Source of the DNA: a virus
Lineage: Duplodnaviria > Caudoviricetes
Direction: 5' to 3' (one strand)
Virus record (IMG/VR): IMGVR_UViG_3300020042_004433
Location: 1 to 35,708 of that record
Length of the DNA stretch: 35,708 bases
The notes below the pieces were generated by a model. The model saw only the letters and a list, made by a program, of their open reading frames with translations. It made no database searches and had not been told where the DNA came from. The position numbers and the translations under genes were made by a program. How positions within the stretch are numbered: position 1 is the stretch's first letter; each line of letters starts with the position of its first letter. This document shows, piece by piece, positions 1 to 35,708 of this stretch.

Positions 1-213
1 TATTCCGCCTCTAGCGCCTTTGCCTGATTTAACATGGACATACTTAACCATCCATCTTCTACTAAACCAAGCAGTTTTAAGCAGAGCATTTACATACTCT
101 TGGCAACTTGGAATAGAACCATTTAAGTATTTGGCATACTTATCTGATTGGCTTTTGCGAATTACAGACTCGGCTTTATACAACCTCGTCCTTTGATTAT
201 CTCTATCTCTCAC
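1..213 (-). CDS. N-terminal part of a hypothetical protein resembling the actinobacterial TIGR04338-type putative metallohydrolase; runs off the window edge
   Basis: Not in the ORF track. My translation from GTG at 213 is MRDRDNQRTRLYKAESVIRK...QEYVNALLKTAWFSRRW..., open to base 1. The RDxQRxRxYxAE start is typical of that family. The HExxH motif would lie outside the window. Confidence 0.55.
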   Translation of the reverse strand, partial: MRDRDNQRTRLYKAESVIRKSQSDKYAKYLNGSIPSCQEYVNALLKTAWFSRRWMVKYVHVKSGKGARGGI

Positions 214-661
214 TTTCAACCTTTCCTCGATTCTTTTGGAAGGCTAGATAAGCCTCAATTGATTGGCCTTGAGGTCTGCGCAGGTCGTAATAAACCCAAC
301 CTTTGCTTACTTCATATAGATAGCCATATTGGGCTGAAGTATTATTCGTAGCGTCTCTTAACCAAAGATAAGTAGAAGCAAAAACCCTAGGCGGGTTGAA
401 CTCTTCTCCTTTATCTCGGTGGTAGGCAGAAGTAAAGTCATACACTTCGTCAGTATCTATTACCTCTTTAGGGGCGTTATGCACCTCAGGACCTAGGAAA
501 GAAATATCTCCTAAGTTAATTAACATATCTACTTTATTGGTATCTGCGTAGTGCTCAATTAAAACTGCACCAGCATGCTTTGGATATCCGTCTGAGTGAA
601 GACCAATAGACTTTATATGACCTGACGGGAACTGCATTCCTATAACCGCATTTGTACTCAT
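203..661 (-). CDS. conserved phage hypothetical protein (MST..IG...H.DGYP...G..L..HY family)
   Basis: 152-aa ORF with an HSDGYP motif and a GGAG SD upstream. Confidence 0.75.
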   Translation of the reverse strand: MSTNAVIGMQFPSGHIKSIGLHSDGYPKHAGAVLIEHYADTNKVDMLINLGDISFLGPEVHNAPKEVIDTDEVYDFTSAYHRDKGEEFNPPRVFASTYLWLRDATNNTSAQYGYLYEVSKGWVYYDLRRPQGQSIEAYLAFQKNRGKVESER

Positions 662-692
662 TTATTTCTCCGTTTCCTTTGGTTAGTTAAAT

Positions 693-719
693 TGAGCCTT
701 TTCCAGTCATGCTCAGGAC
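693..719 (-). ncRNA. small H-type pseudoknot-like intergenic RNA element
   Basis: Minus strand reads GUC-CUGAGCAU-GAC-UGGAAAAG-GCUCA. P1 is GUC/GAC, and loop UGAGC is complementary to the downstream GCUCA across an A-rich linker. Confidence 0.45.
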
Positions 720-724
720 ATTTA

Positions 725-1015
725 TTATTTACCTAGTCGAGTTTGGAACTCTTTAGGAACTTTCTTAATACATTCACTTCCAACTGCCCACCAGCCCATA
801 TAGCCAGCGGGATCTCTTTTTATTTCTTTTTCATTATCTTTAGGGTGGATTATTTTATAGCCACCATCGCCAACTATTACGCCAAGGCCTTTATTTTGTT
901 GGCTTGTTACTTTGCCGCAAACGGTGCACCTTTCACCTTCTAGGTGCTCCTTGGCTCGGTATTTTTCACTCCACAAGTCAATAATGGAGGCCTCTATCTT
1001 TCTTACTTGGTCCAT
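725..1015 (-). CDS. hypothetical protein with CxxC...GSEC motif (possible Zn binding)
   Basis: 96-aa ORF containing CTVC and WAVGSEC, preceded by a GAGG SD. Confidence 0.7.
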   Translation of the reverse strand: MDQVRKIEASIIDLWSEKYRAKEHLEGERCTVCGKVTSQQNKGLGVIVGDGGYKIIHPKDNEKEIKRDPAGYMGWWAVGSECIKKVPKEFQTRLGK

Positions 1016-1221
1016 GCTTCCACCTCTCGATTGGCTTTACTTAATGCCACGCCCAATTGCGTGGTCAATTTACGGCATTGGATACAACCGCAAGCATCGT
1101 TCATTGCGTTAATGATGTTGTAATAATCTTCAACATCAATCTCGATATTTAAGGTGTAGCGGTCATTACGATATCTTTTAATCTTTGGAGCCCTTATTGC
1201 ACCTGTATCTTTATCTAGCAT
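1003..1221 (-). CDS. hypothetical protein, 72 aa (start revised to ATG at 1221)
   Basis: ATG at 1221 is part of AAGGAGACGGAAATG, identical to the start region of the gene at 1714. The track's longer N-terminus would run through the hammerhead. Contains CGCIQC. Confidence 0.65.
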   Translation of the reverse strand: MLDKDTGAIRAPKIKRYRNDRYTLNIEIDVEDYYNIINAMNDACGCIQCRKLTTQLGVALSKANREVEAWTK

Positions 1222-1234
1222 TTCCGTCTCCTTT

Positions 1235-1297
1235 GGTCTCTTCGGTAGCCGATTAACGGCTAGACCGCCTTGCGGCGGTTTCGACCTTTTAGTCAAT
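1235..1297 (-). ncRNA. type II hammerhead ribozyme (U4C core variant)
   Basis: Minus strand: GGUC-GAAAC-CGCC(GCAA)GGCG-GUC^-UAGCCG(UUAAU)CGGCUA-CCGAAGA-GACC. All three stems form; the core is GAAAC/GUC with CCGAAGA in place of CUGANGA. GUUAAU (loop I plus the closing G) can pair with upstream AUUGAC (1297-1292). Confidence 0.8.
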
Positions 1298-1714
1298 TAA
1301 CTCAGAAACTATAGTTAATTTTTTATTAAAGCCTTCAATAACTTGTAAGGCTCGAATCGGCAACTTAAAATCTTTCTTCGTTGCACTATTCTTAGCAATT
1401 ACAGGATAATTGCCTCGGCTCGTTACGCCTAAGAAAATAAATTTCTTGCCGTTCCAAGCGAAAGTAGTGCCTAAGGCTTCGTTTGGATTCTCAAAGCCGT
1501 AAGTTCTTCCTAGCATCCGCCACATTTGGGCTTGAGGCGTTTCAACATTGACTCCGTTTTGGATAGTCACTTCACTTGCTTGGACTTTGAAAGCATATGA
1601 ATCTCCATAAGTAGTACTTACTTTGATTTTTTCTAAGTTATGCTTCTTCAAGATAGCGTCAACGGCTATTTGTATCTCTTCTGTTACTTGGCGGGCTTTA
1701 TCTTTTGTTATCAT
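1289..1714 (-). CDS. hypothetical phage protein
   Basis: 141-aa ORF with a strong AAGGAG SD. Confidence 0.75.
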   Translation of the reverse strand: MITKDKARQVTEEIQIAVDAILKKHNLEKIKVSTTYGDSYAFKVQASEVTIQNGVNVETPQAQMWRMLGRTYGFENPNEALGTTFAWNGKKFIFLGVTSRGNYPVIAKNSATKKDFKLPIRALQVIEGFNKKLTIVSELID

Positions 1715-1729
1715 TTCCGTCTCCTTAGT

Positions 1730-2336
1730 TCGAATTGATTACCATTTAGGCAACCAGCACGATATTCGATCTCATAAATCAAATACCGCACAAGTCGTCT
1801 AACTTTAGAATTATTCGCCATACTCTCGTCACTTTTATTAACGTTGCGCTAACTTAGTAATTATCACTCGCTCGGCCTCATTGCTCACCTCGTAAGGGTC
1901 ATCGCAAGTATTGGATTATCGTCATCGCGTTACTAAGTACGGCCTCTATATCTGAGGCGGGCGTCGCTTTATTTTGTGGAGTAATTAGGGTTCTTAATTG
2001 TTACTCATTTCAGATACCTTGGCTAGGCAATCGGCCTAAGGATTTAATAACCTAATTTGGCTACATAATCTCTACTATTTAATTACGTACCTATTCGTCG
2101 TAACTCACCTTAGGTCCTCATCGAGGATGGACTTTCGTCCTATACCTAAGTTCACGTCCGTCTCGGAACTTACGCTTGGCTTTTTTCACTGATTGCCTTC
2201 GCCTTTTAGGCTAATGCCTCGCCGTGTTGCCATAGCCAAGTTTATTGGCTGTTTGACTTAAGTTCCACCACCAATATGGCAACGAGATACAATGGTTCTA
2301 CAGCCATATATCTATTGCCTATGCAGAACCCTCGTT
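1730..2336 (-). ncRNA. candidate large structured non-coding RNA (~600 nt; boundaries approximate)
   Basis: No long credible ORF in an otherwise gene-dense genome. Contains many nested helices, a GAAA tetraloop, a UACG loop and two k-turn-like motifs that read correctly on the minus strand (see findings). Confidence 0.6.
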
Positions 2337-2337
2337 C

Positions 2338-2706
2338 TCACAGTTTCTCTGCTGGTGCTCTTTCCGAGGCCTCTTTATGTATCTTGGCTAGAAGTTCAGC
2401 CTTACCTTTTTCAATTACGGCTCTCATTTCAGGCGTTAATTCTTTTCTTTGATTTAATATTTGCTCAAACCATTGCTGATCTTTATTTCTTTCGCTAAAG
2501 GTTCGCCAAGGGCTATTAAAGTCTGCTGGCATAACTGGTTTAGTATTATTAGCGTAATGCCTAATCATAAGTAAGCGGGCAAACTCTAAAGTCATATCGC
2601 TATCTAAAATAGCCGCCCATGCTTCTACTCTTGCTTCATCAGGGTCAAATCTATCATCGACAGAAGCGATACCTGTTAAGAGTATTGCTACTTCCTGCTT
2701 GTTCAT
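2338..2706 (-). CDS. replicative helicase loader/inhibitor, G39P-like
   Basis: Pattern MNKQEVAILL...D.RF...VEAWAAILD...HY....VMPADF; lies downstream of the replication initiator. Confidence 0.65.
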   Translation of the reverse strand: MNKQEVAILLTGIASVDDRFDPDEARVEAWAAILDSDMTLEFARLLMIRHYANNTKPVMPADFNSPWRTFSERNKDQQWFEQILNQRKELTPEMRAVIEKGKAELLAKIHKEASERAPAEKL

Positions 2707-2849
2707 ACTTTCTCCTTTAATTTATAGCCAACGATATTCCAAACGCTTCCCAAAATAGCGTCTTGCCACCGCCCGCAATACTCACAGGAATAATCTTCAC
2801 AAGCAGTAGAAAGAACTAGTCCTTGTAATTTACAGTACCTGCATTTCAT
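2703..2849 (-). CDS. small Zn-ribbon protein, 48 aa
   Basis: Not in the track. MKCRYCKLQGLVLSTACEDYSCEYCGRWQD...; two CxxC pairs and ATGA overlaps with both neighbours. Confidence 0.65.
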   Translation of the reverse strand: MKCRYCKLQGLVLSTACEDYSCEYCGRWQDAILGSVWNIVGYKLKEKV

Positions 2850-3049
2850 TTTAGGTTGCCAATCCAAATTAACATCTCGCCTAGTTCTATAAGTTCTTTC
2901 TTGCTAATGTAATCAAGCGAGGCTTTTTCATTAGTAAAATCAACATTGATAGTTACTGACCAATCACCCGCTTCGCCTGACCCAGTAGAAACTTCTACGT
3001 TGCCCGAGTTCAGTCCATACCATTTATAGATTATTTCATTTGCTTTCAT
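2846..3049 (-). CDS. hypothetical protein
   Basis: 67-aa ORF in the operon, AAGGGA SD. Confidence 0.6.
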   Translation of the reverse strand: MKANEIIYKWYGLNSGNVEVSTGSGEAGDWSVTINVDFTNEKASLDYISKKELIELGEMLIWIGNLK

Positions 3050-3059
3050 TTGTCCCTTT

Positions 3060-3755
3060 CTACTCTAGTTCCCATATTGGGTTCTTATTTTGATTTAACG
3101 CAACTACGTTACTAAGCCCTCGGTTGAGTCTTTCTTGTCGGGCCGACATAGGTCTTATATTTCTTAGTGCTTTGTCCATTTGTTGCATAGATGGAACTAC
3201 TCCTATCTGATTTAAGGCAGTTAGGATTTGTTCCTCGGTATAGCCTCTAGCCTCAGCCGCTTCGCAGACTTTTAATAAGGCGAACCAAGCACCTTTTCCA
3301 ATTGGCTTAGGGGTAAGCCCCTCCCACCATTTCTGTGCGGCTACTTTTGACGGCTTGACCGTGTCTAGGGTTGTATCTTTTAAGGTTGTATAAGATGGTT
3401 GCTCCGAGTCAAAGTTGGGGAGTAATGGTCCAAAGTTGTGGAGTTCAACATCTATAGTTGGGGGGTCGTCATTCTGCACCCCAACTGTATTGGGGAGTTT
3501 AAGTAAGCGGTATTCAGTTGCTCTTCCTTTACTATGGCCTTTTTTAACTATTTCTACAGAACAATCACTTATCATCTTTGCTACTGTTTGCCTTACATAT
3601 TCTACCGAGCACCTACTTTTCTTAGCCAACGAACTTTGGCTGATAAAAAACCAACCAGTTTCGTTAGCATGGTCAGCCATTCCTAAATGAATAAGCAATC
3701 GGGCACCGTCATATGGGCTTTTATCCCATACATGGGTCATCCACCTAATGCTCAC
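3060..3755 (-). CDS. phage replication initiator (N-terminal winged HTH, HTH_36-like)
   Basis: MSIRWMTHVW...LLIHLGMADHANETG..F.SQSSLAKKSRCS is the typical replisome-organiser N-terminus. Confidence 0.75.
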   Translation of the reverse strand: MSIRWMTHVWDKSPYDGARLLIHLGMADHANETGWFFISQSSLAKKSRCSVEYVRQTVAKMISDCSVEIVKKGHSKGRATEYRLLKLPNTVGVQNDDPPTIDVELHNFGPLLPNFDSEQPSYTTLKDTTLDTVKPSKVAAQKWWEGLTPKPIGKGAWFALLKVCEAAEARGYTEEQILTALNQIGVVPSMQQMDKALRNIRPMSARQERLNRGLSNVVALNQNKNPIWELE

Positions 3756-4144
3756 AAATTACCTCCACAATGCGGGCAACATTTAATCTTTGGCTTTTGG
3801 TATTCAACTGCCCTGCCATTTACATAATTAGGCAAAACATAAATCTTGCAGCCATTTCGTTTATCTTTCAATCGCGAAATATAGCCTGTTTTATGGAGGA
3901 TACTTAACACGCCTGAAACTGTGCCATGGTGGAGTTCTAACATATCTGACAATTCACGCCAAATAACCCCTCGACCCCTTTGAAGTTCTAGCCAAGTAAT
4001 TACTTTGCGCTCTAATGCCGCCGTCATTCCTTTTATATCTTGATTGATTGCTCGCTCTTTACTTGTGTCTGTTCCGCTATGCCCTGAAGTTCCAGCGTAT
4101 GGCAGTACAGGCAGTCCGTCATCAAATAAATCCGCTTGTCCCAT
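3752..4144 (-). CDS. winged-HTH DNA-binding protein with C-terminal CxxC
   Basis: PYAGTSGHSGTDTS..RA motif, WRELSDMLELHHGTVSGVLS helix-turn-helix, and CPHCG. Confidence 0.65.
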   Translation of the reverse strand: MGQADLFDDGLPVLPYAGTSGHSGTDTSKERAINQDIKGMTAALERKVITWLELQRGRGVIWRELSDMLELHHGTVSGVLSILHKTGYISRLKDKRNGCKIYVLPNYVNGRAVEYQKPKIKCCPHCGGNL

Positions 4145-4152
4145 TTCCGTTC

Positions 4153-4359
4153 CTATTCTTTAACTAGTTTTTGTGGTTCTACTCCTAAAATCTCGGCTAA
4201 CTTGATAATGGTAGAAAACTTGGCTGGCTTGCCCTTTTCTAACCGACAAAGACTTTCCGCCCTAATACCAGCCCTCTTTGCGAGTTCGCTCTGGGTAATT
4301 AGTTTGCCTTTGCGTAACTGTTTTATCAGTTCCCCATTAACTACTGCTGTTGCCGACAT
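4153..4359 (-). CDS. XRE-family HTH transcriptional regulator (Cro-like)
   Basis: IKQLRKGKLITQSELAKRAGI...LCRLEKG...TIIKLAEILGV; AAGGAG SD. Confidence 0.85.
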   Translation of the reverse strand: MSATAVVNGELIKQLRKGKLITQSELAKRAGIRAESLCRLEKGKPAKFSTIIKLAEILGVEPQKLVKE

Positions 4360-4584
4360 AATTCTCCTTACTTGTGATGGAATTGTAATAGCCTTTAGAT
4401 GGCGAACCCTAGCATTGAATAACTACGGCATTTCCATAGTTATATGTCTAGGAACTTAAGCGCCATTTAATTTGATAACATAAGCCTATCCTGCGCTATC
4501 CCGTCATAGACGCAGGGCTAAGAGCGAGATTGTGTGCCTCTCAATCCCAGAGTAAGGGCCTGCTCGCTCTTGGTTTTTAAGATA

Positions 4585-4647
4585 GACACGCCCTTTACAT
4601 GTTGCTTAAATGGACTTGACTTGCCATACTTATTCTCTAGAAGGAGG
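4585..4647 (+). promoter_or_regulatory. sigma-70-type promoter and RBS for the only credible plus-strand gene, with an upstream GACAC box
   Basis: TTGCTT (4602-4607), 17-nt spacer, TGc-CATACT (-10 at 4625-4630), AGGAGG (4642-4647), GACAC at 4585-4589. Confidence 0.55.
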
Positions 4648-4651
4648 CAAA

Positions 4652-4828
4652 ATGACCCCAACTAATAAAGTTGAGTTTGTTCACGACTGCCTAGCGCAGT
4701 TGTCTAAAATCGATGAACAAATTTACCTACTAGACCCTGCTATTCATAAAGATCTAATCGCCTGTTTGCGAGAAGAAGCCTTACGGATACAGTTGAGCGC
4801 AGATAAAGAATTAACGCTAGTTAGTTAA
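4652..4828 (+). CDS. small helical hypothetical protein, 58 aa
   Basis: ATG at 4652 follows AGGAGG; translation MTPTNKVEFVHDCLAQLSKIDEQ... Confidence 0.6.
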   Translation: MTPTNKVEFVHDCLAQLSKIDEQIYLLDPAIHKDLIACLREEALRIQLSADKELTLVS

Positions 4829-5336
4829 ACTTAGGTCTGCCAAAGCCAACAACGGCAACAGGCATATTAGGTTTAAGTTTACTGCGGTTCTTCTTTTTGA
4901 ACGCTCTAATTTTTAAGCAAACTTCGCCGCCGTTTCTTTGGTCGCCTTTTTTGTCGGCAGCCGTATTGCCCTCTATGCAGGTAATAGTTCCATCTCCGTT
5001 GTCTTTTTGAACTATTCCGACATGTGAGATTCTATCGACCCCATCTCCAGGAAAGTCAAAGAAAACAATATCGCCTGCTAAAGGCAATGAATCTTCTCCT
5101 TCAAACCAAGTTTTGTTTTTCTTAAATGCTTCTGCCCCTGCTAAGGTTGATACGCAATTTGGAACTTTCACCCCTGCTTGGTTAGCGCACCACATAATAA
5201 ATGAACCGCACCATGGCAATAAATTTGCTTTAGCAAACTTGCCGTATTTAGTTTCGTTATCTTTAGGACCTTCTATAGTTCCTACTTCGGCCAAAGCAAT
5301 TTCGACCAGTTTGGCTGCTGTATTTAACTCTGCCAT
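4821..5336 (-). CDS. endolysin, CHAP-domain amidase/peptidase
   Basis: Catalytic WCGSF, HVGIV and IEGNT motifs. Confidence 0.9.
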   Translation of the reverse strand: MAELNTAAKLVEIALAEVGTIEGPKDNETKYGKFAKANLLPWCGSFIMWCANQAGVKVPNCVSTLAGAEAFKKNKTWFEGEDSLPLAGDIVFFDFPGDGVDRISHVGIVQKDNGDGTITCIEGNTAADKKGDQRNGGEVCLKIRAFKKKNRSKLKPNMPVAVVGFGRPKFN

Positions 5337-5479
5337 TATTTCATTCCTTTGTTTTGGTCTTTAGGATATCTTTCTATTCTTTCTTTTATCCTACCATCTT
5401 TGCCCATTCGTACTATCCAACCATCTTTTATCTGCATAGGATTAAAACTATCTACTCTCCTGTACCTACCACTGCTCAT
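5336..5479 (-). CDS. small basic hypothetical protein, 47 aa
   Basis: Not in the track. MSSGRYRRVDSFNPMQIKDGWIVRMGKDGRIKE...; ATGA and TAATG couplings at its two ends. Confidence 0.65.
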   Translation of the reverse strand: MSSGRYRRVDSFNPMQIKDGWIVRMGKDGRIKERIERYPKDQNKGMK

Positions 5480-5574
5480 ATTGACACCCAACCTAAATAC
5501 TCTGCGTTTGGGTTATCTTTCAACCATTGTTCTCTTAACTTGTTTTGGTATGCCCAGTCGATATCGTTACTCAT
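5476..5574 (-). CDS. small hypothetical protein, 32 aa
   Basis: Not in the track. MSNDIDWAYQNKLREQWLKDNPNAEYLGWVSI; ATGA-coupled to the next gene. Confidence 0.55.
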   Translation of the reverse strand: MSNDIDWAYQNKLREQWLKDNPNAEYLGWVSI

Positions 5575-5599
5575 TATTTCTTTTCTTACAAGTAACTAA

Positions 5600-5896
5600 T
5601 TACTTACCTTTTCGGGCTGAAGTCTTTGCGTCTACTTCAGAAAATGCCTCGTTAATCTCAGCGCTTGATAATTTTCCATCTACTAAGAAAGATCGAGCAA
5701 GTTGTTCGGTAACAGTAACTACTCCTAAAGTGCCCGCTAAAATAACGGCTTTAACGATATCAATGCCGATAATCGCGCCTGCGCCAATTACTGATAGTCC
5801 GCTTGCTAAAAAAACCGCGAAAATTCGTTTGGCTATCCCTATTATCTTTTCCATAAAAGTATTGCCCTTCAGTTCAGTTTTACCAGTACCTACCAT
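5600..5896 (-). CDS. holin-like membrane protein (2 TM); start at 5896, alternative 5854
   Basis: Hydrophobic RIFAVFLASGLSVIGAGAIIG / VKAVILAGTLGVV followed by DGKLS..EIN.AF; located in the lysis region; GGAG precedes ATG 5896. Confidence 0.6.
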   Translation of the reverse strand: MVGTGKTELKGNTFMEKIIGIAKRIFAVFLASGLSVIGAGAIIGIDIVKAVILAGTLGVVTVTEQLARSFLVDGKLSSAEINEAFSEVDAKTSARKGK

Positions 5897-5897
5897 C

Positions 5898-6455
5898 TTA
5901 CTTTCTCCCCTTTGCTTTTCGTTGTTGGGGCTGAGTATAGTAAAGAAAAGGTCCGCTTGTGTAAGCATCGTTCTTAGCCGCAATTTCTAACGCTTCAGAT
6001 AGGCTCGCCCCTGCTTCTAACGCTCCAATGGCATAACCGCTTCCTGAACCAACTCCAAAATAACCGCTATCAGTTAAAGAGATACTCATATCATCTGCTA
6101 TCTCGAAAACTTGCCCTCCAATGGCAACTAAGAAGCAAAATTTGCTTTCGTCGTCGTCTACGTCCCATTTGTATTCGTTTTCCTTAAAAACTGCTTTTAG
6201 AGAAGGAATAACTTTCGCTATCATAAAATGGTAGAGGTCTTTCCATTCTGCATTGCTTGGCCTAGGCGGTTGCCAAATATGTTGCGCAATATCGCAAGGG
6301 GCGCACTCTCCGCTTCCTGCAATAATAAAAGGACCGCGCTCGCTTATTTTTATCATTTCTGTATGTCTTTGTACTCGCCCGCTACCTGAAGTTACTTGAC
6401 TATCTGCCCCAAATAAAACTTTACCTTTTTGTTGGATAGCGATAATCGTGGTCAT
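5898..6455 (-). CDS. HslV/proteasome beta-subunit-like Ntn hydrolase (Thr protease)
   Basis: MTTIIAI...ADSQVT, conserved Lys, and GSGSGYAIGAL; an N-terminal Thr nucleophile is exposed after Met removal. Confidence 0.85.
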   Translation of the reverse strand: MTTIIAIQQKGKVLFGADSQVTSGSGRVQRHTEMIKISERGPFIIAGSGECAPCDIAQHIWQPPRPSNAEWKDLYHFMIAKVIPSLKAVFKENEYKWDVDDDESKFCFLVAIGGQVFEIADDMSISLTDSGYFGVGSGSGYAIGALEAGASLSEALEIAAKNDAYTSGPFLYYTQPQQRKAKGRK

Positions 6456-6468
6456 GGGGATAAGGGTA
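6456..6468 (-). promoter_or_regulatory. putative leaderless promoter (-10 TACCCT, 7 nt before ATG)
   Basis: No SD; TANNNT at a spacing that puts +1 on the ATG; sits right after a terminator. Confidence 0.5.
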
Positions 6469-6478
6469 CAAGCCTGCT

Positions 6479-6519
6479 AAAAGAAATAGGCTAGGCGACA
6501 TCAGATAGAGCGCCTAGCC
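6479..6519 (-). terminator. intrinsic terminator after the holin
   Basis: GGCTAGGCG...CGCCTAGCC stem followed by TATTTCTTTT on the minus strand. Confidence 0.65.
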
Positions 6520-6530
6520 GAGTTGAAACT

Positions 6531-6821
6531 TTATTTCTTGACGGCCTTTTTACTTGGACTTGACTTAGAGTTTATCTTCTTCGTGAACTCTTTAACGGCT
6601 GATTCCGCAAACTTTCCAAATGCTGGATCTTTGCTATTAAAATATCTCATAGCAACAGGAACGATAGCCACCCATACAGAGTTGGCTACGGCCCACCAAT
6701 CGCCTGAAGCAAAATCTATCGGGGATTTGCCTGTAAGCGCTCCAATTGCCGCCACAGCCGCTATAACAGCCCCTAGGAGGTGTCTGCCGTAACTATCTAT
6801 TGCTGCTTTATTTAATTTCAT
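6531..6821 (-). CDS. holin (actinophage type)
   Basis: SYGRHLLGAVIAAVAA...VANSVWVAIVPVAMRYFNSKDPAFG; 2 TM segments and a basic C-terminus. Confidence 0.7.
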   Translation of the reverse strand: MKLNKAAIDSYGRHLLGAVIAAVAAIGALTGKSPIDFASGDWWAVANSVWVAIVPVAMRYFNSKDPAFGKFAESAVKEFTKKINSKSSPSKKAVKK

Positions 6822-6823
6822 TT

Positions 6824-7108
6824 TTACTCCTTAGTGGCAATCAATTTTACTAGGTCGTAAACATCATCGAGCCTTTGCCCAATGCCTGACTGCCGTTCTT
6901 CTAATCTTACTATACGGTCTGCTACCGATGAGCCACCATTGGGCTTGAGTTCCATAAGGACATCTTCAATAGGGCGTAGTCTTTCATCTATAAATACTTC
7001 TAAACTTCTTTTTAGGGGTTTGTATACCAATTTGGCTCCTAGGGCTAATATACCTAAAACTGCCGCACTAATAGCAGCAATTAGTTCTAAGTATTCTTGG
7101 GCAGACAT
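6824..7108 (-). CDS. lysis-region membrane protein (single TM plus coiled coil, PNGGSS motif)
   Basis: N-terminal TM; ELKPNGGSSVADRIVRLE motif common in actinophages; leaderless -10 TATCCT at 7121-7116. Confidence 0.7.
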   Translation of the reverse strand: MSAQEYLELIAAISAAVLGILALGAKLVYKPLKRSLEVFIDERLRPIEDVLMELKPNGGSSVADRIVRLEERQSGIGQRLDDVYDLVKLIATKE

Positions 7109-7145
7109 GCTCTATAGGATACCGCAATATGGTTTAATTTCAGTA

Positions 7146-7382
7146 TCAAGTCAATTCACCTAGCACCACTATGTCGCCATTATTTATTATCATTACTACT
7201 ACATCAGCGACTGTTGGGGTATAAGAACTGAGGTAACGAACTCCTGTTACGGCAGTAGAAGAGCCAGAAATTTCTACACTTATTCTTGTATTGCCACTAG
7301 TCCTAGCCGTTACTACTCCAAAGTGTATAGATAGTTTATTGTTTTGGTTAGCAATACTTTTTACTATTTGAGCGAAATCCAT
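7146..7382 (-). CDS. small tail-tip/baseplate protein (OB-fold-like)
   Basis: YLSSYTPTVADVV...GDIVVLG pattern; follows the hub gene. Confidence 0.6.
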   Translation of the reverse strand: MDFAQIVKSIANQNNKLSIHFGVVTARTSGNTRISVEISGSSTAVTGVRYLSSYTPTVADVVVMIINNGDIVVLGELT

Positions 7383-8530
7383 TAACTTGCCCCTATCAAG
7401 ACTTGCTCTCCAGTTGCAACGACTCTAACAGTTCTAGCGTTAGCCGACATAGTGCCTTGTGGGGTCAAGGGTATGTCAATAGAATCAATGATAACCAATC
7501 TGTCCACTTTACTACCATTAGATTTAACATAAACAACATCTTGGGCATCTAAGGTTGGGTCTACTAAGGACTCCCAGTTTATTACTTCTTGGCTCCCAAC
7601 ATAGATATTCAATAGACTAAGTGCTGCCCTAACCGCTTCGGTTTCAGTTGCAACTAAACTGGTTTCTATAAATACTGGCACTTCGCCAAATATTCCGAAT
7701 CTATAAGTTGGGCTAGCAGGGTCTTCGTCCCAAACTTCAACTCTTATTGGGGTTACTACTTCTGTTCCTTCTATTGTATAAATAACTCCATTATAGGTAG
7801 ATTTAGTTGAGATAGTTCTATTAAGGGAAGTTACCGTAGTGCCACTTCCTTCAATAAAAGTAGCGACTACTATTGAGCCATCTAGGGTTGGAAACTGATT
7901 CATTCTAACTACGCCATTTTGGTCAAAATATAAATCAAATCCAACAAGTTCTGCTATCTCTACTGAGTCTTTCCATGGGTCATTATCCTGTTCAGTTCCA
8001 AGGACTATATTAGTTATACTCACATTGGTAGTAGGAAAGGCAGTCTCAACATCAGGGTATCTATTTTTTAACAGAGCAGTTAAAGAACTCTCTAGGCTTC
8101 CTGCCACCATTTGATAAGGCTCAGTAAACTTCGCTCTTGATACTCGGATAGACCTATCTTCACCTTTTAACTGTATCTTTACACCATCATTTGTATCGCT
8201 GATTGCTACTTCAATTATTACAAATACCCCAAGAGGAACATACTCTTCAGTTCCGTCATAGTATTGAACGCCTCTATAAAGTCTTAGTTCATTACCAAAT
8301 GGAGTCAGTAAATCAAAGTCGCTATCAGGCACTAGGTTGGTTGTTTCTCTATCGGTAATGAGAGTGATATCGCAAGTCCTTCTAACTGCAGAGCGAGCAT
8401 CTACTTGTACTGTGCCTTCAGATATATTTATTTCCTGTAACTTTTGGTCACTTGCCCAAACCTCTGCTTTTGATATAACAACATGGTCAGTAAGGATTGC
8501 CGTTTTCAAGGCAGCACTTGACGAATACAT
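7382..8530 (-). CDS. minor tail protein / tail hub (DUF5047-like)
   Basis: VRRTCDIT...PFGNELRLYRG...VPLGVF...DRS motif; second gene after the tape measure. Confidence 0.75.
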   Translation of the reverse strand: MYSSSAALKTAILTDHVVISKAEVWASDQKLQEINISEGTVQVDARSAVRRTCDITLITDRETTNLVPDSDFDLLTPFGNELRLYRGVQYYDGTEEYVPLGVFVIIEVAISDTNDGVKIQLKGEDRSIRVSRAKFTEPYQMVAGSLESSLTALLKNRYPDVETAFPTTNVSITNIVLGTEQDNDPWKDSVEIAELVGFDLYFDQNGVVRMNQFPTLDGSIVVATFIEGSGTTVTSLNRTISTKSTYNGVIYTIEGTEVVTPIRVEVWDEDPASPTYRFGIFGEVPVFIETSLVATETEAVRAALSLLNIYVGSQEVINWESLVDPTLDAQDVVYVKSNGSKVDRLVIIDSIDIPLTPQGTMSANARTVRVVATGEQVLIGAS

Positions 8531-10050
8531 TATTCATCTACCTCAACATAAGCCAATTCTATATTTCGGTGAATCGTTGCATCTTGCATGCTTTCAGCAG
8601 TAAAAGTTCTTGCTGTAATACGAATATACTTTTGATTTTCTAATGGGTCTTGTACAAGAATAGTTCCTTGATAATTTAACATTGGATAGAAGTCGTCCCA
8701 CTCTGCTTCGGTAATTGTCTTAATAGAATAAATACCGTCTTCACCCTGTAATGGTCCCGCAACAACAATAGGTCGAGTTGCCCCTAATGGGCGAAATATT
8801 GTATTTGGCTCTTCAATATTTGTATCAAGTTGAGCGAGCACTCTTACTGAGCCAAGGTTGATATCAGGGTCACCTATCGCTTTGAACCACCATGTTTCAT
8901 CATTGGTGACTAATACTTGTTGAACTGTGCCATAGGCTGACGGAAACTCATTACTACTTGCGTCAACCCCAACTGCTCTTGTTCGATAATAAACAACTAT
9001 GCCTCTTGGGGCTTCATAATCTTCAGTAGTTCCAATAAAACTCGCATTGGGAGTTATGTCTTCACCTTCTCGAATTACTGAATAGGTAACGCCAGCATCA
9101 TTAGACCTTTCTACCTCAAAGTATTGACTTGATAAACCTACGGTAACTGTTTGTCCAGTTACGGTAAGGGTTGCCTTACCTAGACCACTACTCCAAGAAG
9201 CAACTAAAGTTGGAACGCTTGGAATAGTATTATTGAGAACAAATCCACTGAAAGCATAATCTGAGAAAAATGGCGCACCATTAACTGACTTGGCTACTCG
9301 AACATACGCCCTATAAGTACCATTCAATAATAAGTCACCGACTACTGCGGTTTGATCAGAACTTGCTATTTGACCAGAATCATAAGTTGCAGTTGAAGTA
9401 AGAGCACTAAATCCACCAGCACCATATTGGGCAGCAGTAAAAACTTTTATTTGATAGTAAGCCTGTGTTTCATTATCTGTATCAGCGTATGCCCAAGTTA
9501 CATCAGGGGCTGCTGAAGTGGTAATGGTTCCTGTTGGGGCAGAAACAGTTACGGTTGGTTTTGCTGATATATCAACATCTATGTAAAGTTCAAAAATACT
9601 TCCTAATACACCAGTATCGTTGTATTCAGTTACCTTAGCCCTTAGTCCATCTATGGTTGTTTGAGACCAATCCTCACCATTTGGAGCAGAGGTTTGAAAA
9701 GGTCCTGTAAATGTTGTTGTTGAGTTTAATCCCCTAATAGCAAGAGCAGAGTGAAAGTAATTTTGATTATCGGCTCTACTACCAAGATAAACATTTATTC
9801 TACCTGCAGCAGTTGGAGTTAAAACCCTTGCCCTTATTCTTACTCTTTTAACTCTTTGACTTGCAGTGATAGTTGTAGTTCCAAAATCAAGTAAGGCACT
9901 CGCTTGTCCGACTATGGAAGTGGACTTTGAGAAAAATGTAGTATCGCTATCATCACTTGTTGCGGCGTTTAAGGTAGGAGAGCCACCTGAAATAGTAAAC
10001 AGGGTAGAACCTGAAGCAGTGGCGTTAGGGCGAACTACAGTAATTGCCAT
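8530..10050 (-). CDS. minor tail protein (distal-tail-like, with FN3/Ig-like domains)
   Basis: Directly after the tape measure; beta-rich; DYEAPRG..VYYRTRA motif. Confidence 0.7.
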   Translation of the reverse strand: MAITVVRPNATASGSTLFTISGGSPTLNAATSDDSDTTFFSKSTSIVGQASALLDFGTTTITASQRVKRVRIRARVLTPTAAGRINVYLGSRADNQNYFHSALAIRGLNSTTTFTGPFQTSAPNGEDWSQTTIDGLRAKVTEYNDTGVLGSIFELYIDVDISAKPTVTVSAPTGTITTSAAPDVTWAYADTDNETQAYYQIKVFTAAQYGAGGFSALTSTATYDSGQIASSDQTAVVGDLLLNGTYRAYVRVAKSVNGAPFFSDYAFSGFVLNNTIPSVPTLVASWSSGLGKATLTVTGQTVTVGLSSQYFEVERSNDAGVTYSVIREGEDITPNASFIGTTEDYEAPRGIVVYYRTRAVGVDASSNEFPSAYGTVQQVLVTNDETWWFKAIGDPDINLGSVRVLAQLDTNIEEPNTIFRPLGATRPIVVAGPLQGEDGIYSIKTITEAEWDDFYPMLNYQGTILVQDPLENQKYIRITARTFTAESMQDATIHRNIELAYVEVDE

Positions 10051-10052
10051 GA

Positions 10053-13000
10053 TTAACGACTTCTATAATTGACTTGGTTACCTATTGCGGTAGCAATAGT
10101 GGTTGCAGTAACTGTTGGAGTATATTTATTAGTCGTTATATTTACTGTGACTGGTGGTCTTGCGTTCATAACGGGAGAACCATAAGTGTTAAGTGATTGA
10201 GTCGCTGCAAATGCTGTTCTTTGGGCAGGAGTTCCGATATTGGGTGGTGGAGTTGGCTTAGCAAATGATAAAGGATTGTATTTATTCGGACCTGTGAATT
10301 CTGGTACGCTTACAATCTTAGAAGTTTTCTCTGTTGAGTTTGAAGCCTTTTGAACGGACTCTATCAATTTTTCAAGGTCTTTGTTCATTTGTTTTATTTC
10401 TTCGAGTGCTGGGCTTACTGATGGTCCTGCTGATGAACCTGCCATGGCAGCAGCAATATCATCAGCGATACTTTTAGCCGTTGCAACCATAAGTGCTCGT
10501 TTAGCCTCTAATGCCGCAATTAACTTCATAGCCATATCAGTTCCTACATTTCCACCGAAGTCTCCTAGTGGTTTCAAAACCGCTTCAATATCGTTTTTAA
10601 TAGCAGTCATTTGTGCATTTATGCTATCTACTTCTGCTTTTGAACCAGCGACAAATGCTTGGGCTATTGCTACGGCGTTGCCGTAAAATACATTACCCAT
10701 ATCTGTACCAAACTTAGTTGCTTGGGTATTGATTTGAGTATAAAGACTATTGATTTGTTTTATTTGATCAGCACTTGCAGTCGTTAATAATTGAGCAGTT
10801 TCGCTCGCTGCTTCTGGTCCTGCCTCAAGTAGTTGTTGTATGTAGTCTTTACTCAACCCTGCTGCTAATAATTTCTCAATATTCTTACCGAAACCTACTA
10901 CTTGGGTTAATCTATCTGTAAGTTGCTTAACTATTGAATCAATACCTGTGGTGGCTTTTCTAACCTGACTAATAACTAAACCACTGCCTGTCTTAGTTAC
11001 TCTTAAAATAGCATTAGTATCAGTATCGGATAGGTTAATTAAGGCTCGAGCGAAGTCTTTAATACCCTTGCTTAAATCCTTTTGGAAAGTTGCTTGCTCT
11101 TTTAGGATATCGTTCAATTCGTCCGTGGTCTTCTTAAATTCTTCAACGGCAAGTTCTCGTTTACCTGCTAGTGCGATTAACTGTTTTGTTTGCGTATCTA
11201 AGAATTGAATTATTTCGCTCTTACCTCTTTGATTGATACCTTTGAATCTTTCTTCAACTGCCTCGGCTAAGTCTTTATACATATTTAGAATAGAATCAAC
11301 TGTTGCGTCAGCATGGCTTAAGGATTTAGTAATCTCGCTTGGTGTGCCGAAAGGAGCACTTAATAGTTCTTTGAACTTAGCCATTGCCCCTTCTCTTGAT
11401 TTGAGGGCATCTTCGTATACTTTTTTGGCGGCGGCTAATTCTTCTTTAGTTTTGGCTGCTGGCTTAGTCGACGTACCTAGTTTCGATAAATCTAGTTCGC
11501 CTTCTACGGTTCCAATTTTAGGTCCTTTTACTTTTTTCTTACCTAATGCGTCTAGATTGTCAGAAAACCCCTCAACTGCTTTAGCGGCACCGTCAAAGAA
11601 ATTACCAATTCCATCTGTCATATCCTTCAAGCCTTCGTAGGCTTTCTTTGCTTCTGGATTTATGAAAGATAGTAACTTGAATAATGCCTTGGCTGGCCCA
11701 GTAATTAAGTTTGCTAAACCTTCTGCGAAAACCCCAAATGCTCTAATTAAGAATCCAGCAACCTTCAATCCTACTTTGCCTACTTCAATCATTATTTTTC
11801 TAAAAGCCTCAGACCTATTCCATAACAACATAAAACCTGCAACTAAAAGAGCAACAGCGGCAACGACAAGACCTATTGGGTTCATGCTCATAGCAACGTT
11901 TAACATAAGTTGCGCTTTAGTTAAAGCCTTAGTCGCTTTAGCCTGTGCGCCTTGAATAGCAAGCATTACAGCACTGTAAATATTGTAAAGTTTGACTTGA
12001 ACTAAATAAGCAGCGACCGCAATTCCAAGTGCTATAACTGCCCCATATAGGACTTGAAATAAAGCAGCGTTACGTTGAATAAATCCGCCTATTACGCCTA
12101 GAGTTTTAATAAATAAAATTACCGCCCCTATTGCTAATTTTATGGCTGGAACTATTAGTCCAGTAAATACTGGCGCAAATACTGTAGCAATTGCTTTAAC
12201 GAAAGTAACTATATTTGTAACTAAGCCTCGTATGAAGCCTATAAAACTCGTTATAGCCGTTCCGTCAGCAAATTGCGCCTGTATATTTTTAAGTATTGGA
12301 CCAAGAGTACTACTTAGAGCCATTGAAACTTCTCCAATAACAGGCTGTAAAGCATTGCCAAGAGCCTTTTTAGTATCCTCAACACTTTTAGCGAAATCTC
12401 TTTGAGCCCTTTGTGCTGGGGTCAAAGCCTTAGCAGCGAAATCTCTATAAGTGGAATTCAAAACTGTAACAATTGCTGCTGCTCGCTCACTTTCAGTTCC
12501 AGACTTAATCATTTTTTTAGTCTGAGCGTCTAATACGAAACCTGTTTTAGTTAAAGAAGCAAACTGTCCATTAAGCGCTTGAGCCAGTCCGTTAGTCATG
12601 CTTCTAAATTCATCAGCGCTTGCGCCAGCGCCTTTTTCAGCAACTACATAATCCAATATTGCTGGAGTTAATGTAGCGATTGTTCCGCCATGTAAATCGA
12701 AAGTTGCTAACTGGGATTGGACTGTGGTTATATTTTGTTGCGATATACCAGTTAAAGCCTCTAAAGCCGCTGAATGTCGGTTTAGTATTCCTATTCCTTC
12801 TTCAGTTGCGCCGTTCGTATTTAATAATAATCGTCTTAATCTATTTTGTGCGGCGCCTGACTGTTGGGCTGCTTGAACTGAATCTCGGCCAAGTTTAACA
12901 GCAAATAAACCAGCAGCAGTTGCGGCGGCGAAAAACCCCAATCTTAATTTATTAGTCAGCACTCCTGAAGTTTTATTCGCGGCTAAATTAACTGATTCGG

Positions 13001-13082
13001 TAGACTTAGCGGCTTTCTCCATAGCCGAAGTAAACTGCGAAGTGTCGGCTTTTAGTCGAGCGAGTACATCAACGACTGACAT
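10053..13082 (-). CDS. tail tape measure protein
   Basis: 1009 aa, Ala-rich helical; NPIGLVVAAVALLVAGF..LWNRSEAFR motif; follows the tail chaperones. Confidence 0.92.
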   Translation of the reverse strand: MSVVDVLARLKADTSQFTSAMEKAAKSTESVNLAANKTSGVLTNKLRLGFFAAATAAGLFAVKLGRDSVQAAQQSGAAQNRLRRLLLNTNGATEEGIGILNRHSAALEALTGISQQNITTVQSQLATFDLHGGTIATLTPAILDYVVAEKGAGASADEFRSMTNGLAQALNGQFASLTKTGFVLDAQTKKMIKSGTESERAAAIVTVLNSTYRDFAAKALTPAQRAQRDFAKSVEDTKKALGNALQPVIGEVSMALSSTLGPILKNIQAQFADGTAITSFIGFIRGLVTNIVTFVKAIATVFAPVFTGLIVPAIKLAIGAVILFIKTLGVIGGFIQRNAALFQVLYGAVIALGIAVAAYLVQVKLYNIYSAVMLAIQGAQAKATKALTKAQLMLNVAMSMNPIGLVVAAVALLVAGFMLLWNRSEAFRKIMIEVGKVGLKVAGFLIRAFGVFAEGLANLITGPAKALFKLLSFINPEAKKAYEGLKDMTDGIGNFFDGAAKAVEGFSDNLDALGKKKVKGPKIGTVEGELDLSKLGTSTKPAAKTKEELAAAKKVYEDALKSREGAMAKFKELLSAPFGTPSEITKSLSHADATVDSILNMYKDLAEAVEERFKGINQRGKSEIIQFLDTQTKQLIALAGKRELAVEEFKKTTDELNDILKEQATFQKDLSKGIKDFARALINLSDTDTNAILRVTKTGSGLVISQVRKATTGIDSIVKQLTDRLTQVVGFGKNIEKLLAAGLSKDYIQQLLEAGPEAASETAQLLTTASADQIKQINSLYTQINTQATKFGTDMGNVFYGNAVAIAQAFVAGSKAEVDSINAQMTAIKNDIEAVLKPLGDFGGNVGTDMAMKLIAALEAKRALMVATAKSIADDIAAAMAGSSAGPSVSPALEEIKQMNKDLEKLIESVQKASNSTEKTSKIVSVPEFTGPNKYNPLSFAKPTPPPNIGTPAQRTAFAATQSLNTYGSPVMNARPPVTVNITTNKYTPTVTATTIATAIGNQVNYRSR

Positions 13083-13088
13083 TTACTT

Positions 13089-13283
13089 TCACTTCCTTCT
13101 TCTAGCCTCTTGTTCCTGTTCCCATATCCGCAATCGCTCAAGTGCTTCCCACTCTGATAACTCAATAGCAGAGATGGGTTGGAAGTTTGGACTGCCGTAT
13201 AAAAGTTCTTCGACAGTCCTACCCAAGCGTTCGGCTAATTCGAAGACGAATCTTCTATAGCCGTTGCGGAGGAATCTTTTCCC
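13089..13283 (-). CDS. tail assembly chaperone GT extension (-1 frame)
   Basis: The -1 frame from GGGAAAA reads GKRFLRNGYRRFVFELAERLGRTVEELL...ELSEW...RRRK* and ends just before the tape measure start. Confidence 0.8.
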   Translation of the reverse strand, partial: GKRFLRNGYRRFVFELAERLGRTVEELLYGSPNFQPISAIELSEWEALERLRIWEQEQEARRRK

Positions 13284-13618
13284 ACTTCATCGGCACTTTC
13301 CTGCGTGAATCCCGATAACCTCATACCAACTGCTGCTAAGCGATCTAACGCTGTTGCTGCTTTGGCAAGCAAGGCTCCTCGGTCTGCTGGCTTAAATATC
13401 TGTTCGCCTGATACTGAATCAAATGAAGTAGCAATTACAATTTCGGGATAAACAAACTGGAGATTAACTCCACCTTTATTGTCTATTGCTAAATCCATAA
13501 TACGGGTGCGCTCGGCACCAGTCATACCACGAACTTCTACTTTAACACTCCACTCTGGAACTTCTACCATCTCTGATGGAATATCCTGAGCAGATAAGAT
13601 TTGGTCTCTAATGGACAC
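13235..13618 (-). CDS. tail assembly chaperone (gpG-like)
   Basis: VEVPEWSVKVEVRGMTGAER motif; lies between tail tube and tape measure. Confidence 0.85.
   Translation of the reverse strand: MSIRDQILSAQDIPSEMVEVPEWSVKVEVRGMTGAERTRIMDLAIDNKGGVNLQFVYPEIVIATSFDSVSGEQIFKPADRGALLAKAATALDRLAAVGMRLSGFTQESADEVGKDSSATAIEDSSSN
13277..13283 (-). other. programmed -1 frameshift slippery site G GGA AAA
   Basis: X XXY YYZ heptamer in frame near the end of the chaperone gene. Confidence 0.8.
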
Positions 13619-13631
13619 GATTTCTCCTTTT

Positions 13632-13649
13632 GGTCTCGTTGGACTCGGT
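13632..13649 (-). repeat. 18-nt motif ACCGAGTCCAACGAGACC upstream of the chaperone RBS
   Basis: 17/18 identical to 15156-15173. Confidence 0.75.
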
Positions 13650-13678
13650 TATTGGGATTCTATTGCTTTTAATTATTA

Positions 13679-14092
13679 TTAGTAAGCACCGCGGGTGACG
13701 GCACCTGTAATTTGGAACTCTGCTGAATAGGAAACAATATCGCCTACTCCTGCTGAGGATTCGTATGAAGTCAAGAAAGCCTCGCCTGTGTACTTTGTAA
13801 AAGTAGCAGTTGAACCTTCGGGACCATACTCAAATGATACTGAATCAGTCTTTCCTACGATAGCAGCCAAGTGCGTATCTACTGTTGCGTCAAATGAACC
13901 TTCAACGCTGATAGTTGCACCTGTGAAGCCAATTACGTAAGAACGATCAGAGGAACCAAATGAGGTTGTCTCTAAAGTTTCTGCTTCCCGAGGGAAAGAA
14001 ACTGAGTTAAGTGTATTACTGATATCGGTAAGTGTGCCAGCGTTATTATCTACTTTGAATACCGCTGACTTACCATGTCTGAATGTTGGCAT
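13679..14092 (-). CDS. major tail (tube) protein
   Basis: 137 aa; ETTSFGS...YV.G...ISVEG.FD...YGPEG...YSAEFQITG; upstream of the chaperones. Confidence 0.85.
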   Translation of the reverse strand: MPTFRHGKSAVFKVDNNAGTLTDISNTLNSVSFPREAETLETTSFGSSDRSYVIGFTGATISVEGSFDATVDTHLAAIVGKTDSVSFEYGPEGSTATFTKYTGEAFLTSYESSAGVGDIVSYSAEFQITGAVTRGAY

Positions 14093-14096
14093 ATTA

Positions 14097-14825
14097 TTAT
14101 CTCCTTGAAAATGCGACGCTACGGGTTATAGCACCTGTGCCTGTTGCGATTGTGGTTCTTGTCCTCAAGTAACGATTTACCGTCGTTCCTGAAGCAACTT
14201 CATATCTTTCTGAATCTAGTCCAGCAATTGCTACTGTTCCAAATACAGCCAAATCAGCAAAGGTTGTATTGTCTGCTGAATGTTGTACCGCGATTACAGT
14301 AGTTGCCGTTCTAGCGTTTGCAGTTACATGCAAGTGCGCCACTCCACCATTAGTAGATGAAGCAGTATTATCAACACCAGTAGTGTTGGTTGTGGCAGAT
14401 ACGGCAGTCTGGCAAATTAACCAAACCCCCGAATCTAATCCTCCATTTGCTATTGCCTCTGCTGATACAGAAACAACATCAGTTAAAGGACTACTAATCT
14501 CATACGAGGTTGAGGACGCTGCTGCAAGAATGGCTCTTCCACCGATACTGGTGCTGTCGTTAGATATTGTTACTACTTTAGGAGTATTACTTCCTAGGGC
14601 AGCAGAAAATATTGAGTCCGCACTGCTAGCGGTTCCATCAAATAATCCTCCGAAAGATATTGAGCCTTCATTATGGCCAACAATATAAGAGCGGTCAGAT
14701 GAGCCAAAAGTTGTAGTTTCAGGGACATCAACTGAATAGGCGGCGGTCGCGCTATTTAAGTAAGTAGTTAGGTCGAAATCATCACTTAATACGGTGGTAT
14801 TTTTACCATGGCGGAATGTAGGCAT
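14097..14825 (-). CDS. tail-tube paralogue with an extra C-terminal beta domain
   Basis: Shares MPTFRHGK and ETTxFGSSDRSY with the 13679-14092 product. Confidence 0.7.
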   Translation of the reverse strand: MPTFRHGKNTTVLSDDFDLTTYLNSATAAYSVDVPETTTFGSSDRSYIVGHNEGSISFGGLFDGTASSADSIFSAALGSNTPKVVTISNDSTSIGGRAILAAASSTSYEISSPLTDVVSVSAEAIANGGLDSGVWLICQTAVSATTNTTGVDNTASSTNGGVAHLHVTANARTATTVIAVQHSADNTTFADLAVFGTVAIAGLDSERYEVASGTTVNRYLRTRTTIATGTGAITRSVAFSRR

Positions 14826-15091
14826 TATTTACTCTCTTCGACTGGGCGTTGGAATTCTGTTCCATCTTGAACAAATCCATCTTTATCGCCATCTATTGCT
14901 TCTGGGTCAAAAGTAACTTTGGGTTCAATTATGGGTTCAATGATTTTCGTCTTACCATCAGAGAGTTCAATTAAACCTTGGTCTAATAACCACTTGGCTG
15001 ATTTCTCTGGAATATCTGAAACAATAGTTCCCGACTCTGCTCGCTTATCGGGTGGATAATCTATACCTGTTAAGACTCGGTATTGTGTCAT
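14825..15091 (-). CDS. small virion-associated hypothetical protein
   Basis: YRVLTGIDY...G..V.D.P....WLL.QG.IE domain plus a C-terminal DGDKDGFVQDGT..QRP motif; GAGGAG SD. Confidence 0.7.
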   Translation of the reverse strand: MTQYRVLTGIDYPPDKRAESGTIVSDIPEKSAKWLLDQGLIELSDGKTKIIEPIIEPKVTFDPEAIDGDKDGFVQDGTEFQRPVEESK

Positions 15092-15155
15092 TAAGTTTCT
15101 CCTCTGGGCAACACAGACCCAACTACCTTGGGCCTAATGGCTCTGCATGTAGTGG

Positions 15156-15173
15156 GGTCTCTTTGGACTCGGT
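15156..15173 (-). repeat. 18-nt motif ACCGAGTCCAAAGAGACC in the leader of the tail operon
   Basis: Copy of 13632-13649; lies just downstream of a TGc-TAATCT -10-like element (15186-15181). Confidence 0.75.
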
Positions 15174-15216
15174 AAGCAAAGATTAGCACTAATTTACTTA
15201 ATAAAGTGGCTACGCC

Positions 15217-16422
15217 TTACTTTAGTATTGCTATATCTGTAACTCTTATTTCAGGATACATACAAAAAGTTAAAACTCCTGACTCAGATTTTTCGCCTGT
15301 TATCTCTCTCCACCAATCGCTTCCGCCATCCATAGCAGGGGCCTGCAGCCACATACACCCGCCCCAGTCAGCGGCTCTAAAGTGGTGAAAATGCCCTGAA
15401 ACTAATACGTCGGCTCCACCAACATTTTGGCGACCTAATGATTGTCCTTCTAGCCATCTTCTTAACTTTTGTTCGCTACCTTGCCCGCCCCGCCTAGCGG
15501 CATGACCATGAGTGATTCCTAAAACCCAGCCCGCGACCTCTGCTGTGATACTTAATCTGTCCTTTGGGATAGCAAACTGAATATGACCAAAAGCCTCTGG
15601 ATTAGTTTCAAGGATTTCTGCTACTTGCTCAACTATTGCTACATCGTCATTATCGTTTAAGGTCGTGTAAGACTTGCCTGAACTATTACGATTCTCGCCA
15701 TGGTTGCCCGCGACTGCCATAACTTGGACCTCTACAAAGTATTTACTCCACCGTATTAAAGCGTCTCTTAATAAACGCCTTGCTACTTTAACTTGATCTC
15801 GTCGGTCTAACTCAACGCTAAAAGTCTGTTGAGCGTAATGGCCTACGCAACCTTCTATTGAATCTCCAGTCCATAAAACTACTAACTTACCTATTGGCCT
15901 TTTTAATTTTTCTAACTCTTTTATACGGATTTCTACTTTATCTATTCCGTTAAGGATACGCTCGATAGTTCCTTTTAATCCATCTCCATCTGCCTTGCCG
16001 ATTTGCCAGTCTGATAAGACGACTACGAAAGCACCTTCACCAATGAAATTAGTTTTTAACTTAGGTTTATATTTTTTAATTTCGTTTTCTAATTCATTAA
16101 ACTCTTCTTTGCTACCGCTATCTTTAACTTGAACGACTTTACCTTTCCATTGACGGTTCAATGCGCCATCAGGATTACCCCATACGTTAAATAAAACTGG
16201 CTCAATTACTCGGAAGTTTTCAGGGTCTAATCCCCAAATGCGTAGTATCGCGTCCCAGTTGGGCGCTTCTTCTAAAGGTAAAGCATTAGTGGTAATCGTT
16301 CCTTCGTTACCATTCCAAATAACTCCTGCTTGCCACTCCGCACCAATTTTATTTAATTTTGGTTCGCTTGTTGGGTTAGTTGTTGTACTTAAAAGTTTAT
16401 CTATCTCATCGTCTAGGTTCAT
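15217..16422 (-). CDS. calcineurin-like metallophosphoesterase / MRE11-like nuclease
   Basis: SDWQIG, GDSIEG, GNHGE, HGH and GHFHH motifs; likely start MNLDD at 16422 (ATGA overlap). Confidence 0.85.
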   Translation of the reverse strand: MNLDDEIDKLLSTTTNPTSEPKLNKIGAEWQAGVIWNGNEGTITTNALPLEEAPNWDAILRIWGLDPENFRVIEPVLFNVWGNPDGALNRQWKGKVVQVKDSGSKEEFNELENEIKKYKPKLKTNFIGEGAFVVVLSDWQIGKADGDGLKGTIERILNGIDKVEIRIKELEKLKRPIGKLVVLWTGDSIEGCVGHYAQQTFSVELDRRDQVKVARRLLRDALIRWSKYFVEVQVMAVAGNHGENRNSSGKSYTTLNDNDDVAIVEQVAEILETNPEAFGHIQFAIPKDRLSITAEVAGWVLGITHGHAARRGGQGSEQKLRRWLEGQSLGRQNVGGADVLVSGHFHHFRAADWGGCMWLQAPAMDGGSDWWREITGEKSESGVLTFCMYPEIRVTDIAILK

Positions 16423-16778
16423 AGACAAGAGCAACCTCCGCCTTTCGCCCTTCTGCGATGACGGCGCATAACTTCAGCGCTCACTCCAAAATCAAATTCT
16501 TTTAGTAATTTCACTAGGTCTAAAGAAAGAACTGCCGAGTTGGCCATTAACGATATGAATTTACTTTTAGTTGGTTCTTCTAAACTTTCGATAACTCTTT
16601 TAACGGAGCAGACCATACCGTTAGATTTTTTAGTAGGCGTAAAATTATCTAACGCTTTATCAAAATTAAGCGACTTGTTGGTTAATTGCTTTGCATCTTC
16701 CGCAGTTGAGTTTCCACGGTCTAGAGAGGAACTCAGCAAGGATTCTGTTACAGCGCCAGCATCTTGGATATTCGTCAC
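16419..16778 (-). CDS. hypothetical protein with C...RRHRRR...CSC motif, GTG start
   Basis: GAGGGG SD 6 nt before GTG 16778; overlaps the Com-like gene by 113 nt. Confidence 0.6.
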   Translation of the reverse strand: MTNIQDAGAVTESLLSSSLDRGNSTAEDAKQLTNKSLNFDKALDNFTPTKKSNGMVCSVKRVIESLEEPTKSKFISLMANSAVLSLDLVKLLKEFDFGVSAEVMRRHRRRAKGGGCSCL

Positions 16779-16827
16779 GGTTTTCCCCTCGGGCGTAAGG
16801 GTCTCGTTTACCCTCTTGCTCGGCCAA
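16666..16827 (-). CDS. Mu Com-like zinc-finger translational regulator
   Basis: RCWRCNRILAE.......NCGRCKAIN matches the Com pattern RCxxCNxLLA...CxRCKxxN; likely TTG start just after the upstream stop. Confidence 0.65.
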   Translation of the reverse strand: MAEQEGKRDPYARGENRDEYPRCWRCNRILAEFLSRPWKLNCGRCKAINQQVA

Positions 16828-16829
16828 GT

Positions 16830-17234
16830 TTACACATCCACATGGCAATCTAGGTTAAACACGACACGCGGCCTGTCTAATTGGTCCGCACCAAGAGGAT
16901 ACAAACCGCCAGATGAAGATACTCTCATTACAGTTACGCCGCCTACGCTTACATTTGTCATACCAGCAACTAAAGTCCTTAAAGTGTCTGCCAAGTCCCT
17001 AGCGGTAGGGTAATCATCTCTGCCAGCCCTAACGGCAATTTGTACGCTCGGGCGATCTACTTCAAAGGCGGTTGCACCAAAAGTTTCAATAGGGGCTACT
17101 CCTTGGTATTCATAAACACAAGCGCATAAGTCAGGAGTGTCGGGCATTTTCATTAAAAAAAGATTAGTTCCTAACGTCAAGGTAGCGTTATTATTGTCTA
17201 TGTAAGTTCCTACTGCCTCTAATATAGTCGCCAT
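16830..17234 (-). CDS. tail terminator (minor capsid 3-like)
   Basis: GTNLFL..MPDTPD...RPSVQIAVRA..Y; neck-module position. Confidence 0.75.
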   Translation of the reverse strand: MATILEAVGTYIDNNNATLTLGTNLFLMKMPDTPDLCACVYEYQGVAPIETFGATAFEVDRPSVQIAVRAGRDDYPTARDLADTLRTLVAGMTNVSVGGVTVMRVSSSGGLYPLGADQLDRPRVVFNLDCHVDV

Positions 17235-17237
17235 TAC

Positions 17238-17636
17238 TTACCCTAGCCCTCTAGCGACTGCGGCGCTCAGGCGGGTCGCCATCCCCTTTATTTGCCTCTT
17301 TACAGGACCTTCTAGGAACTTTGCATTAGTTCCAGGATTGTGGCGGGCTTCTAAATCTTCGTGGACATAAATACCGTAATCAGCCGCGGCCCCTCCATAA
17401 CTAATCTCAACTACTACTTGTCCCATTTCAGTAAAAGGTAAGCCTAATTGCCCTGAGTTACGCAAGTTGCCTGTATCAACAGGCACTTCGGTTTGGCTTT
17501 GAGCGAATACTGCCGCTGCTTCTCTATAAAGACTTTGCTCTAAAGCCTTAGCCGCTCTAGGCCCGCCCTTAATCAACAATTCAGTTAATTTGCGGAAGTC
17601 AATTTCGACCTCCATAGTCCTTTTAGCGCTAGCCAT
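17238..17636 (-). CDS. HK97 gp10-like tail completion/neck protein
   Basis: VPVDTGNLRNSG...YVHE...AKFLE motif. Confidence 0.85.
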   Translation of the reverse strand: MASAKRTMEVEIDFRKLTELLIKGGPRAAKALEQSLYREAAAVFAQSQTEVPVDTGNLRNSGQLGLPFTEMGQVVVEISYGGAAADYGIYVHEDLEARHNPGTNAKFLEGPVKRQIKGMATRLSAAVARGLG

Positions 17637-17991
17637 TTAACGCTCCAAAAGTAACAATGGTATGGTGAACAGTAGGAGTTCCATTAGCACTATATTTGAC
17701 TTTTTTAACACTTATTATACGAGGGTCAATAGTCGAGTCAGGCAAATCTAATCTGTCGCCTTCAGTAATATTAGCGTCCGACATTATGTAAAGTTTGCCG
17801 CCTTCTGAGACTTGGTTGCCTTGTTCATCTCTAGAAACTGACTTCTCGACTACTAAATGGCAAGAGTAAGCAGTACCGCTGGCAGATATAGTTTTCTTGC
17901 CGTAATTATTCAAACTTGAAGCGCTATAGACAGTGACAGTATGTGTCATGTCGTCTAGCCAATGAGAGGGCTGCCCTGATATGTAAGCCAT
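17629..17991 (-). CDS. head-tail stopper / head closure protein
   Basis: 120 aa, beta-rich, NNYGK motif; between adaptor and gp10-like genes. Confidence 0.7.
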   Translation of the reverse strand: MAYISGQPSHWLDDMTHTVTVYSASSLNNYGKKTISASGTAYSCHLVVEKSVSRDEQGNQVSEGGKLYIMSDANITEGDRLDLPDSTIDPRIISVKKVKYSANGTPTVHHTIVTFGALNG

Positions 17992-18003
17992 ATTCCTCCC
18001 AGT

Positions 18004-18414
18004 TTATACTGTGTAGTCGTGAAGTCCTGTACGGAATTCGGTACTAAATACTGTTTGCGTTCTGTCTTCTGTGCTAACAATAGCAGAGGCGTTAATCTTT
18101 GGAGTAGGCGGAAAGAGGTCAAGTTCTTGCGTTCTAATGCTTCTGGCAAGTTCTCGAAATTGAGTTGCAGATTCAGCATAAGACTCAGAGATAGAGAGGT
18201 CTCCAATACTTCTTGAATAGTTAGTTTTGTGTGAGTATTTCGCTGCAATAGCCTCTGCCGCATAAGCAGCAGCAGCATATACATTTCCCCAAACTGAAAT
18301 TAGGTAGTTTACTTCAGCGTCTTGTAAATGAGCATCAGTTGAGTCAGTGTCTTGAATTAAAAATCTTACTTTATCTCTATCTCCTGATGTGGGGTCTACA
18401 TAGGTAAATGCCAC
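18004..18414 (-). CDS. head-to-tail adaptor
   Basis: DKVRFLIQDTD...L.DAEV.YL...AA...IAAKY...IGDLSIS motif. Confidence 0.8.
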   Translation of the reverse strand: MAFTYVDPTSGDRDKVRFLIQDTDSTDAHLQDAEVNYLISVWGNVYAAAAYAAEAIAAKYSHKTNYSRSIGDLSISESYAESATQFRELARSIRTQELDLFPPTPKINASAIVSTEDRTQTVFSTEFRTGLHDYTV

Positions 18415-18728
18415 TACATACCACCGAGCATTAAGGAAGTAACTCTTGCGTGGTTCTCATTGACAGCAGAAGGCAATATGTCTGAGGTTAAAGCAACTGT
18501 TCCAGTTGAGTTTGGCAGAGTAATTGTATTATCTTGGGTTGGGTCTGTAACTGTAAGAGTAGTTTCAAAAGCATTTGCAGTTGCGCCTTCAAATATAACG
18601 CTTGTTGTAACTTGTGGAGTATCAAGGAAGGTATCAACATCTGTTGCTAAATTAAGAAACGCAGTATGAATTGCTGGCGCATCAGAAGCCGTTGGGTATC
18701 TAAACCCCTTAGTTGTTGTACCTGCCAT
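18414..18728 (-). CDS. fibre-like virion protein
   Basis: TTTKGFRYP N-terminus; FEGATANAFETTL..DPT.D.TITLP..TGT fibre repeat. Confidence 0.55.
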   Translation of the reverse strand: MAGTTTKGFRYPTASDAPAIHTAFLNLATDVDTFLDTPQVTTSVIFEGATANAFETTLTVTDPTQDNTITLPNSTGTVALTSDILPSAVNENHARVTSLMLGGM

Positions 18729-18751
18729 GATGAACTCCTATTGCTTAGTAA

Positions 18752-18988
18752 TTAGATAACTATTGTTGAGGCTTCTTCTGCTGTTAGTGGTTCGCCAGCA
18801 ATAAGTTTAGCCTTTGCGCTTGCTTTTAGTGCGGCAAGGGCTGTTGCTACTGCTTCTGCCTCTGCTCTGCGAGTTGCCGAGGCTGCTGCGTCTACTTCCC
18901 GTTGAGCAATTTCCTCAGCAGTTAATGGACGCACCGTAGTTTCCCCTGTAGCACAGTTTACTTCAACTGCGGTTAATGTTTCGGTCAT
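18752..18988 (-). CDS. conserved hypothetical protein (fibre-associated, chaperone-like)
   Basis: EVNC.TGE...R.LT.EE followed by an Ala-rich helix. Confidence 0.65.
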   Translation of the reverse strand: MTETLTAVEVNCATGETTVRPLTAEEIAQREVDAAASATRRAEAEAVATALAALKASAKAKLIAGEPLTAEEASTIVI

Positions 18989-19009
18989 TTGTTTCTCCTT
19001 AGTTAGTTG

Positions 19010-19495
19010 TTAGATACCGTACAAGTAAAATGTAGAATCTGCTTGGAAGGTGCTGGCTATATCTGTAATTTGAAGTGAAGTTATTGCAGTAGCACCGTCC
19101 CAACTTCCTGAAGCAATAGTTGTAAATGCTTGGTTAGCGTGGTTATATGCTGAAACAGTAAACACTACCCAACTTTGATTTAGTGCTGAGGTGTAGCCAG
19201 GAATATAATATTCAGCATTGCAAAACTGATAGGAACCAGTATTTGTTCCTCCAATATTAGTGTGTTCGCTAGCATCTTGACCAACTACTCCCGACTCACC
19301 AAAGAATCTTCTATTCTCGTAAGTAGTGGAATCGCTATTAAATCTAAGTACCATATCCGAGTATGAACCTCTATTAGATTTTGCGGATACTTTTACTAAT
19401 AAATCAGTATAGGTTTGAGGTATACTAGTAAAATCCACAGTCGCATTACTTGATGTTAGGGTTTTAGCCTCTATTAAAGTATATGTATTTGCCAT
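19010..19495 (-). CDS. beta-sandwich fibre/receptor-binding-like protein, paralogue 1
   Basis: TY.LI / SIP.TYTDL / LRFN.D / AITS / LYGI motifs shared with the next two genes. Confidence 0.6.
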   Translation of the reverse strand: MANTYTLIEAKTLTSSNATVDFTSIPQTYTDLLVKVSAKSNRGSYSDMVLRFNSDSTTYENRRFFGESGVVGQDASEHTNIGGTNTGSYQFCNAEYYIPGYTSALNQSWVVFTVSAYNHANQAFTTIASGSWDGATAITSLQITDIASTFQADSTFYLYGI

Positions 19496-19995
19496 TATGA
19501 TGCCTTTATTCCGTATAGAGCGATTGTTGAGTTATTGGACCAAGCAGATGATGAATCGTTAAAAAGAGTAACTGAAGTGATTGCTGATGTGTCTCTCCAT
19601 ACTCCTGTATGCATTCTCACAAAATCCGCCCCTGATATTGCATACCCCGTCAGAGAAATCGTTGATTTACGAATTACCGTACTAGAATAGTTCATAATGT
19701 TAATAACACCCACACTAAATTCAGTATTTTGAGAGTTTACTGGATATAGTCCTGATGTGTCTCTTTCATCTGCTAGTGATCCGCCACCAGCACTAACCCT
19801 AACGCCACTATAATTACCGTCAGTAGTATCTCCATTAAATCGTAGACGATTACCCATTAAGCCAGCAGATGCGTTTTTTACTTTGATAACCATAACCAAA
19901 TCAGTATAAGTTGCGGGTATGCCACTAAGGGTTATTACATCAGCACTACCATTTCCAGTTGCACTTGCTATAAGTTCGTATGTTGGCGTTGGCAT
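19495..19995 (-). CDS. beta-sandwich fibre/receptor-binding-like protein, paralogue 2
   Basis: Same motif set (IPATYTDL, LRFNGD, AITSVTL, LYGIK). Confidence 0.6.
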   Translation of the reverse strand: MPTPTYELIASATGNGSADVITLSGIPATYTDLVMVIKVKNASAGLMGNRLRFNGDTTDGNYSGVRVSAGGGSLADERDTSGLYPVNSQNTEFSVGVINIMNYSSTVIRKSTISLTGYAISGADFVRMHTGVWRDTSAITSVTLFNDSSSAWSNNSTIALYGIKAS

Positions 19996-20002
19996 TATTT
20001 TA

Positions 20003-20605
20003 TTACCCCTTTATTCCATATAGAGCAAAGTGTGAATTTTCCTTAAATGAACCCGTATCAGGAGTTAATGTAATACTACTTATGGCAGTAAGACTTATGT
20101 ACGAACCTTGCCGTAATAACATGTGTCCACCGCTACCATTTTGGTCAAATCCTTCAAGAGATTTCCAAACTTTATATTTACCTGTATTGGTATAATCTAT
20201 AATATCTAATATTCCTGGACCAAATACATTGCTTTGACCTGTATCTCCCATAGTATAAAATGGATAAGCATTAGTACCTGCAACACCACCCTGTAATCCA
20301 TTTTGGTCAGGAGTACCAGCACCATCACCATACACTTGAACTCCTGTATACATACTGCCAGTATCTCCATTAAACCTCATAAGTACATCAACGCTAGTAG
20401 CACTTACAGTACCTCGTATATTAGCCCTAATTTGTAAATGTTTATAGGTAGCAGGAATAGAACTAAAACTAATACTTGCACTACCACCTGAACCTACTGC
20501 AAATGTCTGAATAGAATCGAAGGCAGTAAGACTAGCCGTACCAAAAGTGCGCAACCCACCAAAACCACCAGCAGAGCCACCTGCGCGAGAAGCAATTAAC
20601 GGCAT
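20003..20605 (-). CDS. beta-sandwich fibre/receptor-binding-like protein, paralogue 3
   Basis: SIPATYKHLQIR, MRFNGD, AISSITL and LYGIKG. Confidence 0.6.
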   Translation of the reverse strand: MPLIASRAGGSAGGFGGLRTFGTASLTAFDSIQTFAVGSGGSASISFSSIPATYKHLQIRANIRGTVSATSVDVLMRFNGDTGSMYTGVQVYGDGAGTPDQNGLQGGVAGTNAYPFYTMGDTGQSNVFGPGILDIIDYTNTGKYKVWKSLEGFDQNGSGGHMLLRQGSYISLTAISSITLTPDTGSFKENSHFALYGIKG

Positions 20606-20618
20606 AATTGAATCTCCT

Positions 20619-21632
20619 TTAGGCGAACTTGGTTTGTGTTTCTAGGACGGTAAATGTAGCAGAGGCGGTCTTAATAATAGTGAAAGAGTACGCATCAATA
20701 GATGAAGCATTACCAGCAGTAATAGCAGCAGGAACTTTAGGAGTTACTGCGTTGCCATCAATAGTAATTGCGCTTGGATAGTAAGCAGTTGCTCCATTGG
20801 TATTGAGCCAAACAACAGTAAGTGAATCACCTGTGTTCATAAAAGTATTTAATGAAACGCTACTTGAGTATCTAAAGTTCAAAGTATGGTTCGCTGAAGC
20901 ATTTGAGGTGTAGTACCAAATTGAAGCAGTAGTTATATCGAAGTTAATTGTTCCAGTTGCCGCAGAAGCCACAACATTTATATCTTCATTCAAGCCTTTA
21001 ACTATATTATCTTTGAGAGTTCCTGTAGCAACATTAGATGAATTTAGACCATTATTGGTTGCGGTATTGATTGTTGGACTTGTCAAGGTCTTGTTAGTAA
21101 TCGTCTGCGTTCCTGTATCTGAAACAAGAACTGCATCAGAGTTTCCAATAGTTGTTCCTCCAGGAAGTAGCAAAGTATTGCTTGCTGCCTGAGCATGAGT
21201 TTGGCTTCTAATCTTTTGTCCGTGGCTATTTACGGCGCAATTAAGTTGAATCATTCCCTCTGTTGATGCACCACCTTGTACTTCAAGAATGTATGTGGCA
21301 GGTAGAACGGCTAGGTTGCCTGAAGCGGTAGTTGTCGTTCCACCTAATACTGGACTTGTTAAAGTCTTGTTAGTAAAAGTATCTGTGGTTGCTTTACCTA
21401 CAAGAGTATCGGTTGCAACTGGAAGTGTAAGAACTGAAGTTCCAGCCGCAGCACCTGAAACTACTGTGGTCGTTCCTGATGTAGAACCTGAAAGTCTTAC
21501 ACCAGTAGTTCCAAAGGTAGGCAGAGTATTAAATACAACTGCGCCTGTTCCTGATTCATCAGAGATAGTTGCTGCTAAATCAGCAGATACGGTAAGGACT
21601 GCGGCTGGTGCTCCATTGACGGTTATTGCCAT
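20619..21632 (-). CDS. fibre protein with TNKTLTSP repeats
   Basis: Thr/Ala/Gly-rich; two TNKTLTSP repeats; C-terminal domain ending IDAYSFTIIKTASATFTVL. Confidence 0.65.
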   Translation of the reverse strand: MAITVNGAPAAVLTVSADLAATISDESGTGAVVFNTLPTFGTTGVRLSGSTSGTTTVVSGAAAGTSVLTLPVATDTLVGKATTDTFTNKTLTSPVLGGTTTTASGNLAVLPATYILEVQGGASTEGMIQLNCAVNSHGQKIRSQTHAQAASNTLLLPGGTTIGNSDAVLVSDTGTQTITNKTLTSPTINTATNNGLNSSNVATGTLKDNIVKGLNEDINVVASAATGTINFDITTASIWYYTSNASANHTLNFRYSSSVSLNTFMNTGDSLTVVWLNTNGATAYYPSAITIDGNAVTPKVPAAITAGNASSIDAYSFTIIKTASATFTVLETQTKFA

Positions 21633-21633
21633 A

Positions 21634-21960
21634 TTATGCTATCTCGCTTCCGAATAGAGAAATAGAAAGATCAGTTGTAGAGCCTAGAATATAAACTTGG
21701 TCGGTAGCGTCTAGTGTAATTCCTAGAGTATAGGAAGTAGTTGTATTCGCTTTACTGGTTACATCATAAGCAATATAGTGTTTTTGAGCCAAGGTAGCGT
21801 TGTTTGGCTGAATAGTAATTCTGTAAGTTCTATCGGTGGCGCTGGTATTGGCTACAACGATGCTTGAAATAATAGTTTCAGTTGCCGCTGGAACTGTGTA
21901 CATACTTGCTAAAGATGTAGTAGTCGCTTGTTGAGCAAGCACCTTATACGATGTTGCCAT
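21634..21960 (-). CDS. conserved virion protein (MATSYKVL...FGSEI family)
   Basis: 108-aa beta-rich ORF within the structural block. Confidence 0.6.
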   Translation of the reverse strand: MATSYKVLAQQATTTSLASMYTVPAATETIISSIVVANTSATDRTYRITIQPNNATLAQKHYIAYDVTSKANTTTSYTLGITLDATDQVYILGSTTDLSISLFGSEIA

Positions 21961-22638
21961 TTATCCTCCTATTAACAATAACGGGTGAAAACGCCCAGAT
22001 GCTATTGTAGCAACTGTAGCAGCAGATGCGGCTGCGGAACTCGCTGAAGCGTCTGCTTCTGCAACTTCACCTGTTAAATCTGAACCTGATACTGGGTAAG
22101 AACCAGCGTTCAATAATGTGTATGTCGCAAATGCGGCATTGACCTCAGTATAAGTGGCGTAAGCAGCAGGAATATACCAGTACTCGCCAGAAAGAGGAAT
22201 TTCATTTGTTGCTTGAGTTATTAAGTTATCAAATGTAACTAAGTTAGCCTCAAACTGAGCAAAGGGAACTTCAAGAACTAAGCCTACGAAAGTTGTAGGA
22301 ATTGTTGGAACTGGTGAGATATCTGCAAGGTTTAGAGTTCCAGATGTAGCAGCAGGAAGAGTAATGGTATAAGTTCGCCCATCAGGAAATGCTTCTTCTA
22401 CTGTGTATTCAAACTCAGGAATAACATCTGAGTCATTAGTTGAGGGTAGGTTGGTAGTAAAAGAGCCATTAGAATCCAAAGTAACTGCAATGGTTGAGGG
22501 CACTATCATTTGGTCAGATAAAGAGTTTCTTAACATATCTGAAAGAGTAAACTGGACTTGTCCTGCTATAGCGTCACCTAAATAGTTCTTGAAAGTTCCT
22601 GCTAAAGCAACTTGGGTTACGGTAGCGGCAATAGCCAT
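21961..22638 (-). CDS. virion structural protein, prealbumin-like N-domain (paralogue of 22837-23376)
   Basis: Shared L.GT...G...AG.V.FT and LD.NGSF...LP.T.DSDV.P..Y.VEE.F..GRT motifs. Confidence 0.6.
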   Translation of the reverse strand: MAIAATVTQVALAGTFKNYLGDAIAGQVQFTLSDMLRNSLSDQMIVPSTIAVTLDSNGSFTTNLPSTNDSDVIPEFEYTVEEAFPDGRTYTITLPAATSGTLNLADISPVPTIPTTFVGLVLEVPFAQFEANLVTFDNLITQATNEIPLSGEYWYIPAAYATYTEVNAAFATYTLLNAGSYPVSGSDLTGEVAEADASASSAAASAATVATIASGRFHPLLLIGG

Positions 22639-22835
22639 TATGCGCCACCCAACATTAAGTTAAAATTAAATTGTTTGACTGAAGCAGCAGCAGTAGCAGC
22701 AGAAGCAACAGCAGCATTTTTATCCGCCAAGATAGCATCACTATCATCATCAATTGTTGCAAGCGAAGTTTCAAGAGTAGTCAAAAGAGTATTTGCGGTA
22801 GTGAGGCGAGCGACAGGTACATACGGGTCAGTCAT
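22638..22835 (-). CDS. small coiled-coil virion protein
   Basis: 65 aa; RLTTAN shared with 22837-23376; ends LMLGGA. Confidence 0.55.
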   Translation of the reverse strand: MTDPYVPVARLTTANTLLTTLETSLATIDDDSDAILADKNAAVASAATAAASVKQFNFNLMLGGA

Positions 22836-22836
22836 T

Positions 22837-23376
22837 TTACAATCCCATCAAAAGAAATTGATTTATGCCAGCAACTTGAGCAGATTGGGCTGCAGCAGCA
22901 GCATCAGTAGCACCGACAGCAGCAGCCTCTATATTATCTTGAATAGCAGTTACTTGGGTGACTGCAGCATTGGCGGTAGTCAAACGACCCGTAATTGCAT
23001 TGAACTGGGTAGTTGTAACAAATCCTGCGGCAACAGCAGCACTTACGGCAGGAGATAAGTCAGCGATATCTACTGCGCCACCACCTGCTGGGAGTACGAT
23101 ATTGAAAGTTCTACCACCTGAGAATACTTCTTCAACCTCGTATGAAAAGGGTTGGGGAACTACATCTGAATCATCTGTTACTGGGAGAATAACGCTAAAT
23201 GAGCCGTTCGCATCTAGGACTTCAGTAATTACATTATTTACAATAATCTGATTTTGGTCAGTATCTTTAATGATTGTTTGTGGCGTAAAGGTTACAGAGC
23301 CAGCCACAGGATTACCAACAAGGTCTACATAAGTTCCCGTTAAGGTAACTACTTCTAAATCAACTGTTAGAGCCAT
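22837..23376 (-). CDS. virion structural protein (paralogue of 21961-22638)
   Basis: Same shared motifs as its paralogue; ends FLLMGL. Confidence 0.6.
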   Translation of the reverse strand: MALTVDLEVVTLTGTYVDLVGNPVAGSVTFTPQTIIKDTDQNQIIVNNVITEVLDANGSFSVILPVTDDSDVVPQPFSYEVEEVFSGGRTFNIVLPAGGGAVDIADLSPAVSAAVAAGFVTTTQFNAITGRLTTANAAVTQVTAIQDNIEAAAVGATDAAAAAQSAQVAGINQFLLMGL

Positions 23377-23391
23377 TACTTAAGCCCCTAA

Positions 23392-23667
23392 CTATACGCC
23401 TTGTCGGAGAACTGCTACTGATTGAGTGCTTGAAGCAACAACCCCGAAAATGGCTTCGCCTTGATTTAATTCTGCACTAAATGTTGTACCTGCTGTTAAA
23501 AGAAAACCATAGGAAGCGGTAGTGACTCCTGCTCCACCAATATAAACAGTTGCCCCACCTGTTGGATTCTGAACTGAAACACTTGAACCGTCTTTACCTC
23601 CATCAAGAGAAGCGTTGAGTGCGGTAGCAGAAGTAGTAACTGAAACTATTGCGTGACTAATTGCCAT
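23392..23667 (-). CDS. small beta-sandwich virion/decoration protein
   Basis: VQNP....VYIGG..VT...G..L motif; AAGGAG SD. Confidence 0.6.
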   Translation of the reverse strand: MAISHAIVSVTTSATALNASLDGGKDGSSVSVQNPTGGATVYIGGAGVTTASYGFLLTAGTTFSAELNQGEAIFGVVASSTQSVAVLRQGV

Positions 23668-23681
23668 TTGAACTCCTTTGA

Positions 23682-23717
23682 AAAGAGTGATAATCCATTA
23701 CTGAAATATCACTCTTT
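23682..23717 (-). terminator. 11-bp stem-loop (terminator/attenuator or mRNA-stabilising hairpin)
   Basis: AAAGAGTGATA/TATCACTCTTT inverted repeat between genes, with only a short U-run. Confidence 0.45.
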
Positions 23718-23737
23718 CTAAATAATCGGGTGAATCT

Positions 23738-24136
23738 TTAGGCTATGCGGTAAATTGATACTGTTGTTGGAGCGGTCACAACTACTTGCCAACGAGATGC
23801 TTGTCCAGCAGTCGCAGCAGTTGTTGCAAGTCCTACGATTGTTACACCAGTTCCAGCAGTCAAAGTAGCAACAAAGGCTGCTAAGTTAATATAACTGTAT
23901 TTAACACTTGTTCCTACAACTGAACCTAGTTCTGCAATAAGAGCAGCAGCAGTCGGTGTGGTGATAGCCCGTGCTGTTGTAAGAGTCGCAGTGTTTATAC
24001 CACCAAGAATACCTGCTGTTGTAAGTACCATTGAGGCACCATCAGTGATATTTGTTACCGAACGAATCTGTTGCAAGTTACCAGTTACAGTGAGTCCACC
24101 AACAACCGCTTTGCCTCGCGTAATTCTATTAAACAT
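23738..24136 (-). CDS. capsid decoration-like protein
   Basis: Immediately after the major capsid gene; Thr/Ala-rich; TPTAAAL...GTGVTIVG. Confidence 0.55.
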   Translation of the reverse strand: MFNRITRGKAVVGGLTVTGNLQQIRSVTNITDGASMVLTTAGILGGINTATLTTARAITTPTAAALIAELGSVVGTSVKYSYINLAAFVATLTAGTGVTIVGLATTAATAGQASRWQVVVTAPTTVSIYRIA

Positions 24137-24192
24137 ATTTCTCCTTTTTGGAGAGGGAGAGGCTTTTTAGTTCCCCTCCCTACTCAATTTAA

Positions 24193-25170
24193 TTAAGCGA
24201 CGACTGTATCCCAGAACCAACCGAGATCGGAAGCAATAACTTTATTATCAAAAGCCATTTCTCCTTCAATGCGGTCTGCCTTGAGAGATTCCATACGGAA
24301 TGAACTTACGCCAACTGTTGAACCGATACCGCCTGATACACCTGTCCATGAGAAAGAGTATCCAGCAGAAGGGGTTAACAAGCCTGGAGTTGGAGCAACA
24401 TAAGCAAGAAGGGCTTTCTTTCCAGAGGTAAATGAATACGCCTGTGAAGCACCTTCGTTGTTTGTAGCCTTTACAGCCTTTGAGATGATAACCCGAGGAA
24501 TATCAAACATTGCTGCCAACATATCAGCAGTAACAGTTTGTGCAGATGTATATTTAATACGATCTACGATATCAGGGTGATTCTTTAGTGCACGGAATAC
24601 ATCGTATCCCAATACTAAAGTGTTTGGCTCCATACCAGTTGTTGAAAGAATACCTGCCTTAGCGTCTTCGATATCATCAATTGGGTCTGAAGAAGCATAG
24701 TCTGACCATTGCTTTACTTCATTTGTTGTAGGAGAACCTGAAACACCATCGTAATCATTAGCCCATACAGAACCAGCAAAGAAGTCTGTGTTCCATTGGA
24801 TTTCTTTACGAAGCATTAAACGACGAGTTACAAACTCTGTCGCTTCGCGAAGTGGGTTGATAGGTGCATCTGAGTTAGCAAGAGTCTGGTCATCTACGTC
24901 CTTATGGAACGCAAATACGTCTGCGCTATAAGAACCAGTTGAAAGACCATAACCTCCACCAGCAGATTCAGTTCCACCAGCGCGGCGTTGAGCCTCATCG
25001 CGGAACCAATCGTTCTTGGTATAGGTAAAGAATTTGTCAGACTTCTTGTCCACAGGAATTACTGGGAACACCTTGTCTGCAATAAAGTTGTCTTGATTTT
25101 GTAGATAGGCGATTGAGATGTTAGTCAGAATCGCGTCTACGTGTACTGAGTTAATACTTGGCTGTGGCAT
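24193..25170 (-). CDS. major capsid protein (HK97 fold, lambda gpE-like family)
   Basis: HVDAILTNISIAY.....IADKVFP.IPV, WSDY.SSDPI.DI and PNTLVLG...LKNHP; 325 aa; follows the cement gene. Confidence 0.9.
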   Translation of the reverse strand: MPQPSINSVHVDAILTNISIAYLQNQDNFIADKVFPVIPVDKKSDKFFTYTKNDWFRDEAQRRAGGTESAGGGYGLSTGSYSADVFAFHKDVDDQTLANSDAPINPLREATEFVTRRLMLRKEIQWNTDFFAGSVWANDYDGVSGSPTTNEVKQWSDYASSDPIDDIEDAKAGILSTTGMEPNTLVLGYDVFRALKNHPDIVDRIKYTSAQTVTADMLAAMFDIPRVIISKAVKATNNEGASQAYSFTSGKKALLAYVAPTPGLLTPSAGYSFSWTGVSGGIGSTVGVSSFRMESLKADRIEGEMAFDNKVIASDLGWFWDTVVA

Positions 25171-25184
25171 GGTTTATTCGCTCC

Positions 25185-25577
25185 TTATGCTGCTCTGCCA
25201 GCGTTGGCGCAAGCGACAACGACGGTTACGATTTCGCCTGACGCTCCACCAGTAACGGCTTGAGCGACGGCAAACTTTGTTGTATCTGTTCCATGAACAA
25301 TTGCAACTCCCGCACCTGCTGATGTTGTACCAACAACTGCTGCTGCGGCAACTGTGCCACCTAGAACTAACTTGCTACCACCTTGAACAAGAACTTCTGC
25401 TTCTTGTCCTGAAGTTGGTGCGTTTTGTAGAATACCAATCGGTAAATCTGTGGCTGCTGCTACCGCTGCTGCCTGACCGCTTGAGTTCAACTTGACGAAT
25501 GTGTACTGCAAAGCAGATAAATCAGCGGCTGCAACGAGCGTGATTTTTACACTATAATTACTAATTTCATATGCCAT
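25185..25577 (-). CDS. capsid cement/decoration protein (DUF2190-like)
   Basis: AAADLS..QY.FVK...IGILQNAP..G..AEV...G.SK; start MAYEIS at 25577. Confidence 0.8.
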   Translation of the reverse strand: MAYEISNYSVKITLVAAADLSALQYTFVKLNSSGQAAAVAAATDLPIGILQNAPTSGQEAEVLVQGGSKLVLGGTVAAAAVVGTTSAGAGVAIVHGTDTTKFAVAQAVTGGASGEIVTVVVACANAGRAA

Positions 25578-25578
25578 T

Positions 25579-26493
25579 TTACTTAGCACCCTTCTCGTTT
25601 AGGTATTGGTTGTACAAGTCTGTATTTTGAGTAACAGCATTAGCAAATGCCTGCTCAAACGTTACGCTACTTGTATCAGCAACGGCCTTAGCCATGGAAC
25701 TTAATTGCTCGTAAGCAGATCCACTATTAGGAGTTGATGACTTGCCGATTTCGGCAAATATGTTTGCTGACTCCGCTTGAGCATTAACTGAATTAAGCGC
25801 GTCTTCGAAAGACTTTGCTAACTCTTCGTTAATTTCTGCTAACTGGCGTAGTGCTGGGCCAATTTTTTCTGCGTCAAGGCCTAAGAATTTCCAAGCCTTT
25901 GCTTTCTCAATTGACTCACTATCAGCGCGGGCAACTCTTTCTGCTTTTAGTACTTCTTCTGCACTATTAGCGCGAGCGGTTGCGTCTGCTGCTGACTTCT
26001 CTAAATCTTGTAACATTTTACGAAGTGGCTCTGGAGCCTCTTTCACTAATGAAGCGGTATCGATAACTACTTCATCGTCTTCTGACTTCTTAAGTTTGCC
26101 CTTAGCAGTTGCTAATTCTTCCTCAAGCATTTTGATTTTCTTCATCATGTCGTCATAAGACATTTTTTTCTTATCATCATGCATTGACTTTTCTTTTTCA
26201 TCTTCATGCATTGACTTCTTTTTCTTATCTTCATGCATCGCCTTATCTACTTCATTAGTAGACTCGACTTCAGAAGTTACTTCCACGTTATTGTCTGACA
26301 TGGCTTCCTCCTCAGTCCCTTTTTGGAACTCGTTTGAGTTATTTTTCTTATCGCTTAGGTCTGAAAGAAGGTCGTCTACGCCAGTTAAATTCTCTGACTT
26401 AATAACTAACCAACCTTCATGAAGGTGAGCAGGGTGGTCAACGCCACTAGTTTCCTCAATATTGAGAGCAACCATTTTGCGGGCCTTGGCCAT
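25579..26493 (-). CDS. scaffolding protein with an N-terminal EETSGVDHPA module
   Basis: Charged coiled coil; FAEIGKS...LY..YL.E C-terminus; GAGGAG SD at 26493; second strong SD (GAGGAGG) before the internal ATG at 26301. Confidence 0.8.
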   Translation of the reverse strand: MAKARKMVALNIEETSGVDHPAHLHEGWLVIKSENLTGVDDLLSDLSDKKNNSNEFQKGTEEEAMSDNNVEVTSEVESTNEVDKAMHEDKKKKSMHEDEKEKSMHDDKKKMSYDDMMKKIKMLEEELATAKGKLKKSEDDEVVIDTASLVKEAPEPLRKMLQDLEKSAADATARANSAEEVLKAERVARADSESIEKAKAWKFLGLDAEKIGPALRQLAEINEELAKSFEDALNSVNAQAESANIFAEIGKSSTPNSGSAYEQLSSMAKAVADTSSVTFEQAFANAVTQNTDLYNQYLNEKGAK

Positions 26494-26569
26494 ACTTCTC
26501 CTCTTCATCATAGATAGTTCCTATGTACGGTGCTATCCTGATAATCAGAATAATAACACACGCAAGTCT

Positions 26570-26758
26570 TTAGTTTAGCGAGTAGTCGCCTTGATTTTTG
26601 GTTAGAGAGTTTTGCTGGTTAAAGTGTTTCGAGTTTTGGAAATCTAAGGCTTTTCTTACGAAACAATCATTGCAAATGACTTGAGTTCCCCACGCTTGTC
26701 CGCCAAACTTCGGGTTAAAGATGCGCCCGCAAAAGGGGCAGGTTTTAGCACTGGCCAT
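26570..26758 (-). CDS. small Zn-finger protein
   Basis: CPFC...CNDC. Confidence 0.55.
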   Translation of the reverse strand: MASAKTCPFCGRIFNPKFGGQAWGTQVICNDCFVRKALDFQNSKHFNQQNSLTKNQGDYSLN

Positions 26759-26772
26759 TTATATCTTACGAC

Positions 26773-27177
26773 TCACTTAACTGGGCCTCCTACTATCCAA
26801 GCGTCGCAAGTTCGTTTACTAGCGCACTTAAAATCAAAAGCCTCACAATAACCAAGGTCTCCAGCCCGAGTAGTATCCCAAGCATTAGCCGCACTATCTC
26901 CAGTTGCTAATCCTTCTTTAATGCAGTTAAGCATCTTTGGGGTTTGAATAAACGCCGCACAATTCCCGCACTTTGATTTTTTTGCTTCAACGACTGTTGT
27001 ATCCCAACGGTCTGCTTTCTTCTGCCAAAAAGGAGTATTAGGTTCATTTGGATTTAACGGACCATAAGCCGCTTTATCAATTGCGTCTTTTCGGTTGGCT
27101 AAATTTTTTTCTACATCGGTAGTTGCGGCAGGGCAACCTTCTGCCTTGCTAACGTAGAAACTAGTTAAATCTACCAT
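26773..27177 (-). CDS. conserved Cys-rich phage protein with HiPIP-like Cys spacing
   Basis: CPAAT...YGPLNP...KCGNCAAF...GYC....FKC...RTCDAW. Confidence 0.7.
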   Translation of the reverse strand: MVDLTSFYVSKAEGCPAATTDVEKNLANRKDAIDKAAYGPLNPNEPNTPFWQKKADRWDTTVVEAKKSKCGNCAAFIQTPKMLNCIKEGLATGDSAANAWDTTRAGDLGYCEAFDFKCASKRTCDAWIVGGPVK

Positions 27178-27347
27178 TACTCCTCTTCAGAATTCCTTAA
27201 CGGGAAAGTGGCAACCCATAAGACGCTACAAAATATAATAGCATATCCTACAACAGTTTTAGCGGAGCCATCAAGGACCACCCAAGCAACAAACATGCCG
27301 AGCAGAGTCCAGATTTGATTGGCTATATCAGAAAACCATTTCTTCAT
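27177..27347 (-). CDS. small 2-TM membrane protein, 56 aa
   Basis: Not in the track. MKKWFSDIANQIWTLLGMFVAWVVLDGSAKTVVGYAIIFCSVLW...; TAATG coupling on both sides. Confidence 0.75.
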   Translation of the reverse strand: MKKWFSDIANQIWTLLGMFVAWVVLDGSAKTVVGYAIIFCSVLWVATFPLRNSEEE

Positions 27348-28816
27348 TACAACCTCCTTCTATAACCTACGCCACCTGCGAGTGCGGCAGTAGTAGCAGA
27401 CTGAACTGCTATACCAGTTACGATAACTGCACTAACAATCGTCTGTTCTGACTCAGAGCGTTCCTCATCAGACATATCTGCTCCGATACTGCTTATAGCC
27501 AATAGAGCCTGAGCAGGGTCAGAAAAAATAGTACTAAGTAATTCTACTGGACTCTCTAATACAACTAGTGCTGCGGCAATCTCGGCAACCACGATTACTT
27601 CATTTCCGTTTATATCTTGGCGTACTTCAACTGGAGTAGAAGGTGGTAAGTCTTCAAAAGTAACTCCTGCTGCTTTAATATCCTCAACCTTTACTGCTCC
27701 GCCATCTGCTTCCAAAATAAGGGCTTCTGCCACAAGTTCTTTTTCTGCCTCAGTAAACCTTCCGTCTTCAGATAATGCTTGTGATAAGTTATTTACTTCA
27801 GAGGTAGTTACGTTTCCATCAGCGTTAATAGCCTCAATAATTAAGTTCTCTTCAGCCATAGTTAATTCGCCTCCTACGCTCAAAGCCTCAATCAAATTAG
27901 TTGCTTCAAGGTTAGAAACTATGCCGTCAGACATAAGAATAGAAACTAGCGCAGAAGCCTCGGCAGGTGTAATATTCAAATCTTGTGAGATATTCTCAAA
28001 GAGTTCGGGAGTTGTAAATGGTTCTATGGACGGATTTTCTAGCACTGGGTTGTCTATCTCTTGTTGTATTGGTATTGAATTATCTTGTGGGTCAACAAAA
28101 GGTGGTTCCACGAGGACTGGCTCTATTACTAAAGGTTCTTCTATCGGTAACGATATTTCTATGGGTGGGTTTTGGTCTAATGTGGGCAACTCAATAATCC
28201 CTATTGGCGAAGGCACATCTACGATTGGTTGAGTTACTACTGGTTGAACAACAACTACCGGAATATCTATAACTGGTGGCGTAACTACAGTAGGAGTGTC
28301 TACAACTGGAGGCGTAACTACGACTGCGGTATTTGTATCAACTACTGCTGTGGGTGTATCGACTTGGGGCGGTATCAAGTTACTACTTAAAGTATAACTA
28401 CCAATAGGTCTTTGATTGCCAGTGACATACTCGAAAGAGGTGGCACGAATCGTATAAGTATCAGCAGTCAGTGTTCCACTAAGCCTTGAAGCCCAGAAGT
28501 TATCAGTAGTTGAATTGCTATCATCATCTTGAGCAATAACAGTTCTAGTATCTGCTTCGCCACCACGATATAAAATAATCCAAGAATCTACCCAAGCCAC
28601 ACGCTCTACTGTTACTGAATCAACTACCTCAGTTCTTGGTCCAGTAGTTGTAGTAATTACATAAGCGGTGGTCGTATCTACATTTACTACTGTGTCTACA
28701 TAGGCTATTTCAGGAGTTAGAGTAATTGTTACTTCATTAGCAAAAGACGCTACTGGGGTCATTACTAACCAGCCAATAGCAAAATAAAGTAAGTTTATGT
28801 TTCTTAGCCTGCGCAA
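27347..28816 (-). CDS. exported, membrane-anchored protein (signal peptide, PPC-like beta domain, Pro-rich stalk, acidic repeats, C-terminal hydrophobic segment)
   Basis: N-terminal MRR plus hydrophobic stretch ending ASFA; DSWIILY...IAQDDD...YTIRATS; P/V/T-rich linker; hydrophobic C-terminus ending RRRL. Confidence 0.7.
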   Translation of the reverse strand: MRRLRNINLLYFAIGWLVMTPVASFANEVTITLTPEIAYVDTVVNVDTTTAYVITTTTGPRTEVVDSVTVERVAWVDSWIILYRGGEADTRTVIAQDDDSNSTTDNFWASRLSGTLTADTYTIRATSFEYVTGNQRPIGSYTLSSNLIPPQVDTPTAVVDTNTAVVVTPPVVDTPTVVTPPVIDIPVVVVQPVVTQPIVDVPSPIGIIELPTLDQNPPIEISLPIEEPLVIEPVLVEPPFVDPQDNSIPIQQEIDNPVLENPSIEPFTTPELFENISQDLNITPAEASALVSILMSDGIVSNLEATNLIEALSVGGELTMAEENLIIEAINADGNVTTSEVNNLSQALSEDGRFTEAEKELVAEALILEADGGAVKVEDIKAAGVTFEDLPPSTPVEVRQDINGNEVIVVAEIAAALVVLESPVELLSTIFSDPAQALLAISSIGADMSDEERSESEQTIVSAVIVTGIAVQSATTAALAGGVGYRRRL

Positions 28817-28912
28817 TTAAGTGCTCCATTAAGTTAGTTCCAGTAACTTAATACTTATTATCGCATATAGCCGCTATAAATAAGGCTTGTAGTGCTTACT
28901 TAAAGTTTTACT

Positions 28913-30433
28913 CTAATCATAACTTAATCCGCCAGCACCAAAAGTTTGAACTCCGCCGCTGTTGCTATTTAAGTACTTTGTTTTATCTTCTGAAGTGATA
29001 CTCTTAAATCTAGCCCCCGTTCCACCTAACGCTCTGCCCATAGAAACAATTGATTCGTGGATAGCCTCTTCTAAATCAACGCCGTTCACTCCGCCAAATT
29101 GGATGCCTTCTTTTACTTGATTTAATGCCGTTTTAGAATTCGAAGACAAGTTATCTATGGCTTCTTTACCGCCCACTTTTTGTGCTGTTCTCAAAAGGCT
29201 TTCAACATCTTTTACTTTTTGCTGCGCGTCTGGGTCTTTGCCTGCAAATTTTTTTGCTCTATTTAAGGAACTTAGAGAATTTTTTATTTCGTCTTTACTA
29301 TTTGGTTTTTTTGAACTTAGGCTTGACGGCGCACTTGACCCGCCCCCACCTCCACCTTTTCTTCCATGTGAGGACTGGTTATGTGAGCCATGTTTAAGTA
29401 AATCAAACTCTGCCGCTTTACCAACAGAATTGTAGTCCTTGCCTGAAAGTAGTTCATCTGATAATTCGTCACAGTCACCTGCAAGATCTCTTAATGTATT
29501 AGCAAAGACACCTAGAGAGGTATTTCTTAATGCTATTGCCCCGTCATCTAGTGCGCTTGACGCTCGTTCTAATGATAGTTGACGATCAGATAACGTAACT
29601 CCTTCATTATCTGCCGCTTCAAGATATTGGATAGCGTCGTCAGCGTTTCCTAATGCCTCTTGACCCGCATCGTAATCTTCTTGCGAAATATCTTCACTTT
29701 CTAAATCTGCCTCTATTCGGTCTTCAAATTCATCACGCTCTTCGCCCAGTTTGGAGTTAATTTCTTGAGTCTTATCCTTGATAGTTTCAGTTTTTTCTCC
29801 GCTGCTAGTCGCAGAGCCGTCGCTGCCGCTGCTTCCACCTCTAGAACCAGCATGGGTTTTTTGGTTATGTGAGCCGTGCTTAAATAAATTAGCCTCTATG
29901 ACTTTCCTGAATACTGTTATATCTTCTTCAGGGTTCCATTCAGCAAATCCGCCTGTGCCTGAACCTCGAGTTTTTAATCCAACTGCTATCTTATCGCCAA
30001 TCATTTTAACTGCATGAACTCTAGTCTTGCCCGCTTTATCCAACCTGTCTCCTACCTTAATATCTTTGGCTGATATTTTCGCGGCAGTAAAGGACTTGCT
30101 CTCGGAATTTTGGGCACCGCCACCCTTGCCATGAGAACTCTGATTATGTGAAGCGTGTTTTAATAACTGCTCATCTAAAGATTTAGTTAGGCTAGACATT
30201 TTATGGCCGACTTGAATATCTGTTTCTTTACCATCTCGATATAACTGAATTAGTACGGCAGGATTATCTTTTTCGCCTTTAATCTTAAACTTAACATTTG
30301 GAATATCTAAAGTGCCGTAATCCATTACATGAATAACTTTACCTGTTGCTCTACCGCCTGATGAGTTCCATGAAACCATATCTCCTTCTTTTAAGGACTT
30401 GGCTTTATCTAGTGCGGTGTTATAGAGAAACAT
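28913..30433 (-). CDS. multi-module protein: DUF2945/HVA1-like SH3-Tudor domain plus three KH..HNQ..H-tagged modules
   Basis: LKEGDMVSWNSSGGRATGKV N-terminus; KHASHNQSSHG, KHGSHNQKTHA and KHGSHNQSSHG, each followed by a Gly/Ser linker. Confidence 0.75.
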   Translation of the reverse strand: MFLYNTALDKAKSLKEGDMVSWNSSGGRATGKVIHVMDYGTLDIPNVKFKIKGEKDNPAVLIQLYRDGKETDIQVGHKMSSLTKSLDEQLLKHASHNQSSHGKGGGAQNSESKSFTAAKISAKDIKVGDRLDKAGKTRVHAVKMIGDKIAVGLKTRGSGTGGFAEWNPEEDITVFRKVIEANLFKHGSHNQKTHAGSRGGSSGSDGSATSSGEKTETIKDKTQEINSKLGEERDEFEDRIEADLESEDISQEDYDAGQEALGNADDAIQYLEAADNEGVTLSDRQLSLERASSALDDGAIALRNTSLGVFANTLRDLAGDCDELSDELLSGKDYNSVGKAAEFDLLKHGSHNQSSHGRKGGGGGGSSAPSSLSSKKPNSKDEIKNSLSSLNRAKKFAGKDPDAQQKVKDVESLLRTAQKVGGKEAIDNLSSNSKTALNQVKEGIQFGGVNGVDLEEAIHESIVSMGRALGGTGARFKSITSEDKTKYLNSNSGGVQTFGAGGLSYD

Positions 30434-30981
30434 TAGCCGCTGTATTTTTGTTGTAAGCCCACATAAGTAACCATATAACCAGTAGCAATGTCTGCTGCAT
30501 CCATTGATAATCCGCTAGTTAGTCGACTTAAAACGCCGCGATTAGTCTTATCAATAGTTTTCGACGCCGATAAAATTTTATCCGCCGCTCTATTTAATTT
30601 TTTAATTTTTTCTCCATTATTTTTTATCCCTGCTAATGGCATTAAAGCAGACCTTGCCATCTGTAAATCACCTTGCGCATTACTTAACTTTCTCGCGTCT
30701 ACTAGAGAAGGCGCCCTTGTGGCTTGTCTAGTAACATCTCGGCTAAGGGCGTCTATCTCTTCGATTAAGCCCAGCGCGTCCTTATCAATCGCGTCTGAAA
30801 GTTTGCTGTTAGTGTCAGGATTGGCTTGATTTACACTAGAGTTCGGTTTGGAAGCAGAACCTCCACCTGCTCCGCTACTTCCGCCTCCACCGCTACCTTT
30901 TCTTCCATGGCTGGACTGGTTATGCGAACCATGTTTAAGAACTTCTTCTTCTAAGCCGTGATCGTTAAGAAATATTCCCAT
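30433..30981 (-). CDS. KH..HNQ..H-tagged helical protein
   Basis: VLKHGSHNQSSHGRKG, then a Gly/Ser linker and a helical domain. Confidence 0.7.
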   Translation of the reverse strand: MGIFLNDHGLEEEVLKHGSHNQSSHGRKGSGGGGSSGAGGGSASKPNSSVNQANPDTNSKLSDAIDKDALGLIEEIDALSRDVTRQATRAPSLVDARKLSNAQGDLQMARSALMPLAGIKNNGEKIKKLNRAADKILSASKTIDKTNRGVLSRLTSGLSMDAADIATGYMVTYVGLQQKYSG

Positions 30982-31103
30982 TATTTACGCCTCTTTTTCT
31001 TTAGGAATTTGTATAACAAGATTGGACTCAGATACAGCAACAGAGCAAGCGCACTCGCCCGAACAGCAGGACGATTGCGGTACGAATCCAAGATTTTTCT
31101 CAT
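30981..31103 (-). CDS. small hypothetical protein, 40 aa (an alternative Cys-rich frame spans 30985-31107)
   Basis: MRKILDSYRNRPAVRASALALLLYLSPILLYKFLKKKRRK with ATGA and TAATG coupling; frame choice uncertain. Confidence 0.4.
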   Translation of the reverse strand: MRKILDSYRNRPAVRASALALLLYLSPILLYKFLKKKRRK

Positions 31104-32428
31104 CCATTTTTCTTCTTCCGCTTTGATGGCTTCATTATAGTATCAACATGGACACTATTCACGTCAGGGGAAGATAACTCCACCTTAACTTCTTCAGGCT
31201 CAGGTAAGTCCGCACTTATCCTCTTTGCTTTGCCACCGATTGAATAGCCTCTTAATTTTCCTGCCTTTACTAAGTCCCAAGCCCAGTCTTTCCATTGAAC
31301 TCCCATGAAAACTGTATTGGGTGGATAAGTCACTTGGCTTGTCGTACCATTGGCTTTCATCATAGGAACGCTTAACTCATAAGGGAAAGTCATTACCTCT
31401 AACCACTCACCAGCAACCACATCTCTGTTATGTTGTAAATGGATTCTGCGGTCATTGCTCTTTACATAATCCCAAACAGCAACCTGTAATTCATCAGCAT
31501 CAGTCCATTCAGTATGAGCGTCAATTTGGTTAGGAATGTAAAGCGGTCCTAAGGTAAATTTTCTTTCGTCTGCCTTAATAAAAGGTTCTTCATACTTAAA
31601 AGATTTTTCTACGCCGTTAATAATTCCGCTTACCCAACCTTTAGCAGGATCTCCGCCCCAAGCGTCCCAAGCAACTCTTCCGCCTGAAGGAAAGCCTTTT
31701 TCTCCTTGACTAAAACCTTTGCCTGCTTTATCGCTTTCATGGCGGGCTAAGAAAGAATTCATACGGCGAATAGTTCTTAAACTTACTGGGCGTCTTGCGG
31801 CTAATTGAGCAGCGCGAGCGCGACCAACGCTAGTAAAGCCTCCACCAGCATGTCCTTCTCTAATCCATTCCAATGCTCTTTTAGCAGCACGAGCAACTGA
31901 AGCAGGGGGAGTAAAAGTATCTGAGTCTGCCGCCTTATCTATTTCATCTTCAATAGGTTCTACTAGAGTAGTTACGCCATCTCCAGTTAATCCAAAGGCG
32001 ACTTTATAGTAATCGTACTCACCTTCTTCCCATTGGTCCACATATTTTTCTACTAGCATCTCTTCACCATCAAATAGTTCTTCTAGTTCAATTCCGTCAA
32101 ATACTAACTCAGTATCTAAAACAACTGGCATATTAGATACTTCATCTTTACTAAAATCTAAACCGCGCTTAGTCAATTCGGCTGTAATATAGTGATGTGT
32201 GACTAGCGCGGCTGAATTAAGTTCCTCTTGATTTAACTTCTCATAAAGGCTTAATAGTTTTTCTGCCGTGGCTTTTTCAACCGCGTCAGGAACATTGGCG
32301 TATAAGGCTCTTACATGGGCGGCGGCTTTTGCTTTAGTAGTATGGCAAGCAACCATTTCACCTGTGCTCGGTTTAATTACGGCATAGGCAGAACAGCCTT
32401 CAACATTAGTAGCAACTTTATACGGCAT
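31100..32428 (-). CDS. prohead maturation serine protease, XkdF-like C-terminal domain, with two N-terminal accessory domains
   Basis: FTLGPLYIP...DAH.EW, IHLQH, W.LVK.G.LRGYSIGG; middle G.T.VGRARA.QLA...RM.SF.ARH...G.VAW.AWGG domain; leaderless -10 TAAACT 6 nt upstream. Confidence 0.85.
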   Translation of the reverse strand: MPYKVATNVEGCSAYAVIKPSTGEMVACHTTKAKAAAHVRALYANVPDAVEKATAEKLLSLYEKLNQEELNSAALVTHHYITAELTKRGLDFSKDEVSNMPVVLDTELVFDGIELEELFDGEEMLVEKYVDQWEEGEYDYYKVAFGLTGDGVTTLVEPIEDEIDKAADSDTFTPPASVARAAKRALEWIREGHAGGGFTSVGRARAAQLAARRPVSLRTIRRMNSFLARHESDKAGKGFSQGEKGFPSGGRVAWDAWGGDPAKGWVSGIINGVEKSFKYEEPFIKADERKFTLGPLYIPNQIDAHTEWTDADELQVAVWDYVKSNDRRIHLQHNRDVVAGEWLEVMTFPYELSVPMMKANGTTSQVTYPPNTVFMGVQWKDWAWDLVKAGKLRGYSIGGKAKRISADLPEPEEVKVELSSPDVNSVHVDTIMKPSKRKKKNG

Positions 32429-32437
32429 AGACTTAGT

Positions 32438-32593
32438 TTACCCCTTAACAGGCTTTTTGAAGGCTCCGCGCCTCTCTAACTCTTTCAATGCCTCTAAATT
32501 ATCTCCAGCAGCAAATTCCATTAAATCTTGTTCGCTCGCTGTGGAGAAATTAAACTTAGTGCAGGAACCTAGCGTCACTTTTATTTCTTCCAT
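32438..32593 (-). CDS. small hypothetical protein, 51 aa
   Basis: Not in the track. MEEIKVTLGSCTKFNFSTASEQDLMEFAAGDNLEALKELERRG...; overlaps the end of the peptidase gene and fills the gap. Confidence 0.55.
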   Translation of the reverse strand: MEEIKVTLGSCTKFNFSTASEQDLMEFAAGDNLEALKELERRGAFKKPVKG

Positions 32594-33498
32594 GGCTTAT
32601 CCCATCCAAATCTTTCTGCCATCGCTACTGCTAGAGGATTACCCTCTGCAGGAACATTTCTTTGTTGCGATAAAACATATTGGGCGAACCCTTCAGCAAA
32701 TGCTTCGGCTGGTTCAGATTTGCCATACTCGCTCATCATATTAGTTCCCGCTCTTCCATTGTAATCAGCCTCCACTAGTTTCGTTATTATATTATCGCGC
32801 TCACCAAAGTTTGAACTTTCTAAATTAGGACGATCTAAGGCATGACCCCACTCATGAGTTAAAGTATAAGTCCTGACTCCTACAACGCTTCCCATCCCCA
32901 TGCCTACATTATTTACTGGCCTAGGGAACAAAGCGTCTCCCGCTAGAAGCATTTTATTTCCACCTCGGTCTGTAGCGCCAAACGCGTCTTTATCAGGAGC
33001 AAGTTCTTTAAGTCTTTTATCGCTAATACGCAGGACTAATGACTCTAAAGGGTACTGCGTTTGTAAGTCATCAATGTCTCGCATTAACGACCCTTCATTT
33101 ATTTTCGTCTGATGCTTACTAGGATTGTCGCCAGGTTCTGAAAAGACTACAATTTGGCCATTCTTGTACGCTCTTTCAGGTTTAGCCTTTAAGTATTCTT
33201 CGTCAGTTCTAGCATAATTTTTCTTCCATTCGCTTTTAGGAATTATTCTTTTCTCATATTTACTTTCCGCTAATCGGCACGAGTCGTCAATAAACGCAAC
33301 ATAATCTTTATTACTCATTTCATGCCACTCGCCCTTTTCCCATTTAGGACCCATACCGCCGCCGTGAGTTTTTTGATTGTGACGACCTGCTAAGTGTTTA
33401 GAAATATCGTTTTTGTCTATTAAAGTAATGTGGTCTGCCTTTGCGGTTGGCTTAGTAATTATTATTTCAAAAGCCTCGTCATAACTAAATTTATTCAT
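32581..33498 (-). CDS. zincin metallopeptidase (lethal-factor/MPTase-like) with KH-tag
   Basis: LTHEWGHALD and SEYG...PAEAFAEGF; N-terminal KHLAGRHNQKTHGGG. Confidence 0.8.
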   Translation of the reverse strand: MNKFSYDEAFEIIITKPTAKADHITLIDKNDISKHLAGRHNQKTHGGGMGPKWEKGEWHEMSNKDYVAFIDDSCRLAESKYEKRIIPKSEWKKNYARTDEEYLKAKPERAYKNGQIVVFSEPGDNPSKHQTKINEGSLMRDIDDLQTQYPLESLVLRISDKRLKELAPDKDAFGATDRGGNKMLLAGDALFPRPVNNVGMGMGSVVGVRTYTLTHEWGHALDRPNLESSNFGERDNIITKLVEADYNGRAGTNMMSEYGKSEPAEAFAEGFAQYVLSQQRNVPAEGNPLAVAMAERFGWDKPWKK

Positions 33499-34201
33499 TT
33501 ACTACCCTCATTTCCCATACTTTACCTTCCCTGTTTAATACTTCTAGTTTCGCCATTCTAGGCATTAAAAACTCCAGTTCATGGGCATAAGGGTTTTTTT
33601 GTTTGTCTAATCCAAAAACGCTATTTGGAAACACTCCTTTAGACTGAGGCGGAACTTCTATCTTAAAAATTAACCCTTGTTGCCCTCCCATTTGCAAAGC
33701 AATCATAGGGTCTAAAGTCGTCGAGATAAAGCCTGGGTCTTGAAATACATCGCCTTGCTCGAGTTTCTCGAAAGTCTCTTTTGCTCCACCTTGAAGAGTT
33801 ACCCCTCTGTACACAGTAAAATTACTTTGCGCAACGGGAGCCGCGTCAATTATTTCATCTAAAGCGTCAGCGTCCATTAAATCTTCGTCGTCTGCACTAC
33901 CTGCCCGTAATTTTTTATTTAACTCTATGCCATTTGAGCCCACATAATTTTTTAAGAAAACTTCTCCTTCTATTCCTGTTTGGCTAGCACTTAAAAGATT
34001 GCGCTCGTTCAATAGTTTCTCTTCTTGCTCGTCAGTACTTGGTTCTACGCTTTCTTGCCACTCACCAAGGTCTTGGTAGATTTTGCTTCTACCACCTGCG
34101 TGCGACTGCTGGCTATGGCGACCGGGGGCATGTTTATTTACATTGGCTCGCCTAACTACTTTTAATCCGAGCGCCGAACTATAACCAAATTTATCATTCA
34201 T
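33491..34201 (-). CDS. ADP-ribosyltransferase (VIP2/Alt-like, R-S-E clade) with KH-tag
   Basis: LN..LR, VYRG, GFISTT and HELEFLMPR; N-terminal KHAPGRHSQQSHAGG. Confidence 0.88.
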   Translation of the reverse strand: MNDKFGYSSALGLKVVRRANVNKHAPGRHSQQSHAGGRSKIYQDLGEWQESVEPSTDEQEEKLLNERNLLSASQTGIEGEVFLKNYVGSNGIELNKKLRAGSADDEDLMDADALDEIIDAAPVAQSNFTVYRGVTLQGGAKETFEKLEQGDVFQDPGFISTTLDPMIALQMGGQQGLIFKIEVPPQSKGVFPNSVFGLDKQKNPYAHELEFLMPRMAKLEVLNREGKVWEMRVVNE

Positions 34202-34964
34202 TGACTACCTCCACATCCCAGACTTTACCTTCTTTTCTAAGTAGTTGAAACTTGCTATTGCGGGGTAATAAAAACTCGTACTCGCTATTGAAGGCCCTGC
34301 CTGCATTTGGTAAAGTACTTCTTTTAGCAATGCTGTTCATAAATATACCTTTACTAGTTTTGGGCACGTTAATTCTTAAGACTATTCCTTGACTGCTTAC
34401 GCTATCTTCAAGACCTCCAAAGTGCGCAGCAATCCTAGGGTTCAAAGTAGTTGAAGCGAACGCTCCGTCGCTAAAGACATCTCCTTCTTCTAAATCTCCA
34501 AAAAAACCTTGAGCCGCTTCGGCTTGTTCTCGGTCAGAGTAACTAGTTTTTACTCCGCGGTAAACAATAACGTCTTCACCTAAAGAGGGTGCCATATCAA
34601 AGGCTTCATCAAAGACTCTTACCTCTTGCCGCAGACCTGAGTCTAAGTATCCTTCCCTTAAATGATCGTTTATTGCGTAGCCTGAACCTTGATATTCGGC
34701 AAAGACCGCTACTTGTTCTGGCGTCCATTCCGCCTCTTGGCTTTTTGATATTTTATCTTGTTCTTCTATGGTCGGTTTATTACTTTTATTATCGTACTCA
34801 TACATAAATGTTCCTAAATCTTGATACACGGGACCGAAGTCTTTACTACCTCTGCCACCTGCATGAGATTGTTGGTTATGGCGACCAGGAGCGTGCTTAC
34901 TTAAATCTTTTTTCTCGACTAAAGTAATATGCTCAGCCTTTAATATAAACGCTTGTAGTGCCAT
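34194..34964 (-). CDS. ADP-ribosyltransferase (VIP2/Alt-like) with KH-tag
   Basis: Y..IN..LR, VYRG, AFASTT and SEYEFLLPR; N-terminal KHAPGRHNQQSHAGG. Confidence 0.9.
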   Translation of the reverse strand: MALQAFILKAEHITLVEKKDLSKHAPGRHNQQSHAGGRGSKDFGPVYQDLGTFMYEYDNKSNKPTIEEQDKISKSQEAEWTPEQVAVFAEYQGSGYAINDHLREGYLDSGLRQEVRVFDEAFDMAPSLGEDVIVYRGVKTSYSDREQAEAAQGFFGDLEEGDVFSDGAFASTTLNPRIAAHFGGLEDSVSSQGIVLRINVPKTSKGIFMNSIAKRSTLPNAGRAFNSEYEFLLPRNSKFQLLRKEGKVWDVEVVNE

Positions 34965-35707
34965 TATGAAAGCCTATCAAACATATGAACGCCGCTTTCT
35001 ATGCCTGTGTATTTTAATTCCACATTTCTCGGTAGCAGCATTTCTAACTCAGACGCATAACTATCTGTATGAGTGTTCAAATATCCATTTACGAATAACC
35101 CTTGAGTAAAAGAGCCGCTGTTAATTTGCATCACGGCTTTAGGTTTATTATCATACGGGTTCAAGTTGGAAAGTTTATCGAGCATAAACTTGCCGTCAGG
35201 CGATGTTAAATCGCGTATGGTAGTTGAAGTGAAACCTTTATCTTTGAAAACTGTGCCGACAGATAACTTTTCTAACACATCTTTATCCATAACTCTATAC
35301 AATATGGCATTTTCTTCCATACGAGGTGCTTGGGATATGGCTCGGTCGATTAGTTCAGTTTTTCTTTCGACACTTCCTTTAGATTCTCTACCATATGACC
35401 ATTCTCTTACAACTTTTTGTTTATCCTTAACCGAACTTGCTCTTGCGTAAGCGTTTATCAAATCAGAATCTCCGTCTTGATACCCATTTACTGTTAACTC
35501 TTCTTCTTCCCAATCTTCGTTTTCCATCTTAACTCCGAAAGCGTAATCGTCTCCGTATTTCGGTTTTATAGAGTCAGAAGTTAGAAGGATTCCTTTAGAC
35601 CTTCCCCCTGCGTGGCTTTGCTGACTATGCTGACCTGCTAAATGTTTAGCAACATCTTTCTTTTTAATAATAGTTAAACCAATCGTTGATGAATACCCGA
35701 AGTACTC
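34964..35707 (-). CDS. ADP-ribosyltransferase (VIP2/Alt-like) with KH-tag; start lies just beyond the window
   Basis: The frame stays open 60 codons upstream of the track's ATG 35527: EYFGYSSTIGLTIIKKKDVAKHLAGQHSQQSHAGG...; catalytic LYR, GFTSTT and SELEMLLPR. Confidence 0.88.
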   Translation of the reverse strand, partial: EYFGYSSTIGLTIIKKKDVAKHLAGQHSQQSHAGGRSKGILLTSDSIKPKYGDDYAFGVKMENEDWEEEELTVNGYQDGDSDLINAYARASSVKDKQKVVREWSYGRESKGSVERKTELIDRAISQAPRMEENAILYRVMDKDVLEKLSVGTVFKDKGFTSTTIRDLTSPDGKFMLDKLSNLNPYDNKPKAVMQINSGSFTQGLFVNGYLNTHTDSYASELEMLLPRNVELKYTGIESGVHMFDRLS

Positions 35708-35708
35708 A

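Follow-up and report, generated by a model that had tools for sequence, protein, structure and literature searches.

The question raised by this locus is what fills a gap of about 620 nt left between two genes of a tailed phage. The window, that is, the whole stretch of DNA under analysis, is a 35.7 kb piece of such a phage; the nearest cultured relatives of its capsid protein belong to Arthrobacter and Microbacterium phages (50-57%), and we infer an actinobacterial host. The gap is flanked by a helicase-loader-like gene and a gene for 141 aa, both on the minus strand. A sequence-only reading of the window had proposed that the gap holds a new large structured phage RNA, and the proposal is supported: homologues covary, no Rfam family matches, and RNA libraries contain the segment. 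It had also called the segment non-coding, and indeed no ORF of at least 40 aa lies wholly inside the gap on the minus strand, so that it is not a set of reading frames; the longest stop-free minus-strand frame in 1745-2300 measures 34 codons. Overall, this is very probably a real structured RNA family, and its features are collected in Table 1.

Elsewhere in the window, an HslV/proteasome-like peptidase gene (5898-6455) adjoins the endolysin gene, and a repeated HxxxxHxQxxH motif is common to the ORFs of 28913-35707; judged by eye, three to four tandem ORFs at 33491-35707 resemble what we take to be head proteins of the ADP-ribosyltransferase fold.

Table 1. Positions in the window of the RNA, its parts and the neighbouring elements
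Feature	Position	Strand	Basis
O-like initiator gene, precedes the helicase-loader-like gene	3060-3755		PHROG matches
Helicase-loader-like gene, 122 aa, upstream neighbour	2338-2706	-	PHROG matches
Putative -10 hexamer TAAACT (TAAAAT in some relatives)	2239-2244	-	seen by eye in alignment
Structured ncRNA, probable full extent ~490 nt	1745-2232	-	segment conservation, family alignment
Stop position of RNA-library contigs, possible mature 5' end	2213-2215	-	contig ends
5' arm, three-way junction: stem 2150-2144/2115-2109, hairpins 2140-2129 and 2126-2116	2085-2175	-	
Single-stranded linker, AAYUAMAYAG type	2075-2084	-	present in 8/8 members examined
Proposed long-range closing helix of the middle and 3' domains, 2074-2070/1810-1806	1806-2074	-	
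Conserved 3' domain	1821-1983	-	covariation
k-turn pattern: CGC/GCG helix, 3-nt bulge, tandem GA/GA, C-C or C-A next pair	1869-1929	-	
38-nt insertion with second k-turn pattern 1907-1881	1878-1915	-	3/18 members
7-nt bulge AGUGAYN beside the k-turn	1862-1868	-	18/18 members
G-U-rich hairpin, 25 pairs, 3' end of the RNA	1746-1802	-	at the place of the hammerhead in divergent members
First downstream gene, 141 aa, no family, varies between members	1289-1714	-	
Type II hammerhead-like element, U4C-type core, predicted cut 1263	1235-1286	-	pattern search

Relatives and genomic setting

Close loci were gathered through the alignment of 18 of the 22 relatives of the upstream protein, which gave nine metagenome loci. 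In all nine, the segment lies directly downstream of the upstream gene with 83-99% identity, and the RNA is conserved far more than the adjoining gene, whose identity goes down to 69%. The genes flanking the RNA are intact and variable between members, and the first gene on its 3' side differs widely among 16 of them. Cellular genomes gave no relative of the upstream protein, and nearly all sequencing runs that hold the segment carry a freshwater, lake or aquatic label.

As for more distant relatives, 80 phages whose capsid protein is related yielded one record with a diverged copy, L159, in the matching gap, and three pattern scans with motifs shared with L159 led to L165, L171, L202, L218, L223, L231, L244 and L250. 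These eight are matched by profile search at E values of 1e-69 to 3e-16 (four of them were themselves in the profile), and L159, the ninth divergent member, is placed by position. The pattern scans returned mostly noise, with members in 5/38, 3/12 and 9/39 loci of overlapping sets, and two exact-pattern scans found the known close relative only (1/40 and 1/2 loci).

Regarding its distribution, the RNA is an accessory element. Model R1, which scores the window at 141 bits, matches one of 47 records (capsid likeness had been the criterion for 45) and one of the ten capsid relatives that are at least 90% complete. The window capsid protein, in turn, is matched in none of nine member records (seven are fragments), and two divergent members come from 97-100% complete phages of 38-40 kb with no match to it. 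GenBank phages gave no match to the window segment or to two divergent members, and the plasmids searched gave none to the RNA; model R1 found nothing in five of five cultured actinophage genomes, nor in 100 of the at least 120 pattern loci from cellular genomes, over which the profile search reached at best E 0.009 among the matches listed. The short BLAST matches seen in phage records (11 of 25) were attributed to chance.

In six divergent records the RNA is preceded by the lysis region and by a small gene on the opposite strand; small genes and DUF932 follow it in most of the six. The opposite-strand gene, just upstream of the RNA, encodes 69-82 aa (e.g., L372:3949-4158) and had no Pfam match in the two cases scanned. 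Two member phages also carry DNA-modification-like genes (L380:1210-3528 and L373:245-2864), a set composed of a Tet/JBP oxygenase, a TET-associated glycosyltransferase, an FkbM methyltransferase and a UDP-galactopyranose mutase.

This setting bears on whether the segment is a replication origin, a primer RNA or a single-stranded DNA structure that serves the adjacent O/P-like genes, an alternative foreseen in the sequence-only reading. In the window lineage, the RNA does stand directly after the O-like and helicase-loader-like genes; however, in six of six phages whose O/P-like genes are more distant no gap follows these genes, and the divergent members follow lysis-region or HTH genes, away from O/P-like ones, so the segment is not tied to replication genes. 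Three 14-nt direct repeats with 21-22 nt spacing, likely the origin iterons, sit inside the O-like initiator gene (3410-3466), and the G-U pairs, GNRA loops and k-turns of the segment point to RNA. A replication role is therefore largely refuted, and we consider it highly improbable.

Fold, covariation and conserved motifs

The segment had been expected to fold better than shuffled controls, and 1725-2340 as a whole does so, with z of -5.6 for the minus strand and -3.8 for the plus strand (20 shuffles each); the core alone (1800-2234), however, reaches z -2.9, which one of nine control windows elsewhere in the genome equals, so that energy by itself is no proof; covariation supplies it. GNRA-to-GNRA loop swaps and G-U-consistent changes show that the strand is the minus one.

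The 3' domain comprises helix 1978-1976/1832-1830, an A-rich internal loop and helices 1967-1961/1849-1841; in its architecture, a long irregular stem leads to a junction with hairpin 1958-1942, present as first described, and the k-turn arm, and helix 1938-1930/1860-1852, also described earlier, forms nine of nine pairs in the window. Across the 22 pairs of the domain, 96.2% of 319 cells are paired, compared with 20-40% for slid partners. Changes on both sides occur in 12 of the 22 pairs, and none of 500 shuffles was as high; the alignment behind this count, made with MAFFT and left unadjusted, has 15 of the 18 members, seven of its rows are close kin, and relatedness can inflate such a count. 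The helices richest in double changes, 1, 4 and 5, lie outside every search pattern; in the close group alone, RNAalifold found little covariation (6/140 pairs).

A k-turn consists of a canonical helix, a 3-nt bulge and tandem G-A/A-G pairs, and the pattern of the conserved arm, found in 18 of 18 members, agrees with this definition at the sequence level; in the cap beyond it the sequence is free to vary and the pairing is kept. Both k-turns recognized in the single sequence are present as patterns, but the one stressed at the time, at 1907-1881, lies in the insertion confined to the window, L047 and L049, where a short hairpin capped by GNRA stands in most close relatives, and it is the other that is conserved. 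For the 7-nt bulge no partner strand is conserved across lineages, and six members have a possible pseudoknot partner that does not covary. Part of the k-turn and the 7-nt bulge were in the search patterns that found eight of the nine divergent members, and the invariance of three motifs comes in part from this selection.

In the 5' arm, the junction stem forms 7/7 pairs in the window and its GGAC/GUCC and CCUC/GAGG hairpins are present, as the sequence-only reading had it; across close relatives, the stem is paired in 62 of 63 cells and either hairpin in 36 of 36. MAFFT misaligned this arm across lineages. Folded separately, the members have an equivalent capped stem whose sequences differ in most of the 11: the stem bears two hairpins in the window, L049, L051, L218, L223, L250 and L244 and one in L159, L202 and L171, and the fold of L165 departs from the pattern.

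Other helices of that first set need revision. The 8-bp pair 2198-2191/2032-2025 is complete in the window (8/8) but broken at three of its eight positions in L049; 2176-2182/2234-2240 forms just 3/7 pairs as proposed, yet 7/7 in the window and 56/63 across relatives once shifted to 2175-2181; and helix 2148-2171 overlaps the junction stem, so the two cannot both form in full. Hairpin 2281-2336 is not conserved, with 42/54 and 61/81 cells paired in nine close sequences. The set was also incomplete, having missed the 25-pair hairpin 1802-1746, whose top 16 pairs are formed in 144 of 144 cells and in which 4 of the 25 pairs have double changes.

As for the long-range helix, 41 of 45 cells are paired in close relatives, and the comparison of cognate with swapped strands gave p ~0.03 with eight members and 59/720 permutations with six lineages, which hints that it closes the rest of the RNA. 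Two junctions are supported; a search by eye found no pseudoknot conserved across lineages, and neither conserved kissing loops nor an antisense match of more than 13 nt elsewhere in the window was found. The family-derived fold lies above the minimum-energy fold by 10 kcal/mol for the 3' domain and 27 kcal/mol for the full set of core helices, and by 44 kcal/mol when the peripheral helices are added; the energy model does not score k-turns, and in view of this cost the fold may be partly wrong in its 5' and middle sections.

The domains of the RNA are gained or lost as modules: L171 is without the middle domain, and a stem-closed loop of the L244 RNA contains a 76-aa ORF with its own ribosome-binding site (L378:729-959, minus) and no Pfam match. 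In the relatives the RNA measures 319-501 nt, and 695 nt in the one with the inserted ORF.

Ends of the RNA, RNA libraries and hammerheads

Identity over 2232-1745 is 86-100%, and that of the upstream gene 69-100% (eight of the nine close loci aligned; L054, which reads the same as L053, was left out). Over 2340-2297 it is only 57-61% in the four most distant close relatives, a drop that places hairpin 2281-2336 probably outside the RNA. With TANNNT as the -10 consensus, a hexamer of this type at 2244-2239, after a variable spacer, suggests that the RNA starts near 2232; a sigma-70 consensus scan of the window reported no minus-strand promoter. Upstream of the putative -10, the nearly invariant minus-strand block 2256-2296 carries a short inverted repeat, and it may act as an operator or activator site or may extend the RNA at its 5' end.

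Six RNA runs from six studies contain the segment, with 32-44% of sampled words matched; they come perhaps from two campaigns, dated to two years. These runs were chosen by their match to the segment itself. The expected transcript finds support in the contigs that hold the segment, which however give no strand, level or true ends, and come from libraries that may include DNA. Over 1-8000, the contig cover of four runs is 1845-2213, 1801-2214, 1815-2214 and 1816-2214. It ends at 2213 in X15 and at 2214 in X16, X18 and X19, whose contigs carry one additional terminal letter, in keeping with the base of L049 type at 2215; the differences of three runs from the window match L049 at the listed places and in number. 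DNA assemblies L047 and L049 are continuous across 2215, and the stop at 2213-2215 in four studies, 17 nt inside the proposed start at 2232, may faintly hint at the 5' end of the RNA. Bins 802-1602 and 2404-3204 are without contig cover in all four runs, which is not counted as evidence because the runs were picked by the segment and contigs drop rare molecules.

On the 3' side, all nine divergent members have a type II hammerhead pattern with the predicted cut 78-127 nt 3' of the conserved core; no hammerhead occurs upstream of the RNA or on the opposite strand in the 19 stretches examined. Rfam places two of the divergent-member hammerheads above threshold and a third just below it. In the window lineage the 25-pair hairpin stands in this place, and the first hammerhead is found one gene downstream in seven of ten stretches and is absent in three. 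The element of the window lies between two small genes and is the only hammerhead pattern in the 35.7 kb, with none on the other strand; its stems have 5, 6 and 4 pairs and follow the type II order of GAAA, stem III, UH, stem I, core and stem II. Rfam at gathering score does not report it, and relatives have a standard hammerhead core at the matching place. According to the accessible part of PMC3088659, a core with the U4C change is slow in vitro, yet a viroid can use it in vivo, and hammerheads flank phage genes. Among 12 near-complete records, hammerheads were found in two, both RNA-bearing, by a search that is insensitive, as it missed those of a third member. On the minus strand of L380 (G002:C1:22000-41000), five hammerhead patterns run through the small genes after the RNA, one of which Rfam also finds.

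Could the large RNA itself be a ribozyme or an intron-derived element, its unpaired motifs being the catalytic core, with self-trimming at 2216/2215 as an example? Its single-stranded motifs are invariant across distant members, the L244 ORF sits in a peripheral loop as ORFs do in introns, the contig end is sharp in three studies and hammerheads abound nearby. Rfam, however, offers no intron or ribozyme match, no gene is interrupted, no group I/II core in the right order is recognizable by eye, and the bases at 2215-2214 vary; we hold this reading to be quite unlikely. The contigs of the four RNA runs show no joints among the matches listed, with 13 pieces and 8 loose ends beyond these. Group I/II introns were also rejected as such (no Rfam hit, whole flanking genes, no joints in the contigs listed), and so were RNase P, tmRNA, group I/II cores, pistol, twister and hatchet, whose motifs fail on order or pairing. 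Reverse transcriptase was absent from 93 proteins scanned from four member records, a subset of their ORFs.

Rfam 15 includes models of ROOL, GOLLD and OLE. At gathering score the window has no hit to these or to introns, and four hits with E of 10 or less in 1500-2600 are at chance level; at E of 5 or less, eight divergent loci gave no ROOL, GOLLD, OLE, intron or ribozyme match for the large RNA, which fits the earlier impression that no catalogued family corresponds to it. ARAGORN found no tRNA or tmRNA in the window, nor in ten of ten stretches from eight member records, and the tmRNA/tRNA-like candidate, also without an Rfam match, was rejected.

Proposed role and comparison with known systems

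The reading we prefer is that of a released, trans-acting early RNA that binds a host protein, and we give its whole chain a little less than an even chance. The RNA would likely be the first product of an early promoter, with its start near 2232. In the other lineages it would be freed from the early message by hammerhead self-cleavage; in the window lineage, which has no directly following hammerhead, release would depend on a putative nuclease cut at the long hairpin, and the 5' end may be trimmed to ~2215. The RNA would then likely act in trans, binding host proteins during takeover. At a guess, the k-turn arm, the 7-nt bulge, the A-rich loop and the linker would bind a host RNA-binding or transcription factor and sequester it, with the RNA serving as decoy or scaffold and perhaps in multimeric form. 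Several features suggest the action in trans: the cut would separate the RNA from the message, the gene that follows changes between members, inserts are modular and surround surfaces that do not vary, and the Pleft RNA offers a precedent.

The position of the RNA fits a cis-acting antitermination element equally well. The nascent RNA would modify RNA polymerase for read-through of the early operon, as put RNA does, and the hammerhead or hairpin would merely discard it; the RNA always heads a long co-oriented gene run, and its independence from the first downstream gene fits as well. Nonetheless, the new RNA is several times larger than put RNA, tolerates large insertions, an ORF included, and is missing from nine of ten near-complete capsid relatives, and this explanation seems to us unlikely. 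HK022 put RNA, in what is accessible of PMC9378689, acts in cis on RNA polymerase in early transcription; it has the same place as the new RNA, at the start of early transcription, and is small and cis-acting.

Beyond the preferred trans-acting role, a wider proposal, which we hold tentatively and with some reserve, is that of a large phage RNA class with its own tertiary core: a ribozyme-released first product of infection, independent of phage proteins, would act as an inhibitor of host machinery, an RNA-only assembly or a ribozyme, and would have spread between unrelated freshwater phages in a hammerhead-punctuated early cassette. Large structured RNAs of bacteria and phages are rare, and the roles of ROOL, GOLLD and the Pleft RNA are open questions. 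This family offers natural ends set by hammerheads, a minimal member of ~320 nt and insertions that mark dispensable loops, and its fixed place at the start of an early gene run leaves few testable roles; it would link phage hammerheads to the release of ncRNA, beyond the splitting of mRNA. Production in vitro would open the RNA to probing and cryo-EM, and a laboratory actinobacterium could serve as expression host.

No description of the family was found in the literature searched, where most subscription papers were outside reach; the literature compared includes the accessible part of preprint 10.64898/2026.09.22.753630. Six supplementary files of PMC10690425 gave no match, and its candidates of up to 151 nt could include a fragment; a term search of the accessible text of preprint 10.64898/2026.09.15.751765 gave none.

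Regarding known systems, the type II hammerheads (RF02276; PMC3088659, as far as accessible) are of the same kind as those in the 3' flank of the RNA in the nine divergent members and at 1235-1286. They are neighbours of the large RNA and not the RNA itself, and the accessible part of PMC3088659 gives no link between hammerheads and a large upstream RNA.

As for ROOL, the accessible parts of PMC5737381 and PMC12286853 describe a large multi-junction phage RNA with a patchy spread, of the same size class and, like the new family, of unknown function; it has three pseudoknots and is often beside tRNA genes. Unlike ROOL, the new family heads a hammerhead-punctuated early gene run, has no Rfam match and has no tRNA neighbours. 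GOLLD, within the accessible text of PMC12286853 and PMC12990946, is likewise a phage RNA from lakes, whose 3' domain is conserved and whose 5' part varies more; the new RNA has about half its length and another 3' domain, no model match and no tRNA genes nearby, which GOLLD, like ROOL, often has. The likeness to ROOL and GOLLD suspected from the start therefore holds for size and phage setting only, and not for sequence, model match or tRNA neighbours.

Both RNAs form RNA-only cages (PMC12286853, accessible part), and by analogy the new RNA could be such a multimer with a storage or shielding role: it is a large accessory RNA of phages, has several domains and takes up variable inserts in its peripheral loops. 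Its smallest member, however, measures only ~320 nt, no conserved kissing loops or pseudoknot were found, no model matches, and neither the window nor ten stretches of relatives has a tRNA; we deem a cage unlikely.

Finally, the accessible text of PMC5712189 describes how the Pleft early promoter of cluster A mycobacteriophages (L5, D29 and StarStuff) gives rise to a stable, toxic, non-coding RNA of ~500 nt. The new RNA is likewise of ~500 nt, non-coding, ahead of small genes and of unknown function; the Pleft RNA is transcribed first from its early promoter, in a phage of actinobacteria, and so would be the new one. Toxicity and abundance are features of Pleft, and the same part of PMC5712189 gives no covarying fold or hammerhead. 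In the right end of L5, model R1 with filters off had no match, the profile was negative and so were seven of eight motif checks; by these comparisons the new RNA is not homologous to the L5 Pleft region, and the likeness is one of position. In conclusion, the segment apparently represents an undescribed family of a known broad kind, the large structured phage RNAs, with a fold and a genomic logic of its own.

Follow-up and report, generated by a model that had tools for sequence, protein, structure and literature searches.

A short peptide with three histidines, placed ahead of unrelated effector-like modules in a freshwater phage, is probably an N-terminus that the prohead protease exposes on proteins carried in the capsid, where it would serve after the cut as a handle for their retention and exit with the DNA; we give this reading a probability of about 0.55. 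The window, that is the whole stretch of 35,708 nucleotides analysed, has eight copies of the strict pattern K-H-x2/4-H-[NS]-Q-x-x-H-[GA] in six genes around an XkdF prohead protease (Table 1), all in frame on the minus strand. The preliminary description of this DNA had reported eight copies in six genes, preceded by the triplets LLK, LFK, LLK, VLK, ISK, VNK, LSK and VAK. Both claims are borne out, the spans of the last three copies being now those of Table 1. The pattern had no match in any of 300 shuffles of the six frames, which rules out chance or low complexity as its origin. When the window copies are compared with one another (168 comparisons), their conserved residues have the same codon in 52% of cases, near the 56% expected from codon usage. 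Conservation is thus at the level of the peptide, not of the DNA, as the description had proposed. Seven of the eight window tags are spanned, among the matches listed, by contig pieces from other freshwater runs.

Table 1. Features of the window. Coordinates of tag copies are spans from K to G/A.
Feature	Position	Strand	Remarks
Tag copy, short form (P1 Lys + H-x2-H-N-Q-x-x-H-G)	29363..29395	-	Third in 506-aa gene
Tag copy, short form	29849..29881	-	Second in 506-aa gene
Tag copy, short form	30128..30160	-	First in 506-aa gene
Tag copy, short form	30904..30936	-	16-residue leader ahead; gene 30433-30981
Tag copy, long form (H-x2-G-x-H)	33361..33399	-	Zincin gene 32581-33498
Tag copy, long form	34097..34135	-	ART gene 1, 33491-34201
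Tag copy, long form	34860..34898	-	ART gene 2, 34194-34964
Tag copy, long form	35609..35647	-	ART gene 3, ORF running past window end
506-aa polyprotein gene	28913..30433	-	Tudor-like PF11160 domain at aa 17-70, followed by three modules (93, 162 and 159 aa), each headed by a tag
182-aa gene	30433..30981	-	Leader, tag, basic 166-aa module without named family
Prohead protease gene	31100..32428	-	XkdF domain PF14550 at aa 286-404 (about 31217-31573)
Protease C-terminal segment copying the N-terminal arm of the major capsid protein	31136..31168	-	Candidate docking signal
Tagged zincin-like metallopeptidase	32581..33498	-	HExxH in sequence; Pfam match only below cut-off
Tagged ADP-ribosyltransferase (ART gene 1)	33491..34201	-	PF03496; R, STT, ExE in sequence
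Tagged ADP-ribosyltransferase (ART gene 2)	34194..34964	-	PF03496; also phrog_802 Alt-like
Tagged ADP-ribosyltransferase (ART gene 3)	34964..35708	-	PF03496; 5' end lost at contig end
Likely scaffold gene	25579..26511	-	phrog_13547
Major capsid protein gene	24193..25170	-	phrog_1005, PF03864

Profile searches led to functional assignments for several of the tagged genes. The three ARTs exceed the Pfam cut-off for PF03496 with E-values of 2e-13, 4e-20 and 5e-10. Relative L001 has an ORF start 23 residues ahead of the same leader-tag as the truncated ART gene 3. The unrelated cargo of the preliminary description is confirmed for these ARTs and for the zincin with its HExxH, but not for an SH3-like domain: the Tudor/SH3-like PF11160 domain precedes the first tag of the 506-aa gene. 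None of the three tag-headed modules of this gene, including the one behind the first tag, matched a named family. A 51-aa ORF at 32438-32593, following the zincin gene, has no family match in Pfam or PHROGs. The protease scores 39.5 bits against PF14550 (curated cut-off 24). His57 of the XkdF domain is invariant in an alignment of 29 rows and Ser120 is at least 90% conserved; we take both to be catalytic. Hydrophobic-x-K sites followed by Ala, Ser or His number 6 in the protease gene against 1.5 expected and 10 in the likely scaffold against 1.9 expected, the His tag following none of the latter 10. This enrichment suggests that the XkdF protease may cut after hydrophobic-x-Lys; none of the papers listed by a literature search dealt with XkdF cut specificity.

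The evidence for proteolysis comes from P1, the residue before the first histidine (His1), which is K, R, E, F, Y, A or L across tag-bearing genomes. It is shared in 967 of 968 within-genome pairs from 60 multi-tag groups (permutation mean 621, maximum 704), whereas positions -2 to -6 agree in only 8-31% of pairs. Sets of proteins give the same picture, with agreement in 727 of 751 pairs (120 proteins) and in 742 of 758 pairs (110 more). Lys, which the preliminary description had placed inside the tag, is ruled out as a tag residue since P1 varies by genome and is fixed within each; its position outside the tag, as the genome-specific residue of the predicted cut, is a new result of these sequence comparisons.

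A protease was found in 57 of the 86 groups with at least 3 kb of context. XkdF goes with P1 K (27 groups, of which 17 were the window itself or had been selected through the XkdF search), HK97-type proteases with K or R (R in 12 groups) and other families with E, F, Y and A. P1 F is accompanied by a cluster-B-like protease in 9 groups and a Mu-like one in 2, and the groups with Y (2), E (2) and A (3) all have non-XkdF proteases; the two E-class proteases identified both match phrog_15531. Counted in whole records, PF14550 occurs in 16/35 K-type versus 0/15 non-K, and PF04586 in 5/35 K, 2/2 R and 0/13 others. The P1 residue is also found before Ala/Ser more often than expected in K-class scaffolds (277 versus 143) and in R-class capsid delta regions (38 versus 19). 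P1 sites are enriched in the protease polypeptide of the E class (z 2.9) and A class (z 3.6), values which, like the Fisher test, overstate the strength because the groups are partly related genomes and not independent. No enrichment of the P1 residue is seen in protease or scaffold regions of the F class (9 versus 10.3 expected) or Y class (0 versus 1.5; 0 versus 4.9); in four of six F-class capsid N-regions, [LIV]-x-A sites predominate. In the E class the sites have the form [LIV]-x-E, the motif given as measured for T4 gp21 in the available text of PMC9026906.

Leaders of only 6-14 residues still hold the full site. None of 410 tags directly follows Met, and His is absent from the residues uncovered by Met aminopeptidase (residue list, PMC10052503). 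As P1 varies with the protease family but not between the tags of one genome, His1 is likely the P1' residue of a cut made by the phage's own head protease. The exposure by cleavage after K put forward earlier is retained as a likely cut just before His1, with K only in some genomes. Metal-driven self-cleavage is unlikely since P1 follows the protease family of the genome.

The tag family comprises 1,282 protein clusters at 50% identity, with residues H, H, Q and H nearly invariant. No family of Pfam, PHROGs or NCBIfam covers the tag, the PDB has no match to its profile or to that of a sister tag, and the ESM Atlas gave no usable match. Among 52 viral groups that were found by the motif and have 8 kb or more of context, seed-based detection finds a head gene in 45, and 4 of the other 7 have one by further searches, so that the linkage to head modules extends to other genomes. 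The heads have different portals (PF04860, PF06074, phrog_10963) and different capsids (PF05065, PF03864, phrog_777, PF25209). Modules are built of a spacer, a P3-P1 site, the tag, a Gly-rich linker and the cargo, which can be an ART, GNAT, zincin, NUDIX, topoisomerase, zeta kinase or 2H domain. They stand alone or are fused behind MuF, portal or protease, in formats that range from single genes with short leaders to polyproteins of up to 10 modules and structural-protein fusions. The portable peptide label ahead of unrelated effector-like modules that the preliminary description had proposed is upheld by these architectures. A protease or MuF is present in 20 of 215 tagged ORFs, with a MuF-type motif in 10 of 215; MuF occurs in relatives such as L001, L003, L290 and L331, and the portal is fused to the tag in L362 and L039. 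Pfam detects no MuF domain in the six window genes, where the contig ends first. A leader of at most 70 residues is all that precedes the tag in 130 of the 215 ORFs, and no shared targeting motif was seen in these leaders. Sister tags without the three His (Y/F-x-x-D-Q-x-R...G-R-F/W) can take its place, and both kinds occur within a single polyprotein (L049/L464).

The tag is present in prophages of cultured actinomycetes, namely Streptosporangium longisporum (L308), Sphaerisporangium album (L419), Actinoplanes sp. (L362) and Micromonospora sp. (L331). A bacterial-genome scan gave mostly chance matches among its 122 stretches, with 22 rows of at least 28 bits, about a dozen of them credible; the hosts of the credible matches are mostly Actinomycetota and Chloroflexota, and the unresolved tree of these rows served for organism names only. 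No tag was found in cultured phages by INPHARED short-query searches, which are insensitive and gave weak matches only; five of the weak-match phages were inspected and have no tag. Within the 22-28 kb examined, four cultured relatives that share the head module have no tag, which indicates that the tag is accessory. The Arthrobacter laboratory phages Laroye, Kovu and Ottawa have an XkdF domain of 52-63% identity. No RNA holder of the tag is among those listed.

We privilege the hypothesis of a post-cut handle, possibly metal-binding, for retention and ejection. Fusion to structural proteins, or a leader resembling the scaffold, would bring precursors into the prohead, and the prohead protease very probably cuts them between P1 and His1, which would leave the conserved peptide on the cargo. 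The free amine of His1, the two further His and the Asp/Asn-Gln might then close a small, probably metal-held loop, which could bind a component that every head has, with packaged DNA or the exit channel as the most likely partner. Tagged cargo probably travels in the capsid and enters the host, where, by the precedent of T4 Alt and MuF, the ARTs, GNATs, peptidases and others would act early in infection. Metal binding may not be the essence of the tag since sister tags without three His fill the same slot. A model of the tag peptide built with an alignment is of low confidence and has no metal in it (pLDDT 62, pTM 0.17), the single-sequence fold of ART gene 2 is too poor for use (pLDDT 33) and a predicted complex between the uncut tag peptide and the XkdF domain is uninformative (score 0.02). 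A wider proposal, which we hold to be less likely than not, is that tailed phages have in common a protease-activated metal-binding N-terminal handle, silent until His1 is uncovered, which tethers enzymes to the genome or exit channel for co-ejection, spreads between unrelated head modules by re-tuning of one upstream residue, and belongs to a family of interchangeable post-cut tags forming a general protein-delivery code.

The tag could alternatively be a loading address that acts before the cut, docking the precursor on an extended P' side of the protease or on another prohead part, the cut only trimming the leader and separating modules. It is still a candidate for this role because the many short leaders are dissimilar and the tag is the sole conserved element of their ORFs. 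Docking on the P' side would likewise require the strict adjacency to P1, the copy of the capsid arm in the protease could tow substrates in, and the known head proteases have one common fold. However, the tag does not change between XkdF, HK97-type, Mu-like and cluster-B-like proteases or between dissimilar portals and capsids, and scaffold sites have Ala or Ser at P1' with no tag. One small co-occurring domain, a Cys/His domain at the start of the window protease, was rejected as receptor: it is present in only 24 of 79 tag-bearing groups, plus one tag-less locus. Known targeting signals, according to the available text of PMC9026906, precede the cut and are removed. The same text has head proteases cutting proteins already inside the prohead, which creates a timing problem for the cleavage-exposed loading label of the preliminary description, whose portable label and likely cut are otherwise kept. 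Loading is doubtful also because the tag is retained where it follows MuF, portal or protease, proteins that enter the head in any case and need no address. We therefore favour the post-cut handle and hold an address to be rather unlikely.

Cargo might also be packaged and cut as in the favoured explanation, with the His-first peptide acting only in the host after injection, by stabilising the enzyme, capturing metal or guiding the enzyme to DNA, a membrane or host machinery. The tag would remain on the mature cargo, the concentration of credible prophage hosts in two phyla agrees with such a role, and ejection in T4 needs no retained tag since foreign proteins bearing only the removed capsid targeting sequence (CTS) are ejected (PMC9026906, available text). 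We find this improbable because the activities and likely targets of the cargo vary so widely that a shared transport step fits better than a shared destination. A motif without peptide role, serving chiefly as a neutral linker or as a joint at which cargo cassettes recombine, would account for one zincin module having three different upstream sides (window, L001/L004, L003). Contigs of co-occurring strains with joints ending at tags, and cargo replaced at 30432-30887 in 3 of 4 runs, point weakly the same way, as the sides are short and of 85% likeness. Synonymous codons in the window are near codon-usage level, yet the four tag residues barely vary, and P1 is re-tuned in every copy within a genome. 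A mere joint is therefore very improbable, and the exchange of cargo at the tag is more readily understood as a secondary effect.

To our knowledge, detailed understanding of how head-carried, DNA-coejected phage proteins are chosen comes mainly from T4. The tag offers a sequence marker for likely injected proteins, its clusters being mostly unnamed modules that are probably rich in counter-defence enzymes. It divides polyvalent proteins into likely mature units and makes it possible to deduce the cut specificity of uncharacterised prohead proteases from sequence. Should the retained peptide indeed be a handle, it would provide a 12-residue portable tool for phage protein delivery and represent a use of head proteolysis unlike that of T4.

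In histidine-brace proteins (LPMO, CopC) a protease creates an N-terminal His, and its amine and ring can bind metal together with further His. They are folded domains cut by signal peptidase; the tag resembles them in its would-be protease-made N-terminal His plus further His, with putative metal binding, but is a peptide of 10-16 residues.

In T4, IPI-III and Alt bear a CTS cut by the prohead protease gp21 (PMC9026906, available text). The tagged proteins are similarly accessory, include ARTs, and have predicted head loading, a short P3-P1 motif for the cut and ejection; E-class tags even follow the [LI]-x-E motif. The T4 CTS lies ahead of the cut and is removed, whereas all conserved residues here follow P1 and would stay. 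Unlike the CTS, the tag recurs inside polyproteins, behind structural proteins and across protease families with different P1; a gp21-type L/I-x-E motif is found only in the E class, the window having XkdF PF14550 and hydrophobic-x-K. Injection with the DNA was proposed for MuF-fused toxins (Jamet 2017, PMC5576092) and head-associated ARTs (PMC9503650), which share with the tagged modules variable enzymes behind MuF or portal or among head genes, as in L001 with its order MuF, tag, module, tag, ART. The available text of PMC5576092 makes no mention of a junction motif or cut at the fusions, and most tagged modules, unlike those toxins, have no MuF fusion. Phage-type polyvalent proteins are large multi-enzyme polypeptides encoded beside virion genes (Iyer 2017, PMC5512222), and ART-PolyVal, InPase, GNAT, 2H, ParB, zeta and zincin domains are common to both sets, according to the available text. 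Several different enzyme domains are joined in a single polypeptide, encoded near virion genes, in P0141, P0130, P0122, L248 and L290; the 506-aa gene is the only multi-module gene of the window. The available text of PMC5512222 shows no such border site with a fixed peptide and proposes processing by the zincin domains. Zincins are found here as tagged cargo, and the module borders, unlike in that proposal, are head-protease-type sites with a fixed peptide that appear to follow the head-protease family.

The 35.7-kb viral contig that makes up the window encodes siphovirus-like structural proteins on its minus strand, with an XkdF-type prohead protease gene (PF14550) followed by scaffold-like, cement-like and major capsid genes. 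Six-frame translation places the tag eight times, always in frame, in six genes flanking the protease gene, as the preliminary description had it, and 300 shuffles of the window gave none. Three tagged genes exceed the Pfam cut-off for ADP-ribosyltransferases (ARTs) and a further one is a zincin, confirming the cargo read there. The copies share codons only as expected from codon usage, so selection acts, as already proposed, on the peptide and not on the DNA. The window occurs in freshwater metagenomes: at least half of its sampled words are present in 9 of the 24 runs listed. Between the cargo genes and the scaffold lies an acidic 489-aa protein that starts like a signal sequence, is rich in Pro/Thr/Val in its middle and ends in a hydrophobic segment; it has no tag, K sites or family, and a homologue occurs in the close relative L001. 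Summed contig depth is high within its gene. A Cys-rich 134-aa protein immediately upstream of the scaffold matches no family and has two hydrophobic-x-K|A sites.

The preliminary description counted Lys as a tag residue, a view that has to be abandoned: the residue before the first His (P1) differs between genomes and is constant within each. Lys occupied P1 in 209 of 245 unique peptides of an open scan, chance matches included. Further scans barring A-starting codons at P1 returned genomes with a single non-Lys residue before every copy: Phe (L242, L248), Arg (L261, L272, L274), Tyr (L290), Glu (L291, L308, L427, L451), Ala (L295, L039, L336) or Leu (L449). With a matrix built from K-type cores only and blind upstream, matches of at least 30 bits form 176 groups, 60 of them with several copies, and P1 is identical in 967 of 968 within-group pairs (2,000 permutations: mean 621, maximum 704). 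The single mismatch comes from L206, where two matches overlap within a His-rich stretch. At positions -2 to -6 only 8-31% of pairs agree. P1 agreement recurs in two protein sets (727/751 and 742/758 pairs) retrieved by a profile that included four upstream columns; mismatches are mostly F/L mixtures.

P1 also tracks the head protease. Groups of at least 3 kb number 86, with a protease match in 57 and none in 29. The K class accompanies XkdF in 27 groups (10 found by motif alone), the R class HK97-type proteases, which cut after basic residues, in 12, and the F class a cluster-B-mycobacteriophage-like protease in 9 and a Mu-like one in 2; matches for the Y, E and A classes come from 2, 2 and 3 groups. 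Among 50 hand-chosen whole records, many of them fragments, PF14550 is present in 16 of 35 K records and 0 of 15 non-K records (Fisher p 0.0009, ignoring kinship of records), PF04586 in 5 K records, both R records and 0 of the other 13. Lys is enriched before Ala/Ser in the window scaffold (10 vs 1.9 expected) and across 25 scaffolds (277 vs 143), as is Arg in R-class capsid delta regions (38 vs 19) and, more weakly, the P1 residue of the E and A classes; in regions removed by head proteases Phe is barely enriched in the F class and Tyr not enriched in the Y class. [LIV]-x-A sites predominate in four of six F-class capsid N-regions, and L428 carries one F-tag and one A-tag; F-class phages have one gene with two protease-labelled profile matches, which may account for this mixture. 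PMC9026906 and PMC10052503 give cuts after L/I-x-E for T4 gp21 and after A-x-E for SPN3US gp245. Since P1 is constant per genome, tracks the protease and, in the K, R, E and A classes, is enriched before Ala/Ser, we infer that the first His is P1' of the cut made by each phage's own head protease. The cut proposed earlier to expose the tag remains likely; Lys as its universal residue does not.

Of 25 protease relatives in IMG/VR, 20 carry one to eight tags in the DNA available for each, and two of the five without are shorter than 5 kb. A DNA pattern for H-x-x-G-x-H-D-Q-x-x-H-G, upstream residue open, matches 208 stretches, which come from 20 of the 64 parts into which the collection is divided, and a 24-position profile finds 1,282 clusters (E <= 0.001) among 1.84 billion 50%-identity representatives. 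Copies reach 15 per group, and 18 in one complete 172-kb record. Among motif-only viral groups, 52 have 8 kb or more of context, and a limited seed set recognises a terminase, portal, MuF, protease or capsid gene in 45 of them; further profile searches find a head gene in four of the seven missed. The 122 bacterial genome matches are for the most part chance, the credible prophages lying in Actinomycetota and Chloroflexota, and two in Pseudomonadota-labelled bins. The tag is found in single genes, in polyproteins carrying as many as ten copies, and behind MuF (L001), portal (L362, L039) or protease (L008, L015). The cargo comprises several ART families, GNAT, zincins, NUDIX, zeta kinase, MazF-like, topoisomerase IB, 2H, InPase and numerous unnamed modules. 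In L290 the MuF domain of a tagged polyprotein is split by an intein (PF14890). Next to the L001 terminase are FolE-like and gene-88-like ORFs, so labelled by sequence look, which may indicate 7-deazaguanine DNA modification.

The tag is where cargo is exchanged: a single zincin module is found with three different upstream sides. Co-occurring strain contigs, whose sides are short, hint weakly at the same, with joints that end at tags but possibly reflect repeats or relatives instead.

Coordinates of features in the window and in two compared stretches
Feature	Stretch	Position (strand)	Runs
Strain-contig joints at tags	window	28913-30981	
Skipped in strain contigs	window	29383-30153	4/4
Replaced in strain contigs	window	30432-30887	3/4
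Zincin cargo, skipped in strain contigs	window	32442-33439	4/4
Capsid N-terminal arm	window	25129-25167 (-)	
Arm copy, protease C-terminal tail	window	31136-31168 (-)	
Cys/His domain, protease aa 1-52	window	32273-32428 (-)	
134-aa protein	window	26773-27177 (-)	
489-aa protein	window	27347-28816 (-)	
High summed depth	window	~28500-28740	
MuF polyprotein	L290	11387-15481 (+)	
FolE-like ORF	L001	8-565 (+)	
Gene-88-like ORF	L001	2910-3626 (+)	

The major capsid protein has an N-terminal arm that is copied in the C-terminal tail of the window protease, and this copy is a candidate capsid-docking signal. The copy recurs in L008, L015, L020, L052, L060 and L242, on non-protease proteins in the last three, and in L242 matches the arm variant of that genome. 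The small Cys/His domain that starts the window protease recurs in phages of the R, F and Y classes, where head proteins carry it; as a requirement of the tag it is ruled out by its presence in 24 of 79 groups. In Arthrobacter phages Kovu, Laroye and Ottawa (L452-L454) the XkdF domain is C-terminal in a gene annotated 'RNA ligase' or 'aldolase' and a MuF-type HPxCRC motif lies in the 'capsid maturation protease' gene, labels that look misplaced.

We favour, at a probability of about 0.55, a mechanism in which tagged proteins would be packaged, the head protease would cut before the first His, and the exposed tag would be a handle by which the modules, once freed, stay in the head and are coupled to the exit of the DNA. 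Packaging and cutting taken alone are highly probable. The conserved part lies downstream of the cut, so that every freed module would keep it as its N-terminus. Full cut sites are kept even in leaders of 6-14 residues, and none of 410 copies directly follows Met, as expected if a free His is needed. The three His and Asp/Asn-Gln, linked by loops that vary in length (short, long and extended H-L-G-P-G-x-H-P forms), suggest a metal-closed loop, and Arg/Lys or Trp immediately follows it in 363 of 410 copies. The extended variant H-L-G-P-G-x-H-P-x-G-x-x-Q-x-x-H, with 10 stretches in IMG/VR, occurs in L041, L468-L477, P0010 and P0182, and its P1 residue is K, E, L or Q.

The tag could instead be a loading address for the prohead. 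Yet it is retained behind proteins that enter the head in any case (protease or MuF in 20 of 215 tagged ORFs, besides portal fusions), it is unchanged across unlike portals, capsids and proteases, and the separate arm copy on the protease resembles a true address more; together these favour the post-cut handle. Sister tags, Y/F-x-x-D-Q-x-R...G-R-F/W, have D-Q and G-x-aromatic in common with the His tag and occupy the same post-cut slot without three His (L049/L464 of group G007, L047, L248, L258, L266, P0029, P0182), even within one polyprotein: two polyproteins of G007 have nine copies that alternate with a His tag. This counts against a metal-closed-loop handle. With T4 ejection, which works without a retained tag according to PMC9026906, and with no more than a short leader in 130 of 215 tagged ORFs, it leaves the loading address a doubtful yet live alternative.

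The available parts of PMC5512222, PMC7824862, PMC9026906, PMC10052503, PMC5576092 and PMC9503650 do not describe the peptide, which the supplementary alignments of PMC5512222 could contain. Listings of the searchable literature, which includes few subscription papers, show no description either, and the peptide falls under no entry of Pfam, PHROGs, NCBIfam or PDB. In four cultured phages of actinobacteria whose XkdF domain is related, the stretches examined contain no tag. Judged by comparison of sequences, which supports the cut unusually strongly, the tag system is a real, widespread and undescribed variant of head-cargo processing. Its working would resemble that of the internal proteins of T4, of MuF effectors and of polyvalent proteins; the T4 capsid targeting sequence, however, is defined by its position before the cut, whereas the tag follows it.
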